IMG/VR virus record: IMGVR_UViG_3300045988_174823
DNA from: a virus
Reading direction: 5' to 3' (one strand)
DNA length: 64,000 nucleotides
Shown: piece by piece, positions 1 through 64,000 of the stretch
How positions within the stretch are numbered: the stretch's first letter is position 1
How the letters are laid out: each line of letters begins with the position of its first letter
Made by a program: the position numbers and the translations under genes
Notes under the pieces: generated by a model
What the model was told of the DNA's origin: nothing
Seen by the model: only the letters and a program-made list of their open reading frames with translations
The model's database searches: none

Positions 1-238
1 ATTTCTTACAGTTATCGTCGAAAACCTTGGTAACGGCCGCGCCCGGAGCGCGATAACGAATACGCTTGCCAGCATAAAGGTTATCGGCCATAGCCTTGGC
101 CTGGGCTTCAGGGGCACGCAACGTCGAAGTGATAACGACATCAGGGTTCTTAGTGGCATCAGCCACACGGCTGATAAGATCCTTTACAGTGTCGTTGATT
201 GCGAACGCCGAAGAGTTAGCGTATGTAATATTTGCCAT
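1..238 (-). CDS. hypothetical protein, N-terminal fragment (ORF runs off the window edge)
   Basis: ATG at 238-236 (MANITYANSSAFAINDTVKDLISRVADATKNPDVV...) stays open to position 1. Same strand as, and 23-nt overlap with, the upstream gene. Absent from the ORF track because it is truncated. Confidence 0.4.
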   Translation of the reverse strand, partial: MANITYANSSAFAINDTVKDLISRVADATKNPDVVITSTLRAPEAQAKAMADNLYAGKRIRYRAPGAAVTKVFDDNCKK

Positions 239-632
239 ACGGAATTGTTATTTTAAGTGATTCTGCACTAATTGAGTTCGTGTTCATCCAATCCAGTAAG
301 TAATCCGATTTTTCGGAATTACTTAATTTTACAAAATCCTCAGGCGTGATAGCTCGGTCGAGTAAGTAATCACGAAAACCGCTTTCCATGATGGCGATGC
401 GTTGTCCTTCGGTGGCTACCTTTTGGAACATAGGTGATAACTCGTCAAGAGTTAAGGTGTTCTGGATAGCCTTACGAAATTCCCGTGCATCCAATTCGTT
501 TAACATCGGGAATTCGCCACGGAATGGTATGAGTTCCGACGGCCGTTTACGGTCGATGTATCGCGACGCTGCACCCCCTACAACCGAAGTCGTGAAGTTA
601 CGCGGTACACCATATCTTCCTTTGTCTTTCAT
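216..632 (-). CDS. hypothetical protein
   Basis: 138-aa ORF, co-directional, 3-nt gap to the upstream gene. No motif recognised. Confidence 0.5.
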   Translation of the reverse strand: MKDKGRYGVPRNFTTSVVGGAASRYIDRKRPSELIPFRGEFPMLNELDAREFRKAIQNTLTLDELSPMFQKVATEGQRIAIMESGFRDYLLDRAITPEDFVKLSNSEKSDYLLDWMNTNSISAESLKITIPYGKYYIR

Positions 633-635
633 GGC

Positions 636-3014
636 TTATTTCCTTGTGATTATCTTCGAGCGGTTGAACACAATCATAAATGAGTTGCCGCAGTAATTAC
701 CATTAGGCTGTATCATGGCGTCGTACCCTTGAAGCGCAGCATACACACCAAGGACTTCGTCGTATGAACGCGAAGATTGGTATATAGCCGCATAAATATC
801 CTTATCGGGGTCACCGACGCTATTAGAGCTAACTTTGCGCGCTGCGGCACTCTTTTCCTGATAGACCTTGAACGCTTCAGCGCGCTCCTTTTGTAAGCGA
901 TTCACCTCATCGTCAAGGTTCTTGACAGCTTCTTTCACGGCATCCTCGATTTTACCGTAGTGCTCGCGCATAATCCACCCCTTGAATTGGCGGACAGGAT
1001 AGTTGTACGGGCGCACGAAACCGTTCTTGCGCTTAATAGCATCGTTCTCGTAACGATAGCGCGAAAACACAAATCGCTCTGAAGTGTTAGGCATCTTGAT
1101 GACAAAATCGCCTGTTCCATTACCCTTTTCGGTAATGGTTCCGCCGTTAGCCGTTACCCAACCGCGGAGGTGATTATTCATAAAGTCGTCAAACTTCATA
1201 TATGACGGATTGCCGTCATCGTCAATAGCACCCCAATCGATCACTTGGTCGATTTGAAGCGGAATGTCGGTATATGCCGCGTCATCCCAATGCATAGAGG
1301 TTTTAACCCTTTTCTCGGTGTTGGAGGTGATATTGTGAAGTTCTGACGACAGCTGGTTATAAACGGCTTCGGCTTCTTGTTCTTCTTTCAGAGCCTTCTC
1401 AACTGCAGGAGATTTTCGGGCTGAAAGTTGTTGTATTTCCTTACGAGCATCTTCGACGGTGATGACTTTTGCCGAATCATCCAAAACAGCTTCAATAATA
1501 GCACCATCATCGCTTGCGTAACCGAGTGCGTTCTTATAAGAAGATGTTGATTTGTAGCCTGACGGCGTCTTATTGGCATTGGCTGAATCATTGACGTGAA
1601 AATAGATGCCTTCGCCGCAAACACCTTGTGTACCAAAAAAGCACGTGTCGTTGTACTTAAAATCGTCAGTGTAATACTCCGAATCTGTTCCGCGAGGCTG
1701 TACGCCACGGAACATATGATACTTTGATTTGGCCACTTTGGCCCAGAAAGTGTTATCATCTACAACGTCCGGACGTGCGTCGAAACCACGAGCAGCGCAA
1801 ATGTTAGATAACATTTGCCAACCTACTTGCCTATCGGTATTTGTTAATCGGTCCGTAGGGGTATTGCCATTGACACTCTTGTAAAGGGAATCCAGTTCAT
1901 CTTCCGAGAATTCGCGATACATATCCTCCTCGGACTTCAGGTTACGTGGTTTGACCTTACGATTAGCGCGCTGAATTTTAACTTGATAAATCCCTCGTAT
2001 TCGGTCCAAATCATTGAAACGTCCCTCAATGATAGCACGTATTTTAGATTTGGCGCCGAGTTTTCCAGCGTCAAAAAACGCTAAGATTTCGTCCTTACGG
2101 GCTTTCAAAGCGTCAATCTGGTCGATGAAGTCTTGCGACGTAAGATGGGCAACGATATTCGGATTGTGTTTTATCATACCATCCCAGTCGATCTTGTTGC
2201 CGAACGTCTTAGTCGAACCCTGTGCTCGGTAATTGAACAACCCGCCATTATCGACGCGGTAAACCTTGCCGGCAGCATCTACCAAACAATTGTCGTTTTG
2301 GTATATATCCCAATTGGCTAAAAAGGTGTCAACAACAAAACCCTTAGCCATAGCGGCATAATCCTTAGCCTGGGGTTCTGACACTCCGCGCATGTAGTTA
2401 GAGATAAGCGTCAAATCAGTTCCGTCGTCATACATTTCGTAATCCGGCGTGTCTAATCCAAACAAACTGTACACCTGTGCAACGTAGTATTCCGCGGCGA
2501 CGTGACCGCGGTTAGTGTTCTTTGAACTCTTAACGACAAACTCGCGACCCTTGGCGTCCTTCATCAGGACAGCTCCCGTGGAACCGCCTAATTTCTGTAC
2601 AAAGGTCAGCTGTGAAGGATCAGCCGGGAACATTTCGTTCACCTCCTTCTCCTGTTTAGCCAGTATAGCTTTGGAACGAAAAGCCCCTTTTCCAACAGGT
2701 ATTCCTTGCGGATTCTTGTAAACGCGCCAATCGTACGTCGTCTTTGCATTAGGCGTCAATGTCCAAATATACACCACGCCATCGACTACCTTTGTTTGGC
2801 CAGGCATGATAGCCTTTACAATGTCCGGGTCCTGTTTAACGCCGTGAAGGTGATCATACAACGACTTGGTTACATACAAGCTGTACTCGTAGTCATCGAC
2901 GAACTCGGAACGGGCCTTGTACGCTTCACAGGCTTTCTCCAATACGGCGTCAGAAACAGCACCCTCGGCATTACGGAGGGTGAAAATTTCCAACGCTTTT
3001 CTCAGTTCGTCCAT
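636..3014 (-). CDS. large multidomain protein with atypical kinase-like and ADP-ribosyltransferase-like regions (possible virion-packaged effector)
   Basis: 792-aa ORF. Residues ~140-270 (GGSTGAVLMKDAKGREFVVK ... ANWDIYQNDNCLVD ... YRVDNGG) resemble a PI3/4-kinase or actin-fragmin-kinase-like core. Residues ~430-515 (MFRGV ... CGEGIYFH ... STSSY ... IIEAV) resemble a PARP/Alt-like ART fold. Motif-level only. Confidence 0.45.
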   Translation of the reverse strand: MDELRKALEIFTLRNAEGAVSDAVLEKACEAYKARSEFVDDYEYSLYVTKSLYDHLHGVKQDPDIVKAIMPGQTKVVDGVVYIWTLTPNAKTTYDWRVYKNPQGIPVGKGAFRSKAILAKQEKEVNEMFPADPSQLTFVQKLGGSTGAVLMKDAKGREFVVKSSKNTNRGHVAAEYYVAQVYSLFGLDTPDYEMYDDGTDLTLISNYMRGVSEPQAKDYAAMAKGFVVDTFLANWDIYQNDNCLVDAAGKVYRVDNGGLFNYRAQGSTKTFGNKIDWDGMIKHNPNIVAHLTSQDFIDQIDALKARKDEILAFFDAGKLGAKSKIRAIIEGRFNDLDRIRGIYQVKIQRANRKVKPRNLKSEEDMYREFSEDELDSLYKSVNGNTPTDRLTNTDRQVGWQMLSNICAARGFDARPDVVDDNTFWAKVAKSKYHMFRGVQPRGTDSEYYTDDFKYNDTCFFGTQGVCGEGIYFHVNDSANANKTPSGYKSTSSYKNALGYASDDGAIIEAVLDDSAKVITVEDARKEIQQLSARKSPAVEKALKEEQEAEAVYNQLSSELHNITSNTEKRVKTSMHWDDAAYTDIPLQIDQVIDWGAIDDDGNPSYMKFDDFMNNHLRGWVTANGGTITEKGNGTGDFVIKMPNTSERFVFSRYRYENDAIKRKNGFVRPYNYPVRQFKGWIMREHYGKIEDAVKEAVKNLDDEVNRLQKERAEAFKVYQEKSAAARKVSSNSVGDPDKDIYAAIYQSSRSYDEVLGVYAALQGYDAMIQPNGNYCGNSFMIVFNRSKIITRK

Positions 3015-3017
3015 AAA

Positions 3018-4769
3018 CTATCCAAACAAAAGGGTTTCTGCTTTTTCAATCGACATATCGTCAGCGGATAACGTACCGAGTTCCGCGTTATGGGCTTTCC
3101 ACGTGTCGGGAATCATATCCTCAGCGCCAAGCGTTTTGGCGCGACGTTTAATCCAGCGGCGAGCCCGTTCAGGATTCTTTGCGTTGCCGGCCAAGCGGAT
3201 GGCATTCTTCAGGTCGGACTTGTTACGAATCGGGAATGAACCATCGGGGAGGGCCTCCTTTTTATCAGCAAGACGCTCACGTTGCTTTTCGGTAAAATCG
3301 GCCTTTTCGAGCGATTCTGCGGAGTCGAGCAGCGCTTCGGCCTTGGCTATCTCATCGGAAGTTTCGACGGGCTGGATGGCCTCGTACACGAATCCTTTCG
3401 TCAGTGCACGTACTGCGGCCCGCTCCCACTCTTTTTGCTTATCACCGATGAGATTGGTCCACTCACCGCCTATCTTGGCCATCCTGTTAGAACGGTCAGT
3501 AGAACGCTTCTCCGATAAGATGGTTCCGAAAGTACGGGTGGTAAACTTAGCAGGGTCGATTTTGTTCTTATTCTTAACGATAAGATCGAACAATTCTTTG
3601 CGTTCCTTTTTATCCTCTTCAGGGTCGTCGAGGTGCGGTTGCTGGGGAATATCCATTTCCTCGTAACGATCCTTCAGAACTTCGATCGTTTCATCGACGG
3701 TAAGATATACCTCCGACGTCAGCGTAGCGCGCGAAATGATGACCTTAGTGTCCTCGTTCTTCGAAAGGTTCACGAGGTCCTTGTTGGTCATGATAATGAT
3801 ACGGCCCGTGAATACGAAATTCGACTTGACGTCTTCCGGGTCGCCGACCACACGCTTACCTGAAGCGGCGGTGGCTTTCTTCATGATGGAAGCCAAGTCG
3901 GCGCGAGTGATAACGGAGTCGGTATCATCGAACAGAAGAATCTTACCGTTGTGTGCTTTCAGTACACCCAGCAGCTGCTTCTTGGAGTTGATGTCGCCGA
4001 GCTCAACGTAGTCATAGTCGCCGTCGCCTGGAGAATCGGTTTCAGCGTCGAATGGACGTTTATTGAGCAGTTCGGCAATTTTCTTGAAACCGTACGATTT
4101 ACCGATACCTGCGCCGCCAGCCGAGATCATGAACCGATGTTCCTTGTTATCGAGGAACTCAAGATACTGACGGTTAAGATCATACATAACCTCAACAGGC
4201 GGTTCGTAATCGGGATCCTTTTTCTTCATCGCATAGACGAAGCGGTCGTAAGCGATACGGTCTTGACGGCTCTGAAGTTTATTAAACTTTTTCTGAATGC
4301 GCGGGTCTTCGGGGTTAAGAAACCAGTCCTCGACGATTTCACCATCGTCGTTTCCACCCTCGCCGTCGTTAATGTCCACTTGAGCTCCGGTACTGGTAGG
4401 CGCAACAGGATCCTGTTTGGCAGTCATCTTAAGCAACGTAGATAACGTTCCGCTGGTATCCACCTGCGACATATCGGCATTACGGGATTTCAGTTCGTTG
4501 TAAGCGATATGTCGCAGCTGCGCATTGCCCTTGGGGTTGTTGACAACTTTCAAAAGGTTATCATCGCTGGTCTTCTTGGCCCACGCTTCAAGACTCGTCG
4601 CAGGACCCGAATCGCCCGATTCTTTACCAGTATCGGCGCTGGGCTTGGGTTTAGCGTTCTTATCGACACGCCAGTTGAACTTTCCAGGCTTGTACTCCGT
4701 CCACACCCACGGCTGGGTGGGGTGATGGTCGCCGACGTTGTGCTTTGCTTTTTGAATAATATCTGACAT
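3018..4769 (-). CDS. P-loop NTPase
   Basis: 583-aa ORF with Walker A ISAGGAGIGKSYGF and Walker B KILLFDDTD. C-terminal ALPDGSFPIRNKSDLKNAIRLAG motif. ATG confirmed at 4769. Confidence 0.6.
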   Translation of the reverse strand: MSDIIQKAKHNVGDHHPTQPWVWTEYKPGKFNWRVDKNAKPKPSADTGKESGDSGPATSLEAWAKKTSDDNLLKVVNNPKGNAQLRHIAYNELKSRNADMSQVDTSGTLSTLLKMTAKQDPVAPTSTGAQVDINDGEGGNDDGEIVEDWFLNPEDPRIQKKFNKLQSRQDRIAYDRFVYAMKKKDPDYEPPVEVMYDLNRQYLEFLDNKEHRFMISAGGAGIGKSYGFKKIAELLNKRPFDAETDSPGDGDYDYVELGDINSKKQLLGVLKAHNGKILLFDDTDSVITRADLASIMKKATAASGKRVVGDPEDVKSNFVFTGRIIIMTNKDLVNLSKNEDTKVIISRATLTSEVYLTVDETIEVLKDRYEEMDIPQQPHLDDPEEDKKERKELFDLIVKNKNKIDPAKFTTRTFGTILSEKRSTDRSNRMAKIGGEWTNLIGDKQKEWERAAVRALTKGFVYEAIQPVETSDEIAKAEALLDSAESLEKADFTEKQRERLADKKEALPDGSFPIRNKSDLKNAIRLAGNAKNPERARRWIKRRAKTLGAEDMIPDTWKAHNAELGTLSADDMSIEKAETLLFG

Positions 4770-4780
4770 ACGTTGTGCAG

Positions 4781-4804
4781 TTTTCCAAATAAATACTTGG
4801 AAAA
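4781..4804. repeat. inverted repeat TTTTCCAA-N8-TTGGAAAA between two genes
   Basis: 8-bp perfect arms at 4781-4788 and 4797-4804, 12 nt upstream of the ATG at 4769 and abutting the stop at 4805. It shares the TTGGAAAA word with the promoter-like repeat family. Confidence 0.5.
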
Positions 4805-5608
4805 TTACACTTCTACAGCGTCAAAGTCAATATCAAATTTCTTATATACAATGCGCAACTCGGGCACACCATTGATCGGCTTCTTCTTTTCATCAACACG
4901 AGCGTTAAGCGGCCAACGCTTCAAGATGATATCATGCGCACGTTGAACGCGCTCACGACGTTCGTACACATCCTGGAGACCGCCACCTTGTGTAGCTTCC
5001 TTGTTCATCTTACTCTGGAGCAAGAACCGTACGAATCGCGCATACACGATGCCGAGATACATACATTTTAACGAATAGTCGATATCACATTTCAACTCCA
5101 ACCGCTCATCAAAGTCCAACTCTAACGTGCGAAGACCCTTGAACACGATAAGGTGTGGAATACCGCCGTATTTGAAACGCGGACTAACGTCGATGCAATT
5201 CCAATCAAAAGCACTTTTGCCCATGGTGCCATATTCGAAGTCGGTTTTCATCACCTCTCGGTCGAATTCGTTGAAGAATTCAGCCAACTCTTCATGGGTT
5301 TTCAACGACAGTCCGCATTTGGCTTCACCGTCAATTGAGTAGAAGAAGTTGGCGATATCGTCATCCATCACCACAACGGGATACCCCTCGCGCAAGTAGG
5401 TATTCTTGCAGAAATTGACTACGTAGCTGTAGCCACGATTCGAGGCTGGAAGCACAATGAGGCGTTCGCGCTCATGCCCGGCTTCAACATATTTTTCAAC
5501 ATCCTCTTTTTCTACCACGATGTGGTAATCCACGCCGCCCTTTTTCAACAATCGAGTCGTGACGCATTTAGGGCGGTTTTTAGACACGACAAAGAATTGA
5601 CAGTTCAT
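4805..5608 (-). CDS. GT-A-like glycosyltransferase candidate (DxD type), paralog-like to 23500-24315
   Basis: FFVVSKNRP strand, then VVVMDDDIANFF (DxD) about 85 aa later, and a C-terminal GGGLQDVY...RWP motif shared with ORF 23500-24315. The ATG at 5608 is preferred over the TTG at 5638 (3 nt after the upstream stop). Confidence 0.45.
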   Translation of the reverse strand: MNCQFFVVSKNRPKCVTTRLLKKGGVDYHIVVEKEDVEKYVEAGHERERLIVLPASNRGYSYVVNFCKNTYLREGYPVVVMDDDIANFFYSIDGEAKCGLSLKTHEELAEFFNEFDREVMKTDFEYGTMGKSAFDWNCIDVSPRFKYGGIPHLIVFKGLRTLELDFDERLELKCDIDYSLKCMYLGIVYARFVRFLLQSKMNKEATQGGGLQDVYERRERVQRAHDIILKRWPLNARVDEKKKPINGVPELRIVYKKFDIDFDAVEV

Positions 5609-5610
5609 AC

Positions 5611-6291
5611 TCAAAATGGTAAGTCGCCCTCGTACCAAATTTCCTCAGGCGGGTTCTGTTCTATAAAACGTTGATAATTGTCCAGTGTACTTTCTAACGA
5701 TGGATAAAACCTCATGAACAACTCCCACTTAACGTCAAACATATCATCACACGATACGCGGCGTTTCATCAGTAGGCTTTCGCTATTATAGCACTGCACG
5801 CAGACCTGACGACGGCCTCGTAGTACGTACGAATAGGGAAAGTCGCGATAGTATTCCGCACCAGACGCTGTATTATACACCACATCATGGATAAACTGGT
5901 TGAACGGGTGTCCTGCGCCGAGAGGTGCCAGTAACGTATAACCGGGATTGCGGTGCATAAACTTCCGCAAATGATCGCGAAGCGCTTGTTCGGCGAAATT
6001 AAGGCCGTCATTCCCGAATTTGGCGCGTAAGTACGTATAGACGCTCTCATAATTACAGTCCTTGGAATGGGCCTGAAAATCGCTACAACGGACATTTTCT
6101 AACTCCAGGTCCAGACAATCCATGGCTATACCCAGAAAATTGTACAGAAGCCGCTGCTCTGAAACGCGCTTTGGGTCGCTATCTACAGTAAGCACCCGAA
6201 CGTCATATTCGGGTGCTACTAAAACGTGACAAGCACTCATCAGGAGATCACCCGCGTGTGGCTCGACACAGAGGTATTTTATTTTTCCCAT
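5611..6291 (-). CDS. LmbE/PIG-L-family deacetylase-like protein
   Basis: N-terminal VEPHAGDLLMSA (compare AHPDD, with His/Asp spacing conserved) and a later GAGHPFNQFIHD (compare HPDH). Overlaps the upstream gene by 13 nt. Confidence 0.4.
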   Translation of the reverse strand: MGKIKYLCVEPHAGDLLMSACHVLVAPEYDVRVLTVDSDPKRVSEQRLLYNFLGIAMDCLDLELENVRCSDFQAHSKDCNYESVYTYLRAKFGNDGLNFAEQALRDHLRKFMHRNPGYTLLAPLGAGHPFNQFIHDVVYNTASGAEYYRDFPYSYVLRGRRQVCVQCYNSESLLMKRRVSCDDMFDVKWELFMRFYPSLESTLDNYQRFIEQNPPEEIWYEGDLPF

Positions 6292-7238
6292 GGCCGTTTG
6301 TATATCTTCTCGACGCAGGGGCCGTCCTTCGATACGTCCTCAGCCATACGGCGAATTTCTGGCGTGATAGGCGGGAGCGTTTTCTTACCCATCTTATCAG
6401 GCAGGAAACCGACACGGACGCTGACATGTGTACACCCCTGACACGGACGGAACCGACGATCGTTGTTGTACAGCATCACGCGGGCAGCATGAAAGCGCGG
6501 ATGGTTCCAGAGGTCTTCGATAGGCATGTCGTGGATGTTGGCGATAGGGTACTCGCCGCGAAAGTCGTCGCAGCACAAGCACACCTGGCCGTTCCAACGC
6601 ACATCCAGTTCGCGGAACGGAAAAGTACATCGTTTGTTGTTGAACGAGTCGTCGAGCGGGAACGCTGCGCCACAGTGGTTAGCCAGACGACGCGTCATCT
6701 TGTTGGTATCGTCTTCGGCGATAGGCGGCAACAGACAGATACGGCGGCCCTGCTTGGGGTAGTAGTACGGAACGCCCGGTTCCAGCGTAACGACGTTGTA
6801 TTTCTCGATGTCGATTTTCTCGACGAAATTCCAGTCACCCTTAGCCGTATAGCAGTCCACCAGAATATCATTCATGCCGGCTTCAAAAAGACGGTCTAAA
6901 TATTCCGACGTATCCTTGGCGTGGTTCATACCGTACCCGTTGCTGTACATATGAAATACGGCTTTGGGCAGGTGTTTACGGAACGTAGCCACGATGTCGA
7001 TGAATGCGGGGTTGAGCGTCGGTTCGCCGTGCATAGCGAATACGAACTTACATTTCCACCCTACGCGGGCTACCTCTGAAGCGATACGCTCGGCGGTTTC
7101 AACGGTCATGAAATTCCACGGCTTAGTGCCTTTTTCGCGCATGCCGTGGAGACCGCAAAACGAACAACCCAGATTACACCCCTCCGTCGGTTCAATCTGC
7201 ATAGTGAACGGAGGGTCTTGTACGATTTTGTTTTTCAT
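6279..7238 (-). CDS. radical SAM enzyme with C-terminal Cys-rich (SPASM/twitch-like) domain
   Basis: EGCNLGCSFCG (CxxxCxxC) and HGEPTLNP. C-terminal CLCCDDFRG...RPCQGC. The ATG shares one nt with the stop of the MuF-like gene. Confidence 0.8.
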   Translation of the reverse strand: MKNKIVQDPPFTMQIEPTEGCNLGCSFCGLHGMREKGTKPWNFMTVETAERIASEVARVGWKCKFVFAMHGEPTLNPAFIDIVATFRKHLPKAVFHMYSNGYGMNHAKDTSEYLDRLFEAGMNDILVDCYTAKGDWNFVEKIDIEKYNVVTLEPGVPYYYPKQGRRICLLPPIAEDDTNKMTRRLANHCGAAFPLDDSFNNKRCTFPFRELDVRWNGQVCLCCDDFRGEYPIANIHDMPIEDLWNHPRFHAARVMLYNNDRRFRPCQGCTHVSVRVGFLPDKMGKKTLPPITPEIRRMAEDVSKDGPCVEKIYKRPWEK

Positions 7239-9268
7239 TATTTGGTAACTTTAATGTTAAGTTTCACGTTCTTTAACTTTGGGTTCTTAAACTGGCGTTT
7301 GATAGGCTTGATGAAAGCGCGGGTTGCAGGGTCCCAATCAAAGCCATCAGGAACGTGGTTGACTGTACACCGGCAATTGTGAACCACAATTCCATCGGCA
7401 ATGTAGCTTTCATCTTCGGCAACTGAAATATTGTACAATTTAGTGTACTTTTTAGATCTCGGAACTTGTTTAATGTATAAAACCTTCACACCACGCGAAA
7501 CTATTTGCCCCCGGTGATTTTTGAACAGCCGTTTCAGGCGGTTGTAAACCATATCGCCGTGGTTGTTTATCTCATCTTCAGTGAAGCGGAATGTCTCATA
7601 GCCGTAACACTCCAAAATGTCCTTATCGCGGTTGGAATCGTATTCCGGATCGTTGTGCCATTTTTCGCCGTCAGCCTCCAAAACAATCTTGAGATCGGGA
7701 ATCAGTAAATCGGGGAAATACCCCACAACATCGTTGCGGAACTTTCCGTTATTTTTCAAGAACACCCCTGTCTTAGCTTCAACTCCTAACGACTTACACA
7801 GATACTCCAACTTGCGCTCGATGAACGACCGTTTCTTACCATTGGTAGAATTAGTCTTCTTCAGCGCCTCAGCCATCCAAGGATACTCACCTTGATATTT
7901 ATCTTCGATAGCTTTTCTTGCTCTGGTGGTAAGTTTCTGACGATCGACAGCACTCATATTGGCATAACGAACAGCCATCTCTTCTTTGACTTTCTTACTC
8001 ATGTAAGAACGGAACTCTGTGTCTTGCCATTGCGAGACGCACTGTTCGCTCCGGTGACAAGCTATACACAGCCCCCTCTCCAAAAGAGTATCGCTGGCTG
8101 AAACGTATATTGGCATAAACGAACCGCATTTTTCACAACAAACACCTTCGATTGTTATCAAATCGCCTGTTTTCAATGAAGCAGCCTCTCGCCATTCACC
8201 GTTTGAAAGAATTGGATGATTTCCTGTTATACGACGCACCTTCCGTACCTTTTTACGCCCTAAAAGGTTTTTGACGGCATAATAGATGTCGTACAGGGGT
8301 TCATCCTTATGATCGTGAATAATCACTTCCGTAACAGGCCTAAACCTCCCTCGGTGAGTCAAAACCATATCCCCTTTCTTTAGAGAAGATATGTTTCTCC
8401 ATCCGTTGATGGTGTACACCTTTGTAGCCGGATTATTGAAACAATAGGGGTGCGTTGGGTCAATCGTAGGGAGCCATTCTGCCACCTTACGACCGATGTT
8501 GTTACCGTTAGCGATAAGGTCTGCCAAACGGAACAGTTTCGGTTTCGAGGTAGGGTCTTCGGGGTCTTCTAAGTACAACTCCCGGCACTTAGCGCACGCG
8601 CCTGGATAGACGTCGAAATACACTTTGGCGTCAGGACCGTGTTGCTTGAAAATACTTTCGGCACGGCCCACGTTGTAGGCTTCGTGTAGAAGGTAGTACG
8701 CAATACGCAGCCAATCGCGTCCCCAGTCTTGGGTAAGGTTTCCGAGTTCGCTGGCTATATACCGGGCTCCCTTACGGAGTTGAACAGCTTGAATGGCCTT
8801 GTCTTTTATTTGTTGACGTATTTCTGATTGTTGACGGAAATTCGATTTGAGTACAGCGTTGCGTGTTCCGGTGACGATACGATTACCAAGCGACGTGATG
8901 TCGGTATAGGCACGATTCTTGAGGTAGTTGAGCGCGTTTTCTTCCTGTTCGGTAAGCGGAACAAAGTTTCCCGATTTCAAGAACTGGAGAAACTGCTTGT
9001 AATTCATCTTCTTGGCGCGAGTGTCGCCAATTGCTTCGGCCAGTATTCCAAACAAAAAGGCGTGTTCGATGATGCCCTTTGAGTTCTTGTACTTATCGAC
9101 GTTGACCCCTGAAGCTACCAAGATATCAATTTCAGACTGCGTGAGGTAGTCCAATCCGACGTGCTTGGCAATAAAGAGATATTGCCAACGCCGGAGAATA
9201 CCGACCATGTCGTCTATTTGACGGTTGTTGAAAATCATAACTTTTCGACGTCTTTTCGGGGAATCCAT
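7238..9268 (-). CDS. MuF/SPP1 gp7-like head morphogenesis protein interrupted by an intein
   Basis: Removing residues 276-631 joins THPY to CRCTV. This restores the HPxCRC motif typical of Mu F/SPP1 gp7 family proteins. Confidence 0.7.
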   Translation of the reverse strand: MDSPKRRRKVMIFNNRQIDDMVGILRRWQYLFIAKHVGLDYLTQSEIDILVASGVNVDKYKNSKGIIEHAFLFGILAEAIGDTRAKKMNYKQFLQFLKSGNFVPLTEQEENALNYLKNRAYTDITSLGNRIVTGTRNAVLKSNFRQQSEIRQQIKDKAIQAVQLRKGARYIASELGNLTQDWGRDWLRIAYYLLHEAYNVGRAESIFKQHGPDAKVYFDVYPGACAKCRELYLEDPEDPTSKPKLFRLADLIANGNNIGRKVAEWLPTIDPTHPYCFNNPATKVYTINGWRNISSLKKGDMVLTHRGRFRPVTEVIIHDHKDEPLYDIYYAVKNLLGRKKVRKVRRITGNHPILSNGEWREAASLKTGDLITIEGVCCEKCGSFMPIYVSASDTLLERGLCIACHRSEQCVSQWQDTEFRSYMSKKVKEEMAVRYANMSAVDRQKLTTRARKAIEDKYQGEYPWMAEALKKTNSTNGKKRSFIERKLEYLCKSLGVEAKTGVFLKNNGKFRNDVVGYFPDLLIPDLKIVLEADGEKWHNDPEYDSNRDKDILECYGYETFRFTEDEINNHGDMVYNRLKRLFKNHRGQIVSRGVKVLYIKQVPRSKKYTKLYNISVAEDESYIADGIVVHNCRCTVNHVPDGFDWDPATRAFIKPIKRQFKNPKLKNVKLNIKVTK
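7376..8443 (-). mobile_element. intein (356 aa) with Zn-finger-like Cys cluster and DUF559/Vsr-like PD-(D/E)XK nuclease domain
   Basis: Starts with Cys (tgt, 8443-8441) and ends VVHN (aat, 7378-7376), followed by +1 Cys. Internal CCEKCG...CIACH cluster and PDLLIPDLKIVLEADGEKWHNDPEYDSNRDKDILECYGYETFRF. Confidence 0.7.
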
Positions 9269-9759
9269 TTCCCAGTGCCACGTGGTGCGCCGCTGTACGA
9301 AGGTTTACCTGTAAGTTGAATTAACTGTATTTCCGTGTCACCTTCCTTGATGTTTTTCACTGAATACACGCTGCGAACTCTTCCGGCGTAACGGACCTTA
9401 TCGCCAATTTTCACTTTTTCGTAGTGCTTGACGTATTTCTCCACCTTTTGATTTTCATAAAAATCGTTACGTGCAACGCCGTCGTCGCCAATTACAAGTG
9501 CTTCGGTGCCATCGCCAACCGTGAGCGTGTGAATATACGTATCGTCTTGACGACATTCAGAGTTTCGGCGTTGACTGGGATCGGGAAACTTTGCGCGTCC
9601 CGTGTAAAGTGCGCCGACGCGGCCTAACTTTCGGTTCTTAGACGTGTTGGCGTATCGTCCTGTTCTCGAACGCGCCTTTTCAATGAACCCCGCCACCACC
9701 TGCTCACGCATTGTATTGTGGTGTTCGTGTATTGCTTTTGTGATCGCGTCTATTTCCAT
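9235..9759 (-). CDS. hypothetical protein sharing an N-terminal motif with ORF 10437-12224
   Basis: 174-aa ORF. GFIEKARSRTGRYANTSKNRKLGRVGALYTG parallels IEKARHGVYADNAQNRRLQRVGQEYG in the 595-aa protein. Confidence 0.5.
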   Translation of the reverse strand: MEIDAITKAIHEHHNTMREQVVAGFIEKARSRTGRYANTSKNRKLGRVGALYTGRAKFPDPSQRRNSECRQDDTYIHTLTVGDGTEALVIGDDGVARNDFYENQKVEKYVKHYEKVKIGDKVRYAGRVRSVYSVKNIKEGDTEIQLIQLTGKPSYSGAPRGTGKWIPRKDVEKL

Positions 9760-10265
9760 AATCTGACCCGTGAAATTTGACTGCGTTTGACAACCATGTG
9801 TAGGCCGTTGTTTAACTCGATTTCCGCACCTTCATCGCCGGACACCAGAACCTTCCCGAACCTGTAGTAGAAACCTGCCTCGGAGTTTCCAGTCTTTGCG
9901 ATAACGGTATTATTCTGGGATAGTTCGGCGAGGTCTTTAATCTTGATGGCGTCATCGTCAAACATCTTCTTCCAAAACCACTCAACATCGGGGCAAAGAC
10001 GGATCTCTTCGTCGGGCTGTAACGATACTGTGATCGATGTGCCGGAGGGGTGCATCTTCACTTCACACCTACCATCACTAATGCGTGATAGCGTGCCGAC
10101 GTTATACTTCATCTGCCCTCTTTCATCCCTCATACGAGTAACGACCCATACCGGGTATGGTGGTTCTTTCTCCAGCGCGCTATTGACGGCAATCACTGTG
10201 CCGATATTCCAAACCTGTTCAATCTTCCTTGGCGGTATGGCCCAAATTGCCTTTCTTTGTTTCAT
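9750..10265 (-). CDS. hypothetical protein
   Basis: 171-aa ORF with an ATG start, overlapping both neighbours. Confidence 0.5.
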   Translation of the reverse strand: MKQRKAIWAIPPRKIEQVWNIGTVIAVNSALEKEPPYPVWVVTRMRDERGQMKYNVGTLSRISDGRCEVKMHPSGTSITVSLQPDEEIRLCPDVEWFWKKMFDDDAIKIKDLAELSQNNTVIAKTGNSEAGFYYRFGKVLVSGDEGAEIELNNGLHMVVKRSQISRVRLWK

Positions 10266-10437
10266 CCTCGTTTAGTTCTTTAATCGCCGCAGCCGTAGCG
10301 TCGGCGATGTACTTCAAGACATCACCGAGCGCCGCGGCATTATTGGCGTTCCATTCCCGGATAAACCGATTTTCGTACTGAGTAACGGTGGGGAATGGCG
10401 ACGGAAGAAAGTGGGTATGTTTGGCGTTGTAGGGCAT
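10219..10437 (-). CDS. hypothetical protein
   Basis: 72-aa ORF. Its ATG overlaps the stop of the upstream gene. Confidence 0.4.
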   Translation of the reverse strand: MPYNAKHTHFLPSPFPTVTQYENRFIREWNANNAAALGDVLKYIADATAAAIKELNEDETKKGNLGHTAKED

Positions 10438-12224
10438 TACTCTTCGGTGTTACCGCCGTAAATCTCCAGGAACTTGTCAACGAATTCCTTGTTGGTGCGT
10501 TTCATTACCTCCAATTGCGCGTCAACCTTCTTGCGGTATTCTTCCGGGTCATACACCCCGCGAAGCGAATCGCGTGCAGCCTGACGCTCGTCAGCGATTT
10601 TCTTCAACTCGGGATGACTGAGGAGTTCTTGACCAACACCCTGATCACGCGACTGCGGATCGGTAAGCGAATTGAGACTCAAAGCAGCACGCTGGGCCTC
10701 CTTGTCGCCAGATGCGATCCTTGCCTTCAGAGCGCGGGCAATACCTTCAGGGTTCTTGGCGATCATCTTGGCGTACTCAGCCGGATCAGCTCCCCTGTCG
10801 GTTTTCTTGATGAATTTGTCCGCGGCAGCGTTGTCCTTCTCGGGCGAAGACTTTGCGGCTTTGTCGGTCTTGGCTTTTGCGCCCTTCTCGGCACTCTTCA
10901 CTTCAGCCTTCGCCTTCTCGCCTTGCTTAGTGGCGCTTTCCTCCTCGCCGCCAATCAGCGCGTCGAGTTCCTTCTGGCCGTCCTTCGATACCTTCACGCC
11001 AGCCATCTCGAACATATTGGCGATGGTGTCGGCAATTTCGTCGTCCGTAGCGTCGGACTGAGCGCCGCTGACATCAGCCGGGTTTGCTTTCATGGCTGCG
11101 GCCAGTTCCTTGATAGCTGCAGCGTCACCCTTCTGCTTTACGAAGGACTTGAAGCCTTTGGTGTCGAAGTCGGTATCGTTTTCGGCCATATCGTCGAAAC
11201 TCTGAACGAGGCTTTCAGCGCTGCTGACCTTACCATCGCCGTTGGAATCAGCACGCATCTTGTCGAGCGTGGCTTGGCCTTTCTTCGAAAGATCGATTCC
11301 GGCCTCTTCGAAGATATTGGCAATCTCGTCGGCGATTTCATCATCACCCAGATCACTCTGTCCAGCCTCACTGGGCGTCTTACGGATAGCGTCGGCCAGT
11401 TCCTTCACAGCCTTTCCACCCTTTTCCTTGACGAAAGATTTGAACGACTTGGCGTCAAAATCAGCGTTACCTTCAGCCATTTCGTTGAAACTGTCAATGA
11501 GCGATGCGGCATCAGCCTTTCCGCCCTTTGCTTTAGCGTCGGGGTCGCCGAATTTAGACGCAGCGCCCTCAACATCGCTGATTTCCTTCACCGTCGTAGA
11601 TTCAAAGTTGTCCACGTCGGCGTAAGGATATTTATCTACGCGGTAGCCGTCGCTGGTCTTGGTAACTACCAGATCGAAACCGTCTTCGTCGCCGCCTACT
11701 TGCTTGATAAAAGCATGAGAAGCGTCCTCTACCCCGGCGTATTGCTCCAGATCACGATCGTCCATTTGACGGAAGCCCATGCCCTCAAACGTCGAGGTAG
11801 ATTTGGCATCGCCGTCAGCCAGCCCATTGCGCAGCGACGTATCGCCTTTCTTATTCTTGGCGCGAACGTTTATGCCACGACGCTCCAACTCAGCCGTGGC
11901 TACCTTACGCATCTCAGCGTCGGCCGACGGGTCGTTGGCTACTTTCACGAGGGCCTCTTCTGAAGCCTGACGTGCATGGTTCTGGAGGCTGACGTTCCCC
12001 TCGGGTACACCCTCGCCGCCTTCTTGACCTGCCTCGGGCTTTTCCTGAGCGGCATGACCATATTCCTGTCCCACGCGCTGCAGACGACGGTTTTGAGCGT
12101 TATCAGCATAAACACCGTGACGCGCTTTTTCGATCGGCGTTTCCTCAACGCACTCTTCTATGTTGGTAAATCCTTTCAAAATCTGTTGACGACGCGCTTC
12201 GCCATAGTTGATAATTTCTTTCAT
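10437..12224 (-). CDS. acidic Ala/Lys/Glu-rich repeat protein with one canonical EF-hand loop (scaffold or internal virion protein candidate)
   Basis: 595-aa ORF with two ~95-aa tandem repeats (aa ~236-325 and 326-421). DSNGDGKVSSAE fits the DxNxDGxxxxxE Ca-binding loop. Preceded by a promoter-like repeat. Confidence 0.5.
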   Translation of the reverse strand: MKEIINYGEARRQQILKGFTNIEECVEETPIEKARHGVYADNAQNRRLQRVGQEYGHAAQEKPEAGQEGGEGVPEGNVSLQNHARQASEEALVKVANDPSADAEMRKVATAELERRGINVRAKNKKGDTSLRNGLADGDAKSTSTFEGMGFRQMDDRDLEQYAGVEDASHAFIKQVGGDEDGFDLVVTKTSDGYRVDKYPYADVDNFESTTVKEISDVEGAASKFGDPDAKAKGGKADAASLIDSFNEMAEGNADFDAKSFKSFVKEKGGKAVKELADAIRKTPSEAGQSDLGDDEIADEIANIFEEAGIDLSKKGQATLDKMRADSNGDGKVSSAESLVQSFDDMAENDTDFDTKGFKSFVKQKGDAAAIKELAAAMKANPADVSGAQSDATDDEIADTIANMFEMAGVKVSKDGQKELDALIGGEEESATKQGEKAKAEVKSAEKGAKAKTDKAAKSSPEKDNAAADKFIKKTDRGADPAEYAKMIAKNPEGIARALKARIASGDKEAQRAALSLNSLTDPQSRDQGVGQELLSHPELKKIADERQAARDSLRGVYDPEEYRKKVDAQLEVMKRTNKEFVDKFLEIYGGNTEE

Positions 12225-12248
12225 GACTTTATAGGTTCATAAGTTTCA

Positions 12249-12293
12249 TTTCCAATACAAAGGTAGTTAAATTTCTCCAAACTGCCAAGAGCG
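12249..12293 (-). promoter_or_regulatory. promoter-like repeat, copy P1 (divergent)
   Basis: Plus strand reads TTTCCAATACAAAGGTAGTTAAATTTCTCCAAACTGCCAAGAGCG. The sense strand has TACCTTTG (12265-12258), which matches TAnnTTTG, 34 nt upstream of the ATG at 12224. Confidence 0.45.
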
Positions 12294-12296
12294 TTG

Positions 12297-12854
12297 TTAA
12301 AATTTTATGCCAAAATCTAACGTGTAGCCCCATTGGTCATCAATTCTTATAGCTGACGCACCAACCAAAAACCGTTGGCGGAAGTCGGCCCCAGCGGAAA
12401 ACTTTTGCGTACCAAAATCCAAAGAAGTACCTATCTGGGCATAACCCTGTATGAAGGGGATCTGTTTATCAATAATCGTGCGTTCTACCTCATGAACGCG
12501 AATAAGCGGCTTGACGTGTGACACAACCTCTGTAATGGCGTTGCGCTGGACAGTGGCGTCAACGCGGAACTCGCCGATACTGTCGTTAGAAAAATCAAGG
12601 CGGTATTCCTTGCGTGCCAGATAGTCGGCCAGCAAAGCTGCGGTATCTATTTCGCCCGGTAAGTATATCGTAGTATCGCGGACGATGATCTGCGGAACAG
12701 GAATCTTAACCGTATCGCGATATTCGACCGTGTCATACTTTGTCAGCCACTTTTCAACGACTTTAGGGGGTTCAGGGGTATAACTACTCCGCCCCAGAAA
12801 GAACGCGAAAATTAAGGCCGCTACAACGATAATTATAGATGCCGCCGTCTTCAT
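12297..12854 (-). CDS. signal-anchored beta-rich protein ending in an OMP-like beta-signal (outer-membrane or spanin-like candidate)
   Basis: N-terminal TM segment IIIVVAALIFAFFL. C-terminus YTLDFGIKF has alternating hydrophobic residues and a terminal Phe. ATGA overlap with the upstream gene. Confidence 0.4.
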   Translation of the reverse strand: MKTAASIIIVVAALIFAFFLGRSSYTPEPPKVVEKWLTKYDTVEYRDTVKIPVPQIIVRDTTIYLPGEIDTAALLADYLARKEYRLDFSNDSIGEFRVDATVQRNAITEVVSHVKPLIRVHEVERTIIDKQIPFIQGYAQIGTSLDFGTQKFSAGADFRQRFLVGASAIRIDDQWGYTLDFGIKF

Positions 12855-13351
12855 GACCTTTTGCCACTTTTAATCATTTCTTCATAAGCCATTATTGATG
12901 CCTCCAGTTCGTTGATTCGCTCTTTGTAAACCTCAGCTGCCTGGCTGGCTTCACGCTCCTGAGCGCGGAACTCTTCCATTAGGCGGTTATATTTATCGCG
13001 GTCTGCCTGGCGTTGCGCCTCGTATTCCTCGCGAATCTTGTTGAGCTCATTACGAAAGTTCGTCGTCATTTCGTTAGATAACTTACGTTCGTTTTGAACT
13101 TCCTGATACAGGTTATCATAGCGCTCCTTCCACCACGATTCTTTCTTATCAAGTTCCGCCATCAGGGTATCATAGCGCCCTTTCCAGAATTCCTCCCCTT
13201 TCAGGTCAGCGTCAGCCTGGCTATAACGTACCTCTTGAGCATATTTCTTACGATCCAACATACGCGCCACAATGGCGTAGCCAATACCGCCCGCCCCGAA
13301 TAGAAGCGAAATTACAGGGAAGATGGTGGTCATGAAATTTCCGTCAGCCAT
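12851..13351 (-). CDS. N-terminal TM plus long coiled-coil protein (i-spanin/holin-like candidate)
   Basis: TM segment IFPVISLLFGAGGIGYAIVA followed by ~120 aa of heptad-like charged sequence. Overlaps both neighbours. Confidence 0.4.
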   Translation of the reverse strand: MADGNFMTTIFPVISLLFGAGGIGYAIVARMLDRKKYAQEVRYSQADADLKGEEFWKGRYDTLMAELDKKESWWKERYDNLYQEVQNERKLSNEMTTNFRNELNKIREEYEAQRQADRDKYNRLMEEFRAQEREASQAAEVYKERINELEASIMAYEEMIKSGKRS

Positions 13352-13913
13352 TGCGTTTCATTCTTTCGTTAATACGTATGCGCGCGGCCTTGGCAGCCAA
13401 GGAATACGCATGGGAATCGTAATTAGAGCGAAGACACCTCAAGATTTCGTCGGCAAACACTTTTATAATATCCGGTTGAGCGCTTTTGTAAGCGTCCATG
13501 TCTCCTTCGTTTGTAAGTGTAGCGGGATAAATGATGAGTTTCACCTCAGCACTTACATGATTGAAGAAACGATACCATTGAGAGTCGTATGAATCAACAA
13601 ATGAGAACGACCGCCAACGTATTTGAGGTGTTAAAAGGTCATAGTGATTTGACAAGTTGTAGGCGAAGTCGCGTGTCAATATCGGACAAGCCCGGTTTAG
13701 TGTTAGACTGCAACCGTCCTTACGATCGGCGAAGAAGTCAATCGCCAAGGCTATGCCGTATGTGCGGTGCGGCCGAAAATAATTCCAAACATCATAAGCG
13801 TTACCAACGACAACTTCGATATGTCGCCGTCGCAGTTCCTCAGCCAGTGCCTGAACGAAACGGCGTGCTTCAGCGTTGAAACGCTTCGATGTTAAATAGA
13901 CCACCTTACGCAT
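13344..13913 (-). CDS. Amidase_3-like (N-acetylmuramoyl-L-alanine amidase fold) protein, possible endolysin
   Basis: C-terminal AEVKLIIYPATLTNEGDMDAYKSAQPDIIKVFADEILRCL resembles the Amidase_3 C-terminal region. The N-terminal catalytic motif is not obvious. The ATG at 13913 is preferred (1 nt after the upstream stop) over the track start at 14051. Confidence 0.3.
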   Translation of the reverse strand: MRKVVYLTSKRFNAEARRFVQALAEELRRRHIEVVVGNAYDVWNYFRPHRTYGIALAIDFFADRKDGCSLTLNRACPILTRDFAYNLSNHYDLLTPQIRWRSFSFVDSYDSQWYRFFNHVSAEVKLIIYPATLTNEGDMDAYKSAQPDIIKVFADEILRCLRSNYDSHAYSLAAKAARIRINERMKRNG

Positions 13914-13914
13914 G

Positions 13915-15540
13915 TTATATGATGTATGTAACTTCAGAAATGAAGCATTCGAAGTTGAGCGTTTCTTCCGATACATATTCGCTTGCCCACGCCACAAGAT
14001 GGTAATACCCCTTAGACATCTGATAGTCCCTCGTTCCAGTACCATCAACAATCTTAAGATTTTGGGTAGTACTCGGATTGGAATGTATGATTACTTCAAT
14101 CGCTCCGCCAACGCTCTCACGCGTGTACATTTTCAAAGCCGAAGGGGAATTAAGCATACCAAGCCGCAAAGTCCAATTTTGCGAACCAACGGCCGCATCA
14201 ATATTGAAGAAATAGCGTCCCCCCAACTCCAGGTTGTAATTATTTCCACCAGCGAGAATCGTAAATCCTGTGGCGCCACCAACAATTCCATTAGCCAGAT
14301 GTCGTTTCAATATACTACGATCGTATATAGAATCCGTAGCGACTAATTGCCGCAACTTACTACCTTCGTCGTCACCTGTAAGGATATTGGTCAATACACT
14401 CCAAATTGTTTCCAGACCTGTATAAACGCTGCCTGCGGTGTTGAAAGCGGTATTGTAAGGAATTCGCGGAAAATCGGTTGACTTACCACCTACCTTGATA
14501 TTGTTAGAATCGCCGTATTCGGAAAAGTCTATGTCCAAAATAGCGCGGTGAAGTAACGCTATGGCCTGTTCAACAGGATCGCCTGCTGCAGGCATAGGAC
14601 TTTCAGCAGCGGCAGCGGCATATCCTGACGACAGGCTCATTCCAGTAGCCAGTTTCAAACGGTTATACCAACCCTGAATTTTATTCAGGGCTGCCATTAG
14701 GTCGTCTTCCGTGGTAAGATCTTGTGGATTGGCGATAGTGGCCGTAACGGGTGCGACATTGGTCAGCTTGGCCGAAAATATTATCGTTTGAGAACCATTC
14801 TGCCAATCGGTGACGATTTTCTCAACCTGTTCGAATATCTTATTCATCGCGGCGTAATCGACCACGTACTGCTTGTATCCGACCACTTGGGTATCGTTAG
14901 CTTGCTCAGAAACGATAACGCCGCTCATCGCCGCACTGAAGTCAAAGAACAGACCATTTACGAACCCTAACGAATTCTTGGATGACGTCGAGAGCAACGA
15001 CTTCACACTACGTTTAACCAGCATGGGGTTATCACTAACAACCCGCATGCCATACAACACGTCGGTCAACGCCGGGTTGTCTGTTAACTGCTGAAAATCG
15101 AAATTGAGCTGTGACGTCCTTTGGTCGAAAGTCGCCACAACGTTGTCGAAGAAATAGTTTGTCGAAGCAACGTATTGCGTGGTTGTGCCTTGGCCTGCAA
15201 GATCTTCGACGATGATGTTGTTCTGTTTATCAACGTATTGAATACGTGTTTGACCTACCACCCACACCATAGTATTCCATGACGGATCGGAATCGCGTTT
15301 CAAGACGTTGTAGAACGCCGCGATAGGTAAACCGCCGGGAAGATTAGCTTTGTTGATAAGGTCGTTAAAATCGTTTATCTGAGACACGATTGCCTGCGAC
15401 ATCGGAACCCACTGCCCGAGCGAGGCATCGTAACTTTTGTGGAGTTTGTCGGTAGTGTCGTACCAAATAATCGCCGAATTCGACGGCGGCGTCGTGCCAA
15501 TAGAAATACCTGATACAGTTCCGACGTCAATAGTTGCCAT
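13915..15540 (-). CDS. structural protein (tail fibre/receptor-binding candidate)
   Basis: 541-aa ORF. N-terminus MATIDVGTVSGISIGTTPPSNSAIIWYDTTDKLHKSYDASLGQWVP is fibre-like. Sits between the portal and the lysis-like genes. Confidence 0.3.
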   Translation of the reverse strand: MATIDVGTVSGISIGTTPPSNSAIIWYDTTDKLHKSYDASLGQWVPMSQAIVSQINDFNDLINKANLPGGLPIAAFYNVLKRDSDPSWNTMVWVVGQTRIQYVDKQNNIIVEDLAGQGTTTQYVASTNYFFDNVVATFDQRTSQLNFDFQQLTDNPALTDVLYGMRVVSDNPMLVKRSVKSLLSTSSKNSLGFVNGLFFDFSAAMSGVIVSEQANDTQVVGYKQYVVDYAAMNKIFEQVEKIVTDWQNGSQTIIFSAKLTNVAPVTATIANPQDLTTEDDLMAALNKIQGWYNRLKLATGMSLSSGYAAAAAESPMPAAGDPVEQAIALLHRAILDIDFSEYGDSNNIKVGGKSTDFPRIPYNTAFNTAGSVYTGLETIWSVLTNILTGDDEGSKLRQLVATDSIYDRSILKRHLANGIVGGATGFTILAGGNNYNLELGGRYFFNIDAAVGSQNWTLRLGMLNSPSALKMYTRESVGGAIEVIIHSNPSTTQNLKIVDGTGTRDYQMSKGYYHLVAWASEYVSEETLNFECFISEVTYII

Positions 15541-15551
15541 TTTGAACTTTG

Positions 15552-15836
15552 TTAGCGTGAATATACGTAGGTCTTACGGTCAGCCCACACGAAATTATAA
15601 CTCATATCCCCCTGAGGATACTCGGTAATGGTAATACCATCAGCAGTGGTTTCCCGCTCGATGCGCCATCCTGCCTGCTGTTGACCTGTGCCAATAGGCG
15701 CATAACCGCGGTAGATAACGTCGCCCCCTGAGGCGTCAACAATCGGTTTCGGCATAGCATCGCTCAGCAATTGGACAATGGGCGCGGTGTTTTTCTCGTT
15801 ACTCGTCATGGTGTATTGCTTTTTGTAAGTATTCAT
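15552..15836 (-). CDS. hypothetical protein
   Basis: 94-aa ORF immediately after the portal gene. Start uncertain (alternative ATG at 15809). Confidence 0.45.
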   Translation of the reverse strand: MNTYKKQYTMTSNEKNTAPIVQLLSDAMPKPIVDASGGDVIYRGYAPIGTGQQQAGWRIERETTADGITITEYPQGDMSYNFVWADRKTYVYSR

Positions 15837-17574
15837 CGAATGCAGCTACGAGAGGATTGGACTCGCGTGCCTTCATAGTTTCTTCTTGATCACCCTCAGC
15901 GTAAAGGTCAAACGGATTTCCTGGCTGAGCGGTATCGTCTTCTTCCTCTTCGTCGCCAGCCACGGGTTGATCAGCAGGGCCTCCAGCTTCCATCCCCATA
16001 CCAGCAGCCTCTTCAAACGGATTGCCTCCGCCCATACCGCCCATTGCGGCCTGTTGCTGTTGTTGCTGCTTGGCGCTGATGGCTTGCTGTATAACAGAGT
16101 TTTCGATAGTATCGCCACCCTTTTCTTCGCCGATAGCCGGGAGGTCCCACTTCTCGCGAATTTCGTCCACGGTCTGGAAAGCCTGGAGACGTTTGATGTC
16201 CATATCCAGTTCCTCAGAGATGGTCATTCCGTTGAGGCCCATGAATACGAACTCGAAGTCGGGGTTGATTTGCTCGACGATGAACTTGTTAACCTTACGT
16301 TGGATGAATTTCAGCATCGGGTAAAGACCCTTGTCCTTCGACTGCTCCATGCGCTGCTTTTGGCCGTCGCCGAACGTTAGGCCACTGCCATTGGAACGCG
16401 AAATATCCCAGCCAATTTCCGTAGGGTCAATGCAGAATACTGCACAGGCGATTTTGATCAGATATTCCATCCACGAGTTATACTCCATATCGCGGTTGTT
16501 CTTCTGAAGGTCAACCCAGTCGATATCTCCCTCAACGACAGGCGTCTTCCATGACTGCATAACACCCGATATCATGGCCTGCCATTGCTGCTTGAACTGC
16601 TGAAGCGAGGCTTCGTTCACGTTACCTTTGATACGCAGAAGACCTTTCGGAGCCGAACCCTGTGAGAAGAAGCGGCGGTTGTACTCGTCGCCCCAAAGCA
16701 TCGATGTCACAACGTTGATTAACTCTTCCAACTCAGAGTTTCCGTAACCGTTAGCGTAAATCGACGTGGTCGGATTGCGAATTCCAAAGCACAACTCCCA
16801 TGGGTAGAACTGCGCTACCTTGGCCGTCTGGTACACCTGGACGTAGGCCGGATAATAGCCATCAACCTTAGGTCCCCAGTTCTGGCGATCGTCCATCATC
16901 GCTCCTTCAAAGTAGGGGTTGTTGTACTCGCCATCGAAATACGATTCCGCCAGGCGGAATGTAGCGGCATCAACGGCCTGGAAGCGGACCAGTTTGCCGC
17001 GGCGGTTGCGAATGCACTCAAACGTCATCTGATCGAACGTTAGCGAGTCGTCCACAATCTTACGTATAAATTCGTCAAACTCGTCGCCGTCCCACATAGC
17101 GGTATCGCCACAGTTGAGGATGAAGTCGGTGATGGAAGACGCAATTTTGCGGTCCTGCGTGTCCATCTTCTGCTCTTGGCCGAACTTAGGCTTGCGTCGA
17201 ATAACAAATCCCGTTGAATAGCGGTCGGCCTGCGGTTCGGCGAAGTCAGCTATCTGGTTTTTACGGGTCTTGATAATCGAATTAATAATGGGGGTGCGAC
17301 TCATCCGGCGTAACGTTTCGTACGAAAGCGAAAACGGCTTATCCTTATATCCTAAAAACGAGTTGAACTCCAAAGGATCGATCAGATATGCCTTCGGGGC
17401 AACGTTAGCAGGCTTGTGTTGCTGGTTTAATATTTCAGCAGCTTTGAGTATATCAGACGGGCTCTCGCTGCGCATCGCACGCTCTAACAACAGCGATTTG
17501 CGTATCGTCAAAGCCTGCATGGCGCGTTCCACCGATTCCAATCTTTCTTTCACACCGGACATAATTGTTTTCAC
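15799..17574 (-). CDS. portal protein
   Basis: 591-aa ORF. GYGNSELEELINVVTSMLWGDEYNRRFFSQGSAPKGLLRIKG and its surroundings are portal-like. Poly-Q plus an acidic C-terminal tail. The track start is GTG; an ATG alternative lies at 17562. Confidence 0.75.
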   Translation of the reverse strand: MKTIMSGVKERLESVERAMQALTIRKSLLLERAMRSESPSDILKAAEILNQQHKPANVAPKAYLIDPLEFNSFLGYKDKPFSLSYETLRRMSRTPIINSIIKTRKNQIADFAEPQADRYSTGFVIRRKPKFGQEQKMDTQDRKIASSITDFILNCGDTAMWDGDEFDEFIRKIVDDSLTFDQMTFECIRNRRGKLVRFQAVDAATFRLAESYFDGEYNNPYFEGAMMDDRQNWGPKVDGYYPAYVQVYQTAKVAQFYPWELCFGIRNPTTSIYANGYGNSELEELINVVTSMLWGDEYNRRFFSQGSAPKGLLRIKGNVNEASLQQFKQQWQAMISGVMQSWKTPVVEGDIDWVDLQKNNRDMEYNSWMEYLIKIACAVFCIDPTEIGWDISRSNGSGLTFGDGQKQRMEQSKDKGLYPMLKFIQRKVNKFIVEQINPDFEFVFMGLNGMTISEELDMDIKRLQAFQTVDEIREKWDLPAIGEEKGGDTIENSVIQQAISAKQQQQQQAAMGGMGGGNPFEEAAGMGMEAGGPADQPVAGDEEEEDDTAQPGNPFDLYAEGDQEETMKARESNPLVAAFDEYLQKAIHHDE

Positions 17575-17599
17575 GAGATTTGTTTACCTATAATTGGTA

Positions 17600-17923
17600 T
17601 CAACACAACAGTTTCAAAATGTCGTTCCGCGCTGTTTTACGAATTATCAATGCCTGATGAAGAAGGTCGCCCCATACCGCTATCTGGTAACCATTCCACG
17701 TGTAATAATCCGTTTGATCGTCGTACGAGCCATTCCATTCACCGTCGTGGCGTATGTCAGCGACGAGGCGTTTAAAACGCGCTGTTTCTTCGGTGGTAAG
17801 GGGTGATATGAAAGTGCCGACGACTACTAATCGTGCGGCACTTGTGGAAAGATCATCGGCCAAAATCTGAAAGTCGATGCCCATAAAATCGCCCGTTTCC
17901 AACGGCGTGTGAAAGGTTATCAT
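17600..17923 (-). CDS. hypothetical protein
   Basis: 107-aa ORF, 4-nt overlap with the upstream gene. Confidence 0.5.
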   Translation of the reverse strand: MITFHTPLETGDFMGIDFQILADDLSTSAARLVVVGTFISPLTTEETARFKRLVADIRHDGEWNGSYDDQTDYYTWNGYQIAVWGDLLHQALIIRKTARNDILKLLC

Positions 17924-18930
17924 TTGCCTATCAATTTACAAGCTCTTGGTTCAAATGTAGAGCGTTGTTTACCTTCACCAATCTTCATTTTCCAGTACTT
18001 TTGATACTCACACAGCCACATTTCCACCTGGTGAAGTGATATCTCGCCCGACGGCGTGACGTAATACCCCGATTCAAGTTTGTGCCAGTGTAGGTACGGA
18101 AAATCGCCAAACGAAGATAACGCTGCCTGTGCCTCATCACGCAGGCGATATATACCGTCAATTTGACGCTTCAACGATGGGAACACCAACCGCAGCCCTA
18201 TGGACGCACCAGGCCCCACATTGGTATAGTCATCCTGGGTAAAGTGCATGAAACGGCGATAGGTATAGCGCGGTATGTAGGTGAAGTCTTGGTAGAATTC
18301 GTGAGCGATAAATGTCGCCGACGAAGGTAACTCCTGAAGGAACTTGATAATCTGCCCAGGATCGGTAGCCGTCAACACCGTCCGCATCAGTTTACCTAAC
18401 TTACGATGAAGCGTAGGCACAACCAAATGCGTGTAGCAGTAGTCGCGCGGTTTTCCAGGTGTGGCCATCGAATTGATGAGGTAGGCCGTGGTGTAGGGGT
18501 TGTTGCCTGTGGCACGGTACGACGTTATCATTTCCGCAAAGCGGTCCTCGTCGTATTGGTTATAATCCGGAATGCCCGCTCCCCAACCGTACTTTTCACG
18601 AGCATATTCAAACGTTTCAGGGTTGTTAAAATACCGGAACACCATCATCTTCCAAACCAGATTCGTCAGCGTTAATTCGTCATCCAGCAAGATATTACGT
18701 ATCTGCCACTGCGAATTACGATCCAGTTCACGATACACATTGGTGAATTTGTAATCGCGTAATATAGGATCATCAGTCCACGGACGCGGTTTCTGATCCA
18801 GGAACCGTCGCTTCCATATCATTTGGCGCTCAAACATCGTGCGGAAGAACTCGTGATAGTGTTCCTCGCTGACGTCAAGTGCGGCGTCAGGTAATTTATC
18901 AGCCCAAGGGTAATGATCAAATTTCGCCAT
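17920..18930 (-). CDS. aGPT-Pplase / 5-hmdU-DNA-kinase helical-domain-like protein (DNA base hypermodification candidate)
   Basis: 336-aa all-alpha-looking ORF. WKRRFLDQKPRPWTDDPILRDYKFTNVYRELDRNSQW matches my recollection of the conserved N-terminal motif of these families. Not verifiable here. Confidence 0.4.
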   Translation of the reverse strand: MAKFDHYPWADKLPDAALDVSEEHYHEFFRTMFERQMIWKRRFLDQKPRPWTDDPILRDYKFTNVYRELDRNSQWQIRNILLDDELTLTNLVWKMMVFRYFNNPETFEYAREKYGWGAGIPDYNQYDEDRFAEMITSYRATGNNPYTTAYLINSMATPGKPRDYCYTHLVVPTLHRKLGKLMRTVLTATDPGQIIKFLQELPSSATFIAHEFYQDFTYIPRYTYRRFMHFTQDDYTNVGPGASIGLRLVFPSLKRQIDGIYRLRDEAQAALSSFGDFPYLHWHKLESGYYVTPSGEISLHQVEMWLCEYQKYWKMKIGEGKQRSTFEPRACKLIGK

Positions 18931-19282
18931 TTTGTTTACGATAAGTTCTAATCAACAATTCACGCCGTGCCTCCGTGCTTTTTCCTACCAAATGCCGCAA
19001 CGCGGCGTCCGTAATCTTCATCAACGGACGCTTAGGGGCATTTACAAGTCGCGTTTCAGGCACGCCGAGGTTTACTCTTATGCGTTTACCTCGAATCGGT
19101 TTAAGGGACTCTGCAGCGATTAATGGACAGTAGTCGTTACCGTGAAACGAACGTATCACAAAAGTCGTCCGACCCCATACCTCGGGGTCTGCTACGATAT
19201 CGCCTATTTTGAAATATCTCCATGCGTTCATACAGTTAAAAACTTTGGCCCCGAAACGCTTACGAATCGGAGCCGTTGTCAT
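18917..19282 (-). CDS. hypothetical protein
   Basis: 121-aa ORF overlapping the upstream gene by 14 nt. Confidence 0.5.
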   Translation of the reverse strand: MTTAPIRKRFGAKVFNCMNAWRYFKIGDIVADPEVWGRTTFVIRSFHGNDYCPLIAAESLKPIRGKRIRVNLGVPETRLVNAPKRPLMKITDAALRHLVGKSTEARRELLIRTYRKQNGEI

Positions 19283-19315
19283 AACTACCTACAAAATAGA
19301 AACAGAAAAAAGAAA

Positions 19316-19993
19316 CTAAAACCCGAATATCGTCAGCTGACGAGGCGACAGCTGATAGCGTTCGTTGTCGGAAAGATTGGTCTCGAGAATTTCACACGTC
19401 TTGATGTCGGTAGCCACGTTGGCGTATTCACGCACCTTTTCGTTATACTCCTCGCGGCAACGACACATTTCAGGAGTAATCGGGTTCTCCTTTTCCTCGT
19501 CAACAAGCGTACCAGCCAATTGAGGACCGGGATTGCAATCGCGGTCCTCCCAGCTGAAGATACGGAACGGCAGTTCCATCTTGATTTCGCCCGTCCACCA
19601 CGTAGGCGCACTTTCGGTAGGTACGCCACCACACTCCTCAAGTTTACTCTCGATTTCAGCCGAGAGGACTTGCAATTTAGCGTTCAGCGACGGAAGAATC
19701 TCGGCCTTGATTTTGGCCTTGATTTCTTTGCCCAGTTTACTGAACTTGATGTTGGAATCGTAACCGCTGATGGCGTTCATGATATCCGACTTTTCGATTT
19801 CAGCCTGAAGAGCTTCCTTGGCGTCGTTGAAACAAGACTTCTCGATGGCATTGGCCATTTTCTCGAAGACGTTATCCCCCTTTTCCACCTTATCGCTTTC
19901 GGTTTCGTCGCCTACAGGGACAAATCCCTTCAGCATGTGTTCCTGGCGCTCAGCGCGAGCGCTAAGGATAGTTTCACGAATGTTTTCCATCAC
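19316..19993 (-). CDS. hypothetical acidic protein
   Basis: 225-aa ORF. No motif recognised. Confidence 0.5.
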   Translation of the reverse strand: MMENIRETILSARAERQEHMLKGFVPVGDETESDKVEKGDNVFEKMANAIEKSCFNDAKEALQAEIEKSDIMNAISGYDSNIKFSKLGKEIKAKIKAEILPSLNAKLQVLSAEIESKLEECGGVPTESAPTWWTGEIKMELPFRIFSWEDRDCNPGPQLAGTLVDEEKENPITPEMCRCREEYNEKVREYANVATDIKTCEILETNLSDNERYQLSPRQLTIFGF

Positions 19994-20174
19994 CGTTGCC
20001 CTGTTTAACAGCCTTGGCGGCCACGTACTTGCCCCACGCCCAATGAGCCACCACTCCCGCTACAAACGAGAATATAGCCACCAGCGTGTGAATAATCTTT
20101 GCCTCATGGGCGTAAATCACCGCAGCAATCGTCAAGACCACTGCAATAATCAGAATCCACATCCACTTTTTCAT
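19974..20174 (-). CDS. small membrane protein (two predicted TM helices)
   Basis: 66 aa, with TM-like segments WMWILIIAVVLTIAAVIYA and LVAIFSFVAGVVAHWAW. Confidence 0.5.
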   Translation of the reverse strand: MKKWMWILIIAVVLTIAAVIYAHEAKIIHTLVAIFSFVAGVVAHWAWGKYVAAKAVKQGNGDGKHS

Positions 20175-20193
20175 AGCGTCTTATCTTGGTTAG

Positions 20194-21186
20194 TTACTTT
20201 ATTAACATTCCGTAGAAGTCTTCAAGCGTGTACGCCTTTTTATAGTTGTATGAATCCTTCGTGTTGGCTACTTCCTCAGCCATCGTCACCAATAATTCTT
20301 CCTGACGCGGCCCATACACCGACGGTGACAACCACGTCAACTGGACGTTGAACAAAATCTGCCCTATTTCTTCGGTGCTCAACGGCACTCCAAGAAATTT
20401 CTCGAACTTGGATTGAATCCACAACGCCATCTTCGTAGAACTATACCCCTGGAATGTAGTCGGCGACGGAAGACGCCCATTCAGTTCTCCTTTCAACGAC
20501 TCTATAAAACGGTTAAATGCCTTATCGCCAAATCCACGACGCACCTTGGGGATATTATCCGACTTATCACCCATCAACACCTTATAGAGCAGAACCTCCA
20601 ACGCTTCAGTCGTGAGTACCTGGATGTCGGCATCCAAGTGTTCATTCCAAAACCCCTCTTTCCCTGGAAAGACGTAGAATTTCATGAACTTGGAGTTGTA
20701 GTTGAAGACCGAAACCGTTGGCGTTATCAACTGCCGAATATCGCTATCGGCCGTGAGTATTACGGTTTCTTCATCGGGGAGTTCATCCAGCGCGAAAGCC
20801 CACAACATCATCAGATCGTCACCTTCAGCGCCTGGCACACGTGTGACAATTAACCCGCGTTTACGCAGCAGCGCTTCAAACTCACCAAGAACCTCTACAA
20901 ATGCGTCGCTCCACGGTTCCTTCACACGCGTGAGGGCGTATTTGTAGTCTTCGTACACCTCACGTCGCCACGAATGAGAGTCGATGACTACCACCACGCG
21001 GTTTACGTCATCGCCAAATCGCCGCACCGCAGCGCACAGGTTCATCACGCATTTACGTATCAGAACCTGGCGCTTTTCGCGGTCGTCCAAGACCTCACAG
21101 AGATCTTCGTTGCGGTAGTACGTCGAAAATATCGAGAACGACAGATGGTACAGGAAATTCCCGTCAAATACGAGGTTTATTTTCAT
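20194..21186 (-). CDS. 5'-3' exonuclease / flap endonuclease (PIN-like, T4 RNase H / T5 D15 type)
   Basis: Motifs LVFDGNFLYH, VVVIDSHSWRREVYEDYKY, GAEGDDLMMLWA and ILTADSDIRQLI. Confidence 0.75.
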   Translation of the reverse strand: MKINLVFDGNFLYHLSFSIFSTYYRNEDLCEVLDDREKRQVLIRKCVMNLCAAVRRFGDDVNRVVVVIDSHSWRREVYEDYKYALTRVKEPWSDAFVEVLGEFEALLRKRGLIVTRVPGAEGDDLMMLWAFALDELPDEETVILTADSDIRQLITPTVSVFNYNSKFMKFYVFPGKEGFWNEHLDADIQVLTTEALEVLLYKVLMGDKSDNIPKVRRGFGDKAFNRFIESLKGELNGRLPSPTTFQGYSSTKMALWIQSKFEKFLGVPLSTEEIGQILFNVQLTWLSPSVYGPRQEELLVTMAEEVANTKDSYNYKKAYTLEDFYGMLIK

Positions 21187-22010
21187 TGCGCTATCTGGTT
21201 AGGGTTGGTATTCGAAGCAGCGATACCGCCGCGGGTTATATTAACCTTGCGACCATCCTCAAAACCCATCGACATAGCGTGGCTACTGCCAATATGCCCT
21301 GGGCGGGTGGAGCGTAAATTCTTGTAATTCTCAGCCACGTAGTCGTTCAATTTCTGGTCCGTACGCAGCACCAGCGCGTTCACTTGTACCTGAGCCTGGA
21401 GTTCGCGATCACGCTCTTCTTTAAGACGATTCTGAACGCCTTTAGCTGCCCCGGCCAGATACGACCTCAAGAACGTACCGCGGTGCATCCGCTTTTCGCC
21501 CGTAAATACCCGCATCAGCGCCTGCGAATCGTCATTGCAGTACTCCTCGTAACGTTTCAGTGCCAAACGGTACAACTGGCTCGCCAACACGTCAAACAGC
21601 CATTTTACGACCTCGATATTATGCGGCTCGCCAATAACGACATACTTTTGACGCATTTCACGCACCTCCTTGCCGTTACGGTTTACGCGACACTCACGAC
21701 GTTTACTAACTATCGCGTAGCAGAAATTGTACTTACAAATTCCGTACAGCAGGAATTGATCCCAGAATCCGCCACACTTACGGGACCAGCTGTCGCCGAG
21801 TTTTTCTTCAACGACGTTAGTCGCCTGCTCGTTATCGGCTACCGCGTCCAAGTCGGCCATCGAAAGATTGTACTGGGTGAGGAGATTCTGAATTTTAGCA
21901 GCGGCGTTGGCAGCTTCAGCCTCGGAATTGATGGCCTTTGCTCCTTCGTAGAGCCGCTGCAGTTTCTTCAGTTTCGAGAGAATTGAGTTGATGTCCTGTG
22001 TAGTTTCCAT
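21183..22010 (-). CDS. DUF2786-like phage protein
   Basis: N-terminal ILSKLKKLQRLYEGAKAINSEAEAANAAAKIQNLLTQYNL. The ATG at 22010 is preferred over the TTG at 22040, which lies inside the promoter-like repeat. Confidence 0.4.
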   Translation of the reverse strand: METTQDINSILSKLKKLQRLYEGAKAINSEAEAANAAAKIQNLLTQYNLSMADLDAVADNEQATNVVEEKLGDSWSRKCGGFWDQFLLYGICKYNFCYAIVSKRRECRVNRNGKEVREMRQKYVVIGEPHNIEVVKWLFDVLASQLYRLALKRYEEYCNDDSQALMRVFTGEKRMHRGTFLRSYLAGAAKGVQNRLKEERDRELQAQVQVNALVLRTDQKLNDYVAENYKNLRSTRPGHIGSSHAMSMGFEDGRKVNITRGGIAASNTNPNQIAQ

Positions 22011-22033
22011 AACCAATTTTGTTTTACGATTCC

Positions 22034-22092
22034 TTTCCAAGAGCGAAGGTACGGCGAAAAATCGGATTCTCCAAGAGAATTTGAAAAAATTT
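22034..22092 (-). promoter_or_regulatory. promoter-like repeat, copy P2
   Basis: Plus strand reads TTTCCAAGAGCGAAGGTACGGCGAAAAATCGGATTCTCCAAGAGAATTTGAAAAAATTTT. The sense-strand TACCTTCG box (22051-22044) lies 34 nt upstream of the ATG at 22010. Confidence 0.45.
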
Positions 22093-22383
22093 TCAACAAT
22101 CCATCACCAAATTACCTTTCAACTCCAATTCGTACAACCGTTCGGCATCAGGTTTGGCATAGCAGAATATCAGCTTACCACCACCTGCACACGCCAACGC
22201 TTGGCGATACACCTCCTTTATACGCGCGAATTCCTCACTGCGATAAAAATCATAATCGCTAACACACAACTCCCACCACCGCTCTTGATGAGACGCCCAG
22301 GCTATGACACCTGGGCGTTCGGCTTCGATACGCTTTACAGCGGCTAATAGTAACAAGGTATATTTCTGGCGATCGGCTTTCAT
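22093..22383 (-). CDS. hypothetical protein
   Basis: 96-aa ORF with an ATGA overlap with the upstream gene. Confidence 0.5.
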   Translation of the reverse strand: MKADRQKYTLLLLAAVKRIEAERPGVIAWASHQERWWELCVSDYDFYRSEEFARIKEVYRQALACAGGGKLIFCYAKPDAERLYELELKGNLVMDC

Positions 22384-22976
22384 AATGTAGCATCTTCCTC
22401 GCCGAGAGAGCGTGCCAACTCCACCAACAAACGGACGTGCACGTGTTCGTCGGCAACGATCTTATTAATGAGTTGGATAGCCAACGCGGAAGTTACAGTC
22501 GGCGTAGGGTTGTTGGCTTGAATACGCTGACTGAGTTTTTCATACGCAGAAATTGTGTCTTCTTCGGCGACGATATTAATCTGAACAGCTTCGGCTGCGC
22601 TTTTAGTCGTAATGTCCACTTTGGCTGCCGAAAATGCAGGTTGTGATACGTTACCCCCGATGTGGTTAATGAAGTCGCCTAATCGGTCGTAGTGCTTCAT
22701 CTCAGTAAGGGCGATGCCGAGGAACGTTTCGCCAATTTCGTCGAAGAGCATCCGCTGCTGCGTGTACTGGAGAATGGCCGTGAGTTCCGACGTGGGAGCC
22801 GTACCGACGTATGCCTTGTAGAACCACTCAGCCGGAACGCCGTCATCGGGTCTGGCCTTGGAAATATCAGGATAATCAACCGCGTTATTGGCGTAACGCA
22901 TCGACTCTACTAACGCGTCAGCCATCGCTTCGACGTTATCCTGTTTGGCGGGGTTATGTAAGAGAATCGTTTTCAT
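22380..22976 (-). CDS. ferritin-like di-metal carboxylate protein (Mn-catalase/CotJC-like four-helix bundle)
   Basis: Two E...ExxH pairs: SELTAILQY...LTEMKHYD and VAEEDTISAY...VADEHVHV. Confidence 0.6.
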   Translation of the reverse strand: MKTILLHNPAKQDNVEAMADALVESMRYANNAVDYPDISKARPDDGVPAEWFYKAYVGTAPTSELTAILQYTQQRMLFDEIGETFLGIALTEMKHYDRLGDFINHIGGNVSQPAFSAAKVDITTKSAAEAVQINIVAEEDTISAYEKLSQRIQANNPTPTVTSALAIQLINKIVADEHVHVRLLVELARSLGEEDATL

Positions 22977-22978
22977 GG

Positions 22979-23503
22979 CTATTTAATCGTTGAACCGAAC
23001 CCTCCGGCGTCGCGCATCGAAGGCGTCAACGTGTCGGTTTCCTCCACTTCAATATACGGCGCAGGGACGATGACCAACTGGGCTACAACGTCTCCTGCCT
23101 TAAATTCCTTGGTGCTCAGATTCACGTTTTGAGGCTTCATCCCCGCAACCTCACCGAAGACGTTGGAAAGTAATCCACAAACGCTCTTGAAGAACCTGTG
23201 AACCAGCGTAGGCAAATGCCACGTCTTCTTGTAACGAGCACGTATCGTGCCGCGGTAGCCAGGGTCGATAACCCCTGGAGCATTACACATCACCAGGTCC
23301 ATTTTTGAACAACGCGAATTCGGGACCAGCAACCCGCAATACCCCCTGGGAATTTCGACGGCGATGCCGGTATCGTATTCGATGTAATCTTCAGTTTCCT
23401 TTACGGTTACAGCCACGAGGTCCAGGCCGTTATCCTCACCACCAGGATGAGCATACGTCGGCAGTACGGCTTCAGGGTGTACTTTCTTGAATTTTACGGT
23501 CAT
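22979..23503 (-). CDS. dut: dUTPase (trimeric type) with a ~30-aa insertion between motifs III and IV
   Basis: Motifs NGLDLVAV, VPNSRCSK, GVIDPGYRGTI, GDVVAQLV and RDAGGFGSTIK. Confidence 0.85.
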   Translation of the reverse strand: MTVKFKKVHPEAVLPTYAHPGGEDNGLDLVAVTVKETEDYIEYDTGIAVEIPRGYCGLLVPNSRCSKMDLVMCNAPGVIDPGYRGTIRARYKKTWHLPTLVHRFFKSVCGLLSNVFGEVAGMKPQNVNLSTKEFKAGDVVAQLVIVPAPYIEVEETDTLTPSMRDAGGFGSTIK

Positions 23504-24315
23504 TTCTTGTATCCTTTTAAGTGTAATTTGACTTCTATCATTTCACGATCCTTCATCTCGCCACCCCAGTTGGTACACTTCTTGGTGCGGAGTGTGATGT
23601 ATTCAGGGAACGTTTCCCTTAAACGTTGTGACTCGGCGTTGGAGTTCTCGATAGTTCGGTACACAGAACAACCGCCAGCAGCGTTGGCTCCTGTCATTTT
23701 ATCGAACGAATACTGATACGAAACCACGTTATCCAACCCAGCACGACGCAGGCCACAAGCCAAGGCAAAATCCTCTTTTATAGGCCAATCACTGAACCTA
23801 ACAGGCTGGCTCAGATATTGCTCAATATTCAGCCCCCAAATGGAGAAGAACCGCCCATTAATTTGTACGTCGTGCGTCTTATCGCGGTTGAATGGCCTAT
23901 ACGAAAGAGCCGCCACGGCGTAGGTGTCCAACTGCTCCGCTACCCAGTCAAACATCATCGAATAGATGCATTCCTGGGCCTCGACGGTGAAATTGTCGTT
24001 GTTTACCACTACAGGGGTCTTGGCATCGTCTAAACGCAGTGAGAAAGACACGTTATCGTCTAAGAAAAAGACTCCGCCAAATCCCCTATCAGCGGCCTCT
24101 ACAACAATGTAGTCTCGTATGTCGCCTACACCGCGACATACCGTACTGTATTCCTCGATGGCGGCAACCTTACCGCCCCAGTTGCGTTGGTGAGCGGCCA
24201 ATTCGCCAGGGTGACAGAATACCGTTACGCGGCGACGGGCCTCAGGCGTTAGGCGCTGGAGGGTTTTCTGGCGGTCAATACGACCACGGGTGAATAGTGC
24301 TATCAGAGTTTTCAT
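23500..24315 (-). CDS. GT-A-like glycosyltransferase candidate, paralog-like to 4805-5608
   Basis: IALFTRGRIDR strand, VFFLDDNVSF (DxD-like), and a C-terminal AAGGCSVYRT...TFPEY motif shared with ORF 4805-5608. ATGA overlap with dut. Confidence 0.45.
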   Translation of the reverse strand: MKTLIALFTRGRIDRQKTLQRLTPEARRRVTVFCHPGELAAHQRNWGGKVAAIEEYSTVCRGVGDIRDYIVVEAADRGFGGVFFLDDNVSFSLRLDDAKTPVVVNNDNFTVEAQECIYSMMFDWVAEQLDTYAVAALSYRPFNRDKTHDVQINGRFFSIWGLNIEQYLSQPVRFSDWPIKEDFALACGLRRAGLDNVVSYQYSFDKMTGANAAGGCSVYRTIENSNAESQRLRETFPEYITLRTKKCTNWGGEMKDREMIEVKLHLKGYKK

Positions 24316-24334
24316 ATCACTTAAAACGATGGCG

Positions 24335-27052
24335 CTAACCTAACATATCGAATTTAAATCCGGTAGTCATACGCGACGCCGCCAAGTCGGCCAGCCAAAA
24401 CGACGACGAAATATCATCGTGACTACCGACACTCTCCAGCCCTTTTTCGGTAAAGGCAACGGAACCGAGGTCTTGGAAGATGAGGTCCTTGACCTGCTGA
24501 GAATAAACGTTACCTATCGGGATGTGGATTTTGCCGCGCTCGAACAACGTCGAAAGGTGCGGCCATCCGGTCTTCAGGTCGTACTTATCAATTCCCGTAG
24601 TGTGACCAATAACGGGCATACCCTCGGTGTCGGCTGTCTCGACGAATATCTGTTGGAATGTGTTATTCTCCATCACGATAAGGTCAGGCCGGAAGCGGGA
24701 GTTGATACGGCGCAGAACGTTCATCTGCTCGAAAAACTTGGCACCTTTTTCACGGTAGAGGTGCAACAGCCAGCGCTCGTCGGTCAATTCGTCAATACCC
24801 CATACGCTAAATACGGCGTAGTCGGCGCCGACGTTGGCTGAAATAGCGAAGTCGCACCCGACAACCACTTTAGAGAACTTAATGGGGAATTCTTCGCGCG
24901 AATCAACCAACGTGTAATTTTCCATCCGCAGTAGCGAACGCGTGAGGATTTCCATCGGGAAGATTGACGACTCGTTGGTAATCGGGCGACAAAGGTTCTC
25001 ACGCGAGAAGATGATTGAACCCTGGGTCTCCTTTTTATCCATCAGGTCCTTAAACGACCAACGCTGGGGCCAAAGGATTCGTCCGTCGGGGAAGATGGCT
25101 GGATACTCGATAACGAACCAACCGTTCTTGGTCTTCAGGTCGCCGTAAAGGTCTTCGGCGTGGAACGGCGTACCGACGACGATAATCTGGCCACCAGGTA
25201 CGAGCATATTCATGATTACGGAGTGGAAATAGTCGGTGGACTTATTTCGTTGGAGACTGGAGTAAATGACGTTGTCCTTCAAGCCGTCATCTACGATAAT
25301 CCAATACGGGTGAGCACCACGCACCGACGATCCAAAACCTTTTCCCGTCAAACGTGCTCCGTTACGGCACACGATATTGGTAGCCGACCAGTTGTTGGCT
25401 GTCGATTGGGGAAACAGCCGTTCCTTCAATATCTCGTTTTCCTCAATAGTGCCTTTCAGAATCTCCAAAAGGTCCACACTCTGTTGTAACGAGAACGAGA
25501 ACAAGAATCCGCGATTTGATGAAGCTGCCGCAGGTCGTTTCGAGTAGCGGGTGGTTGACGGCTTCTTGTAACGGTATAGCTGCCACGCGGCGTAGGCGTT
25601 GGAGAAATAGAACGAGTTGTGCGTAACCGTACCGTCACCCAGCACGAAGCGGTGGTCGCCGTCGGTGGTGATAGATATGTAGTCACCTTCACCCGCGGGC
25701 GTGATCTTCAACGACGATACCACCGTAGGGTGTACGCCGTCGATAGTGCCCCAGTCCTTGTGTGACGTCTTGGCGGCCCAGTCGGTTTGGACCTTTTTAC
25801 GAGCGATCTTTACTGGGATGCGGTCCAGTTCACCAGAAATAGTCACGCACCACGACGAATAGTCGCGGCCTAACGCTTTACAATACCGCGTTCCACCACC
25901 CATTCGGGTACAGAAGCCAAGGCTGTCGGCCAAGTTCTTCACGTCACACACCAACTGGTAGTTCGTATTACCGAAGTGATAGCCGCCCTGCCAATAGTTA
26001 CCGTCGGAATCGATCAACCCAGCCAACACCTGAAGACGAACTTCTTCGCTGTTGACGAGGTACTGCTCCGGAATGTGCTTATTGTAGAGCAGGTTGTAAC
26101 CCTTGAGCATCCTTTCCAGCGGGTTACGCTTACCGCGGCCACGAACGTCAATTCCAAGTGTCACTACCATACCATTTTGGCCATAGTGAAGCCCCAAGCG
26201 CTCGGCGTAAGAGTGTAAGTACTCACACACTTCAGGGTCGGCGGTGGTGATCTTCTGGTTGTTGGAGTTGCCGTCGCCTAACCAGTACCCAAGAAAATAT
26301 GGTTCCAACCCCACGGGCCGCGTGGGGTACTGCACTGCCACCTTGAAACCGCGGTAACGTTCCTTCACCCAGTTCGGGGTCTTGCTTAAAAGCGTCGGAA
26401 TATCAATATCCACTATCCGCTTCGACGCTGTAGCGATGGAACCGTTGCGGTCCTTCTCGATCAGCGTACAAATGTGGCGTGAGTTGACGGTGTGGCTATC
26501 ACCGCGCGACTGGTCGATACGGTACATCATCGAATCGTGGCCACGGCGCGTAGCAACCACGCGGCGGGGCTTAGAGTCGATGCCCATCAACAAGTCGCCA
26601 ACCACAACGTCTTCGACCTTTTTGATAGTTCCGTCGTACATTCGGACGGGGGTTCCGACGGCTTCGCACTTTCCGTGGTCACGCGCTGCGTTGATACACA
26701 ATTTCTTGTGGTTATGGACTAATTCACCCCATTCCAGGTGGTGCCACGACAGCTGGAAGTCAGGGATAACAGAGGTGATGAAATACGTCAAGTTGGCGCA
26801 TCGTAGGGTATCTTCTACGACGGCCGAAACGTTTTCTTCGTAGCGGGGTTTGAAGTCAATCGACGCGTCACCCGTGTACATAATACGATATGTGTCCTCC
26901 AACAGAGCGTCGAATATCGTATCAACGTCGTGTATATCGCCACTCATCATCTCATTCAACCCACGCTCGTCCATACCCTCGATTATTTCATCAACGAGGT
27001 CTAAACAAGCCAAACGGTGCGTAACCGAGGGTGCTGTAATCTGAGGTATCAT
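24335..27052 (-). CDS. terL: terminase large subunit interrupted by an intein in the Walker A motif
   Basis: Removing residues 129-479 gives NAARDHGK-SFYFS (P-loop). The remaining ~550 aa have a terminase-like layout. Confidence 0.8.
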   Translation of the reverse strand: MIPQITAPSVTHRLACLDLVDEIIEGMDERGLNEMMSGDIHDVDTIFDALLEDTYRIMYTGDASIDFKPRYEENVSAVVEDTLRCANLTYFITSVIPDFQLSWHHLEWGELVHNHKKLCINAARDHGKCEAVGTPVRMYDGTIKKVEDVVVGDLLMGIDSKPRRVVATRRGHDSMMYRIDQSRGDSHTVNSRHICTLIEKDRNGSIATASKRIVDIDIPTLLSKTPNWVKERYRGFKVAVQYPTRPVGLEPYFLGYWLGDGNSNNQKITTADPEVCEYLHSYAERLGLHYGQNGMVVTLGIDVRGRGKRNPLERMLKGYNLLYNKHIPEQYLVNSEEVRLQVLAGLIDSDGNYWQGGYHFGNTNYQLVCDVKNLADSLGFCTRMGGGTRYCKALGRDYSSWCVTISGELDRIPVKIARKKVQTDWAAKTSHKDWGTIDGVHPTVVSSLKITPAGEGDYISITTDGDHRFVLGDGTVTHNSFYFSNAYAAWQLYRYKKPSTTRYSKRPAAASSNRGFLFSFSLQQSVDLLEILKGTIEENEILKERLFPQSTANNWSATNIVCRNGARLTGKGFGSSVRGAHPYWIIVDDGLKDNVIYSSLQRNKSTDYFHSVIMNMLVPGGQIIVVGTPFHAEDLYGDLKTKNGWFVIEYPAIFPDGRILWPQRWSFKDLMDKKETQGSIIFSRENLCRPITNESSIFPMEILTRSLLRMENYTLVDSREEFPIKFSKVVVGCDFAISANVGADYAVFSVWGIDELTDERWLLHLYREKGAKFFEQMNVLRRINSRFRPDLIVMENNTFQQIFVETADTEGMPVIGHTTGIDKYDLKTGWPHLSTLFERGKIHIPIGNVYSQQVKDLIFQDLGSVAFTEKGLESVGSHDDISSSFWLADLAASRMTTGFKFDMLG
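25616..26668 (-). mobile_element. intein (351 aa) with LAGLIDADG homing endonuclease
   Basis: Starts with Cys (tgc, 26668-26666) and ends VTHN (aac, 25618-25616), followed by +1 Ser. Contains LGYWLGDGNS and LAGLIDSDGNY. Confidence 0.8.
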
Positions 27053-27070
27053 AGCTTCGGTATTAATAGC

Positions 27071-27106
27071 AACACCCAGCAGGGGTCTCGATTCCCTCTG
27101 GGTGTT
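27071..27106 (-). other. strong hairpin in the gap upstream of terL
   Basis: AACACCCAG-C-AGGG, loop GTCTCGATT, CCCT-CTGGGTGTT: 13 bp with a 1-nt bulge. No U-tract follows on the sense strand. Confidence 0.5.
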
Positions 27107-27125
27107 ACCGGGCCTACAACAAAAC

Positions 27126-27602
27126 TCACTTCTTCAAATTTAACACCTTGGCGATGTAACGTTCCATTCCCAGGGTCTCGCGCTGATACACCTCTTCAGG
27201 GTATTCTTTCAAGAGTACGGAGTTGTAACTCTCAATAGCTGCCTCAAGCAACGTAGTCAGCTGTATAATCTTGGCCTTATGAACCGCTGCACGGTCGTCG
27301 GCGTTAAAAGTGAAGCAGAATTTTGTTTTGTTGGCGTCCATTATATCGACGTAACCGAACGTCTGAAGTGTTTCCAAAAGATCCAACGCCTTACGGTGTG
27401 ACAGCGTCGTCTTCTTTACAACCTCTGTACGGGTGAAAGTGCGTTGAGATCTCATCTCTTGCTCCAAAGCGTCTTTGCACAAAATACGAAGCAATTCGAG
27501 TGCTTTGGAAAAGGCCAATTGGCGGTTTTCGTCCTTTTCGGTGTACTGTTTTGCCGCTTCTACCTCCTCGGGTGTTTGAGCGACACGTGTGTTATCTGCC
27601 AT
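27126..27602 (-). CDS. hypothetical protein (small terminase candidate by position only)
   Basis: 158-aa ORF directly upstream of terL. No diagnostic motif. Confidence 0.3.
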   Translation of the reverse strand: MADNTRVAQTPEEVEAAKQYTEKDENRQLAFSKALELLRILCKDALEQEMRSQRTFTRTEVVKKTTLSHRKALDLLETLQTFGYVDIMDANKTKFCFTFNADDRAAVHKAKIIQLTTLLEAAIESYNSVLLKEYPEEVYQRETLGMERYIAKVLNLKK

Positions 27603-28028
27603 TTTGTTTTACAGTTTCTCGTTTTATAGTTGGAAACAACTCGCCGCGGAAACGCACCATAGTCTGTGCCAAATACGCGTACACGTCTTCAGGTCGGGCG
27701 TAGAGATCGTGCAGCGGCAACCTCGCCATGTATTTCAGTTCGTCGTCCTCCGACAGGCGATACACCACGTGAAACGCATACCGCCCGTCTTCAGGGTCGC
27801 GCATAACACCAACGACCTTGACCTCGATGATTTCGATAACCCCTTCGTTGGCCGACAGTATATAGCGCGAATCGCCAACGTTAGGCAGCAGATTGCCCTT
27901 GAGGCGCGTGGCCTTTCCGTTCTGGTTGACGTCCCGCGGGGGGTTACGCGTTTTTGCTTTCCGGCGCCGCTCTTCAGGCGGTTGTAGGCTTGATTGGCGT
28001 CGAATACCTTTTCAGCCAACGAGTCCAA
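27592..28028 (-). CDS. hypothetical protein encoded in two frames joined at a C6 run (frameshift, homopolymer error or decayed gene)
   Basis: Frame A (28028 down, TTG start) and frame B (ends 27592) both look protein-like. Frame B has no start codon upstream of 27804. Adding one C to the C6 run (plus-strand G6 at 27938-27943) fuses ...KQKRVTPPRDVNQNGK.... Confidence 0.35.
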
Positions 28029-28073
28029 ATCAGGCGTAATTTGACCGACAGGCTGGTAGCGGTAACGAATCGC

Positions 28074-28280
28074 CTACTTATCGCCCAAACGTTCTACCAG
28101 CCCGTTGGCGGTCAGTACCTCGAAAAGCGGCGGCGTGATTTTGGGACTCAGGCCGTTCTTAGCCAGTATAGCGCCAAACGACGCTCCGGGTTCCAATACA
28201 CTCACCCACTTATTCGCGGAACGCTCCAAGACTTCGGTGATTGACGCCTTAACGCGTTGAATAAATTGTTGCTTGTTCAT
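28074..28280 (-). CDS. hypothetical protein
   Basis: 68-aa ORF ending in TAG. The downstream frame-A ORF is in the same frame. Confidence 0.5.
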   Translation of the reverse strand: MNKQQFIQRVKASITEVLERSANKWVSVLEPGASFGAILAKNGLSPKITPPLFEVLTANGLVERLGDK

Positions 28281-28330
28281 TTTCGTTGTACAGTTTTTGT
28301 TGTTAGACGCACTGTATAACGTTGGCTATT

Positions 28331-28999
28331 TTATTTGGCGCACTTGAACTCGAAGAACTCGTTCCCGCGACGGCGAGATCTTTTCTCGGTGGCGGATGAC
28401 ATATCACCTGTAGCGCGTAACCGTCGTACACAGTAGCGAAAATACTCGGCCGTGGCTTCCACGTCGTTCATCGCGCCGTGGGCATCGGTAAGTACAATTC
28501 CTGCACGATCACACGTAGCGCCAAGAGTCATTTTCTCATCACCCGTCAGCCCGTACATCATCTTGGAAAGATACATCGTATCCAGCGTCTGATCCTGGAT
28601 GTAGTTGAACAGGCTCTGCTTTTTACCGTGTACGGAATAGTAGAACGCTGCTTCCAACATCCCTACATCGAACATCACGTTGTGACCCACGGCTACCAAC
28701 CGCCGTTGGTCCTTACCCTTGACGTCAGCAAAATTCTGGACACAAAACCGCATAAACGCGTCAATAAACGCATTCAGTTCCATACCGCGGTTCACCTCCG
28801 CCATATTTACCATCGTCTTTGCGATGGATTCCTTCGTTATTTGGAGATCGTTGTAGGGCTTCACGTAAGTCTCCCAGCGATCTATCTCTTTCAGGGTGTT
28901 AAAGTCTAACACAACGGCTGCAAATGACGTTATGGGATTTTTTGCGGGATCTAAGCCTCCCGTTTCGGTATCCATTACAAGGTACGGCGAACGTTTCAT
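28331..28999 (-). CDS. DEDDh 3'-5' exonuclease (DnaQ/epsilon-like)
   Basis: Motifs LVMDTETGGLD (Exo I), AVGHNVMFDVGML (Exo II) and AHGAMNDVEATAE (Exo III). Confidence 0.85.
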   Translation of the reverse strand: MKRSPYLVMDTETGGLDPAKNPITSFAAVVLDFNTLKEIDRWETYVKPYNDLQITKESIAKTMVNMAEVNRGMELNAFIDAFMRFCVQNFADVKGKDQRRLVAVGHNVMFDVGMLEAAFYYSVHGKKQSLFNYIQDQTLDTMYLSKMMYGLTGDEKMTLGATCDRAGIVLTDAHGAMNDVEATAEYFRYCVRRLRATGDMSSATEKRSRRRGNEFFEFKCAK

Positions 29000-29026
29000 A
29001 TCATTTCATTTTTCGTAAGTAACGCT

Positions 29027-29067
29027 GTAAAAAAACCGCCTCGCTGTATCACTACTGTGGGGCGGTT
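29027..29067 (-). terminator. Rho-independent terminator candidate downstream of the tRNA region
   Basis: Sense strand AACCGCC-(20-nt loop)-GGCGGTT followed by T7-8. Confidence 0.5.
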
Positions 29068-29288
29068 GGGGATGGATTAAACCTTTGATTGATGGAAGTA
29101 TGTTAAATACTTTATGGTCGGGGCGATATTTCACGCCCCGTGTTCGTCGGTTGTCGTTCCTATTGGTGCTCCCCTGTGCCGGCCGGGCGAACTGCCACAA
29201 CGATGACGAACGAAATTTCTTAAAAAGCCCCTCACCCATGGACTTTCGGGCCGCGTCTGCCGCACGCGGTTTTAATTGGGGCTTCTTG

Positions 29289-29359
29289 TTGACCCGGAAG
29301 GATTCGAACCTCCAACACCGGAACCAAAATCCGATGTGTTACCATTACACCACAGGTCA
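29289..29359 (-). tRNA. tRNA-Gln: tRNA-Gln (anticodon UUG)
   Basis: Hand-folded cloverleaf. Acceptor TGACCTG/CGGGTCA (U1-A72 as in bacterial tRNA-Gln), D arm GTGT-AATGGTA-ACAC, anticodon arm TCGGA-TTTTGGT-TCCGG, T arm GGAGG-TTCGAAT-CCTTC, discriminator A. No encoded CCA. Confidence 0.85.
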
Positions 29360-29742
29360 GTTAAGGGGCGCGACGCATCGCTTATACTCTTCCCCCCTTG
29401 TAGAGTCTGTCTCCTCCGCTCCGGCGCTCGCTATGGAGGAAGTCTGCGTTGCTGCCTTGGAGACAATTTTGTTACTGGTGTCAGGACTTATACGTTCCGA
29501 GACCTGACTTAACCCCACCAGCCTTGAGGTATTGGTGCCAGCCGACTGGGCGTCGGGACGGACACTGTGTAGAGTAATTCGTGGCCACTCTTTGACTCAA
29601 CAGCACCCTTTTCTGGCCAAAAGTAGAGGAAATACCGCGGTTGGAAAAGAAACTACACTCGTTGAAAACCTAACTCTTCATTGCTTGGCGTTAAGCGGCG
29701 TTTCCTCGTTTCAGATACTATAACGTTGAAGCGAAAGTAACT
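29360..29742 (-). ncRNA. candidate structured non-coding RNA upstream of (co-transcribed with?) tRNA-Gln
   Basis: About 380 nt with no credible ORF, lying between a terminator and the tRNA. Composite helix CTGGT-GTCAGG...CCTGAC-(8-nt bulge)-ACCAG (29474-29520), GTCTCC/GGAGAC (29409-14/29459-64), and TGGCCA/TGGCCA (29582-87/29613-18). Family not recognised. Confidence 0.25.
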
Positions 29743-29776
29743 AAAAATCCGCCAGGGGCAACCACATCCCTGGCGG
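29743..29776 (-). terminator. Rho-independent terminator after the HU gene
   Basis: Perfect 9-bp stem CCGCCAGGG/CCCTGGCGG with a 10-nt loop, followed on the sense strand by ATTTTT. Confidence 0.7.
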
Positions 29777-29810
29777 ACGTACGAAAGCGAACTGTGCTAC
29801 CAGTTACGGG

Positions 29811-30098
29811 CTATTTCTTAGCCTTTTTGCCGTAGGCGCGGAAACTGTACGCCGGACGGAACTGGATAGTCTTGTAGGGGTCAGTGGGGGCCGTAACACC
29901 CGTCTGCGGGTTACGTGCCATACGCGACGGTTGGTCCTTGGGGACGAACTTTCCCACCTTACCGATAGGGATGATTTCGTCCTTGTCGCGAACCTCCTCG
30001 GTGAGAATCTCTTCCAAAGCACGGACGAAAGCAATCGCCTGGGCCTTGGTAGTGCCGGCCTTGGCGGCCAAAGCACCGTAAAAATCTTGCACTTTCAT
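29811..30098 (-). CDS. hup: HU/IHF-family DNA-binding protein
   Basis: MKVQDFYGALAAKAGTTKAQAIAFVRALEEILTEEV...IPIGKVGKFVPKDQPSRMARNPQTGV...FRPA. The ATG at 30098 is chosen (track ORF extends to 30233) because it does not overlap the upstream gene. Confidence 0.8.
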   Translation of the reverse strand: MKVQDFYGALAAKAGTTKAQAIAFVRALEEILTEEVRDKDEIIPIGKVGKFVPKDQPSRMARNPQTGVTAPTDPYKTIQFRPAYSFRAYGKKAKK

Positions 30099-30136
30099 TG
30101 TACGATAATTTTGATTGTTGATAAATATGGGGTTTG

Positions 30137-30616
30137 TTAAACCTTTGTCGAAGCGATGGTAATTCCTAATTCTACCAGCTGTGAACGTAACGAATTCCAA
30201 GCAGCGTCGCGGGCTTCGGGGTTTATCCACCATTCGGAGAAATTATCACCTTCCGCAGCCATAGTGTCGTGGTTAAGGACGATGCCGTATTCGAAGCGTT
30301 GTTGTGAGTCGTTATATCGATCTACGCGGACTATCGACCGGATGGCGTACCACGGGACCACGACATCGCCCAACTCAATAAACACGCCATTCAAGCGTTT
30401 TTTATTCGTCGCTTCGTCAGCGTGACCCAGGAAGTCGGTTAACGACATATCGTAATCTGGACCATCGTCGGCGTTGCGTTCGGCGTCATACGGCCGTGCC
30501 TTTACCGTCGCGGGCTTATCACCAAATAGCGGCAGGCCATTGGCGCCGCGAGGTATCTTATGAGCCTTTTCAGGCGGCTGTTTTTCGTCAATTTTCGACG
30601 TGCGGACCTTTACCAT
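30137..30616 (-). CDS. hypothetical protein
   Basis: 159-aa ORF with an ATG start. Confidence 0.5.
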   Translation of the reverse strand: MVKVRTSKIDEKQPPEKAHKIPRGANGLPLFGDKPATVKARPYDAERNADDGPDYDMSLTDFLGHADEATNKKRLNGVFIELGDVVVPWYAIRSIVRVDRYNDSQQRFEYGIVLNHDTMAAEGDNFSEWWINPEARDAAWNSLRSQLVELGITIASTKV

Positions 30617-31526
30617 CTTGTTTCATCATTCTGACGTATCCGGCCTTCACCAACTTACGCATGGCGTTACGGGGGTTGAGGGCCTGTAAGTAAACGCAAT
30701 CGGGGTTGTATTGAACCTTAACAGCACGACGCGCAGTCGGTTTCCCGGTGGCGACATCTAACTCCAGTGTTGTTGTGGTGTCAATCTCCCTACATTCTCC
30801 GGTCTTATAGTTGAACTCGAATGATCTCATTCCCGGAAGCAGCGTGGATGAACCCAAATAGCGTTGTTCCTGCTTTTGGCGTTCTAACTGCTCGGTACGT
30901 GTAGGTTCGGCATCCTGCTGATCGAAACGTCCGGTGTGGAAGAATTCACTCATCTTGAAAATGTTTAATCCTCGTTCTATGCCTGCCAACATTTCGCTGG
31001 TAAAGGCGTGAATAATATCAAGTCGGGTGTTACAGCGCCAATACGGAACCGCTCCTCCTACGTCAGGCCCGGTGAGGCGATACTGCATAAGCGAAAATTC
31101 CAACGCGTAATCAGCCTCCGGGGAGTTGTAATTACCCGGCAGCCGTACTTGAACCTGAAGCAGGTGGGCATATTGGCCACAGAATATCTCATCACGACGC
31201 TGAGCGGGTTCCAAACGAATACGATAGGCGTCCATCGTAAGTTGGAATTCGCGAATGTAGGTAAAATTGACGAGATTCACCGTTTTCGTCAAAACGTGAT
31301 GCGTGTTGTCTTCCCAATTGGCGTGAATTACTTCGGCGTGATTTGGCAGGTGGAGTATTACCGCAGCCCAAATTTCTTGAGGGATGATGGACGATTTGCG
31401 TTCAGGACGCTGGCGAAATGCCTCAGGCCATGTAGCTTCGAATTCGTCCGCGACCGCCTCTTGCACCAAGGCGGTGATTTCTTCGGCGTAGAGCCAATTG
31501 ATTATCCAACGAATCAGGCGTTTCAT
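30588..31526 (-). CDS. hypothetical protein
   Basis: 312-aa ORF with an ATG start. Confidence 0.55.
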   Translation of the reverse strand: MKRLIRWIINWLYAEEITALVQEAVADEFEATWPEAFRQRPERKSSIIPQEIWAAVILHLPNHAEVIHANWEDNTHHVLTKTVNLVNFTYIREFQLTMDAYRIRLEPAQRRDEIFCGQYAHLLQVQVRLPGNYNSPEADYALEFSLMQYRLTGPDVGGAVPYWRCNTRLDIIHAFTSEMLAGIERGLNIFKMSEFFHTGRFDQQDAEPTRTEQLERQKQEQRYLGSSTLLPGMRSFEFNYKTGECREIDTTTTLELDVATGKPTARRAVKVQYNPDCVYLQALNPRNAMRKLVKAGYVRMMKQDGKGPHVEN

Positions 31527-31539
31527 CGTGTTAAGGATT

Positions 31540-31803
31540 TTACCACTGGACCATCATCCGGAAATAGGCGAAATATTTCCTTGTGCGGTTCAGGCCCACA
31601 GTTTCGGTTTTGTAAACTTCATCTATCGTTACTTCGTAACCTTGTTTCTTCAAACGCTGAGCAACGTATTTCAACCTGTTGCCGTTGGCGTCTTCGTTGA
31701 AGAATTCGCGTTTCCCCCTGGCGATAGCGCGTTGGATTCCAAACTCTACGTCAGCCAATGCCAATTCGTAAATCCAATTCCCCAGCCAAAAGATCTTCGG
31801 CAA
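31540..31803 (-). CDS. hypothetical protein (start uncertain, TTG in track)
   Basis: 87-aa ORF overlapping the upstream ORF by 53 nt. Confidence 0.35.
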   Translation of the reverse strand: MPKIFWLGNWIYELALADVEFGIQRAIARGKREFFNEDANGNRLKYVAQRLKKQGYEVTIDEVYKTETVGLNRTRKYFAYFRMMVQW

Positions 31804-31954
31804 TTTCGTAATTCAGGTGGCGCTGGGCCAAGGTGGTAAGTTTACGAGCCTGGGCGGCGGTGAGTATGGGACGGAATTGCTTGTTATCGAGTTGTACGCT
31901 GGGTGTTTGCTGTTGGCGTTCCATTTCGTGATTTTTGAGGTTTTCAACACTCAT
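31751..31954 (-). CDS. hypothetical protein, first gene after the non-coding hub
   Basis: 67-aa ORF with its ATG at 31954. Confidence 0.45.
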   Translation of the reverse strand: MSVENLKNHEMERQQQTPSVQLDNKQFRPILTAAQARKLTTLAQRHLNYEIAEDLLAGELDLRIGIG

Positions 31955-31977
31955 AACGTTGGCGATGTCTTACGCTG

Positions 31978-32074
31978 GTGTGTACGCGTGTGTACGCTGG
32001 CGTGTGGGGTGCTTGGCGGCTTGCTTCTCTCGCGCGCGCGTATGTCCACACGTGTACGCGCTTGCACGCGCGTG
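31978..32074. repeat. cluster of alternating purine-pyrimidine tracts and GTGTACGC repeats
   Basis: Uninterrupted alternating Pu/Py runs at 31978-31997 (20 nt), 32031-32045 (15 nt, including (CG)5), 32047-32061 (15 nt) and 32063-32074 (12 nt). GTGTACGC(G/T) occurs three times. Confidence 0.8.
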
Positions 32075-32084
32075 AGGCCCCAAA

Positions 32085-32116
32085 GTGTAGAGAGAAGTGT
32101 TTTTTTCTCTCTACAC
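32085..32116. repeat. perfect 12-bp inverted repeat (hairpin)
   Basis: GTGTAGAGAGAA (32085-32096), 8-nt loop, TTCTCTCTACAC (32105-32116). Confidence 0.85.
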
Positions 32117-32254
32117 CGGGTATTGGGGTAAAGGAGGGGGGGATTATAGGGGGGAAGGATAGGGAAGGTTAGGAAGTAAGGGGGTGTGGGGGGAGAGAAA
32201 CCTGCAGGAAGGGGAAGTAAGGGGGGAAGAAAGGGGAGGAGGAGAAGGGGGAAA
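32117..32254 (+). repeat. polypurine / G-run tract (G-quadruplex or triplex-prone)
   Basis: No C on the plus strand across 32117-32199 or 32207-32254. Eleven runs of G3-G7. Terminal pure-purine block of ~35 nt. Confidence 0.85.
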
Positions 32255-32444
32255 CCGCCAAAAGGGCGAAAATCTCTCTAAAAAACGAGAAAAATCTCAA
32301 CGACAGAAAATCGTCAAAACCAAAAACTGCCAAAGGGTGAAAACCGTCAAGAAAATCTTACAAGAAGAGCGAAACTGCCAAGACAGTCAATCAGGAAATC
32401 GCCAACAGCGAAAACCATCAACAGTCGTACAGCCCTCTTGGCAG
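32251..32444. promoter_or_regulatory. iteron-like array: about 10 imperfect direct repeats GAAA(A)yCGyCAA plus one inverted CTCTTGGCAG
   Basis: Copies start near 32251, 32268, 32289, 32306, 32322, 32339, 32351, 32371, 32395 and 32410, spaced 12-24 nt. An inverted copy lies at 32435-32444. The words CTGCCAAGA and AAATCGCCAACAG recur in promoter-like repeats P1 and P4. Confidence 0.6.
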
Positions 32445-32642
32445 CCAGGCGAAGGATGAAAGACGTCGCTGGAATGTCGTGGTCGGTGCTGGTGAGGCGT
32501 TACAGCCGAGGTGAACGTGTAACATCGTTCAACATGTCGCTGCGAGGTCGTTAAGACGTTAACGCGATTTTAGACCATTTGACGAACTATCTATCCTCAG
32601 GGGACCCCGGTGTACCGGAAAAGCATTTTGCGCAGTCAAACG

Positions 32643-32680
32643 AAAAGAAAAAGGGCCAATACAACAATTTGCATTGACCC
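32643..32680 (-). terminator. Rho-independent terminator after ORF 32706-33704
   Basis: Sense strand GGGTCAAT-(12 nt)-ATTGGCCC (8 bp, one G-U) followed by TTTTTCTTTT. Confidence 0.7.
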
Positions 32681-32705
32681 TCTACAGACGCAAATAGCCT
32701 ACGTG

Positions 32706-33704
32706 TTACGATACAGGCTTTTCGTCGGCTTTCAACACAGCTTCAGCATCAGCGACCTTGTCGTCCAGGTCCGTCACCTGAGGCTCGCTACCATCGGTGG
32801 GGACGTCAATACGCTTCAGCCCTACCTTGGACCCCAGCTCACGACCTAACATCGCAGCCAACGCCGCCATGGGGTTATCCTGGGAAGCGAAAGTGGGTTG
32901 TTCCTCTTCGTCAGGGTCAGGGATACCGTGTTCGCGACGAAAAGCCTCCGACTGAGTACGAAAACGTGCGTGGTACTCTTGTTGAATGCCGTCAGGATTG
33001 GTACGGAGCCAACCCTCATCAGCCAGCGTGGCCAACAGCGGTACGTTGAAAGCGACCAGTTTCTCTACCAGGAACGTACCAACGCCAAACACGTTGACCA
33101 ATAGCACACCGTCGGTGCGGCGATACGTAGCGCCCATCAGGTCCTGATCTACCAACACGAACTGACCGTAGAGTTCGCGCGGATTGGTAGTGGGGACGTG
33201 TTGAGCAATTTTCTCCACACCGATGCCGCAGTGGCCGTAACGTTCGTTGACGATCTCCAGTATCGTACGCTCGATAACGCGCCACTCCTCGTCCAGCACC
33301 GGGCCGTATTTTTCGATAGCCTTGGCGCCAAGGGCGGTGAAGTAAAGCGCATCGTCGTCAGGGCAGAACTCCATCAATCCGGCGTCGGTACATTCGTGCG
33401 ACAAACGCTTGATTTCGCTGACGACCGTGGCGCCATCGCTGATAGGTATCACCGCCCTAAACGCCAGGTTGTTATCCAGGAACGTTCCCAGCCACTGACG
33501 AATTTCGCCGTAACGCGGAGCAGCCTCAGCTACGTCAGTGAAAGGCAGCGGACCCTCATCCACACGGATGATACTCGGGCGGTCGGCAGCAGCGTTGGCC
33601 GCAGCGTACAGGAACAGGACCTGAGTCTTGGTGATACGCGCTTCGTCGTTGATAGGTAACGCCTCCTGGGCGTTGAACACGGTGGTAATTACGTTTGTTT
33701 CCAT
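32706..33704 (-). CDS. hypothetical acidic protein
   Basis: 332-aa ORF with an ATG start, followed by a terminator. Confidence 0.55.
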   Translation of the reverse strand: METNVITTVFNAQEALPINDEARITKTQVLFLYAAANAAADRPSIIRVDEGPLPFTDVAEAAPRYGEIRQWLGTFLDNNLAFRAVIPISDGATVVSEIKRLSHECTDAGLMEFCPDDDALYFTALGAKAIEKYGPVLDEEWRVIERTILEIVNERYGHCGIGVEKIAQHVPTTNPRELYGQFVLVDQDLMGATYRRTDGVLLVNVFGVGTFLVEKLVAFNVPLLATLADEGWLRTNPDGIQQEYHARFRTQSEAFRREHGIPDPDEEEQPTFASQDNPMAALAAMLGRELGSKVGLKRIDVPTDGSEPQVTDLDDKVADAEAVLKADEKPVS

Positions 33705-33743
33705 TTTGTTGTACTATGTTTTGAATGGTTTGTCTAATTTCGG

Positions 33744-33974
33744 TTATTGGGCGGCTTCCTTCTCGAATGCCCGTAGCAGTTCACGGGTGTCGGCTATACG
33801 CTCACACAACCGACGAACTTCTTCTTCGCTGGCGTTGGCCTTAGCGCGGTTAAGTGATTTTACCTGCTCGCGATACAGGGCTACCTGTACGCGGAGAGCC
33901 TCCTTGGAATGGGTTTTAGCGTAGCCACGGGCCGTAGCCATGGCCGTGGCGCGGGTTACTCGGTTAGGTGCCAT
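33744..33974 (-). CDS. hypothetical coiled-coil protein
   Basis: 76-aa ORF with an ATG start. Confidence 0.45.
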   Translation of the reverse strand: MAPNRVTRATAMATARGYAKTHSKEALRVQVALYREQVKSLNRAKANASEEEVRRLCERIADTRELLRAFEKEAAQ

Positions 33975-33992
33975 AATTCGTTGTATTAGGGG

Positions 33993-34295
33993 TTAAACTT
34001 CGATTTCTACTTTCTCGAACATCTGACGATCGGGGTCGAAGTCGCCAAACGTCACCCCTACGCGATACCACGCCTCGGTCGCCTCGCGGTGTGTAATGTT
34101 ATTGACCGCTATGGCGTTTCGCCGTTCGTCATGGATTATTACGTGGGCGAAGATGTTAGGATCGGGCAGCAGCTCACGTGCCATTATCAGCCGTCGCTCT
34201 TCGACTATACAGCGTTCGTTGTCGCCCATATCGCGTAGGTCGCTGTTGGCGTCGGTATTGACGATGTAAAGATTTACGCGGGTTTCAGGTTTCAT
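33993..34295 (-). CDS. hypothetical protein
   Basis: 100-aa ORF. Codon-by-codon check of the frame is consistent. Confidence 0.5.
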   Translation of the reverse strand: MKPETRVNLYIVNTDANSDLRDMGDNERCIVEERRLIMARELLPDPNIFAHVIIHDERRNAIAVNNITHREATEAWYRVGVTFGDFDPDRQMFEKVEIEV

Positions 34296-34298
34296 GGC

Positions 34299-35183
34299 TT
34301 ACCAGTTTTGAAGTTCGTACTCTTCGAAGCGGGCTTCGTAGTCCTCCAAGCCGAGTTCACGTAATTGAACGTTGGCGGTGCTGATGGCAGTCGTCATCCG
34401 TCTTACGCCGGACCCGTACCTTACCATCGCCTCTTTAAGCGATTTTAGGCGGTCGTCCAACAGCAGTAGCCCCATCCACGCATATCGGACGAACTGCGGT
34501 CCCACCTCTTCGCACGAAAACCGCCCTTGATTCTCGACTGCGGTCACCAGCGTGGGTTCGTCGTTGCCGGTAACGCCACGATAGATGTGAAAAGTCAACG
34601 CCGATCGCTGGTCGATTTTACCTTCTGCGTCCACCAACCCAAACGTTACGGAGTTCTCGCTATACCGCGCCACACGCCAGTCGGCGCAGTTACGGTTCTT
34701 TTCCAGGAACTCAACCAAATCGCGGGAGAAATTATTCGTTAACTCCTCGACGGCGGCGTGATAGGTGTTAATCTTTTCACGCAGGGCTTCGTGTTCGCTC
34801 TTTCCGGCGTCGGTGGAAAGATAGCAGTGCTGGGTGTAGAAACGGAACCATTCCAGGCGAGCGTCGCGGAACAGCGACTCCATATCGTTCAGGTATTTGA
34901 CCATTTCGCGCTTTGATTTCTGGTACTCACCCACCCGGAACGAATTACCACCCATCGACTGGAATGCCAGATCGTACGCCTTTTGAGCCTCGAACGTAGG
35001 TTCGGGGTTGATGCCGGTACGACGGGCCTCAGCTTCGGTCCAGTCCTCGCGACGTTTGAAGACCTCGATGATAGCGTCCATGACGGCCTCCTTGGTTCTG
35101 AATTGGTTGATACGATACGTTTTCATCGTGCTATTTGGTTTTGCGGTTTTGACTATTTTATTCAGTGATGATTTCAGCGCCAT
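34299..35183 (-). CDS. hypothetical protein
   Basis: 294-aa ORF with an ATG start. Confidence 0.55.
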   Translation of the reverse strand: MALKSSLNKIVKTAKPNSTMKTYRINQFRTKEAVMDAIIEVFKRREDWTEAEARRTGINPEPTFEAQKAYDLAFQSMGGNSFRVGEYQKSKREMVKYLNDMESLFRDARLEWFRFYTQHCYLSTDAGKSEHEALREKINTYHAAVEELTNNFSRDLVEFLEKNRNCADWRVARYSENSVTFGLVDAEGKIDQRSALTFHIYRGVTGNDEPTLVTAVENQGRFSCEEVGPQFVRYAWMGLLLLDDRLKSLKEAMVRYGSGVRRMTTAISTANVQLRELGLEDYEARFEEYELQNW

Positions 35184-35775
35184 ATTTACCTACCAACTTG
35201 GCAGCCAGCGGAGCTGTCTTAGCGAATTCCGCAATAGCCTCCTGTGTGGTCGGCATTTTGGCTGACGAAATAATCACACGGCCAAGGTAGTCGCCGCCTT
35301 CGGTGTTAAACTGGAAGAGCCATTGTTTAGGCTCGCCACCCGATATGCGGCGAACGTAGTCAGCAGCCGATTCCTCGTTCTTGGGTTCTTCAGGCTGGAT
35401 AGGCGCCTTGGCCCACTCCATCCACGCCTTATTCCACGCCGAGCGAACGAACAACATATCACCGCTACCATCACCCCACCAATCGTTACAGTGCGAAAGG
35501 TGAGCGCCAATCTGGTTACGGTTAGCGGTGCAGAGTTTCTTGTAAATTGAGCGGAACATCGTCGATACCGCACGCCCAGCGAAATGACCACCTTCGCGAG
35601 CGTCGTTGGTACAATACCCCCAAGCGCCAACGGTTTCTACCTTACCCTCTTCGTTGAGGAACTCAGTTTCGGTATCGCCCCAGGCTCCAAACAAGAAGGT
35701 ATCTTTCAGGAGCTGCTGTTCTTCGGAGGTCAGGACCTTCACGATTTCGCGGATGGTTTCAACGGTTGCTTTCAT
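35158..35775 (-). CDS. hypothetical protein
   Basis: 205-aa ORF with its ATG at 35775, preceded by promoter-like repeat P3. Confidence 0.55.
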   Translation of the reverse strand: MKATVETIREIVKVLTSEEQQLLKDTFLFGAWGDTETEFLNEEGKVETVGAWGYCTNDAREGGHFAGRAVSTMFRSIYKKLCTANRNQIGAHLSHCNDWWGDGSGDMLFVRSAWNKAWMEWAKAPIQPEEPKNEESAADYVRRISGGEPKQWLFQFNTEGGDYLGRVIISSAKMPTTQEAIAEFAKTAPLAAKLVGKYGAEIITE

Positions 35776-35799
35776 AGTTTACGAGTGTTTTAGTTTAAC

Positions 35800-35889
35800 T
35801 TTTCCAAGAGCGAAGGTACGGCGAATTTCCCAAACCGCCAAGAGAATCTTGAAAATTTTTCTATTTTTACGAAGATTTTTCCAAGACCC
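35800..35889 (-). promoter_or_regulatory. promoter-like repeat, copy P3
   Basis: Plus strand reads TTTTCCAAGAGCGAAGGTACGGCGAATTTCCCAAACCGCCAAGAGAATCTTGAAAATTTTTC...TTTTTCCAAGACCC. The sense-strand TACCTTCG box (35818-35811) lies 36 nt upstream of the ATG at 35775. Confidence 0.5.
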
Positions 35890-35952
35890 TCGTTCTATCA
35901 ACACCAGAAGGCGTATAACGTCATCGCCAATAACGCCAATACTACCGACCAA

Positions 35953-35997
35953 GCCATAAAATAAAGGAGGTTGGCGACCACACGGACCACCAACCTC
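35953..35997 (-). terminator. Rho-independent terminator after ORF 36026-36409
   Basis: Perfect 8-bp stem GAGGTTGG/CCAACCTC (35967-74/35990-97) followed on the sense strand by CTTTATTTTAT. Confidence 0.65.
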
Positions 35998-36025
35998 AGT
36001 ATATACGTCAACAATTTCATCGCGT

Positions 36026-36409
36026 TCAATTCTTATAAGCATCCATCAATTTATCAAACGCACGAATTCGCGGTTCAATTTCGCGCCATGGCCACCAATA
36101 GTCCTCGCCGTCTATTTGAGTACCGCCAAGAAATTCGGGGTTAAACTCTGGTATCACCAAACGGAGCCACACAGGGTTGTAGAGCGGCTTTCCATACACA
36201 AATTGTCTAACGGCGTACCCCTTACCCTCATCGCGCAAGATATCGGCCAGCTGAAGGGTCAATTCTTCCGACTGCCACGCCGTATCATGGAACGCTACAC
36301 ACATTCCCAGACCGCTGTGAGGCGAAACGTGTTTCGACTTTTCAAAATAGTCTTTTCGCGCTGCCATAATCCAACGTGCAATAACGGTTCGTTTTTCGGT
36401 GATAGTCAT
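36026..36409 (-). CDS. hypothetical protein
   Basis: 127-aa ORF. Confidence 0.5.
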   Translation of the reverse strand: MTITEKRTVIARWIMAARKDYFEKSKHVSPHSGLGMCVAFHDTAWQSEELTLQLADILRDEGKGYAVRQFVYGKPLYNPVWLRLVIPEFNPEFLGGTQIDGEDYWWPWREIEPRIRAFDKLMDAYKN

Positions 36410-36843
36410 GGTTTAAACAGCATTTTGTTACACTTAGGACAGCGGAGTAGCACCTTGGGGAGGTAGCGTTGTTCGAGTGCTCCGCGTATGAATATCCGCA
36501 CCTGGTCGTGAGTTAGCACAATTCGTTCGCCACACTCACACGTCAGCGTCACCTCAACGGTGTATTTACCTTCACCAGGCTCTTCATCCAAGAACAGACG
36601 GTCGGGAAACTGGCGGAACTCCAGTACACCGTTGGCGTTGCGTGTCCACGAATTACAGCGTTCTTTACCAAACCCCATATCCATCGTGAATGCGTACCCC
36701 TTAGTGTTGGCCAGGAATTCGGGTGTCAGATAGATCTTAACGTCGTGCGGACGCTCAGGGTCGCCGCTGGGTAAGGTGTAACACCCGTAACGGCGCATTT
36801 CGTCACTAAGTCGCGGGTCGTCGTAGTTGCGTTCTTGGTCCAT
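36406..36843 (-). CDS. hypothetical Zn-ribbon-containing protein
   Basis: 145 aa with CECGERIV ... RCPKCNK. Confidence 0.5.
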   Translation of the reverse strand: MDQERNYDDPRLSDEMRRYGCYTLPSGDPERPHDVKIYLTPEFLANTKGYAFTMDMGFGKERCNSWTRNANGVLEFRQFPDRLFLDEEPGEGKYTVEVTLTCECGERIVLTHDQVRIFIRGALEQRYLPKVLLRCPKCNKMLFKP

Positions 36844-36858
36844 ATCGTTTACGAGATT

Positions 36859-37419
36859 TCAGTTAAACAACGTTCCGTTGGCGTATTTCATCACCCAGGC
36901 AGTAGATTCTAACAGATAATCACCTTCCTTAGCCATATCCACCAGCCGCCAATATTGAGGAAATACGCGACCCGTAGGATCTTCTCCGGTAGCGGAGTTG
37001 TAACGTACTTCCATCCGGGTAGTACGAAAATCGCGGAACCCTAACCGCGCAGCACGAAAATGGTGTTCGTCCTCAGGACTGGTAAGGGTTACGGCGATAG
37101 CGTCACACAGCGGCGCCACTTTTAACAACCCCTCTACGTCAGGAAACCCCGTGAAGAGTTTAACACGCACGTTGGCGTTGGCGGAACGGAGTTCGGTGAT
37201 GACGTCAATAACGCGTTGAGGGTAGTTCATCGGTTCACCACCGATAATCTGTACCACCGTGAAGGAATCGCCCAGAGCGCGGCCAGTTGAAACACAAACC
37301 TTACCCTGCTTGGCCCACAGCTCACGCGCTGTGGATAATACTCGCACACCGTAAGCGTCAACGGGCAGTTCATCCACTATCAGGCGACATATGCGTCCTT
37401 TGTAATCCATCACTATCAC
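36859..37419 (-). CDS. NrdG/radical-SAM-activase-like protein lacking the CxxxCxxC cluster
   Basis: VVQIIGGEPMNYPQRVIDVITELRSANANVRVKLFTGF parallels the T4 NrdG GLTLTGGDPLYPQN...IWLWTGY region. The N-terminal Cys triad is absent. Confidence 0.3.
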   Translation of the reverse strand: MIVMDYKGRICRLIVDELPVDAYGVRVLSTARELWAKQGKVCVSTGRALGDSFTVVQIIGGEPMNYPQRVIDVITELRSANANVRVKLFTGFPDVEGLLKVAPLCDAIAVTLTSPEDEHHFRAARLGFRDFRTTRMEVRYNSATGEDPTGRVFPQYWRLVDMAKEGDYLLESTAWVMKYANGTLFN

Positions 37420-37901
37420 TATCGGTTTTTAGTGTGTTGAAGAACACGACCTGTTTCTTCTGGCGTTTTATCCAGCCCCCGATTATAGGGTGCGTCGGCG
37501 ATTTCACTGAACGGATACGGTACAGGCATCGTGTTGAGTTCGGCACGCGATGAGGGCGTTCTCCAAGCGCGTGAATAGCGACCTCTCAGCTGTTTAAGTA
37601 ACGATGGCGGAATCATATCCTTTGGCGGTTCGTAAGCTGGTACGAGCAGGGTTTCGGGTTCGGGCTTAGGCGACGAGGGGTGCTTAATGCCCCTATCCGT
37701 GTTGGCGGTGCCGATTTTAGCCTCTTTCCCGCGAAAACGGCGTAAACCCCTCCGCGATGCCGTAGAACGAACTGTAGAGATCGCCAATCCCCATTTAGCA
37801 CAAAACGCTTCTACATCCATAGTGGCGTAGTTTTCTACGAGTTCCTTTAAAGCCTCACTCCCCTCACACAGCACAGCGTGTTTATCACGTAAATTAGCCA
37901 T
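37419..37901 (-). CDS. hypothetical protein (possible HTH)
   Basis: 160-aa ORF. WGLAISTVRSTASRRGL is HTH-like. Confidence 0.4.
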   Translation of the reverse strand: MANLRDKHAVLCEGSEALKELVENYATMDVEAFCAKWGLAISTVRSTASRRGLRRFRGKEAKIGTANTDRGIKHPSSPKPEPETLLVPAYEPPKDMIPPSLLKQLRGRYSRAWRTPSSRAELNTMPVPYPFSEIADAPYNRGLDKTPEETGRVLQHTKNR

Positions 37902-37902
37902 A

Positions 37903-38160
37903 TCACAGATAGGTTAAGGTGGTGGTGTATTTAGCCCGTTCTTCGTTCAGTAGGGCCAACAGCCGATCCTCGCTACGCGACGAAGAACCTTCGTAATGGT
38001 ATTCTTCCAACACGAGTTCTACTTCGGCGTCGTTGTGAACCGGATAACCGCGTCTTCGTGCTATCAACTGGCGTTCGGTCTTGGTGCGTTGGCGACGGAC
38101 ATCCTCAATTTGACGGATTATTTCGTCCTTAGTCATCACCGCGTCAGTTTTAACATCCAA
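37903..38160 (-). CDS. hypothetical protein
   Basis: 85-aa ORF. Confidence 0.45.
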   Translation of the reverse strand: MDVKTDAVMTKDEIIRQIEDVRRQRTKTERQLIARRRGYPVHNDAEVELVLEEYHYEGSSSRSEDRLLALLNEERAKYTTTLTYL

Positions 38161-38465
38161 TCGCGGAACTGGTACGGCGCACGCGGTTCGCGTTCTATCA
38201 GCTGGCCTGTACGTAGGTTACGAAGATGATAGGTCGGAAATTCGTCTTCGGTATCGCCGCCAACGATAAGGCACGTGTCTTCGCCCTTACCGGCAGCGTC
38301 GTACATTTCATCCAACAACCCAATAGGGTCGTCGTTAGCTTCGTCGTACACTACGCCGTACAACTCACGAAATTCTTCCTCGGTGAAGTCCACGCCAGTG
38401 TAGGCGGCTATCTCGACCCACGTCTTCACCTTTACGCGGGTGCCGATACGGTACAGCGGATTCAT
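38136..38465 (-). CDS. hypothetical protein
   Basis: 109-aa ORF. Confidence 0.5.
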   Translation of the reverse strand: MNPLYRIGTRVKVKTWVEIAAYTGVDFTEEEFRELYGVVYDEANDDPIGLLDEMYDAAGKGEDTCLIVGGDTEDEFPTYHLRNLRTGQLIEREPRAPYQFRDWMLKLTR

Positions 38466-38623
38466 TTCTGTGCTTGATTGGTGTAATATGCCATTTGTTT
38501 TACGATTTAAGTTCTACAATCTTACGGCGTCGGCCAAATAGGCTTCAGCTCCGGTAGCGTTGGGCGTTTCAGCGCCCCACCCAGCGGCATACGCAGCAGC
38601 AATAAGAACTTCGGGAGTCATAG

Positions 38624-38815
38624 CTACCTACGATTTAAGTATTCGATAACACGATCTATCGCATACGCGCCATACCCGATAACGAGCATCCCGAATAGTT
38701 TCACCAGCCCGTCGCCGTACCAAATCAAGTTGATACCCACAAACGCTATCACAGTGACGATTATTACTAACATCCAAACGGCGCGCTCTTCCTGCTGTTT
38801 ACGATTCTTGTTCAT
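38624..38815 (-). CDS. small membrane protein (two TM helices)
   Basis: The ATG at 38815 (MNKNRKQQEERAVWMLVIIVTVIAFVGINLIWYG...) follows the upstream stop by 1 nt. The track ORF start at 38950 overlaps the upstream gene. Confidence 0.45.
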   Translation of the reverse strand: MNKNRKQQEERAVWMLVIIVTVIAFVGINLIWYGDGLVKLFGMLVIGYGAYAIDRVIEYLNRR

Positions 38816-38816
38816 T

Positions 38817-39071
38817 TTACAGAGTCTTGAGGAGATTTTCGATAGCCTCACGACGCGTTGCGCCGTAAGCGGGGATATTGGTGTTACCTTGTGCGTCGAT
38901 GATTTCAGCAGCCGACCAACGGAGTTCGTAGTTACCGCGCAGCCCCTCATCGCGAGCCCAAGAGCGGCACAGCCCCGTATTATCGTCTTCGTAAACTACT
39001 TCGTCGCGGACCAGAACCTGGCACAGAACCTCAACTTCGAATTTTACAGTCTTTTTTACAATCGCCTTCAT
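38817..39071 (-). CDS. hypothetical protein
   Basis: The ATG at 39071 is preferred over 39092. It places the conserved TACCTTCG box 32 nt upstream, as in the other three repeat copies. Confidence 0.45.
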   Translation of the reverse strand: MKAIVKKTVKFEVEVLCQVLVRDEVVYEDDNTGLCRSWARDEGLRGNYELRWSAAEIIDAQGNTNIPAYGATRREAIENLLKTL

Positions 39072-39091
39072 AGCTTTAGAGTTTAGTTTCA

Positions 39092-39188
39092 TTTTCCAAG
39101 AGCGAAGGTAGTGTAAATCTCCAAGACTTCAAAGAGAATCGCGAAAAATCTTCCAAGAAAAGTGAATTATTTCGTAAATCGCCAACAG
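39092..39188 (-). promoter_or_regulatory. promoter-like repeat, copy P4
   Basis: Plus strand reads TTTTCCAAGAGCGAAGGTAGTGTAAATCTCCAAGACTTCAAAGAGAATCGCGAAAAATCTTCCAAGAAAAG...AAATCGCCAACAG. Confidence 0.5.
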
Positions 39189-39221
39189 AAACCCCCAGCG
39201 GACGAGTTGGTCCACCGGGGG
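39186..39221 (-). terminator. terminator-like imperfect hairpin after ORF 39242-39793
   Basis: CCCCCAGCGGAC / GTCCACCGGGGG (10 of 12 bp) followed on the sense strand by a weak TTTCTGTT tract. Confidence 0.35.
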
Positions 39222-39241
39222 CACAGATAATACAACGGTTG

Positions 39242-39793
39242 TTAGATGAATTTACGTGTTATCCACTGGATGTACTCCTTTCTCACTTTCAACCGTTCAT
39301 CGTCGCCGCGAAGACTATTTTGCTCACACACATACGACCGCTTGGCTATTTCGTAACACGTCATTTTATCCATTTGTTCCATCATCCACTGATACGCGTC
39401 GCCAAATTGTGCCGTTGACTCAATACCTGTAATATGTCCCACGGGATGTTCCGTACTTATATGCACTACCAACGGGAATTGGCGCATATCTTGACGCTTT
39501 AGGTATAGCCTAATAAAAGCCGGATACGTGCCACCAACGTTTGGCGGTGCTCCTGGAATATATTCCGCATATACGCCGTTAGATAACGCTACGCGGTTAT
39601 GGTAGTACGCATTCAGAGCACGCTTAGTAATACGATTCACCACTTCGTCAAAATCCATCGTATTAACGTCAACGGTTTCGAGTCCTACCAGTTGGCGCAC
39701 CTTAAACAACGACGGACGGTATTCATACCACATCGCAATTAATATAACCACGATACATACCGCTGCGGCGAAAAGTGTCGATTTGTCGTCCAT
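39242..39793 (-). CDS. hypothetical membrane-anchored protein
   Basis: 183 aa with an N-terminal TM segment LFAAAVCIVVILIAMWY. Confidence 0.5.
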   Translation of the reverse strand: MDDKSTLFAAAVCIVVILIAMWYEYRPSLFKVRQLVGLETVDVNTMDFDEVVNRITKRALNAYYHNRVALSNGVYAEYIPGAPPNVGGTYPAFIRLYLKRQDMRQFPLVVHISTEHPVGHITGIESTAQFGDAYQWMMEQMDKMTCYEIAKRSYVCEQNSLRGDDERLKVRKEYIQWITRKFI

Positions 39794-39811
39794 AGTGCTC
39801 TTGAATTTTCG

Positions 39812-40384
39812 TTATCGCTCAGCGAACGTTACCTTGTACCACCCCGCTCCCGCCACGGCCACAAATCGCACGTTACGGTCTCTTTCGTCAAGGGAGATAT
39901 ACACCGCTGCTGACGTGTTGGCGAACGCCGGAACTACACCTGTCTCGCGGGACGACGCTACGGCAGCTATTTCTGTCGCGGTCATCTTCTCCACCGTGGT
40001 GTCAGGGCGAACGTCAAAACCCAGCGAACGGATGGCGCCCATCACGTAGTCTGAAACCTCAACGCGCGTCTGCAGCGTGCTCATCATATTTTCGAAGTCG
40101 CGTCGAAATTCGCCAAACGAACGCACCTTGGTGGTGGTAGTTACAGGCTTCCCTACCACGTCGTCGCCAACGAATATCAGGTTACGAGTATGCTCGGCCC
40201 AGCCGTTGGCGACGGATACTACCTTTGAGGCCTGCCAACCGATGGTTTCGGCCTTTTGAGTGACATACGACGCACGCTCTTCCAGTTCGCGCGGAAGATT
40301 TACCAACACGCACGCTTCCTCGTTGCTAATGAGCTCGATGGGCTGGCCATTCCAGCGCTGCTTGAATTCTTGAATTTCCATCAC
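39812..40384 (-). CDS. hypothetical protein
   Basis: 190-aa ORF. Confidence 0.5.
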   Translation of the reverse strand: MMEIQEFKQRWNGQPIELISNEEACVLVNLPRELEERASYVTQKAETIGWQASKVVSVANGWAEHTRNLIFVGDDVVGKPVTTTTKVRSFGEFRRDFENMMSTLQTRVEVSDYVMGAIRSLGFDVRPDTTVEKMTATEIAAVASSRETGVVPAFANTSAAVYISLDERDRNVRFVAVAGAGWYKVTFAER

Positions 40385-41619
40385 TTCTTGAATTTAGATT
40401 TTTGTTTTTTGTTGAATTTGTGTTGCGGTACGCGTCCCTCTTCACGTGTTAGTTCGTGGTCCTCGTCCGGCGTTTTATTAAACTTTGAACGCCAAAAATC
40501 AACCTCGGCCTCTGCTCGGTGTTTAGGCCCTTCCAAGGTCTCACGCTGCTTGGCGATACGCTGAAGGAAGAGCTGTTTTATGGCTTCGCTGGAAGTACGT
40601 TCTTCGTCAGTCAGGGGCTGTGCCTTAACGTCCTCAACCTCATCGATGCCATTAACAGCGTGGTTGTGCTGAATACGGTTGAAATCGTAGTTCATCGACG
40701 ATGGATATTCCATCTCGGCTTGGGGGTCGTATTCGTCGTTTGTAGGCATGAATTTAGCGTAATACGAGTTATGCAACCCGGCTACCAGTTTAGCCAGATC
40801 CCAGTTCATACGTGCAGCCACACGGCCAAGGATTATCTCCTTGAGGTTTACCGATTTGTAGATGGTTTGCTGGATGTGGAGGCGAATCTCTGTTTCGACG
40901 TTGACGTCTATGGCGCCGTTAATGAATATCTGGTCACCTTCGGCCTCTTTACGTATCTGTTCCAGAGTGCGTAGCATCGAATTATAGGCGTCGTTCGAGC
41001 GGAGGGCCTTGTAGCGCATTTTCATCTGGGTGTACATCCAGCTGAGTTCCTCCAACCGCGGACGCTTCGAGTACAGGCGCACATCCTGGACGCGGTTACG
41101 GAATTCCTCGCGACGTTTTTCAATATCGTTAATAAACCGCTTCAACACGTCCTGGACGTAGTTCAGTTCTACCTCTATTTCACGACTTTCAGCCAATATA
41201 CGGACTACCTCCCGCGGGGTGAACATCTTCCCCAAGAGTTCCTTTATATCCTCTACCAGCGTCACGTCGCTCATATGAAGCGATTTGTGTTCTTCGCGCT
41301 CGGCCTGTTTACGCTTACGCGCCAATTCGAACGAACCCCGTGCCACGGCTAAGAGGCGGTTGGCCGTCACCTGGACCTTACGGCGTTCGGTGTACATTTC
41401 CAGAATTTCTTCGCGTTCGCTGGCAGAGAGGTGCTTAATAGTGTCGTGTAGCTTACGCGGGAACCACATCAGGTTGATTTCCGTACCGTCAGAAGCCAGC
41501 ACGTGAATACGTTTCAACGTGGCCGACTCTTTCATCACCAGATATTTCTTCCACGCCACTGTATCAACGATTTCCGGAGGCACCGGGGCGTTTAATATGT
41601 CCTTGAAGTCTTTTTCCAT
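40381..41619 (-). CDS. hypothetical protein
   Basis: 412-aa ORF with a charged C-terminal tail. No motif recognised. Confidence 0.55.
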   Translation of the reverse strand: MEKDFKDILNAPVPPEIVDTVAWKKYLVMKESATLKRIHVLASDGTEINLMWFPRKLHDTIKHLSASEREEILEMYTERRKVQVTANRLLAVARGSFELARKRKQAEREEHKSLHMSDVTLVEDIKELLGKMFTPREVVRILAESREIEVELNYVQDVLKRFINDIEKRREEFRNRVQDVRLYSKRPRLEELSWMYTQMKMRYKALRSNDAYNSMLRTLEQIRKEAEGDQIFINGAIDVNVETEIRLHIQQTIYKSVNLKEIILGRVAARMNWDLAKLVAGLHNSYYAKFMPTNDEYDPQAEMEYPSSMNYDFNRIQHNHAVNGIDEVEDVKAQPLTDEERTSSEAIKQLFLQRIAKQRETLEGPKHRAEAEVDFWRSKFNKTPDEDHELTREEGRVPQHKFNKKQKSKFKK

Positions 41620-41663
41620 TGCGTTGTACTGTATATGAGTCGTTGGAATAATAACTGTTGGCG

Positions 41664-42002
41664 CTATTCATCTACCATTGACGATGGTTGCGATGAACGA
41701 TCAACGTCGTTGTGGTATAGCGCTGGCGCCACTTCATTACGATAATCCACAAATGCCCAACGGTTGTGGTCGCCGCTGAGAGCGCCGAGTAATTCGCGAT
41801 CGCGCCAAATGTTGTTATGCACGGGAAACGGTTGGCGTTTCATACGTGTAGGAACTATGCCGTAAACGACAGTGTTACGTGCTATACCCTCACTGACCTT
41901 CACAGCGTCGGGAACCGTTAAGCGAAACGCCTGACCCGCGTCCTCTGGGTAGAGTACAGGGATCAGGAGTCCGTCGCGTGTTTTATAGATTTCGTATTTC
42001 AT
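41664..42002 (-). CDS. hypothetical protein
   Basis: 112-aa ORF. Confidence 0.5.
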   Translation of the reverse strand: MKYEIYKTRDGLLIPVLYPEDAGQAFRLTVPDAVKVSEGIARNTVVYGIVPTRMKRQPFPVHNNIWRDRELLGALSGDHNRWAFVDYRNEVAPALYHNDVDRSSQPSSMVDE

Positions 42003-42215
42003 CTATCGTACAGGTAAGCGGTCGCGTTTCGCTCGTTCCTTAAACAACAACCATCGTAAACGATTCGATATTTTAGCCAACTTCTCATCATCCAGCACAA
42101 CGCTTGGTTGGCGATCGATATACGTGTTCAATATTCCAACCAACGCTTCCAATTCGTCGATTTCCAATCTGATGTTGTTACGCGGCGTGTTATTCATAAC
42201 GTTCGTATTCGTCAA
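42003..42215 (-). CDS. hypothetical protein
   Basis: 70-aa ORF abutting the next gene. Confidence 0.45.
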   Translation of the reverse strand: MTNTNVMNNTPRNNIRLEIDELEALVGILNTYIDRQPSVVLDDEKLAKISNRLRWLLFKERAKRDRLPVR

Positions 42216-42498
42216 CCAGTTCTTCTGCTGTTAGGCGTACTTTTTTCTCATAGAACAACCGCCAACGCCAATAAGGTATATATGTATCAGGGTCAACAGG
42301 TACGCGCTGCCCACACTCAGGGCATGTCGTGAAGTCGTTGTCGTAACGCATGCCTGTGGGGACAATTTCGGCGTTAGTGAACAAGAGTTTCGCGCCACAC
42401 ATTTCACAACGTTTCTTATACACTGGATTTTGGAGATATTCTTTTCTGCGTTGTGATCTTTTATATCGTCTTGGATCTCCCTTTTTGAGTGTTATCAT
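42190..42498 (-). CDS. hypothetical Zn-ribbon protein
   Basis: 102 aa with CEMCGAKL ... CPECGQRV. Confidence 0.5.
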   Translation of the reverse strand: MITLKKGDPRRYKRSQRRKEYLQNPVYKKRCEMCGAKLLFTNAEIVPTGMRYDNDFTTCPECGQRVPVDPDTYIPYWRWRLFYEKKVRLTAEELVDEYERYE

Positions 42499-43043
42499 CG
42501 CTTACGATTCTTGTACATCAACCGTATATTCTGACCTGTCAAATCGGCAAATGCCTCTTTGGATACCTCGATGCAGTCGGCAGGTATTTTGGCGCGTCCC
42601 GATTCTACCATCCATTTTGATACGGCAAAACCTAATTTAGAGCCAACGATCTTGATATTGGCCTCTACCTTTAAACAACATCCGCCAAAATAGTCCGTAT
42701 AACCAACCAAGGCGTTAACCTCGTTACACCCCACACGCGGCAAGCGCTGAATACGTTCGTAAACCGCACGTCCCTCAGGTGTGCGGTCGGGACGATACAT
42801 ATTGGCCAACGGTGAACCGTCTCGCTGCCATCCTGGCGGTGGAGTGGTGGTGAATTCCACAGCACTGATTCCACCAGCCCAAAGCAATTTAGCTGGACGA
42901 TAGCTTACACCGCCAACACTCTTTACAAACGCTCGCGCGGCGTTAAGAGCTTGTATTCGTTTCCACGCCAACGAGAATATCTCGTCGTAGGTTTTGGTTC
43001 CAACGTCCGCGACGTAGTATTTCATCGCTTCTTTTTTTTTCAT
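42495..43043 (-). CDS. hypothetical protein
   Basis: 182-aa ORF. Confidence 0.5.
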   Translation of the reverse strand: MKKKEAMKYYVADVGTKTYDEIFSLAWKRIQALNAARAFVKSVGGVSYRPAKLLWAGGISAVEFTTTPPPGWQRDGSPLANMYRPDRTPEGRAVYERIQRLPRVGCNEVNALVGYTDYFGGCCLKVEANIKIVGSKLGFAVSKWMVESGRAKIPADCIEVSKEAFADLTGQNIRLMYKNRKR

Positions 43044-43843
43044 ATCGCGCTTTCTTTTTGTAACATCGCTGTAGCGTACAATAAGGCGCCAAATGACGCC
43101 ATGGCGATATTACGATCAACGTACATATTCCTTGACTGGTCGATTTCTATCAACACACGTCCATCATCCAACAATTCGAGGTGAACACGTCCGTACGTCA
43201 ACAGTTCCATCAACACGTCCTCCAAAGTAAACGCTGGCTGATAGCGGTGTGAACGTAAGATTTCGTACGCTCGCGGTTGATTGGTGGTGAGCAGTGCGCC
43301 TGATTGGTGTCCACGACGTAATAAATACCCTAATTGCTTTCGCGGTTTCAAGCCCCTTTTCAAGAGTTCTGCCGAAGCCATAGCAGGTAATACATCAGTA
43401 CCAATCAAAGACTCTGTATAGGCTTGTTTAGGGCCATATTGTGAGGGGTATTTATCGTCTGGGGTTGGGATACGCGGCAGACGTCCTTCCAACACACGTT
43501 TATCTACCAATTCCGAACGACCATCGGTGGTGTACCATTGACCGTCGTAGTATGACGGTCGGCGTTCAAACCAATGAAACGTACCATCAGCATCGGCGGT
43601 ATAATATCCAGGTTTGATAGCTACCATCGACGACGAACGCAGTTGGACATATTCACCGTTCTTTAGTGTAGCGCCATCCAACAAGACATTAGCTTGTTCA
43701 GGTGTTATGTGAGTGGACTTGGCCTCGCTAAAGAACAACTGATGGTCTTTAATCCTAATTGGGTGCCGGTTGGTGAGGATGTAACCCTCCACGGCGTGTC
43801 TAACCAACCAGGCCATGGCTGTCCAGTATTTCGTAGAACTCAC
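43040..43843 (-). CDS. hypothetical protein
   Basis: 267-aa ORF. Confidence 0.5.
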   Translation of the reverse strand: MSSTKYWTAMAWLVRHAVEGYILTNRHPIRIKDHQLFFSEAKSTHITPEQANVLLDGATLKNGEYVQLRSSSMVAIKPGYYTADADGTFHWFERRPSYYDGQWYTTDGRSELVDKRVLEGRLPRIPTPDDKYPSQYGPKQAYTESLIGTDVLPAMASAELLKRGLKPRKQLGYLLRRGHQSGALLTTNQPRAYEILRSHRYQPAFTLEDVLMELLTYGRVHLELLDDGRVLIEIDQSRNMYVDRNIAMASFGALLYATAMLQKESAI

Positions 43844-44270
43844 GCGGCCAAACGATATTATCAGGCAGTGGTACCAAGAACGACCCTAATGCCACGGCAA
43901 ATGCCTGCGCCACATCCTTCACTTCCCAACTTGCTATTCCGCAACCGATTTTAGTCACGTAGAATGTCTGTTCGGGGTGTTGGCTGGTGTAGAGGATGAA
44001 GCGGTCACATGCATCTATCAACGCTTTATACGGAACGTGTGTCTTTCGGTACAACGGGCGATTGGTGTAATCTTCTTCAACCTCGACGTACTCCATCGTC
44101 GGGATGGCGTAGCTTCGGCCCTGCGGACCTTCAGCTTGACCGTTTATGGCGCCAAAACGTTTCATCGCCGTGTAAGCCGCACCACCGCAGTGGTCACCGT
44201 CAGTATTAGAACCAAACACAAATACGCCATCGTCGGGCAGTTCGTCAATATTTTCAGGTGTAAATTTCAT
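43800..44270 (-). CDS. SLOG-superfamily (A1S_2505-like) nucleotide-binding or -processing protein
   Basis: VFVFGSNTDGDHCGGAAYTAMKRFGAINGQAEGPQGRSYAIPT matches the remembered N-terminal signature of this phage family. Confidence 0.45.
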   Translation of the reverse strand: MKFTPENIDELPDDGVFVFGSNTDGDHCGGAAYTAMKRFGAINGQAEGPQGRSYAIPTMEYVEVEEDYTNRPLYRKTHVPYKALIDACDRFILYTSQHPEQTFYVTKIGCGIASWEVKDVAQAFAVALGSFLVPLPDNIVWPREFYEILDSHGLVG

Positions 44271-44276
44271 AGGTAG

Positions 44277-44489
44277 TTAGATTTCTTCAATTTCTCCTCG
44301 TTGGAGTGCTTTCTTGTAGTTTACTAAATTAACCGATTCGACGTCCGAAGTGGAGCAATCAGGACCGATGAATTGAACGTTCATTGCGTTCTGTTCAGGG
44401 CGTATCTTTACCACGACAAATGTCGTGCCTACAGGCAACAGATACCTCTTCCCTACACGAAAGAACCGCGCTTTACTCTTCTTCGCCAT
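44277..44489 (-). CDS. hypothetical protein
   Basis: 70-aa ORF. Confidence 0.45.
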   Translation of the reverse strand: MAKKSKARFFRVGKRYLLPVGTTFVVVKIRPEQNAMNVQFIGPDCSTSDVESVNLVNYKKALQRGEIEEI

Positions 44490-45147
44490 CTACTTTCTTG
44501 ATTATTTTGGTGGCCGATTTGATAAGCGCCTCGGTGTCTTTCAACGCAGCTAACTGGTCCGCGGTGTACTCACGCCAACGGTCCTTGTTAATTAAACCGC
44601 TGATTTTAACGGCAATTCGCCGAACGTTTTCGCGTAGAGTGTCGTACTTGAGTATATCCAGCTGGCGAGTTGTAATGTACTGAAAATAACTACCCGTGAT
44701 GGTCTTTGTTTCACCCGATACCGTAATGACATTTTCGCTGGTAACGATGGGATCTACGTTGGGCACAGGTTCGCCACCCGTTGGCGTAAGGTCGTAGAAA
44801 TTCAACGGCACCAAATTATATTTTATCGAAAAAGAAAGAGCCGCTCCTGATTCCTCTTCAGTCACCCTGTAAATCTGCACTATCGAGCCGTGATTAAATC
44901 GGGCGACGAGGTCTCCAGAAAACAGCGTCGCAGGACACAGACAACGTTCGCGGAACTTTTCCAGGGGGATCAATACCGAATTTTTGGATGTAGGAAAGTT
45001 CTTGACGACTACCATCATTTCAGAACTCTCCGTCGTTTCTCCTGGCGTTTCCATTACAGGCATACAACCCGTGGTAAAGACTCGGGCGATGGTGTTATCG
45101 ACACGATAATACCATTCGCGATTTACATAATTTTCAACAGTTTTCAT
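44473..45147 (-). CDS. hypothetical protein
   Basis: 224-aa ORF. Confidence 0.5.
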   Translation of the reverse strand: MKTVENYVNREWYYRVDNTIARVFTTGCMPVMETPGETTESSEMMVVVKNFPTSKNSVLIPLEKFRERCLCPATLFSGDLVARFNHGSIVQIYRVTEEESGAALSFSIKYNLVPLNFYDLTPTGGEPVPNVDPIVTSENVITVSGETKTITGSYFQYITTRQLDILKYDTLRENVRRIAVKISGLINKDRWREYTADQLAALKDTEALIKSATKIIKKVDGEEE

Positions 45148-45542
45148 TATGCGTAGTTTTTACGTAATTCTTCCAATTTGGCAGTGTAAACCTCCATTAG
45201 AGCTGGATCGCAGGTCATACGGCGTTTCCAAACCTCGATATTTTCGGTGGCCGGAAGTACGTTTTTGTATTCAGAAGTTGAACTCTCATCAGCCCACGAA
45301 CGTTGAGCGTCGTCCATCATGTAGGCTACCAACTGCCATTCGTAGGGTGACTGGATTTCCGTGCGGAGGTATTCGTAATGTGCCAGGATTTCGATAGGAT
45401 CCTTGGTGCGAAACGCGAAGTCGGGGTCTGACGATTCCGAAAAGCCGCGCCCTCGGCCTATCAACCCCGACCGGAGCCACTGGTGATAAGCGGGCTTCCC
45501 ATCATCAGTATTACATTTCAAAAGGTAGTATAAATTTTTCAT
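45147..45542 (-). CDS. hypothetical protein
   Basis: The ATG at 45542 (MKNLYYLLKCNTDDGK...) is preferred. The upstream 51 codons of the track ORF are basic and low-complexity, and they overlap another ORF. Confidence 0.45.
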   Translation of the reverse strand: MKNLYYLLKCNTDDGKPAYHQWLRSGLIGRGRGFSESSDPDFAFRTKDPIEILAHYEYLRTEIQSPYEWQLVAYMMDDAQRSWADESSTSEYKNVLPATENIEVWKRRMTCDPALMEVYTAKLEELRKNYA

Positions 45543-45558
45543 CGTTGTTAAAAAGTTT

Positions 45559-45747
45559 TCATTTCTTAAAAACGTTGGCGATTTCTTTGGGCGACGGGAA
45601 TCGTGTCCGTTGGCGTGGTGCACGGCGGGGGAAATGACGCTCGATGGTTTCCTCTTCACGGTCCTCGATACGGTCTTCGGCCTTGTTGAGTTCATCCTCG
45701 TGAACCTTGGATCGGATATCTTCCGTTGAATGGTTGGCTGATGTCAT
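45559..45747 (-). CDS. small acidic hypothetical protein
   Basis: 62-aa ATG-initiated ORF overlapping the helicase 3' end by 56 nt. Coding status uncertain. Confidence 0.3.
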   Translation of the reverse strand: MTSANHSTEDIRSKVHEDELNKAEDRIEDREEETIERHFPRRAPRQRTRFPSPKEIANVFKK

Positions 45748-47227
45748 AACTTGCTTGATTTAAGGGAACGTATATTAGTGAATTTTTTGCGCGTGTAATG
45801 GCTACATATTTAAGGTTAGATTCTTGTTCCAACTGCCACGGCTGTGTAGCGAAGCGCGACGGGATAAGTTCTGGAGCCAGAAAGAACACATTGTCGCTTT
45901 CAAGGCCCTTGGATTTGTGGATAGTCATCAACATTATTCCCTCAAGGTCGTCGGTAAAAATTCCCTCGATTATTTCACGCAGTTCTGCTACCGTATCGGC
46001 TTCAACGGCCAACGCGCGTAACACTTCTATTTTCTCCAATAGTTCGTCCATCTTCGGCGACGCATCAGGGTTCTTCCAACCCTTAGCACGCAATTTCTGA
46101 GCCAGTTTGTCAGCTTCTTTCCAAAGTAGCTTTTCCAACTCGTCGATAGTACGGGCTCCTGTCTTGGATACCAAATCCACCAAACTGCGGCCGATGTCCT
46201 TGCCACGAACGCGTGATTTAATCTTGTTTTTCAACAACCACAGGTAAACCTCCACCAGCGGGCGCAGGTTACGGCATATTATCCAATCACCGTCCTCAAT
46301 GTCGTTCAAAGAGCCGACGCTGACCTCGCCCTCGTGAGCGCGTTCGTAGGGACGTATATAGGGAACAATTTTTTCGGCTTCTTCGACAATACGGCGTCCA
46401 CAGCGATAACAAACCGACAACGGCATTTCCACACTTTCGCCATTTAATTCAGCCAACCGGGAATAACTGTTGGCGTCGGCGCCTGCAAAACCGTATATAG
46501 CTTGACGTGGATCGCCAACGGTTATCAACCGTGAACGGCGGTCCAGCGCGTGTTTTATCAATTCGTGCTGCAGGAGACTCATATCCTGGCTCTCGTCCAC
46601 CATTATCACCTCATACTTACGGAAGCGAATACTGGGGTCCGTCACCGGGACATACAACATATCGGTAAAATCAAACTGTGAATGGTCAGCAGCTCCCTTG
46701 GCAAACGTTTCCAATGCCAGTTGTTTCTCCAGCAAGTCACAGTCGATATCGTGATATTCGCACAATGCCTCAATTTCGCCGATTTCAGGACGGCAAAGCG
46801 ACGTCCGCATCAAATCTACTATCTTCGGAATTAAATAAAACAGATATCCCTTTTTACGCCTCAACAACAATTCCTGTACCTGCTCGTCGCGGGCGTGATG
46901 TTTCAACACCACTTCTAACTTGGCTATGGACTTATTCGGGTTCATCTGGGCGGTACGGCCGTACCGACGTAGCAACAACCGCCACCCATAGGAGTGCAAC
47001 GTCATTATATCGACGTTCGGGCGACGGTTTCGGGCCTGCAATTCCTTCACGATGGAATTGTTGAAGGCCATGAAGATGATGGATTTTCCACGTGGTATGC
47101 GTTCCAAGCAACCGAGTAGAGTGGTAGTCTTACCACTGCCAGCCACAGCGTTAACATTGATATTGTGGTTTGTAGTAGCTACCTCATTGTATATTGCCTG
47201 TTGATAAGGCGACGGCTGAAAAGCCAT
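45692..47227 (-). CDS. SF1 UvrD/PcrA/Rep-like DNA helicase
   Basis: Motifs AVAGSGKTTTL (Walker A), VIMVDESQDMS (motif II), TIHKSKGLESDNVFF and YVAITRAKNSL (motif VI). Confidence 0.9.
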   Translation of the reverse strand: MAFQPSPYQQAIYNEVATTNHNINVNAVAGSGKTTTLLGCLERIPRGKSIIFMAFNNSIVKELQARNRRPNVDIMTLHSYGWRLLLRRYGRTAQMNPNKSIAKLEVVLKHHARDEQVQELLLRRKKGYLFYLIPKIVDLMRTSLCRPEIGEIEALCEYHDIDCDLLEKQLALETFAKGAADHSQFDFTDMLYVPVTDPSIRFRKYEVIMVDESQDMSLLQHELIKHALDRRSRLITVGDPRQAIYGFAGADANSYSRLAELNGESVEMPLSVCYRCGRRIVEEAEKIVPYIRPYERAHEGEVSVGSLNDIEDGDWIICRNLRPLVEVYLWLLKNKIKSRVRGKDIGRSLVDLVSKTGARTIDELEKLLWKEADKLAQKLRAKGWKNPDASPKMDELLEKIEVLRALAVEADTVAELREIIEGIFTDDLEGIMLMTIHKSKGLESDNVFFLAPELIPSRFATQPWQLEQESNLKYVAITRAKNSLIYVPLNQASYDISQPFNGRYPIQGSRG

Positions 47228-47259
47228 GACGATTTTGTTTTACAATTTTGTTACTGATA

Positions 47260-47583
47260 CTATCCGCGAGTCGATGTCCAGTAAATCCATTTGACGCTTT
47301 TGTGAAACTGGAAATTCAGCGCTTTCTGGTTCTGTACGATGGATTCGAGTTTCGACAGCACAGCCGCCTTTCCTCGATGTATATCTAACGACTCTAAGCG
47401 TATAAACGCTGTAATATCATACCCCGTTACCTCGCAGTAGTCGATTGACGCCACGTTGGACTCTACTGACGGTGTAAATTTGTTTACTAAGAACACCAAC
47501 GGGTCGTTACCGTACATCCAAACCTCCAAAACGGCAAAACCGCTTTCCAAAATGGTGGTGATGATTTCAATCTTTCTTTCCAT
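47260..47583 (-). CDS. hypothetical protein
   Basis: 107-aa ORF. Confidence 0.5.
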   Translation of the reverse strand: MERKIEIITTILESGFAVLEVWMYGNDPLVFLVNKFTPSVESNVASIDYCEVTGYDITAFIRLESLDIHRGKAAVLSKLESIVQNQKALNFQFHKSVKWIYWTSTRG

Positions 47584-48205
47584 TGTGATATTCCTTTTTG
47601 ATGTTTTCTAATAGCTTTTTCATGCGTACCAACGCGCGGCTGTAAAGGTTTTCGGTGACGTCAGGATTATCGGCCAAGAACTCTGATTTACGCTGGCCTG
47701 CTAATCGCGACATCGTGATCCTTCGTTCCAAATCAGTAAATCCCAGTGTGTCAAACGTTATTTCCATATCGTTGACATAACCTGGAGTGCGCATATCGGG
47801 GTGCGAAGACTCTACGGCGTCCGATATTTCACCATGACGTGCCTTGAGGTTCTTCTTGTAGAGTGTGTAGAAATTACGCGCGATAGATTTGTTGAAATAG
47901 AAATAGAAATTCGCACCCGGAAGGATGGTAAACTTTTCTATACATTTGTCAAACATCGCGTAACAATCGGCAATGGCTTCGTCGCGTGAGGGGATATCCG
48001 GCGTGTTAGAACCGTTCAACAGATTGATGTAGTTCGTGATGTTTTTCAACACGATATGCCCCATCATCCTGAATACAAGGTTACGATACGCAGACGCCCG
48101 GCGCGGGTCGTCACAATGTCTGATGATGAGAATACATTTATTCACCAGCCCGATTCGGTATTTGAATGACTGGCGAAACATTTGACGCTCGACCGACTTA
48201 CGCAT
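47567..48205 (-). CDS. sigma-70-family (ECF-like, regions 2 and 4) sigma factor
   Basis: Region-2-like AIADCYAMFDKCIEKFTILPGANFYFYFNKSIARNFYTLYKK. Region-4-like LGFTDLERRITMSRLAGQRKSEFLADNPDVTENLYSRALVRMKKLL. Confidence 0.6.
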   Translation of the reverse strand: MRKSVERQMFRQSFKYRIGLVNKCILIIRHCDDPRRASAYRNLVFRMMGHIVLKNITNYINLLNGSNTPDIPSRDEAIADCYAMFDKCIEKFTILPGANFYFYFNKSIARNFYTLYKKNLKARHGEISDAVESSHPDMRTPGYVNDMEITFDTLGFTDLERRITMSRLAGQRKSEFLADNPDVTENLYSRALVRMKKLLENIKKEYHNGKKD

Positions 48206-48213
48206 AACCGCTT

Positions 48214-48543
48214 CTATTTTTTCAACATCGACTTAGCTTCAGCACGAACGGCAGCCAACTTTGCGCGGCGTTCCGGAGCGATTTTCTTCTTGAAGTGTTC
48301 ATGAGAGCGCCGCTTTAGGGATTCCTGCTTCTGCTCCTTGGACATCGCTCTAAAACGGCCGAAATAGATACCTTTCAGGTCAGCGGGCGTTTCCTTTTTG
48401 ATTTCTTCACGTATCTTACCACAAGCCGGGCACGGCGATTGCTTACAGAACGGCTTACCGTCACGCATCACCACGCTTACCGATGAATAGTAGTCGCGCT
48501 GGTCGTAGCGCGGACATTCGGGGTTTTTACAAACGAATTCCAT
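48214..48543 (-). CDS. Zn-ribbon protein with basic tail
   Basis: 109 aa with CKNPECPRY ... CPACGK. Confidence 0.5.
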   Translation of the reverse strand: MEFVCKNPECPRYDQRDYYSSVSVVMRDGKPFCKQSPCPACGKIREEIKKETPADLKGIYFGRFRAMSKEQKQESLKRRSHEHFKKKIAPERRAKLAAVRAEAKSMLKK

Positions 48544-48551
48544 AGGGCTGA

Positions 48552-49025
48552 TTATTGACGGCTACCGTACAACGCAATCAGCATCGCGTCGCAAGTGGCC
48601 AAAGTTACGTTGAATTGCGGGAATAGCTGCTGGGCCTTAGCTTTGAGTTTGTTCTTCCATTCGGTCTTGGTCATCTTGCCGCGAACGCCGAGTTGAAATT
48701 CCTTCTGCCATTTCTGGGGTGTTACGGTCTCGGTCGGAATACGACACGCCAACAGAGCCATCTCTAAATGACCGTAACCGCGGCCGAAATTGAACATCGC
48801 GTTGGCGCCGTTACCCGGTATGCCTCCAACCTTCTCCAAATAGCATTTCGAGTTGAGCGAATGGAGTTTCAGGAACGCCAAAAGGTCAGTTGGTGTTTCG
48901 GGCATTTTTACCGCCGCCACCAACCGACCTTTGTCAATGGAGTAAACTCCGATACCACCTGCGGCTCCGGGGTCTATGCCGATTATCAATCGGTCCTTGT
49001 AGTAGGTTGTTACAGATGATTTCAT
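48552..49025 (-). CDS. ruvC: RuvC-like Holliday junction resolvase
   Basis: LIIGIDPGAAGGIGVY N-terminal catalytic Asp motif and C-terminal TCDAMLIALYG. Confidence 0.7.
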   Translation of the reverse strand: MKSSVTTYYKDRLIIGIDPGAAGGIGVYSIDKGRLVAAVKMPETPTDLLAFLKLHSLNSKCYLEKVGGIPGNGANAMFNFGRGYGHLEMALLACRIPTETVTPQKWQKEFQLGVRGKMTKTEWKNKLKAKAQQLFPQFNVTLATCDAMLIALYGSRQ

Positions 49026-49044
49026 CGTTATATCTTAGTTGAAA

Positions 49045-49896
49045 CTATAAGATAATAACGTTGGTGCGAATCATACCCTTGAACCACCCATCAGGTACGG
49101 GAACTCCCTTTGGTAAACGTTTATTTTTCAATCCATTATTAATCCATACAAATTTCGTTCCGGTTAGCGGATGTGGATGGGTAGAATAGTATTTCTTCAT
49201 CCGTTCCGACACCACATTTTTATGTTTACTATAATATTTCTTGTTAGCTTCAGAAATTTTGCGTTTAGTATCATCCGACATTGCGCCTCGTACACGCCCT
49301 GACATAATTTCCGAATGTCTTCTTTTCCATTCTTCGGTGTGATGTTTACCGCGCAACGCCTCGGCAACTTTGTTTATGTGCTCTTGAGTCTTTTTCTTTC
49401 CTCTTAACGCTTTCGATATCTTTTCGCGGTGTTCTGCAGTGATAATTCTCCCGATAAGAGATTGGGACTTCTTGGCTTTTGACTCTTCTGATTGCTTAAT
49501 TCCTGTCATCCGAATCCTTATTGCTTCTCGCGCTGCTGGAGAAGATAACCTCCGTTTAGCGGCGATTGACATTTTACACTTAACCTCAGGAATTTTAGCC
49601 GGGTTTACTTGACCAAACATATTCGATGAACCCGGAAGGATGTTATATCCTATGTCCTTTTCAGTCGAGTGCAGCTTCTTGATGTAAAGCATCTCCCAAG
49701 CATCCAACTGAGGTTGTGTGTCGCAAATACGGAGCGTTTCACGCTTGAAATTCTCAGGGCCGTAATGTCTAACAGCTAAGAGCAAGTTCCTTCCGCTTCC
49801 CAAATACCCGTCGAATTCGTCAGATTCACAAACGTGTTAACCGATGTAAATCTTGCCGTTGACGAGGTTCGTAGTTTTGTAAATTATACCGTACAT
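49045..49896 (-). pseudogene. free-standing GIY-YIG homing endonuclease gene with an in-frame TAA at codon 20
   Basis: MYGIIYKTTNLVNGKIYIG*HVCESDEFDGYLGSG.... The TAA at 49839-49837 replaces the CAA found in the paralog at 59772. The rest of the frame stays open (NUMOD-like C-terminus). The first 32 nt are identical to copy 2. Confidence 0.75.
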
Positions 49897-49936
49897 ATTA
49901 CCAGTTTTGTACGGTTATAATTGTTTAGTAGGCTTA

Positions 49937-51808
49937 TTAGACAAGTGTAGAAACGCCGTCTATTTTACGAACACAAATAACGCTATCAAAGAAAGAGGGG
50001 TCTTCTATATTCTGAGTGATAAGTAAAATGGTTGTTTTAAGCCGTTTCATCGTTTTAACGATAGACATAGTTCCCAGTGAATCGACCCCACTCAGACTTT
50101 CGTCTAATAACAACATGTCCAAGCCGCGTCCATCGGTACTCATGTTAAGCAAACGCTGAACTCCTAAAAGAGCCGCAATACCTACTCGTTGTCGCTCACC
50201 GCCAGAGTACGTTGCGTAACCGTTAGTAGATATTCCATCCGAAGATATGAAGACTTCCATTTTATCACGCGCATCGCCATTCTTAAGCGTTTGAAACGGA
50301 GTAATATGTAAGCGAAAATCCATGTCCATTATCTCCAAGAATCGGTTGGCGCTACCTGTCAAAGCGTCAATTGCTTTGTTAGCGAGATACGTAGTGAACC
50401 CGTTCTTGCCCATATGGAAGTCCCAGAACGCCATCGACTCGGCCAAATACCGGAAGTCGGCCAGTTCGGCCTTAGCGGTCTTTAGTTCGGCTTTGGCTGC
50501 TTTAATCTTACTTTCGATAGATTTAATTGAAGTATCCTCGGCGGCGGCTTGTTTAGCCGCTTCAATACGTTTAGCCAGATCTTCCTTACGACGGTCGATT
50601 TCATCCATCTGGCGTTTCAACCTGTCGGCCCGGTCGCGAATGTCCTTCATGTTACGCTTTACACGAGCCAGTTCAGCTTCCACCTGTTCGTAGTCCCGTT
50701 GTTTTTCTTCGAGTTCTTCAAGCGCCTTTTCGGCCTTTTTGACGTCCAGCGCAAACTGTTCGTCGTCGCGTTCCAGCTGGGCGATATTCCTACGAATCTG
50801 GGCTGGGGTAAGGTTAAGTTCGCTATTGGGGAGAAACTGCTCGCCACACTTAGGACATTCGATAACACCCTCCAACGCCAATTCCAAATCGACCTTAGCG
50901 CGGCGATTCTTCTTGCGTTGGTTTTTGAGGGTAGTAATATTATCCTCCGCCGCGGCGATATCTTCCGCAAAGTTCGGCGCAGTTTCCAGCTGTTGTTCGA
51001 ATTGAATGCGTTTAGTCTTTTCTTCCTCGAATTCGCGGCGAATTTCCTTGGCTTGAATACCAAGCAAGGCAGCATCCTTAATGTATTCGCCAAGCAGATC
51101 ACGCATTCCCTTGATATTGGTCGCTGAAGCGTTATTGGCTTTTAACTCCTTCAGGTTCTCTTCGAGGGTCTCGATCTTGGTATTCAGCGTAAGTGCCTTT
51201 GTATCGTATTCCGCCACACGCTCGTCGGCGGTCTTGTGATCGGCCTTGATAGCGTCCAAAACAGGCTGGAGCATATCAGCATTAGTGATACGGTTCAGAA
51301 TCTCCTTTTTGGTAGTATCGGGTGCGGTCAGAAAGTTGTACTGACGATCCTGGCTGATAATGTAGTAGCGGAGGAGATCCTCACGGCTCAGTCCCAGCAA
51401 CTCCAATACTCGCTTATCTACCTCGGCCACGGACGTCAACTGAGTGTTCTCATGGCCGTTTTCGAAGAGCGCGGCCTTTGCGCTTCGCTTACGATAAAAG
51501 CGACGACGAATCTCCATAGTGTGGTGAAGAACATCGTTAGCCAACTGCATCGCCACCCACGCTTCGTCGCTGGAACGGTTGATGGCCTTATCGCGCGTGA
51601 TAGGTGTATCGCGTGGCAACAAATCGCCTGTAAGCGCCAGTGATATCGCTTCGAACAGCGTCGATTTACCGGAGCCGTTATTCAGTGAACCGCGGTCGGT
51701 CTGGTTATCGCCGAATATTACCGTACATTCGCCGCGCTTGAATACTACCTCGGCCCGGTCACGAAACGCGAACAAGCCGCCAAATTCTATTTTTACAGGA
51801 TACCACAT
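49937..51808 (-). CDS. Rad50/SbcC-like ATPase (T4 gp46-like)
   Basis: NGSGKSTLFEAISLALTG Walker A, central coiled coil with CPKCGEQF hook, YSGGERQRVGIAALLG signature and MLLLDESLSGVD Walker B. Confidence 0.9.
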   Translation of the reverse strand: MWYPVKIEFGGLFAFRDRAEVVFKRGECTVIFGDNQTDRGSLNNGSGKSTLFEAISLALTGDLLPRDTPITRDKAINRSSDEAWVAMQLANDVLHHTMEIRRRFYRKRSAKAALFENGHENTQLTSVAEVDKRVLELLGLSREDLLRYYIISQDRQYNFLTAPDTTKKEILNRITNADMLQPVLDAIKADHKTADERVAEYDTKALTLNTKIETLEENLKELKANNASATNIKGMRDLLGEYIKDAALLGIQAKEIRREFEEEKTKRIQFEQQLETAPNFAEDIAAAEDNITTLKNQRKKNRRAKVDLELALEGVIECPKCGEQFLPNSELNLTPAQIRRNIAQLERDDEQFALDVKKAEKALEELEEKQRDYEQVEAELARVKRNMKDIRDRADRLKRQMDEIDRRKEDLAKRIEAAKQAAAEDTSIKSIESKIKAAKAELKTAKAELADFRYLAESMAFWDFHMGKNGFTTYLANKAIDALTGSANRFLEIMDMDFRLHITPFQTLKNGDARDKMEVFISSDGISTNGYATYSGGERQRVGIAALLGVQRLLNMSTDGRGLDMLLLDESLSGVDSLGTMSIVKTMKRLKTTILLITQNIEDPSFFDSVICVRKIDGVSTLV

Positions 51809-51809
51809 A

Positions 51810-52868
51810 TCACAGTTCTTTAAGCATCGCCAGGCCCTCTTTCATACGCTCGCCACGTATGTCGCGTTCCTTACAGAATTCCATGAAATTCTTAACGATG
51901 GTTGATTTACGGAACGTTACAATCTTCTCAGGGTCGGCCGCTGTGGCCATGGCTGCGGCAGTTTCGTCAGCTTGAAACTTGATTTCGATACCCACGGCCG
52001 AGAACTCTGAAGCGTTGAGTTTCTCGCAATCGGCTTTAGACCCCGTTACGACGATTCTGACGCGATCATAATCCTCGCCGGAGTACTTATCCATGAGGTT
52101 ACGCAAAGTCGCTGTATCGGTCGCTGAGACAGTTTCACGGATATACCGCGGAAAGCGTAACGGGCGGTGCTCCCATGTGCCGTCATCATACACGATGGTC
52201 ACCCCCTTATCGTCGGCCGTTTCGCCAAAGTTGTTCTGGCACATCGAACCCAGATAGTGGACCTTTTCACCCACGTCCGAGGCGTTATGATAATGGCCTA
52301 CAAACACCGCGTCGTAGTTACGGAACATATCCGGACGGATGTCGCTTTCAACCTGCGTACCGTCGTTATTACGAACGCCCTCCACAGCCACGTGCGTTAT
52401 CATGAACCGCGGCCCGTCAAACGTTTCGCGTTCCAAACCGTTATCGACGGCCAGTTTCTCCTCTAACCACTTGGCGTCGCCATAGTAGGGTATCAACACG
52501 AACGACACCCCATTCCACACAAACTCCGACGCCCGGCTTACAACCGTAGCCGCTCCCGGGCACGCGCTGAGGTAGCTGCGATCGGAGTTCGGGTCGGTCT
52601 TATCGTGGTTGCCGGGGATAGCCGCGATTTCCAGTCCACGCGCTTCAGCTTCTTCGGTAATTTCACGCCAAGCGTCGAGGACTTCCAAAGGTTGTGCCGA
52701 GCGGGACGTGAATACGTCACCGCCCAGAATCACAATCTTACAACCTATTTCTTCAGCCAGCGCAAACGTCTGGTTGAATAAATCCCGTACCACCATCACG
52801 TTGTCTTTCGACAAGTGAGGGTCGAAACCTAAGATGGCCACAGGACTTTTGTTCGATTTCCGTTTCAT
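51810..52868 (-). CDS. Mre11/SbcD-like nuclease (T4 gp47-like)
   Basis: Motifs ILGFDPHLS, ILGGDVFTS, IPGNHD, ITHVAVEG and FVGHYHN. The ATG at 52868 is preferred (no overlap with the upstream gene). Confidence 0.85.
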   Translation of the reverse strand: MKRKSNKSPVAILGFDPHLSKDNVMVVRDLFNQTFALAEEIGCKIVILGGDVFTSRSAQPLEVLDAWREITEEAEARGLEIAAIPGNHDKTDPNSDRSYLSACPGAATVVSRASEFVWNGVSFVLIPYYGDAKWLEEKLAVDNGLERETFDGPRFMITHVAVEGVRNNDGTQVESDIRPDMFRNYDAVFVGHYHNASDVGEKVHYLGSMCQNNFGETADDKGVTIVYDDGTWEHRPLRFPRYIRETVSATDTATLRNLMDKYSGEDYDRVRIVVTGSKADCEKLNASEFSAVGIEIKFQADETAAAMATAADPEKIVTFRKSTIVKNFMEFCKERDIRGERMKEGLAMLKEL

Positions 52869-52897
52869 TTTGTAAAGTTTACCGAGATAAACGTTGG

Positions 52898-54031
52898 CTA
52901 ATTGTCGGAAACGACTTCCGCCTCCTCTGCCATCTTGCTTCTCCACTCACGAAGATCCTTGTGGCGAGTAGCTGCAATAACCTTTTCCAGCGCCGAAATG
53001 AGCGGGTTCTGGTCATAGTACAGCTGGTAGAGTTCGCGGTCCGATTTCCAACGTAGTTTACCATTCAAGGCCGAGTACACGGTCTTGGACGGTTTCTGGA
53101 TAATACCGCGTTCAACGCCGTACTCGATGTCTTCCTCGGAAAGGATAATGCCGTACCCAAGCAAGATACGGATGTACGTCTTTTGGCGCGAACCGAAGTC
53201 GTTCTTGATAACCTTAACCTCTGAAATTTGAGCCACCTCCACGTCGTCAATTTTCTTCATTTCCGTCACGCGCATCTGGAGACGCATAGTGGGCATGAGT
53301 TCCACCCATTCTCCGCCAGTACTTTTGCGCGACGTAACGCCCATGACGTTCTGTTCGTACTGGTGGTTGAGGATGACGAAATGGATGATATTGGTGTAGC
53401 ACAGCCCGACCAACCCCTTAGCGAACATCTTGGCCGATTTGGCGAACGCCATCATCTTCGGTTCCTGGAGTTTCTCCAACTCTTCGCCCCTGGAAGCGGC
53501 CTTGTCCATATTATCGACGTTGGCGCGGAGGGCGTCGTACTCGGCCTTAGAAAGCGTTGCGCCAAGCGAGTCCCAAAGGAAGAAGAACCGCGGCTTTTCT
53601 TTGATACCCGCCTCGGCGAACAGCGCGTGAGCGTCCTTTACGAACTTACTAACGCGCACGAACATCTGCTCGACGTAGTGAATTTTGATGATAGCCACAC
53701 GAGAAATATCCACGCCCAGCTGGATGGCGTAGTCCTTGTTGTCGCGGTTTTCGGACGAAAGGATACATGCCAACCCGGTATCGGGATTCTCGGCCAGAAA
53801 GTATTTCATGGCCTCCAGGCCCTCGGTAGTCTTACCACTGCGACTACGACCCGCAATCTCGATGATACCCGTTGGCAAACCGAACGTGCGCAAATTCCAG
53901 TCTAATTCGGGACTACCGGTATAGGCCCACGATTTAATCTCCGAGAAACCATCTTTCTTCTTGAACGTGATGACGTCTTCAGAGTTGAACTGGGCCGTGA
54001 GTTTATTCAAAACGCTTGAAATTTTCGACAT
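52898..54031 (-). CDS. RecA/UvsX-like recombinase
   Basis: IIEIAGRSRSGKTTEGLEAM Walker A and FFFLWDSLGAT Walker-B-like motif. The ATG at 54031 is preferred, leaving room for the upstream terminator. Confidence 0.8.
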   Translation of the reverse strand: MSKISSVLNKLTAQFNSEDVITFKKKDGFSEIKSWAYTGSPELDWNLRTFGLPTGIIEIAGRSRSGKTTEGLEAMKYFLAENPDTGLACILSSENRDNKDYAIQLGVDISRVAIIKIHYVEQMFVRVSKFVKDAHALFAEAGIKEKPRFFFLWDSLGATLSKAEYDALRANVDNMDKAASRGEELEKLQEPKMMAFAKSAKMFAKGLVGLCYTNIIHFVILNHQYEQNVMGVTSRKSTGGEWVELMPTMRLQMRVTEMKKIDDVEVAQISEVKVIKNDFGSRQKTYIRILLGYGIILSEEDIEYGVERGIIQKPSKTVYSALNGKLRWKSDRELYQLYYDQNPLISALEKVIAATRHKDLREWRSKMAEEAEVVSDN

Positions 54032-54044
54032 AGTGTAGATAGTT

Positions 54045-54075
54045 AAAAACGGCTGGCCAACCACGAAAGCCAGCC
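54045..54075 (-). terminator. Rho-independent terminator after ORF 54101-55372
   Basis: Sense strand GGCTGGC-(11 nt)-GCCAGCC followed by GTTTTT. Confidence 0.6.
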
Positions 54076-54100
54076 AGCCGCGGGGAAAGTATCACGGGGG

Positions 54101-55372
54101 TTATTTCTTACCGAGTTTGGCGCGAATCGACGCCAGCGAGCGGGTTGCGCTTGAGGGTTCCGGAGCTTCAGCTTCGTCTTCCGGTTCAGGTTCCGGAGCT
54201 TCCTCTTCCTCTTCGTCGCCGCCGTTTAACCCCAGGGCTTCGCGAATCTTCTCGCGAATCTGGTCGTCGGTCGTGGACTTGTAAACCTTAACCACTTCGC
54301 CGAGATCGTTGTCGTGGATGAACGCCTTGAGTTCGGCGCGGTCCATATCGTCCAGACCATCGTCGCTGCCTTCTGCCTCAGGCTCCGGTTCAGGTTCGTT
54401 GTCCGGTTCCTCTTCCAGCTCCTCGGGCTCGGGGATGCGGACACCGGGGCGGTTCTTCTTCGTGCGAACTGCCGGAACGTCATCCTCTTCGTCATCGTCA
54501 CGACGCTTGGCAGCTTTCTTAGTTACCTTCTTCTTGGGCTCGTCGTCAGAGTCACTGTACTGGGCGCGTACTTTCTCCACGATTTCCATCCATTCGTCGT
54601 CGCCGAAGACGTCGATACCGTGCTGCTCGTCGAAATTCTGGAGACCCTCCAAAGCGCGTTCGAACGTTTCCAGCGTGTACGTTCCGGCGACCTCCTCGAT
54701 GGGCTTCAGTTTCATGAATTTCTCGATAGCCTCGTCCGTGAGGGGGCATGCCTTGGGCTTCTTGCCGAGCGACACGTCGTAGTAGTTCTCACCCTTTTTC
54801 TTGTTCGGGTTTTTGATGTACTTGACGAACAGCGGCAGACCCTCGTCCGGGTCGGTGAACGGGTCAGTCTCGATAGGTTCATCCTCCTCCTCGGTAATGG
54901 CCAGGCGGTTCATGGCGTCGCGGACGGTCTTCTTGAACTCCCACAGCTTGGGGTCCATATCGTCTTCCTTGACCTCAGCGGCGTAGCACAGCCACGAAAG
55001 CGACGGCAGCAGGCCATCGCGCTGAGCCGTAACGGCGGCCACGGCATTCTCCGACCCGTGGGCCTTCACATAGGCGACATACTCCTGGACAATGTCCATG
55101 GCGGTCTTGCCGTGGAAAATGGAATCCAGTACCGTACCGCGGCGCTCGTCGCCAGAGTCCGTAGTAAACGGCAGCCAGTAGCATTTCCGGGGTACGTAGA
55201 AATTGTCGTGGTCGGGATGGGCGGGGAAGATACGAATCTTCATAAGTTTGCCATCCTCAAGCGACAGGAACTCGGCGTTGCCGTTGTTCAGCATCGAGTT
55301 GTCTTCGTCGATGCGGGCCTTGAGTTTTTTGATGGGAGTTGCTTTCAGCTTACTCCGCAAATCATTTGCCAT
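54101..55372 (-). CDS. hypothetical protein with long acidic low-complexity region (ssDNA-binding protein candidate by position only)
   Basis: 423-aa ORF between replication and recombination genes. The globular N-terminal ~270 aa are followed by D/E/P-rich repeats. No diagnostic motif. Confidence 0.25.
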   Translation of the reverse strand: MANDLRSKLKATPIKKLKARIDEDNSMLNNGNAEFLSLEDGKLMKIRIFPAHPDHDNFYVPRKCYWLPFTTDSGDERRGTVLDSIFHGKTAMDIVQEYVAYVKAHGSENAVAAVTAQRDGLLPSLSWLCYAAEVKEDDMDPKLWEFKKTVRDAMNRLAITEEEDEPIETDPFTDPDEGLPLFVKYIKNPNKKKGENYYDVSLGKKPKACPLTDEAIEKFMKLKPIEEVAGTYTLETFERALEGLQNFDEQHGIDVFGDDEWMEIVEKVRAQYSDSDDEPKKKVTKKAAKRRDDDEEDDVPAVRTKKNRPGVRIPEPEELEEEPDNEPEPEPEAEGSDDGLDDMDRAELKAFIHDNDLGEVVKVYKSTTDDQIREKIREALGLNGGDEEEEEAPEPEPEDEAEAPEPSSATRSLASIRAKLGKK

Positions 55373-55410
55373 AATACTTTGATTTTGTTAAGGTGTTAAT
55401 ATAAACGTTG

Positions 55411-55950
55411 TTAACTGTCGTCTTCGTCGGGAATCAGTTTGCGGCGTTTGCGTACTTTCATAACCGAATTCGCCTTACTCTGGAGGAGGTGCTCCTCGAT
55501 ATCGCCTGCCGGTATCGACAGCGATAGCTTATCCAGTTTCGACGACTTATCCTTAGCGGAAAAAAGAAGCGAAGCGACATAATCACGCGTCTTCTGGGCC
55601 TCAAACAATTTGAGTTTGTTAGCCTTATAAACCGGGCTCTGATAGACCGCCGTGTTTACCTCATCGACGGTTGCCGGTTTCTTACGGTCCTCTTCATCGT
55701 TGAGGGCGGTGCGTATCTCCTCGCGAACCTTGGCTTCCATAATCTCGCAGTTGAGTTTCGTTTCAGCCAGCGCCCGCTCGGCATCGGCCAGCAACAGGCC
55801 GAGACGGTTTACGACAACCGGGAAAGTGATAATCTCACCAACCAGATTTTCGTAGTGGATGGTCATCAATTCGTCAACGTCTATTTCGCCCTCGAACTCC
55901 TGAAATTCGATTTCGTAAACGTTCTTTCCAATCAGCAGTTTCCGTTTCAT
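55411..55950 (-). CDS. hypothetical protein
   Basis: 179-aa ORF. Confidence 0.5.
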   Translation of the reverse strand: MKRKLLIGKNVYEIEFQEFEGEIDVDELMTIHYENLVGEIITFPVVVNRLGLLLADAERALAETKLNCEIMEAKVREEIRTALNDEEDRKKPATVDEVNTAVYQSPVYKANKLKLFEAQKTRDYVASLLFSAKDKSSKLDKLSLSIPAGDIEEHLLQSKANSVMKVRKRRKLIPDEDDS

Positions 55951-56312
55951 TCTTTAGGTTCATGTTGGTTTACGTCGCCAAAACGTACACGACGCGTAAT
56001 TTCGATAATGAGATAATGAGCGGCTTTTTCCAAGTCGCGAATCAGACGGCTCTTGTTGTGCCCCACGGTGATGTATCGCTGGAGATAGCGCGTTACCTGG
56101 TAGATGTTAATGGCCGCACCGTGGTCCATGCCATATAACATCTTTTTGGTGTCGATAACCTTTTCACCATCGGCGTACTTATCAGAGTAGGTTCCGGCAA
56201 TGTGGTTGATAGTCATTGCCAGGGCCTGCGCGGCTTCAGGTTCAGATTGGCAGATACGCTCGATGTCATAAGACACCTGCGAAATTAATGAATCTTGAGT
56301 TTTCTTGTCCAT
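55947..56312 (-). CDS. DUF3310-like phage protein
   Basis: GAAINIYQVTRYLQRY...IRDLEKAAHYL resembles the NIxKYLxR...DLxKAxxYL signature. Confidence 0.4.
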   Translation of the reverse strand: MDKKTQDSLISQVSYDIERICQSEPEAAQALAMTINHIAGTYSDKYADGEKVIDTKKMLYGMDHGAAINIYQVTRYLQRYITVGHNKSRLIRDLEKAAHYLIIEITRRVRFGDVNQHEPKE

Positions 56313-56313
56313 G

Positions 56314-56961
56314 TTAAATTATATCGTTTTGTAAGTCATTAATGGCTCCTACCCATACGTACATCAGGCGTTCTTGCTCACAAATATCCGCCGATACACA
56401 CGTACTTTGTAACGTTGAAACCGCCCTACGATAGCTATCCTTACAATACGGTAATAAATCCAAAGGCCAAGAGCGGTTTCCCATCCCCACCTCACGATGC
56501 AAGAAATACAACAACGCCATCCAATCGGCCACCTTTACAATCGCGTGAGCAACGTCGTAATACGGTGCATCCTTTGAAAGCGTTTTGGCAATTACCGAAT
56601 CGTCTCCGAATTCGGCCATTACCTGGTGCGCAACAAACTCGTCCAAAACGTTACGCAGTTCCGACCCGTTATAAGCGTTATATTTAAGTTCGTGGGTGAT
56701 ATCGCGACGCAGAATAGCCTCGTCGAAGTCATGCATCAGCGCCATCTTCAGCGTCTGATACTTGAACGTAGCCACCGTATTATTATCGTCCCCTCCAGGC
56801 CAGAGATAGTCCAGCAGGCACATCGTGAAGACCGATACCTTGTACGAATGTTGCGAAACGCTTTCCTGCTGGTGGCGGTCATACTCCAACCACTGCTTGA
56901 TGTTATCCAACCGCGCAAGATGATCGCGGTTGAAGAGTTTGATTAAATCATCCTTTTGCAT
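56314..56961 (-). CDS. HD-domain 5'-deoxynucleotidase (YfbR-like) candidate
   Basis: ESVSQHSYKVSVFTMCLL and MALMHDFDEAILRRDITHELKY parallel YfbR ENVAEHS... and ...HDASEVLTGDLPTPVKY. Confidence 0.55.
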   Translation of the reverse strand: MQKDDLIKLFNRDHLARLDNIKQWLEYDRHQQESVSQHSYKVSVFTMCLLDYLWPGGDDNNTVATFKYQTLKMALMHDFDEAILRRDITHELKYNAYNGSELRNVLDEFVAHQVMAEFGDDSVIAKTLSKDAPYYDVAHAIVKVADWMALLYFLHREVGMGNRSWPLDLLPYCKDSYRRAVSTLQSTCVSADICEQERLMYVWVGAINDLQNDII

Positions 56962-56976
56962 AACCGATTTGTTTTA

Positions 56977-59022
56977 CTATTGTAATATCTCTAACCTTGT
57001 AGATTGTGAAGACTGTACGGTCTTCTTTCCAGCGAAATAATTCACACGCCCTGAAACAGCCACAATACGGTTCAACAGCGTAGCTTCGTTTTCCGGCTGA
57101 TGAAGCCAAAAGTCAGGCCACAACGTAATCTGGATGATGAGGTCGTTGACCTCCACTTGCAGTACACCGTAAGAATCGCCACCTTTGGTTTGACGTTCGA
57201 ATACGTTATTCGCACGACCAACGATACAAACCTCGTCGCCCTCGTGTTTACGCTCAAACTCGGCGGCGGTAACGTACAGCCGAACCATCCGTTTTCCGAG
57301 TCCGTATTCGTTCATCATACGTTCGTAGTCCACCTCGCCGTACCCGGTTAATTCACGCTGTTTGAAGACCCACCAGGCGTTAGTGTGAGCATCAGGCGAA
57401 GTGAATTCGTCGGAAAGCGGTTCACCGCGGCGTTCGAGATATTGCTTGACGATATCCAGACGCTGACGAGGATTGCGTATGTCTTCTACCAGATCGAACG
57501 CTCCAGCCATAATAAGACGCAACACCACAGTACGGTTTATGCCTTTAGGGGCAGAAGTTATGAAGTCCTCAAACGAGAACACTTCGCCGTGTTCATCTTT
57601 CATGGCTTTCAATAGCGTCAACGCCCGCTCGCCTACTCCCTTGACCTTACCCAGCGAAAAGAAGATACGGTTCGTCTTGGGGTCGCACGTAAAGGTTTCA
57701 CCCGAGAAATTGATATCCGGCGGACGGACCTCAATTTCGGCCCCGGTTTTCTTCATCTCCACCAAGCGATACGGGATATCGGACTCCTTCGAGGCGTACT
57801 GAAGCGACGTCGTCCAGAACTCCAGCGGGTAGTTAACCTTAAACCACTGTGACCAGTACGACATCATGGTATAGGCCACGGCGTGCGACTTGTTGAAGCC
57901 GTACCCTGAAAAGGCCAGCAGTTTGCTCCAAACCTCATCAGCCCGCGCTTCAGGTTTCTCAGTCAACCCGCGTTCGCGCAACAAGGTCGCGTATCCGGCA
58001 CGGAACTTATCGTGAAACGACTCGATAAGGTCCATATTTTTCTTCTTGATGGCGGTACGCAGGATATCGGATTCCACTGGACTCAGACCGCCTACAACGA
58101 CGGCTTTCATTATCTGCTCCTGGTAGGTATAGAGCGAATAGGTGTCGCGCGTTATTTCCTCCATACCGGGGTCGAATTTAGGCTTCCGGGCGCCATTCTT
58201 AATTTCAACGAACGTTTCGTGCGCCTTAACATCCATAGGACCCGGACGGAACAACGCCGTCATAGCGATAAGGTCGTCCAGGCTATGCGGTTTGGCCTCG
58301 CGGCAGTAGTTCATCAACCCCATAGCGCCAAACTGGAACACATCCTCGCACCAACCGCGCTGGAAATACCGGAATACCTCCTCGTCGTTGAACGGGATGG
58401 TGTTGACGTCGATTTGCTCCTTGCGGTTCTTGGCGATAAGTTTCAGAATAGATGAAAATTTATCCAGCTGGTTGAGACCTAAAATATCCTCTTTCAAGAA
58501 CCCTGACTTGTCGATATACTTACCCTCCCACTCGGAGACCAGCACACCACCCATGCGTTTCATAGGCATCCACCCGTAAAGGTCGATGGGGTTTCCGTCT
58601 TCGTCTTTCCGGGGTACGATGATAACGGCCGACGGATGAACTGAACCCGTCTTACACTGCGTAAGGGCGTATTTCGTCATGTGCACCAACTCCGGATGGT
58701 CCTGGACGAAACGGAACAATTCCCGCGACGTAGCGGCGTAGTTGAACAGGTCGCCCCACGTGTATTCTATCTGGTCGTCAATGTCCTTGGTGAGTTTATT
58801 CATCACCGCAAACGGCACGCCCATAACCTTACCAAAGTCCTTCAAACAGGTTTTCAGTTTCATGCGTGTGTACGTACCCACGGAGCAAACGTGGTCAACG
58901 CCGTAACGACGAGCCATGTACTCCTTTACCGTATCGCGGAACGCCACCGGGAAGTCGCAATCCACGTCCGGCATGCTGTCCTGACGAGCAACTTCAATCT
59001 TTTTTATTTTTAGAATTCTCAT
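56977..59022 (-). CDS. dnaE: DNA polymerase III alpha (DnaE-type), C-terminal piece starting at the catalytic PDxDxDF motif
   Basis: MRILKIKKIEVARQD-SMPDVDCDF, FRPGPMD and GYGFNKSHAVAYTMMSYWSQWFKVNYPLEFW. Its ATG (59022-59020) overlaps the endonuclease TGA as ATGA. Confidence 0.85.
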   Translation of the reverse strand: MRILKIKKIEVARQDSMPDVDCDFPVAFRDTVKEYMARRYGVDHVCSVGTYTRMKLKTCLKDFGKVMGVPFAVMNKLTKDIDDQIEYTWGDLFNYAATSRELFRFVQDHPELVHMTKYALTQCKTGSVHPSAVIIVPRKDEDGNPIDLYGWMPMKRMGGVLVSEWEGKYIDKSGFLKEDILGLNQLDKFSSILKLIAKNRKEQIDVNTIPFNDEEVFRYFQRGWCEDVFQFGAMGLMNYCREAKPHSLDDLIAMTALFRPGPMDVKAHETFVEIKNGARKPKFDPGMEEITRDTYSLYTYQEQIMKAVVVGGLSPVESDILRTAIKKKNMDLIESFHDKFRAGYATLLRERGLTEKPEARADEVWSKLLAFSGYGFNKSHAVAYTMMSYWSQWFKVNYPLEFWTTSLQYASKESDIPYRLVEMKKTGAEIEVRPPDINFSGETFTCDPKTNRIFFSLGKVKGVGERALTLLKAMKDEHGEVFSFEDFITSAPKGINRTVVLRLIMAGAFDLVEDIRNPRQRLDIVKQYLERRGEPLSDEFTSPDAHTNAWWVFKQRELTGYGEVDYERMMNEYGLGKRMVRLYVTAAEFERKHEGDEVCIVGRANNVFERQTKGGDSYGVLQVEVNDLIIQITLWPDFWLHQPENEATLLNRIVAVSGRVNYFAGKKTVQSSQSTRLEILQ

Positions 59023-59772
59023 TTCTTTCTCGGTTTCATTCCATGCCAAAATCCATCGGGGAGAGAGGCGTCCTTGCAAATAGTAGCGTTTATTTCGCCG
59101 TTAGTTATCCTAACTTTGCCTTGCATAGGGTTCGTGTATCCACGTTCATACCTATCGCGTAATTTCTTTCCAAAATCTTTTCGCCGCTCCTCGGGCCAGC
59201 GATTATGCCAGTTAGGGTTATTTTCACCCTTGTATCGCCCTTTCATTTTAGCCGACAAATTTGCCTTTTGTTCAGCCGTCCATCGGTTGCCGTAGTTTGG
59301 ATTCTTTTCGCCTATGTATCGCCCTTTTAAGGTCTTCGAAATTTTTTTTCTTATAATCAGTATTATCTAAAGCAATTTGACGTTTTTGATGAATTTGCTT
59401 CATTAATTCTGGATGATTCTTGAATGTCTTTTTAAGCGACCGTGAAACTTTCAAAGCAACCTCTGGAATCAACATGGGTGAGCCGCTTCCAAACTTATTA
59501 GCCGTACCCGATAAGATATTGTAGCCAATCCTCTTATTGGTTGAATTGAGTTTCTTGATGTATAGCATTCCCCAGGCGTCGAGTTGTAACTGGGTATCGC
59601 ATACGCGGAGCGTTTCACGCTTGAAGTTCTCAGGTCCGTAATGTTTAACCGCGTTCGTCAAAGATACACCACTACCCAAATACCCGTCAAACTCGTCAGA
59701 TTCGCAAACATGTTGGCCGATATAAATCTTGCCGTTAATTAGGTTCGTAGTTTTGTAAATTATACCGTACAT
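59019..59772 (-). mobile_element. GIY-YIG homing endonuclease gene inserted in dnaE, split into two frames at an A8 run
   Basis: ORF 59272-59772 has GIIY...KIYIG. The NUMOD3-like repeats (GEKNPNYG, GENNPNWH) continue in the frame of ORF 59019-59258, open from 59366. The frames meet at sense-strand A8 (plus T8 at 59342-59349), and A7 would give one ORF. Confidence 0.75.
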
Positions 59773-61463
59773 AAAGTTCGCAATTTATCAATATCTATGT
59801 CGAGGTCTATATTTGATAAATCGCAGTCTATGTCTATCGCTTCCCCGCTTCGAAGAGGAATCTTAGTATTTTCAGGCAACTTGAATTTCCCGTATCCTTC
59901 TATTTCTATCTCCCAGAATTTTGGGATGTTAACACGCGTCTCGTTCAAGAAACGCTCAAACATCAAGTTGTATTTCAGCGGATCAACATCCGTAATATAC
60001 AGGCAATACGCAATCAGCGAACCACACACTGAACCACGGCCCGACCCGGTCATGATACCTTGTTCGCGGCACCAGTTCATGATGTCCCAAAGTATCATAA
60101 AGTAGTCGCACAGCCCGTTCGGCACGATAATGGCACATTCCTTTTCCAACTCGGCCATATAGTGGTCGAGATTATCGACTTTACCTACTAACCGCTCTTG
60201 TACGCCAGCTTCAAGTTTTTCAAAAAAGGCGTCTTCAACCGTAGTTTTTACAAACTCGTATTTCGGTAGATGGCGTATTCCGACGGGTATCTGAAAGTCT
60301 ATACTCTCCGTCAACGTAGTGGAATTAGCCATGCCATCAATTATCTTTTCGTAAAGGGGCGCGGCTACGTCCATCCACTCTTCATACGCTAAAATCGTCT
60401 CTTTTGAGTTTTTGAAATACTGGGTTGCGCTTTCGGCATTGACCACGCCTGCCACCTTGTTCAGGAGCGACTTCAGCGGAGCCTCTTCAGGGTCGAGATA
60501 GTACGAGTCGTTGATAACGAGCGGTGGTGTATCGCGGTAAAGTTTAATTTTACGGCAACGACATACGTAGGTATCAATACTTTCCAAGTGATCGCGGAAT
60601 AAGGTTTCGGACGCGTACTCCACCGTATCGATCTGGTAATACACACGGTCGAATGCGGCGTGATAGGCCGTCAGTAACCGCTTGCAACGCTCGACATCTC
60701 CCTTGAAATAGTTTAATTCACTGTCAGGCGGTATTACACATACCAGGCCGCGTCCTAACTTGTAGAGTTCTTCCGCGGGTATAAACCCCTGATAATCGAC
60801 GTTTATAGCCTTATTAACCAATAACAGGTTACGCCATCCGTGGGTACTCATGGCGTATAGCTTCAACGAAAAAGTTTCCTGAACATCAGCTGCCGGATCA
60901 TAGTTACAAACCACGGTAACGGTTTCACCGATGATAGGTTTCAGTCCCTTGCCTAAGCAAGCGGTCTGAAAGGCGAGCGTGCCAGCCAGCGTATTACGGT
61001 CACAAATACCCAGAGCCGTCATACGGTTGAATTTGGCCTTAGCAGCCCACTCTTCGCAGTTGGACGAACCGTTCAAGAACTCGTATTCGCTATGAACACC
61101 CAGGTGAACGAACGGAACCAGTTCCTCAGCCGTGCTTGTACCAAGATATTTGAAGTCGCGGAATTCGGGACGGAAAACCACAGTTTTATCCAGCCGCAGG
61201 TGGTCCTTTTTGATATTCGAGTAGTAGAACTTGCCGCCGAATTCGAAGAGAATGTATTTCACCACGCCATCGTACAGTGCGTCGAATTCAGCAGCCGTTA
61301 CTGCGAACGAGAATCGTTCGTCGATTATCTTTCCGCTATCGTCGGGGTGTAGGTACAAGAAGTCCCCTACACCCTCAATGGCGATTATGTTCAATTCGTC
61401 GTCGCGCTTTTCTTCGATAGCCAGATAGTTATCTTCCGCCCACCGACGTAGCGAGTCAGTCAT
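59760..61463 (-). CDS. dnaE: DNA polymerase III alpha (DnaE-type), N-terminal piece (PHP domain to just before the catalytic Asp motif)
   Basis: FVHLGVHSEYEFLNGS (PHP) and GRGSVCGSLIAYCLYITDVDPLKYNLMFERFLNETRV. A 56-aa non-canonical tail then runs into the endonuclease start. Confidence 0.85.
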   Translation of the reverse strand: MTDSLRRWAEDNYLAIEEKRDDELNIIAIEGVGDFLYLHPDDSGKIIDERFSFAVTAAEFDALYDGVVKYILFEFGGKFYYSNIKKDHLRLDKTVVFRPEFRDFKYLGTSTAEELVPFVHLGVHSEYEFLNGSSNCEEWAAKAKFNRMTALGICDRNTLAGTLAFQTACLGKGLKPIIGETVTVVCNYDPAADVQETFSLKLYAMSTHGWRNLLLVNKAINVDYQGFIPAEELYKLGRGLVCVIPPDSELNYFKGDVERCKRLLTAYHAAFDRVYYQIDTVEYASETLFRDHLESIDTYVCRCRKIKLYRDTPPLVINDSYYLDPEEAPLKSLLNKVAGVVNAESATQYFKNSKETILAYEEWMDVAAPLYEKIIDGMANSTTLTESIDFQIPVGIRHLPKYEFVKTTVEDAFFEKLEAGVQERLVGKVDNLDHYMAELEKECAIIVPNGLCDYFMILWDIMNWCREQGIMTGSGRGSVCGSLIAYCLYITDVDPLKYNLMFERFLNETRVNIPKFWEIEIEGYGKFKLPENTKIPLRSGEAIDIDCDLSNIDLDIDIDKLRTLCTV

Positions 61464-61464
61464 A

Positions 61465-62682
61465 TTACAGGAGTTTATTGATTTCTGCGTTAGAAAACCT
61501 TGCCGCGAAGAAATTGCGAGCCAACATCAGGTAGTCCCACTTTTCTTCAACGGATACGGTCCCTGTGATACGGTCCATCAGCACAAAGCACGACTTCAGC
61601 AACGAATCACGGTCATCCTTATAGGCACCAATATTTCGCTTGTAGAAGACGTACACCTTCAACATCTGGTAAACTACCCAGAAATAGGTTGATTTCTCAA
61701 ATACGTAGTTCTCAAACCCGGCCTCGTCTTCCAAGATATTGCCTTTTGCGTATCGCACCGCCAAACGATTTATCATCTCTTCCATAAAGGCCGTTATTTC
61801 ACACAGGCGGTTTACCGGAACCTCCGATTCGAACTTAAAGTCCATCATATACGACATCGCTCCCTCGTAATACAAGCTGCGGCGCGTATTATTGGACACG
61901 AAAAGTTCGCTCATCTGCTCGGCGATATTATTCCATTCGTAGATATGGAGCGACTGCGAGTTGTGAGTCTGAACACCTAACTCTACCCCCAAGCAGAGGG
62001 ACATTACCTCCGTCAGGAACGAGAACTGAAAGATGTTCGTTGGTAAGCCCCAGTGGAGATCATTCGAACGGTTCTGGACCGTGGTAACGAGTTTCCCATC
62101 GCGGATTTTCAACATCACCATATCGTTACACGGCAAGTCCTTCGATTTCACGCCGAGGTCAAACTTAGGATTCCAAATCGACATCACAACCTGACGTGTT
62201 TCCGGGTCAGTGCTCAGCAGGCGAATGGCTTCCTTCACCTGATCCAGGCCCGGGTCCATCGACTCACCCTCGGACGAAATACCCCAATGACGCAAACGCC
62301 AGCCGTAGGGAGCGTGGAACGTAACGCCATTATCGGAAAAATCGACCATCTTGCCGTTGAAGATCTTCAGGAACTCGACGTCCTTACGGCCCGTAACTAT
62401 CCACATAGCTTCAGCCAGCAGGAAGAAGATGTTGATGTTGCGGGCATAGCCGCCTACACAGCGGCGATACGGGTTGTTGATTATTGTCTTGACATCGAGC
62501 AGTTCGCGTACCTTACCAGCACGAGAATCCTGAAGCGGGAGCGTCGTCATCATCGTGCGGTTGATATACGGATACACCTCGGCGAACGAACCGCGCGGAT
62601 CGGTAAATACCACACGCCGCCGATAGTCAAACTCAAAACGGCTAATGCCTGTTTCGGTCTGGGAAATTGATTCTTGCTTCAT
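61465..62682 (-). CDS. thymidylate synthase-family enzyme (ThyA or dUMP hydroxymethylase) with ~130-aa C-terminal extension
   Basis: Motifs TRQVVMSIWNPKFDL, DLPCNDMVMLKI, VQNRSNDLHWGLPTNIFQFSFL and SLHIYE. Confidence 0.8.
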   Translation of the reverse strand: MKQESISQTETGISRFEFDYRRRVVFTDPRGSFAEVYPYINRTMMTTLPLQDSRAGKVRELLDVKTIINNPYRRCVGGYARNINIFFLLAEAMWIVTGRKDVEFLKIFNGKMVDFSDNGVTFHAPYGWRLRHWGISSEGESMDPGLDQVKEAIRLLSTDPETRQVVMSIWNPKFDLGVKSKDLPCNDMVMLKIRDGKLVTTVQNRSNDLHWGLPTNIFQFSFLTEVMSLCLGVELGVQTHNSQSLHIYEWNNIAEQMSELFVSNNTRRSLYYEGAMSYMMDFKFESEVPVNRLCEITAFMEEMINRLAVRYAKGNILEDEAGFENYVFEKSTYFWVVYQMLKVYVFYKRNIGAYKDDRDSLLKSCFVLMDRITGTVSVEEKWDYLMLARNFFAARFSNAEINKLL

Positions 62683-62732
62683 ATCCTTAATACGGTTTTA
62701 TCTGGGGTAAATAACGTTGAAGACGGGTGGAC

Positions 62733-62758
62733 GAAAAACCCCGGCCGTCATGGCCGGG
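62733..62758 (-). terminator. Rho-independent terminator after ORF 62799-63839
   Basis: Perfect 8-bp stem CCCCGGCC/GGCCGGGG with a 5-nt loop, followed on the sense strand by TTTTT. Confidence 0.75.
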
Positions 62759-62798
62759 GCGGGTAATTTAGTAACCTATCATATCCTCCCTTCCGGGT

Positions 62799-63839
62799 TT
62801 ATTTCTTGGCGGCCTTGGCTTTCTTAGCGGCCGCCGCTTTCATGAGCGCAGCACGGGCCTTAGCTTTGGGATCCTCGGCGGGCTCATTTGCTTCAGCCTT
62901 GGGAGCAACTTTCTTCGTAGCGGGCGCGGGTTTCTTAGCGGCCGGAGCGGCGGCTTTATTGCCGGTTGCCTTCAGATCGGCCTCCATCTTTTCGCGGTTC
63001 TTACCCAGACGCGTATCGGCGGTAGAAACGGCCGACTTGATATCGTCGAGGTAGGTCTTTACAACCTCCATCGCGTCGTTCCAGGCGATACCCTTGAGCC
63101 AGGGCAGGTTGTTCCACGTCATGACGAAGTCAAGACCATCCTCGGCCAGCTTGTCCTGCGAAGCCTGACTGCGGAACGTATTCAGGACGACGTTGGTCGT
63201 AGTGAACTGGCCGTCTTTCGAGTACACGTTCTCGAACATGATGACCACCGGATGCGAGTTGGCGCCGCCGAACTTGATGGAGATACCCTGCGACACGGCG
63301 ACGTACTGGAACTCCTTTTCAGGGAAGAACTTGCTCAGTTCCTTGCGGAGCAGGTCGAGGTGCTCAGGGTTCGTCTGAGGCTTCAGACGAATACCCTTTT
63401 CGTCGTGCTTCGAAGGCTTTTTGGTGGTCTTAGTTTTCTTGGGCTCGGCCTCTTTCTTGGTGGCGGGTTTCTTAGCCTTGGGCTGCGGCTTGGATTCCTC
63501 AGGCTCGGGCTCTGCTTCCGGTTCAGCTGGAGCGGCCTCTTCAGCCTCCTGAGCAGCCTCTTCTTCCTCTTCGGCGGCTTCCTCAGCCAGCTCGTCGGCC
63601 TGCTGCTCGGCGGGCGTAGGTTCTTCAGCCGGAGCGGCCTCTTCAGCCGAATCGCTCTCCAGTTCGGCGAACGAACCGACGATGTCAATCAGGTTGTCAA
63701 TCGTCTCCTCGTCCATGCCGGGGATTCCAGCCTGCTCAAGACGCTCAATGAGGATCTTCTTTGCCTCATCCTCGGTATTGGCGGTAATACCGAGTTTCTT
63801 CAGCCGTTCGGCGTTCACTTTCGAAATTTTAGTTGCCAT
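62799..63839 (-). CDS. protein with acidic E/A/P linker and Lys/Ala-rich histone-H1-like tails
   Basis: 346 aa. AEEAAEEEEEAAQEAEEAAPAEPEAEPEPEE followed by KPQPKAKKPATKKEAEPKKTKTTKKPSK. C-terminus AAPAAKKPAPATKK...AAAAKKAKAAKK. Has its own terminator. Confidence 0.5.
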   Translation of the reverse strand: MATKISKVNAERLKKLGITANTEDEAKKILIERLEQAGIPGMDEETIDNLIDIVGSFAELESDSAEEAAPAEEPTPAEQQADELAEEAAEEEEEAAQEAEEAAPAEPEAEPEPEESKPQPKAKKPATKKEAEPKKTKTTKKPSKHDEKGIRLKPQTNPEHLDLLRKELSKFFPEKEFQYVAVSQGISIKFGGANSHPVVIMFENVYSKDGQFTTTNVVLNTFRSQASQDKLAEDGLDFVMTWNNLPWLKGIAWNDAMEVVKTYLDDIKSAVSTADTRLGKNREKMEADLKATGNKAAAPAAKKPAPATKKVAPKAEANEPAEDPKAKARAALMKAAAAKKAKAAKK

Positions 63840-63883
63840 GATTTTTGTACGTTTTAGTGAAACAATTTTTATTTATTCATCGT

Positions 63884-64000
63884 TTAATCGGTAATAATCG
63901 TATCTTGTTGGCGTATAATATAACGCTGACTTGTGATTTGCCAACAAGTAGGCTTGCTGTTCGGCAATAATTTGGTCAACAAGCGTACACGCGTCACTGA
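63884..64000 (-). CDS. hypothetical protein, C-terminal fragment (ORF enters from beyond the window)
   Basis: Open frame from 64000 to the TAA at 63886-63884 (…KLLPNSKPTCWQITSQRYIIRQQDTIITD*). Confidence 0.3.
   Translation of the reverse strand, partial: SVTRVRLLTKLLPNSKPTCWQITSQRYIIRQQDTIITD

What the first reader, a model, noticed from the sequence alone, without database searches (positions are those of the whole stretch)
31965..32116. Z-DNA-prone alternating tracts, GTGTACGC repeats and a perfect 12-bp hairpin just upstream of an operon start
This stretch lies between the ATG at 31954 and the polypurine tract. It holds four uninterrupted alternating purine-pyrimidine runs: 31978-31997 (20 nt), 32031-32045 (15 nt, including (CG)5), 32047-32061 (15 nt) and 32063-32074 (12 nt). 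GTGTACGC(G/T) occurs three times. It ends with GTGTAGAGAGAA-N8-TTCTCTCTACAC at 32085-32116. No ORF explains any of this. The region sits downstream of a good terminator (32643-32680), so it is a true inter-operon control region. Candidate roles are an origin, a promoter/operator, or a packaging or terminus signal.
Basis: seen in the sequence. Interest (0 to 1): 0.7.

Follow-up and report, generated by a model that had tools for sequence, protein, structure and literature searches.

The report
Putative phage replication origin region
The odd alternating tracts and perfect hairpin are real and conserved, and they form one end of a single-copy non-coding region that probably acts as the phage's replication origin, built around a pyrimidine-rich DNA element that also sits inside replication-initiator genes of many unrelated phages and mobile elements.

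Summary
All four alternating runs, the three GTGTACGC copies and the 12-bp/8-nt hairpin are at the stated coordinates. 62 of 130 nt lie in alternating runs of 12 nt or more, which 0 of 5000 dinucleotide shuffles reach.

The interval is the gene-proximal end of the largest gap in the window, 751 nt at 31955-32705. All genes are on the minus strand. Read on that strand, the gap runs:
- terminator
- array of at least 8 TTGRNRRTTT iterons
- ~136-nt polypyrimidine tract with CCCCTATAATCCCCC, which carries the only canonical G4 motif in the 64 kb
- hairpin
- alternating GC-rich stretch
- inverted iteron box
- ATG at 31924, which is conserved, whereas 31954 is not

About 25 related ~100-kb phage contigs keep this order although much of the sequence no longer aligns. 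Their hairpin stems covary and they keep significant alternation.

The polypyrimidine/TATAAT element is a cross-phylum family with iterons abutting it. 23 of 43 distinct copies lie inside long ORFs. I scanned 18 of those, and every annotated PHROG match is a replication initiator, read in two frames.

Best reading: an iteron-type origin with a cluster of non-B-DNA elements (confidence about 0.5). A promoter with a structured leader and a packaging signal remain rivals. Function is inferred, not shown.

The parts
32643..32683 (-). Intrinsic-terminator-like hairpin plus T-run that ends the upstream transcription unit (332-aa gene, 32706-33704).
   Evidence: 15-pair stem, then TTCTTTTCGT; for coordinates. 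Relatives have a terminator at the same place with a different sequence.
32609..32616 (-). GGTACACC box, followed by ..CACCTGAGAG-like sequence in relatives. Conserved in relatives with a long gap, absent from the short-gap clade. Role unknown.
   Evidence: window, L001-L006, L008, L012, L269, L270, L272.
32250..32432 (-). Array of at least 8 iteron-like direct repeats, TTG(A/G)N(1-2)(A/G)NTT(T/C), for example TTGGCGATTTC and TTGACGGTTTT. The last copy (TTGGCGGTTTCC, 32261-32250) abuts the pyrimidine tract.
   Evidence: 6 of the 11 window matches to TTGRCRRTTT lie here. Relatives keep 2-7 copies, always with one abutting the tract.
32122..32258 (-). Polypyrimidine tract, 85% C+T on the gene-sense strand and polypurine on the + strand. 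It carries C4-6 blocks in the family order TTTCTT block, CACA block, TATAAT block.
   Evidence: Family alignment. C-run spacing has its mode at 11 nt.
32138..32152 (-). CCCCTATAATCCCCC, an A/T island inside the C-rich tract and the signature of the family.
   Evidence: the only CCCCTATA in 64 kb. Searches show it in IMG/VR and in 64 bacterial genome loci.
32118..32164 (+). Canonical G-quadruplex motif (at least 4 G3+ runs, loops of 7 nt or less) on the purine strand, spanning the TATAAT island. It is the only one in the window.
   Evidence: 22 of 39 distinct family members have the equivalent motif.
32085..32116 (.). HP1: perfect 12-bp palindrome with an 8-nt loop (AAAAACAC on the minus strand).
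   Evidence: Nine stem variants in relatives with compensatory changes and a constant loop AAA(A/G)ACAC. It is always fully paired on the + strand; 4 variants show A.C mismatches on the sense strand. Single copy. No T-run follows it on either strand.
31978..32074 (.). GC-rich stretch holding the four alternating purine-pyrimidine runs and the three GTGTACGC copies. It includes a 28-nt module (32034-32061, GCGCGTACACGTGTGGACATACGCGCGC) shared at about 90% with the L007-L013 clade.
   Evidence: 0 of 5000 shuffles; 30-nt, 90% blastn match; alternation conserved in 16 distinct versions; RNA-fold z-score -4.4.
31953..31964 (-). CGCCAACGTTAT box. It contains an inverted iteron core (CGCCAA = reverse complement of TTGGCG) and is invariant in all aligned relatives.
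   Evidence: invariant columns C227-T238; inverted repeat I4 with iteron 32395-32406.
31922..31924 (-). Conserved ATG (ATGGAAC), the likely true start of the first downstream gene. It has no Shine-Dalgarno sequence, like most genes here.
32706..33704 (-). Upstream 332-aa gene, restricted to this phage clade. Weak, non-significant hint of a winged-helix domain. Candidate iteron binder, by inference only.
   Evidence: no family, no phage match; 61 homologues, all within the clade; pLDDT 52; best fold matches are winged-helix proteins, but all with E > 0.2.

Best explanation
The interval is the gene-proximal end of a single-copy, iteron-type origin-of-replication region of a novel ~100-kb phage. 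The host is probably Bacteroidota-like (no Shine-Dalgarno sequences).

Proposed mechanism, all steps inferred:
1. A phage initiator binds the TTGGCGATTT-type iterons at 32250-32432 and the inverted copy at 31953-31964.
2. Binding distorts the abutting polypyrimidine/polypurine tract, and the duplex opens at the TATAAT island.
3. The pyrimidine strand cannot pair with itself, so it stays single-stranded as a loading platform.
4. The G-run strand can fold (G4), and the flanking palindrome HP1 can extrude, preferentially on the purine strand.
5. The alternating GC-rich tracts act as a supercoil-responsive (Z-prone or cruciform-prone), hard-to-melt boundary next to the bubble. This is analogous to the GC-rich segment beside the unwinding element in RK2 oriV (from my own knowledge, not checked here).

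Shown: the anatomy, its conservation, stem covariation, conserved alternation, and the family's association with initiator genes.
Inferred: every functional step.

Transcription from or through the region may assist opening, so the promoter rival is not exclusive.
For: 1. Layout. Terminator, at least 8 iterons, 136-nt pyrimidine tract with CCCCTATAATCCCCC, palindrome, alternating GC-rich stretch, inverted iteron box. The region is the largest gap in the window. It holds the only polypyrimidine tract, the only G4 motif and the only HP1-type hairpin in 64 kb.

2. Conserved architecture.
- In loci L001-L006 and L014 the flanking protein is 95-99% identical, yet the first ~640 nt of the gap do not align by blastn.
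- Every relative still keeps the same order of parts, down to 58% flank identity.

3. Structural selection.
- HP1 has 9 stem variants with a constant loop.
- The basal stem of HP2 has four fully compensatory versions: GAGAGAC/GTCTCTC, GGGAGAC/GTCTCCC, GAGGGAC/GTCCCTC, GAGGAAC/GTTCCTC.
- Alternating runs far exceed dinucleotide shuffles in all 16 distinct versions: at most 16 of 500 shuffles reach the observed value, and none does in 11 versions.

4. The family.
- The composite pattern CCCCN{4,8}CCCCN{4,30}CCCCTATAATCCCCC hits 64 bacterial genome loci, against my estimate of about 2 by chance. They span Bacteroidales, Clostridia, Alphaproteobacteria, Planctomycetota, Cyanobacteria, Dehalococcoidia and others.
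- An independent anchor, CCCCCTTTCTTCCCCC, finds C3+TATAATC3+ 20-40 nt downstream in 23 of 33 distinct hits.
- Phage-specific direct repeats abut the tract: a 7-mer occurs three or more times in 42% of copies against 5% of control windows.

5. Link to replication initiators.
- 23 of 43 distinct copies lie inside long ORFs.
- All annotated PHROG matches of the 18 I scanned are replication initiation, primosomal, DnaD-like helicase-loader, replisome-organizer or O-like families.
- The tract is read as SPYNPP in some and as PPIIPP in others, so the constraint is on the DNA and not on the protein.

6. Downstream features in the family. (CG)3+ and purine runs of 12 nt or more occur within 150 nt downstream of the TATAAT core in 32% of members, against 8% and 6% of controls.
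Against: - No initiation point, protein binding or autonomous replication has been shown for any member of the family.
- The window's copy is intergenic, and no recognisable initiator lies next to it. The jackhmmer DnaD-like search gives no window hit. PHROGs and Pfam find nothing for the flanking genes.
- The tract is C-rich rather than A+T-rich, so it is not a classical unwinding element.
- Iteron number varies from about 2 to 10 among close relatives. A second small iteron cluster follows another terminator at 39124-39185. That would also fit an operator or promoter role.
- All genes lie on one strand, so GC skew says nothing about an origin.
- The closest cultured phage lacks the element in the 50 kb I examined.
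Confidence: 0.5

Rival explanations
1. Promoter plus structured 5' leader. TATAAT is the -10 element of the promoter for the downstream operon (small genes, HU-like protein, exonuclease, terminase, structural genes). The iterons are operator or activator sites. HP1, HP2, HP3 and the GC-rich tracts are RNA stem-loops that stabilise the transcript or make RNA polymerase termination-resistant.
For: - It lies between a terminator and the first gene of a unit.
- Strong predicted folding of the sense strand: z-scores -4.4, -6.0 and -5.0.
- Stem covariation.
- A second iteron cluster also follows a terminator and precedes genes.
Against: - No -35 element and no extended -10. The sigma-70 scan does not call a promoter here.
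- Gene starts lack Shine-Dalgarno sequences (9 of 83) and the nearest phages infect Bacteroidota. Established knowledge, not tested here: the Bacteroidota promoter consensus is TTTG / TAnnTTTG. TAnnTTTG is absent from the gap.
- The same CCCCTATAATCCCCC element lies inside initiator ORFs in other phages.
- HP1 carries A.C mismatches on the sense strand in 4 of 9 variants, but is fully paired on the antisense strand.
- Alternation of purines and pyrimidines is a property of DNA, and it is the feature that is conserved.
- No Rfam family matches.
Confidence: 0.2
2. Packaging or terminus signal. The region is a pac/cos site or the boundary of a terminal repeat, cut by the terminase encoded about 5 kb downstream. 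It would be an A/T island flanked by C/G runs; the resemblance to herpesvirus pac1 is recalled from memory, not tested.
For: - Single copy.
- The large terminase gene lies at 24335-27052.
- Some contigs end inside the tract: L270 and MT839567.1.
Against: - Most ~97-100-kb contigs carry the region internally, at varied positions.
- Contig breaks are expected anyway where a k-mer-rich element is shared by many phages in one sample.
- Family members sit in replication-initiator genes, not in small-terminase genes.
Confidence: 0.1
3. A recombination-prone mosaic spacer or a small mobile cassette with no dedicated function in this phage. It would be kept because modules are swapped between co-infecting relatives.
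For: - The gap is mosaic. The window shares the 32034-32061 module with the L007-L013 clade but not with its closest relatives, and L024 combines halves from two clades.
- The element is multi-copy in Porphyromonas uenonis and in some MAGs.
- The phage carries inteins and homing endonucleases.
Against: - The order of parts, the abutting iteron, the constant hairpin loop, the compensatory stem changes and the conserved alternation all indicate selection.
- Association with initiator genes.
Confidence: 0.1

Closest known systems
Lambdoid origin (ori-lambda) inside the O initiator gene
   Same: Direct-repeat iterons lie immediately next to a special tract where opening occurs. The iteron number varies between relatives (4 versus 6). 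In the other family members the whole unit lies in the middle of the initiator gene and encodes its linker (PMC7466680).
   Different: The tract is a C-rich polypyrimidine run with a 6-bp TATAAT island and G4 potential, not a ~40-bp A+T-rich segment. The window's copy is intergenic with no recognisable O-like gene. The hosts span many phyla.
Replisome-organizer / DnaD-like initiator genes of Firmicutes phages (SPP1 oriL type, lactococcal P335-type phages)
   Same: The ORFs that contain the family element match the PHROG families 'replisome organizer', 'DnaD-like helicase loader' and 'replication initiation protein'. Their C-terminal domains hit lactococcal phage replication proteins. SPP1 initiates at an origin, oriL, using essential phage-encoded replication proteins (abstracts of PMC5737612 and PMC5615212, listed). 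That oriL lies within the organizer gene is from my own knowledge.
   Different: As far as I recall, not checked here, the described origins of those phages have repeats plus an A+T-rich region. I found no description of a polypyrimidine/TATAAT element.
Iteron plasmid origins such as RK2 oriV (iterons, A+T-rich region, G+C-rich region)
   Same: The same order: iterons, an opening tract, then a G+C-rich segment. Here the G+C-rich segment is the alternating stretch in the finding. The comparison rests on my own knowledge of RK2.
   Different: No DnaA boxes or 13-mers identified. The G+C-rich part here is specifically alternating and palindromic.
Transcription-primed or R-loop origins (T4 oriF/oriG, ColE1, mitochondrial CSBII) and G4-containing viral origins (HCMV oriLyt)
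   Same: A promoter-like hexamer followed in many family members by a purine run (32% against 6% of controls), and G-run motifs at the site. T4 origins use R-loops (abstract of PMC3016281). A G4 motif in HCMV oriLyt is necessary for viral growth (abstract of PMC11350156).
   Different: No transcript is known. In the window the G-rich strand is the template strand for gene-sense transcription. The TATAAT hexamer lacks a -35 element.
Hairpin signals with conserved loops (N4 virion-RNA-polymerase promoters, G4-type primase signals)
   Same: A covarying stem with an invariant loop, and several hairpins in a row in relatives. The comparison is recalled from memory.
   Different: The stem is 12-14 bp with a 6-8-nt loop, and there is one copy per genome. 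No virion RNA polymerase or dedicated primase has been identified.

Membership tests
Iteron-type replication origin | Three or more direct repeats of a 10-22-bp initiator-binding motif | tested here: met
   At least 8 copies of TTGRN(1-2)RNTT(T/C) in 32250-32432. 6 of the 11 window matches to the stricter pattern are here.
Iteron-type replication origin | An adjacent, easily unwound A+T-rich element | tested here: not met
   The adjacent tract is 85% pyrimidine and C-rich, with only a 6-bp TATAAT island. An unwinding role would need a non-classical mechanism.
Iteron-type replication origin | A cognate initiator gene in cis | tested here: inconclusive
   Window: no initiator family is found in the neighbours, and the winged-helix hint for the 332-aa protein is not significant. 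Family: 23 of 43 copies lie inside long ORFs, and all annotated PHROG matches of the 18 scanned are replication initiators.
Iteron-type replication origin | Replication starts there, or the region supports autonomous replication | not testable with these tools
   Needs marker-frequency data, 2D gels or ori cloning.
Polypyrimidine/TATAAT element family (defined here) | C4-6 blocks at about 10-11-nt spacing, in the order TTTCTT block, (T)ACA(A) block, CCCCTATAATCCCCC | tested here: met
   The window has CCCCTTTCTTCCCCCC, CCCCCCACACCCCC and CCCCCCTATAATCCCCCCC in that order.
Polypyrimidine/TATAAT element family (defined here) | Element-specific direct repeats abut the 5' end of the tract, and the pyrimidine strand is the gene-sense strand | tested here: met
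   TTGGCGGTTTCC abuts the tract, and all genes are on the same strand as the tract. Family comparison.
Sigma-70-type promoter | -35 and -10 hexamers with 16-18-bp spacing | tested here: not met
   A perfect -10 hexamer is present, but there is no -35 and the scan does not call it.
Bacteroidota-type promoter | TAnnTTTG (-7) with TTTG (-33) | tested here: not met
   No TAnnTTTG in 31900-32720 on the sense strand. The consensus itself is from my own knowledge.
Intrinsic terminator (for hairpin 32085-32116) | G+C-rich stem followed by a T-run | tested here: not met
   No T-run follows on either strand, and one search reports only the 32683-32643 site.
Z-DNA-forming sequence | Uninterrupted alternating purine-pyrimidine run rich in CG/CA steps | tested here: met
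   Runs of 20, 15, 15 and 12 nt, including (CG)5. Conserved in relatives, up to 29 nt.
Z-DNA-forming sequence | A B-to-Z transition under physiological supercoiling | not testable with these tools
   Needs 2D gels, chemical probing or anti-Z-DNA antibody.
Any curated RNA family (Rfam 15) | Covariance-model match | tested here: not met
   No match at E <= 5 in 31700-32900. Only the tRNA-Gln matches in the whole window.

The most novel reading that the evidence does not exclude
The polypyrimidine C-block/TATAAT element is a previously undescribed, modular origin core. It would be shared across bacterial phyla by phages, prophages and other mobile elements, and combined with element-specific iterons and unrelated initiator families. 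It would open through non-B DNA: a pyrimidine strand that cannot self-pair, a G4-capable purine strand, and flanking cruciform-prone and Z-prone tracts, rather than A+T-rich melting. The window's phage would carry a free-standing, intergenic version.
Probability: 0.35. Interest if true: 0.85.

Novelty: new variant of a known kind. Interest (0 to 1): 0.66.

Why it matters
- Origins of most uncultured phages are unknown. A sequence signature that marks them across phyla would allow origins to be annotated directly from metagenomes.
- It would show a way of opening DNA that does not depend on A+T richness.
- It would also explain recurrent contig breaks at these tracts.
- For this phage clade, it pinpoints a ~480-bp region (31953-32432) for experiments.
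- The conserved alternation and the strand-asymmetric hairpin give concrete, testable structural predictions.

Tried and rejected
- DNA similarity of 31700-32900 to 50,697 cultured-phage records: no match.
- Rfam, at both E-value and gathering thresholds: nothing except the tRNA.
- PHROGs and Pfam on 24 neighbouring ORFs: only the HU-like protein and the exonuclease are recognised near the gap.
- tblastn of both flanking proteins against cultured phages: nothing useful.
- AlphaFold model of the 332-aa protein: low confidence, pLDDT 52. Foldseek against PDB gives no match with E below 0.2. The winged-helix flavour of the top hits is only a hint.
- jackhmmer with a DnaD-like C-domain: no hit in the window.
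- Pfam on family ORFs: no hits. PHROGs was needed to recognise them.
- Exact 15-mer and 16-mer scans contain many chance hits. My estimate is about 100 for the 15-mer, so I kept only hits in a pyrimidine-rich context and then confirmed the family with a composite pattern and with an independent anchor.
- Sigma-70 promoter, Bacteroidota promoter and terminator readings of TATAAT and HP1: rejected on the motif tests.
- GC skew: uninformative, because all genes share one strand.
- Chryseobacterium phage MA9V-3, the closest cultured relative, shares the HU plus tRNA-Gln synteny. It has no pyrimidine tract, G4 motif or long alternating runs in its first 50 kb.
- blastn of a family member against cultured phages is largely blocked by the low-complexity filter.
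- Five literature searches found no description of the element. That library is incomplete, so prior description cannot be excluded.

Full report
**What the window is.** The 64 kb belong to a phage-like genome with every gene on the minus strand. Recognisable genes:
- a split DnaE-type polymerase, a thymidylate-synthase-like enzyme, SbcC-like and UvrD-like proteins, and a portal
- a UvsX-like recombinase, a Holliday-junction resolvase, a glucosyltransferase, a dUTPase, and an intein-containing large terminase at 24335-27052

Only 9 of 83 gene starts have a Shine-Dalgarno-like sequence. The nearest cultured phages, at 35-41% protein identity, infect Chryseobacterium, Cellulophaga, Tenacibaculum and Bacteroides. 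A Bacteroidota-type host is therefore likely. Related contigs are about 97-100 kb long.

**Checking the observation.** It is far beyond chance:
- 62 of the 130 nt between 31955 and 32084 lie in alternating runs of 12 nt or more.
- Dinucleotide-preserving shuffles give a mean of 8.9 nt, and 0 of 5000 reach 62.
- No other 130-nt window of the sequence reaches even 30 nt.
- The terminator is confirmed.
- One correction: the ATG at 31954 is not conserved, while the in-frame ATG at 31924 is invariant in relatives.

**The interval is one end of a larger element.** The gap 31955-32705 is the largest in the window. Read on the gene-sense strand it contains, in order:
1. a terminator (32683-32643)
2. 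a GGTACACC box
3. at least 8 iteron-like repeats, TTGRNRRTTT(C/T), at 32432-32250
4. a 136-nt tract that is 85% pyrimidine (32258-32122), with CCCCTATAATCCCCC at 32152-32138
5. the hairpin at 32116-32085
6. the alternating GC-rich stretch
7. the box CGCCAACGTTAT (31964-31953), whose CGCCAA is an inverted iteron core
8. the ATG at 31924

On the + strand the tract is a run of G-blocks. It holds the only canonical G-quadruplex motif in the 64 kb, at 32118-32164. The hairpin type occurs once.

**Relatives.** About 25 related loci were read.
- In L001-L006 and L014 the upstream protein is 95-99% identical, yet the first ~640 nt of the gap do not align by blastn.
- The order of parts is nevertheless the same in every clade, down to 58% flank identity.
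- An iteron always abuts the tract.
- The hairpin has nine stem variants with compensatory changes and a constant loop, AAA(A/G)ACAC.
- That hairpin is fully paired in all nine variants when read on the window's + strand. On the sense strand it has one or two A.C mismatches in four variants.
- Most relatives carry two further palindromes. The basal stem of the second occurs in four fully compensatory versions.
- Alternation itself is conserved. In 16 distinct versions of the stretch, many of them mutually unalignable, 18-69 nt lie in alternating runs of 10 nt or more, with the longest at 29 nt. At most 16 of 500 shuffles reach the observed value, and none does in 11 versions.

**The pyrimidine tract belongs to a wide family.**
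- Exact-word scans of IMG/VR turned up the same core in many unrelated contigs. Many hits are chance, so I kept only those in a pyrimidine-rich context.
- The composite pattern CCCCN{4,8}CCCCN{4,30}CCCCTATAATCCCCC then found 64 loci in bacterial genomes, against my estimate of about 2 by chance. They come from Bacteroidales, Clostridia, Alphaproteobacteria, Planctomycetota, Cyanobacteria, Dehalococcoidia, Acidobacteria and others, and include isolate genomes.
- An independent anchor, CCCCCTTTCTTCCCCC, found C3+TATAATC3+ 20-40 nt downstream in 23 of 33 distinct hits.
- C-blocks recur with a modal spacing of 11 nt.
- Element-specific direct repeats abut the tract. A 7-mer occurs three or more times in 42% of copies, against 5% of controls.
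- (CG)3+ blocks and purine runs are enriched just downstream, at 32% against 8% and 6%.

**What the family is attached to.**
- Of 43 distinct copies, 23 lie inside long ORFs.
- Every annotated PHROG match of the 18 I scanned is a replication-initiation, primosomal, DnaD-like helicase-loader, replisome-organizer or O-like family.
- The tract is read as ...SPYNPP... in some genes and as ...PPIIPP... in others, including close relatives that differ by an indel. The constraint is therefore on the DNA, and the protein simply tolerates a Pro/Ser-rich linker.
- Iterons plus a special tract in the middle of the initiator gene is the lambda arrangement (PMC7466680).

**Interpretation.** The most economical reading is that the window's gap is a free-standing version of this origin-like module. 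The finding's hairpin and alternating tracts would then be its distal, non-B-DNA-forming part. The proposed steps are:
1. initiator binding at the iterons
2. opening at the TATAAT island
3. a pyrimidine strand that cannot self-pair
4. a G4-capable purine strand
5. hairpin extrusion on the purine strand
6. a Z-prone, GC-rich boundary

All six steps are inferences.

**Weak points.**
- No function has been shown for any member of the family.
- No initiator is recognisable next to the window's copy. The winged-helix hint for the 332-aa protein is not significant.
- The tract is not A+T-rich.
- Iteron number varies, and a second iteron cluster follows another terminator at 39124-39185.

**Rivals.**
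- Promoter with a structured leader. It fits the position and the strong folding. It is weakened by the missing -35, the likely Bacteroidota-type host, the occurrence of the element inside ORFs elsewhere, the sense-strand mismatches in the hairpin, and the DNA-level nature of alternation. It can coexist with an origin, through transcriptional activation.
- Packaging signal. It is suggested only by single-copy status, the nearby terminase gene and a few contigs that end in the tract. Those breaks are expected where a word-rich element is shared by many phages in one sample.
- Functionless mosaic spacer. This is contradicted by the covariation and the conserved syntax.

**Novelty.** Iteron-type origins inside or beside initiator genes are well known. 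I did not find this polypyrimidine/TATAAT core, or its conserved cluster of G4-, cruciform- and Z-prone sequences, in five literature searches. That library is incomplete. I therefore file the finding as a new variant of a known kind, with moderate confidence in the function and high confidence in the anatomy and its conservation.

Noticed in passing
window 39100-39241 (minus strand): A second, smaller cluster of the same iteron motif (TTGGCGATTTAC, TTGGAAGATTTTTC, TTGGAGATTTAC). It sits right after a terminator-like hairpin and before a run of about 14 genes that have no annotated family match. It has no pyrimidine tract. It may be an operator or autoregulation site for the same binding protein.
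   Followed up: partly
window, gene starts throughout: Only 9 of 83 starts have a Shine-Dalgarno-like sequence. Many carry GTAAAAC, GTACAAC or CGTAAAC about 8-15 nt upstream of the ATG, for example at 27602, 47227, 35775 and 33704. This may be a phage-specific start-site motif.
   Followed up: no
window 24335-27052, 7238-9268, 59272-59772, 49045-49803 (minus strand): Selfish elements are abundant. The large terminase carries an intein with a LAGLIDADG endonuclease. A 676-aa protein carries a second Hint/intein. Homing-endonuclease genes lie between the two halves of the DnaE polymerase gene (59760-61463 and 56977-59079) and at 49045-49803.
   Followed up: partly
window 61465-62682, 23500-24315, 22979-23503, 56314-56961 (minus strand): A gene set that suggests modified DNA: a thymidylate-synthase-like protein of 405 aa, a homologue of beta-glucosyl-HMC alpha-glucosyltransferase, a dUTPase, and a match to the PHROG family 'dATP triphosphohydrolase'. 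A heavily pyrimidine-biased tract would then be modified on one strand only.
   Followed up: no
window 29288-30233 (minus strand); L275 38122-38873: An HU-like DNA-binding gene is followed by tRNA-Gln. The same pairing occurs in Chryseobacterium phage MA9V-3. About 430 nt between them (29360-29803) have no ORF of note and no Rfam match.
   Followed up: partly
window 31540-31954 (minus strand): The first downstream ORF is split in the window (31924-31751, plus an overlapping ORF at 31803-31540). It is a single ORF of about 175 aa in L001-L006, and it is short in the L008/L009 clade. This is either a frameshift or a fast-evolving gene.
   Followed up: no
window 31951-32275 (minus strand): One reading frame is open for about 108 codons through the pyrimidine tract, the hairpin and the alternating stretch, in the ...PPYNPP... 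frame used by some initiator genes. It ends at a TGA that overlaps ATG 31954. It has no ATG, GTG or TTG until 37 codons before its end.
   Followed up: partly
L270 5240-5266; MT839567.1 4116-4184; L098, L107, L141: Several assemblies end inside or at the pyrimidine tract. The likely cause is that its words are shared by many phages in one sample, or that it is hard to sequence. The tract may be a systematic cause of contig breaks in viromes.
   Followed up: partly
L207, L216, L230, L237, L250, L257 (Porphyromonas uenonis); L212, L242, L243, L258 (one Bacteroidaceae MAG): The family element is multi-copy in some genomes, with near-identical flanks. In P. uenonis it lies inside a 368-aa stop-to-stop ORF. 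This suggests a repeated mobile element that carries its own initiator.
   Followed up: no
L109, L113, L122 (IMG/VR loci): In some family members, purine blocks on the two sides of the pyrimidine tract are mirror images of each other, for example GAGAGAGAAAAAGAAAGAAAA ... AGAAAAGAAAGAAAAAGAGAGAG. This symmetry is associated with triplex (H-DNA) formation.
   Followed up: no

What the first reader, a model, noticed from the sequence alone, without database searches (positions are those of the whole stretch)
32117..32254. 138-nt C-depleted polypurine tract with eleven G3-G7 runs
The plus strand has no C across 32117-32199 (83 nt) and none across 32207-32254. Eleven G-runs fall within about 135 nt, for example G7 at 32136-32142 and G6 at 32149-32154, 32188-32193 and 32221-32226. 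The tract ends in a ~35-nt pure purine block. Nothing else in the window approaches this strand asymmetry. Such sequence can form G-quadruplexes, intramolecular triplexes or stable R-loops. On the transcribed minus strand it would be a C/U-rich leader. Because it lies next to iteron-like repeats, a replication-origin or R-loop-primed initiation role is plausible.
Basis: partly seen in the sequence, partly recalled or inferred. Interest (0 to 1): 0.8.

Follow-up and report, generated by a model that had tools for sequence, protein, structure and literature searches.

The report
Conserved G/C-skewed box of phage origins
The purine-rich tract is real, and it is an enlarged copy of a roughly 75-base DNA element that many unrelated gut phages carry next to their own tandem repeats, often inside their replication-initiator genes, so it is most likely part of the phage's replication origin.

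Summary
The + strand has an 83-nt and a 49-nt C-free run, eleven G-runs and a 36-nt pure purine block. All are far beyond chance and unique in the window.

The window is a roughly 100-kb human-gut phage, probably with a Bacteroidota host, with a T4-type replisome and all genes on the minus strand. The tract lies in the largest non-coding gap (31925-32705). Read in the direction of the genes, the order is: terminator, about 7-11 TTGRYRRTTT repeats, the tract, a covarying 12-bp hairpin.

All 39 complete relatives keep the tract and hairpin. Its 80-nt core stays 81-87% identical where flanking genes are 54-67% identical.

The same element (CCCCCCTTTCTTCCCCC, about 35 nt, CCCCCCTATAATCCCCCC) occurs in more than 120 other phage contigs and three MAGs, forming 29 flank clusters. 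Family-specific iteron arrays always lie on the same side (12 of 12). In nine clusters an ORF reads through it; eight of these are replication-initiator or replisome-organizer genes. It is read in two frames (PPYNPP or PPIIPP), so the conservation is in the DNA.

Verdict: this is the non-iteron half of an iteron-type origin. Strong G4 potential is specific to this enlarged copy. R-loop priming is untested.

The parts
32706..33704 (-). Upstream gene (332 aa) of unknown function. It is a candidate iteron-binding protein only because of its position.
   Evidence: ORF list. No Pfam or PHROG hit. AlphaFold model is poor (pLDDT 50). Foldseek gave nothing significant, only a weak winged-helix flavour. 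hhalign found no relation to the initiators that carry the element.
32650..32683 (-). Intrinsic terminator that ends the upstream transcription unit.
   Evidence: a 12-15 bp stem followed by TTCTTTTC. The equivalent terminator directly abuts the tract in relatives with a short gap.
32252..32421 (-). Iteron array. Seven good copies of TTGRYRRTTT (32421-32412, 32405-32396, 32381-32372, 32350-32341, 32333-32324, 32317-32308, 32261-32252) plus 3-4 degenerate copies. The last copy abuts the tract.
   Evidence: Copy number varies among relatives, but a TTGGC(G/A) copy always abuts the tract.
32262..32300 (.). Least stable duplex segment on the iteron side of the tract (A-rich on the + strand). It is a candidate site of DNA opening.
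   Evidence: Nearest-neighbour stability profile: -1.14 to -1.26 kcal/mol per step against a window mean of -1.42.
32117..32254 (.). The finding itself: a tract G/A-rich on the + strand and C/T-rich on the gene (minus) strand. It is an enlarged copy of the conserved origin element.
32221..32236 (-). Box 1: CCCCTTTCTTCCCCCC on the minus strand (GGGGGGAAGAAAGGGG on the + strand).
   Evidence: The same box is present in most of the 29 flank clusters, usually 49-54 nt upstream of Box 3; here the distance is 84 nt.
32180..32193 (-). Middle box: CCCCCCACACCCCC on the minus strand.
   Evidence: The same CCCCCACACCCC box is seen in the unrelated L204, L265 and L173.
32136..32154 (-). Box 3: CCCCCCTATAATCCCCCCC on the minus strand (G7-ATTATA-G6 on the + strand).
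   Evidence: It is the only TATAAT in the window that is flanked by C-runs.
32085..32116 (.). Hairpin 1: a 12-bp perfect inverted repeat (GTGTAGAGAGAA / TTCTCTCTACAC) with an 8-nt spacer, preceded by CCGG (32116-32119).
   Evidence: repeat I3. Ten sequence variants among relatives keep the stem through compensatory changes at 4 or more positions. In five variants the G-rich strand pairs through G-T/U wobbles where the C-rich strand has A-C mismatches. This is also a low-stability segment.
31963..32082 (.). G+C-rich segment of alternating purines and pyrimidines with GTGTACGC repeats and short palindromes. Most relatives have further covarying hairpins at this position.
   Evidence: repeats D2, D4, D8; 3 of the window's 5 GTGTACGC copies lie here; covariation in hairpin 2 of relatives.
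31953..31961 (-). CAACGTTAT motif, a probable promoter element of the downstream gene.
   Evidence: five copies, all on the minus strand, each 29-36 nt upstream of an ATG, against 0.62 expected by chance.
31751..31924 (-). Start of the downstream gene. The conserved ATG is at 31924, not the first ATG at 31954.
   Evidence: Alignment with relatives.

Best explanation
The tract is the conserved, non-iteron half of an iteron-type phage replication origin.

The origin, read along the gene (minus) strand, has this order: a family-specific array of direct repeats (here TTGRYRRTTT); then a strand-asymmetric element, C/T-rich and almost G-free on that strand, made of Box 1 (CCCCCCTTTCTTCCCCC), a C-rich middle part and Box 3 (CCCCCCTATAATCCCCCC); then CCGG and a hairpin.

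What is shown: this architecture and its polarity recur in many unrelated phages. Where the element lies inside a gene, that gene is the replication initiator or replisome organizer, as ori lambda lies inside gene O.

What is inferred (mechanism):
- An initiator protein loads on the iterons.
- The duplex opens at the weak A/T-rich segments that flank the tract, and perhaps at the TATAAT core.
- The purine-rich strand (window + strand) then folds on itself through hairpin 1 and, in this enlarged copy, G-quadruplexes. This holds the bubble open and leaves the C-rich strand single-stranded for loading of the phage's DnaB/gp41-type helicase and primase.

I regard priming by a G-rich antisense RNA (an R-loop) as a possible but less likely variant of the same role.

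The window's 138-nt version is an expansion by extra C-run units of the usual element of about 75 nt.
For: 1. Position. It is single-copy and lies in the largest non-coding gap of the window, between an intrinsic terminator and the next promoter-like motif, so it is probably not part of an mRNA.

2. Conservation in the clade. All 39 relatives whose contig covers the site keep the tract and hairpin 1 (5 further contigs end before it); their upstream protein is 46-99% identical to the window's. The 80-nt core is 87% and 81% identical between L001 and L060/L058. In the same pairs the upstream gene is 60-67% identical, the downstream gene 54-56%, and the adjacent non-coding DNA 57-63%.

3. Spread beyond the clade. 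It also hits MAGs of Ruminiclostridium, Oscillibacter and Alloprevotella. The Box 1 to Box 3 distance is mostly 49-54 nt.

4. Iterons. In 12 of 12 clusters with a clear tandem array, the array lies on the 5' side of the C-rich strand, directly abutting the element, and never on the 3' side. Each cluster has a different repeat sequence, mostly with a 9-12 bp period. Examples are L206 with 12 copies of GAAGCAAA, L297 with 8, L204 with 5 and L193 with 4.

5. Gene context. In 9 clusters an ORF reads through the element, and 8 of these match PHROG families for replication initiation, replisome organizer or DnaD-like proteins: L163 7.6e-32, L265 4.3e-29, L297 4e-27, L105 3e-26, L289 1.9e-22, L204 3.3e-11, L193 3.3e-10, L201 1.2e-7. 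In L204 the gene order is SSB, organizer (containing the element), then DnaC/IstB-like loader. In two further families the element lies 0.5-0.9 kb after a DnaB-like helicase gene.

6. The constraint is on the DNA. Box 3 is translated as PPYNPP in 5 clusters and as PPIIPP in 4. Box 1 is translated as PPFLPP or PLSSP. The element is non-coding in the window's clade and many others.

7. Known parallel. Ori lambda lies in the middle of gene O and consists of iterons followed by a strand-asymmetric tract (PMC7466680; sequence read).

8. Replisome. The phage has a T4-type set: gp41-like helicase, primase, split PolB, UvsX, Dda-like helicase and SbcCD.

9. Hairpin 1. It covaries, and it pairs better on the G-rich strand (-16 to -20 against -11 to -14.5 kcal/mol in five variants).
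Against: - There is no experimental evidence of any kind. Origin function is inferred from architecture and gene context in other phages.
- In the window's own phage no initiator is recognisable. The adjacent 332-aa protein has no detectable relation to known initiators.
- The window's repeats are irregularly spaced (16-56 nt), unlike the 9-12 bp arrays seen elsewhere.
- Similar TTGGnGATTT motifs also precede promoters at about 39.1, 22.0 and 12.2 kb. They could therefore be sites for a transcription factor.
- There is no GC-skew inflection at the site.
- The tract itself has average duplex stability and is not an easily melted unwinding element.
- T4, the model for this type of replisome, uses promoter/R-loop origins without iterons (own knowledge).
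- The commonest form of the element has no canonical G4, so the G4 part of the mechanism cannot be general.
- In several clusters the element lies in a divergent intergenic region upstream of genes in the same orientation, which would also fit a promoter.
Confidence: 0.7

Rival explanations
1. It is a promoter with a structured leader. TATAAT in Box 3 would be a -10 element with a G+C-rich discriminator. The C-rich DNA upstream would bind an activator or RNA polymerase. Hairpin 1 and the following hairpins would be the 5' end of a stable leader RNA, an antitermination RNA or a small non-coding RNA.
For: Box 3 contains a perfect TATAAT. The C-rich strand usually has the same orientation as the downstream genes, and 8 clusters place the element in divergent intergenic regions. 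Many copies have an A about 7-8 nt after TATAAT. Hairpins 1 and 2 covary. The conserved core of about 75 nt is roughly the size of an RNA polymerase footprint.
Against: There is no -35 element at 16-18 nt. The distance from the middle box to TATAAT varies from 13 to 19 nt. The window's host is very probably a Bacteroidota: there is no Shine-Dalgarno usage and there are TTTG-N19-TAnnTTTG promoters. Such hosts do not use TATAAT, and no TAnnTTTG is present here. One variant in the clade replaces TATAAT with TATAT or TTATATA but keeps the C-runs. The element lies inside initiator ORFs in 8 clusters, and iteron arrays always abut it. The wobble pattern of hairpin 1 favours the opposite strand.
Confidence: 0.12
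2. It is a shared 'boundary' sequence: a selfish or recombination-promoting stretch of DNA at which unrelated phages exchange modules. Its own sequence would have no role in replication.
For: Nearly the same 75 nt occurs in phages that otherwise share nothing. Within the window's clade the type of intergenic region does not follow protein similarity: L001 has a 99%-identical upstream protein but a different gap, while L060 has a 46%-identical protein but the L001-type core. One copy, with 12 iterons, sits in apparently chromosomal Alloprevotella DNA. A homologous organizer in the isolate FP_Brigit lacks the element.
Against: This does not explain the fixed polarity relative to the iterons, the fixed Box 1 to Box 3 spacing, or the repeated location in initiator genes specifically. 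Recombination could instead be a consequence of a shared functional sequence.
Confidence: 0.06
3. It is a loading (rut) site for the host Rho factor on the sense transcript. It would back up the intrinsic terminator and insulate the replication genes from the packaging and structural genes.
For: On the sense strand the tract is 75 C against 4 G over 138 nt, and it is about 75-80 nt long in the common form. That matches the size and composition of a rut site. It follows a terminator and precedes hairpins that could act as pause sites.
Against: Rut sites are degenerate, whereas this element is conserved base for base across phyla. In 9 clusters it is translated inside an ORF, 8 of them recognisable replication genes, where ribosomes would block Rho. 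In divergent intergenic regions nothing is transcribed into it from upstream.
Confidence: 0.04
4. It is a packaging (pac) signal or the boundary of the genome ends.
For: It is a large repeat-rich non-coding region. An HU-like gene lies 2 kb downstream and the terminase gene 5 kb downstream. Several metagenome contigs end inside the tract. In cluster L118 the element lies next to the terminase genes.
Against: About 100-kb contigs of relatives are cut at unrelated positions and read through the site. In most clusters the neighbours are replication genes, not terminase genes. Contig breaks are expected at such an extreme, length-variable tract for technical reasons.
Confidence: 0.04

Closest known systems
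Ori lambda and lambdoid origins (iterons plus a strand-asymmetric tract inside the initiator gene O)
   Same: The order of parts is the same: tandem initiator-binding repeats, then a strand-asymmetric tract, then a palindrome or hairpin. In 8 flank clusters the element lies in the interdomain region of the initiator or organizer gene, as ori lambda lies in the middle of O (PMC7466680; sequence).
   Different: The lambda tract is A+T-rich, easily melted and purine-rich on the coding strand. Here the tract is G+C-rich (C 41-64% on the gene strand), of average stability, pyrimidine-rich on the coding strand, and nearly identical in sequence across unrelated phages with different iterons and initiators. 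In the window it is intergenic, and no O-like protein is recognisable.
Origins inside replisome-organizer genes of Firmicutes phages (for example SPP1 oriL in gene 38)
   Same: L204, L105/L297, L163 and L265 have the gene layout of this class: a DnaD-like organizer carrying the repeats, followed by a DnaC/DnaI-like loader. SPP1 theta replication starts at oriL (PMC5737612, abstract seen). That oriL lies in gene 38 is my own knowledge.
   Different: As far as I know, the described origins of this class have repeats plus A+T-rich DNA, and no conserved C-run element has been reported. The organizer of the isolate FP_Brigit, homologous to that of L105, lacks the element.
G-run-dependent R-loop priming: mitochondrial CSB II (hybrid G-quadruplex) and the persistent RNA II hybrid of ColE1
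   Same: G-runs lie beside a replication start.
   Different: Those systems need transcription that makes the G-rich RNA from a defined promoter. Here, where an ORF spans the element it lies on the C-rich strand in about nine of ten cases, so gene transcription would make C-rich RNA. No antisense promoter was found. The commonest form of the element lacks a canonical G4.
T4 oriF(uvsY) and oriG(34): a promoter plus an unwinding element, primed by an R-loop
   Same: The replisome type is the same (gp41/gp61-like, PolB, UvsX, Dda, gp46/47-like). The site is non-coding or regulatory and lies between gene blocks.
   Different: T4 origins have no iterons and no dedicated initiator (own knowledge). 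This site has an iteron array and a sequence element shared with phages that use lambda- or DnaD-type initiators.
G+C-rich segment of the plasmid RK2 oriV
   Same: It is an iteron origin with an additional G+C-rich element of unclear role beside the A+T-rich region (own knowledge).
   Different: There is no sequence similarity, and it is not known to be strand-asymmetric or shared between unrelated replicons.

Membership tests
Iteron-type (lambda-like) phage replication origin | Array of direct repeats that could bind an initiator | tested here: met
   There are seven good and 3-4 degenerate TTGRYRRTTT copies at 32252-32421. The spacing is irregular (16-56 nt). Other clusters have 3-12 copies with a 9-12 bp period.
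Iteron-type (lambda-like) phage replication origin | Adjacent easily melted (A+T-rich) unwinding region | tested here: inconclusive
   The tract itself has average stability (-1.35 to -1.56 kcal/mol per step). Weak segments flank it at 32262-32300 (-1.14) and 32080-32110 (-1.21).
Iteron-type (lambda-like) phage replication origin | Located inside or next to the initiator gene | tested here: inconclusive
   This is met in 8 other flank clusters. In the window the neighbouring 332-aa protein cannot be identified as an initiator.
Iteron-type (lambda-like) phage replication origin | Supports initiator-dependent replication, and the initiator binds the repeats | not testable with these tools
   This needs plasmid replication assays, EMSA or footprinting, or marker-frequency analysis.
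Intramolecular G-quadruplex-forming sequence | Four or more G-runs of at least 3 with short loops (1-7 nt) and a high G4Hunter score | tested here: met
   The window copy has 11 runs, 4 canonical starts and a G4Hunter score of 1.71. The G4-aware minimum free energy is -35.7 against -6.9 kcal/mol. The commonest relatives (L001, L043, L060) do not meet this: 0 canonical motifs even with loops up to 12 nt.
Intramolecular G-quadruplex-forming sequence | Folds in K+ but not in Li+, and stalls polymerases | not testable with these tools
   This needs CD, UV melting and polymerase stop assays.
R-loop-primed origin (ColE1, T4 ori or mitochondrial CSB II type) | A promoter placed so that the nascent RNA is the G-rich strand across the tract | tested here: not met
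   No sigma-70-type or Bacteroidota-type promoter reads rightwards into the tract. All genes, and nearly all ORFs that span the element, lie on the C-rich strand. A weak GATTAT on the G-rich strand within Box 3 is the only candidate, noted by eye.
R-loop-primed origin (ColE1, T4 ori or mitochondrial CSB II type) | A persistent RNA-DNA hybrid whose 3' end primes DNA synthesis | not testable with these tools
   This needs DRIP, RNase H sensitivity tests and mapping of RNA-DNA junctions.
Rho utilisation (rut) site | At least 70-80 nt of C-rich, G-poor, untranslated transcript | tested here: inconclusive
   The composition fits (75 C against 4 G). Whether it is transcribed is unknown because a terminator lies just upstream. 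In 9 other clusters the element is translated.
Host promoter (sigma-70 type, or Bacteroidota TTTG-N19-21-TAnnTTTG type) | Both promoter elements at the correct spacing | tested here: not met
   TATAAT is present, but there is no -35 element. No TAnnTTTG lies in or near the tract, although such promoters exist elsewhere in the window.
Described RNA family (Rfam) | A match at the curated threshold | tested here: not met
   Only one tRNA was found in the whole window.

The most novel reading that the evidence does not exclude
The element of about 75 nt is a portable origin-opening or priming device that does not depend on a particular host. It could be combined with any pair of iterons and initiator, and it would spread horizontally among phages of Firmicutes and Bacteroidota. 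After the initiator distorts the DNA, the purine strand would fold (paired G5-N6-G5 boxes, hairpin 1, and full G-quadruplexes in enlarged copies such as this one). Alternatively it would capture a short G-rich RNA started at the Box 3 core, as at mitochondrial CSB II. Either way this would replace the classical A+T-rich unwinding element.
Probability: 0.2. Interest if true: 0.9.

Novelty: new variant of a known kind. Interest (0 to 1): 0.72.

Why it matters
Origins of uncultured phages are almost never annotated. A short DNA signature that marks them across phyla would allow origins to be located in thousands of gut phage genomes. The signature is family-specific iterons followed by CCCCCCTTTCTTCCCCC, about 35 nt, then CCCCCCTATAATCCCCCC.

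Three further points follow if the reading is correct:
- It would show that an origin can use a G+C-rich, strand-asymmetric element where textbooks expect an A+T-rich one. That makes the question of how such origins open directly testable.
- It offers a candidate part for building replicons or phage-dependent vectors for gut Bacteroidota and Clostridia.
- It explains a recurrent point at which metagenome assemblies of these phages break or join wrongly.

The fact that the same DNA is read in two reading frames, or not read at all, is an unusually clean demonstration of selection on DNA inside protein-coding genes.

Tried and rejected
- Near-identity DNA search of isolate phages with the locus found no match. 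tblastn of both flanking proteins against isolate phages also found nothing.
- Rfam scan of the whole window found only a tRNA.
- Cumulative GC skew showed no inflection apart from the tract itself.
- A sigma-70-type scan gave no promoter for the TATAAT. No Bacteroidota promoter motif lies in the gap.
- The 332-aa neighbouring protein could not be identified. The PDB sequence search gave nothing. The AlphaFold model was poor. Foldseek found nothing below E = 0.2. hhalign against two element-bearing initiators gave nothing.
- BLAST of the element against isolate phages and plasmids found nothing useful, probably because the low-complexity filter masks it. Absence from isolates is therefore not established.
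- A literature search for the box sequences returned only irrelevant hits.
- A test of whether the element tends to lie at contig ends was abandoned, because locus lengths do not reliably mark contig ends.
- RNAalifold on both strands of the hairpin region gave similar energies and was confused by indels. Only hairpin 1 gives a usable strand signal.
- A pyrimidine-motif triplex between the tract and the purine arm of hairpin 1 was considered and rejected, because the hairpin varies while the tract stays constant.
- A short ORF starting at the ATG in TAATGGTTT was considered and rejected, because indels shift its frame among relatives.
Full report
**1. The observation**

The + strand of 32117-32254 has 75 G, 44 A, 15 T and only 4 C. 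The C positions are 32117, 32201, 32202 and 32205. The C-free runs are 32118-32200 (83 nt) and 32206-32254 (49 nt). There are eleven G-runs of 3-7 at the stated coordinates, and 32219-32254 is a 36-nt pure purine block.

Nothing else in the window comes close. The next C-free run is 38 nt and the next purine run is 14 nt. The G4Hunter mean over 138 nt is 1.70, against at most 0.51 elsewhere. In 300 first-order Markov simulations the maxima were a base-free run of 57, a G4Hunter score of 1.09 and a purine or pyrimidine run of 22.

**2. What the window is**

All genes lie on the minus strand. The recognisable genes are:
- portal protein and large terminase;
- an HU-like protein;
- a Dda-like helicase;
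- SbcC/SbcD-like proteins;
- UvsX;
- a family-B DNA polymerase split in two;
- a ThyA-like protein.

Relatives carry an SF2-type DNA helicase, a DnaB/gp41-like helicase and a primase just beyond the window's right end.

No isolate phage is close. The best match is to Bacteroides phages DAC19/20/22, with 37% identity in TerL. Relatives are contigs of about 97-101 kb from human-gut metagenomes.

The host is very probably a Bacteroidota. Only 7 of 77 genes have any Shine-Dalgarno-like motif, the leaders are A-rich, and promoters of the form TTTG-N19-TAccTTyG are present.

**3. Anatomy of the locus**

The tract lies in the largest non-coding gap of the window, 31925-32705. Read along the gene strand, the order is as follows.
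- The end of a 332-aa gene.
- An intrinsic terminator at 32683-32650.
- About 230 nt of non-repetitive DNA.
- Seven good and 3-4 degenerate copies of TTGRYRRTTT (32421-32252), the last of which abuts the tract.
- The tract. It contains Box 1 (32236-32221, CCCCTTTCTTCCCCCC), a middle box (32193-32180, CCCCCCACACCCCC) and Box 3 (32154-32136, CCCCCCTATAATCCCCCCC).
- CCGG, then a perfect 12-bp hairpin at 32116-32085.
- A G+C-rich segment of alternating purines and pyrimidines with GTGTACGC repeats.
- The motif CAACGTTAT at 31961-31953.
- The next gene, whose conserved ATG is at 31924.

CAACGTTAT occurs five times in the window. Every copy is on the gene strand and lies 29-36 nt before an ATG, two of them directly after terminators; 0.62 copies are expected by chance. 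It is probably a phage promoter element. If so, the tract lies between a terminator and the next promoter and is not an mRNA leader.

The tract has average duplex stability. The weakest DNA flanks it at 32262-32300 and at the hairpin, 32080-32110.

**4. Relatives**

Forty-four loci were collected whose upstream protein is 46-99% identical to the window's. They come from IMG/VR, JGI/ENA metagenomes and Logan assemblies. All 39 whose contig covers the site have a G-poor C/T tract ending in CCGG, or TCGG in the L051 group, followed by hairpin 1; 5 contigs end before it.

The tract length ranges from about 75 nt, the commonest form, to 138 nt in the window and its two nearest relatives, L039 and L044.

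The common core is CTGTTGGCA-CCCCTTTCTTCCCCCTAATGGTTTCCCTCCTGCAACCTTCCTTTCCTTAACCCCCTATAATCCCCC. It is 87% and 81% identical between L001 and L060/L058. In the same pairs the end of the upstream gene is 60-67% identical, the start of the downstream gene 54-56%, and the adjacent hairpin region 57-63%. The sequence itself is therefore under strong constraint, not only its composition.

The number of repeats varies widely, but a TTGGC(G/A) copy always abuts the tract.

Hairpin 1 exists in ten sequence versions that keep the stem through compensatory changes at four or more positions. In five versions the C-rich strand has one or two A-C mismatches where the G-rich strand has G-T/U wobbles. The fold is then 4.6-5.3 kcal/mol better on the G-rich strand. 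This is a hint, from a few lineages, that the hairpin acts as single-stranded nucleic acid of the purine-rich strand.

Several short contigs end inside the tract (L036, L046, L055, L056). This is most simply explained as an assembly or sequencing problem at an extreme, length-variable sequence.

**5. The element is not private to this phage**

This was the decisive step. An exact search for the Box 3 core, CCCCTATAATCCCC, in IMG/VR returned more than 120 loci. About 40 of these, out of 119 matches, lie in G-poor C-rich tracts that also share Box 1 and a middle box with the window.

The composite pattern CCTTTCTTCCCC-N15-45-CCCCTATAATCCCC has 26 fixed bases and essentially no chance expectation. 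It also hit three MAGs: Ruminiclostridium, Oscillibacter and Alloprevotella.

The start-to-start distance from Box 1 to Box 3 is mostly 49-54 nt; in the window it is 84 nt.

**6. What the other copies show**

(a) *Iterons.* In 12 of 12 clusters with a clear tandem array, the array lies directly on the 5' side of the C-rich strand and never on the 3' side. The repeat sequence differs in each cluster, and the period is mostly 9-12 bp. Examples are 12 copies of GAAGCAAA in L206, 8 of GTTCTGAA in L297, 5 of TCCACGGAA in L204, 4 of TCCGCAGA in L193, 4 of AGAAGCTA in L194 and 4 or more of GTCACGCAT in L173. This is the arrangement seen in the window.

(b) *Gene context.* In nine clusters a long ORF reads through the element on the C-rich strand. 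Eight of these match PHROG families for replication initiation, replisome organizer or DnaD-like proteins, with E-values from 1e-7 to 8e-32. The ninth is cut off by a contig end. In L204 the gene order is SSB, organizer (with iterons and element in its linker), then a DnaC/IstB-like loader. In the two most abundant other families the element lies 0.5-0.9 kb after a DnaB-like helicase gene.

(c) *Reading frames.* Box 3 is translated as PPYNPP in five clusters and as PPIIPP in four. Box 1 is translated as PPFLPP or PLSSP. Elsewhere the element is non-coding. The conservation is therefore in the DNA, not in a protein.

(d) *Independence from the protein family.* The organizer of the isolate phage FP_Brigit is homologous to that of L105 but has an ordinary linker without the element.

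**7. Interpretation**

The arrangement is that of ori lambda. That origin lies in the middle of the initiator gene O and consists of iterons followed by a strand-asymmetric tract that is essential for unwinding (PMC7466680). The lambda sequence was read, where the four iterons are followed by ACACAAAAGACACTATTACAAAAGAAAAAAGAAAAG and then a palindrome.

I conclude that the tract is the non-iteron half of an iteron-type replication origin, and that the window carries an enlarged copy.

*Shown:* the architecture, its polarity, its DNA-level conservation and its association with initiator genes.

*Inferred:* that an unidentified protein binds the TTGRYRRTTT repeats; that opening starts at the weak flanking segments or at the TATAAT core; and that the purine strand then folds (hairpin 1 and, in this copy, G-quadruplexes), leaving the C-rich strand free for helicase loading.

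**8.

*G4.* This copy has four canonical G4 motifs and a large predicted gain from G4 formation. The commonest core has five G-runs arranged as two G5-N6-G5 pairs about 36 nt apart, and no canonical G4. A quadruplex with a long central loop remains possible, but multiple G4s cannot be the conserved function.

*R-loop.* Where an ORF spans the element it lies on the C-rich strand in about nine of ten cases. Transcription of the gene would therefore produce C-rich RNA, which is the unfavourable configuration for an R-loop. A G-rich RNA would require an antisense promoter. The only candidate is a weak GATTAT within Box 3, seen by eye and not supported by any scan.

*Triplex.* This was not tested beyond noting partial mirror symmetry in the purine block.

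**9. Rivals**

*Promoter with a structured leader.* For: the perfect TATAAT, the orientation shared with downstream genes, and the location in divergent intergenic regions in eight clusters. Against: the missing -35 element, a host type that does not use TATAAT, the variant with TATAT, the location inside initiator ORFs, and the iterons.

*Rho loading site.* The composition fits. The base-for-base conservation and the translated copies do not.

*pac site or genome terminus.* Full-length contigs read through the site and are cut at unrelated places. The neighbouring genes are replication genes rather than terminase genes.

*Recombination boundary or selfish sequence.* This explains the mosaic distribution of the element. 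It does not explain the polarity, the spacing or the gene context.

**10. Weak points**

There is no experimental evidence. No initiator has been identified in this phage. The repeat spacing here is irregular. Similar TTGGnGATTT motifs precede promoters elsewhere in the genome. There is no GC-skew signal. Absence of the element from isolate phages could not be tested properly, because BLAST masks the sequence.

**11. Novelty**

Iteron origins, and origins inside initiator genes, are textbook knowledge. I did not find any description of a G+C-rich, strand-asymmetric element that is conserved nearly base for base next to different iterons in unrelated phages of at least two bacterial phyla and is read in two frames or none. 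Text searches for the box sequences gave only irrelevant hits. General searches on phage origins returned the lambda and SPP1 models only.

I classify it as a new variant of a known kind.

Noticed in passing
window 56977-61463 (minus strand) and 49045-49900: The family-B DNA polymerase is split into two ORFs (59760-61463 and 56977-59079), with a 166-aa ORF (59272-59772) between them. That ORF and a second one near 49.9 kb begin with the same DNA of about 35 nt (gtacggTATAATttacaaaactacgaacct, encoding MYGIIYKTTN). This looks like two GIY-YIG homing endonuclease genes, one of them splitting the polymerase.
   Followed up: partly
window 24335-27052 (minus strand): The large terminase ORF is 905 aa. 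Its terminase matches fall in two blocks (aa 117-391 and 480-848), and the N-terminal part also hits helicase and primase PHROGs. Related Vibrio phage genes are annotated 'hint domain protein'. An intein or an inserted domain is possible.
   Followed up: no
window 29240-29810 (minus strand): A tRNA-Gln(TTG) at 29288-29359 is preceded by about 380 nt of G+C-rich non-coding sequence that looks structured. It lies after a terminator and a CAACGTTAT motif and has no Rfam match. It may be an undescribed RNA.
   Followed up: no
window, minus strand: 62711-62719, 49055-49063, 31953-31961, 29720-29728, 28316-28324: The motif yCAACGTTAT occurs five times, always on the gene strand and 29-36 nt upstream of an ATG, in two cases right after a terminator; 0.62 copies are expected by chance. 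It is probably a phage-specific promoter class distinct from the host type.
   Followed up: partly
window about 39100-39190, 22020-22090 and 12230-12290 (minus strand): Bacteroidota-type promoters (TTTG-N19-TAccTTyG) are preceded by TTGGAGATTT or TTGGCGATTT elements that resemble the repeats beside the tract. The same protein may act at the origin and at these promoters.
   Followed up: partly
L034, L058, L059 and L060 (hairpin 1) compared with phage lambda 39119-39132 (L207 220-233): The apex of hairpin 1 in these relatives contains ACACAAAAGACACT. The identical 14 bases lie immediately after iteron 4 of ori lambda, at the start of its unwinding tract. This could be chance in A-rich sequence or a shared functional motif.
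   Followed up: partly
L206 (Alloprevotella MAG contig JBHAFF010000026.1), bases 4363-4700 of the locus: Twelve tandem GAAGCAAA repeats plus a complete element lie in what looks like chromosomal DNA, between MazG-like and RlmL-like genes, with no phage genes within 3 kb. It is either an orphan origin or a remnant.
   Followed up: partly
L036, L046, L055, L056 (metagenome contigs of relatives); IMG/VR contig 3300029572_000001: Four short contigs end inside the tract. One 199-kb contig carries two diverged copies of the roughly 100-kb genome. The tract and the similarity between strains appear to cause assembly breaks and false joins.
   Followed up: partly
window 61465-62682 and 29811-30233 (minus strand): A 405-aa ThyA-like protein, possibly a dNMP hydroxymethylase, occurs together with an HU-like DNA-binding protein. 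This recalls the hmU-DNA and TF1 pair of SPO1 and hints that the phage DNA may be modified.
   Followed up: no
L245, L168, L265, L292 (other phage clusters): In these clusters the C/T-rich element is followed, and sometimes preceded, by long A/G-rich runs on the same strand (for example AAAAGAAGAGAAAAGAGAAAAA). These resemble both the purine arm of hairpin 1 in the window and the polypurine part of ori lambda.
   Followed up: no
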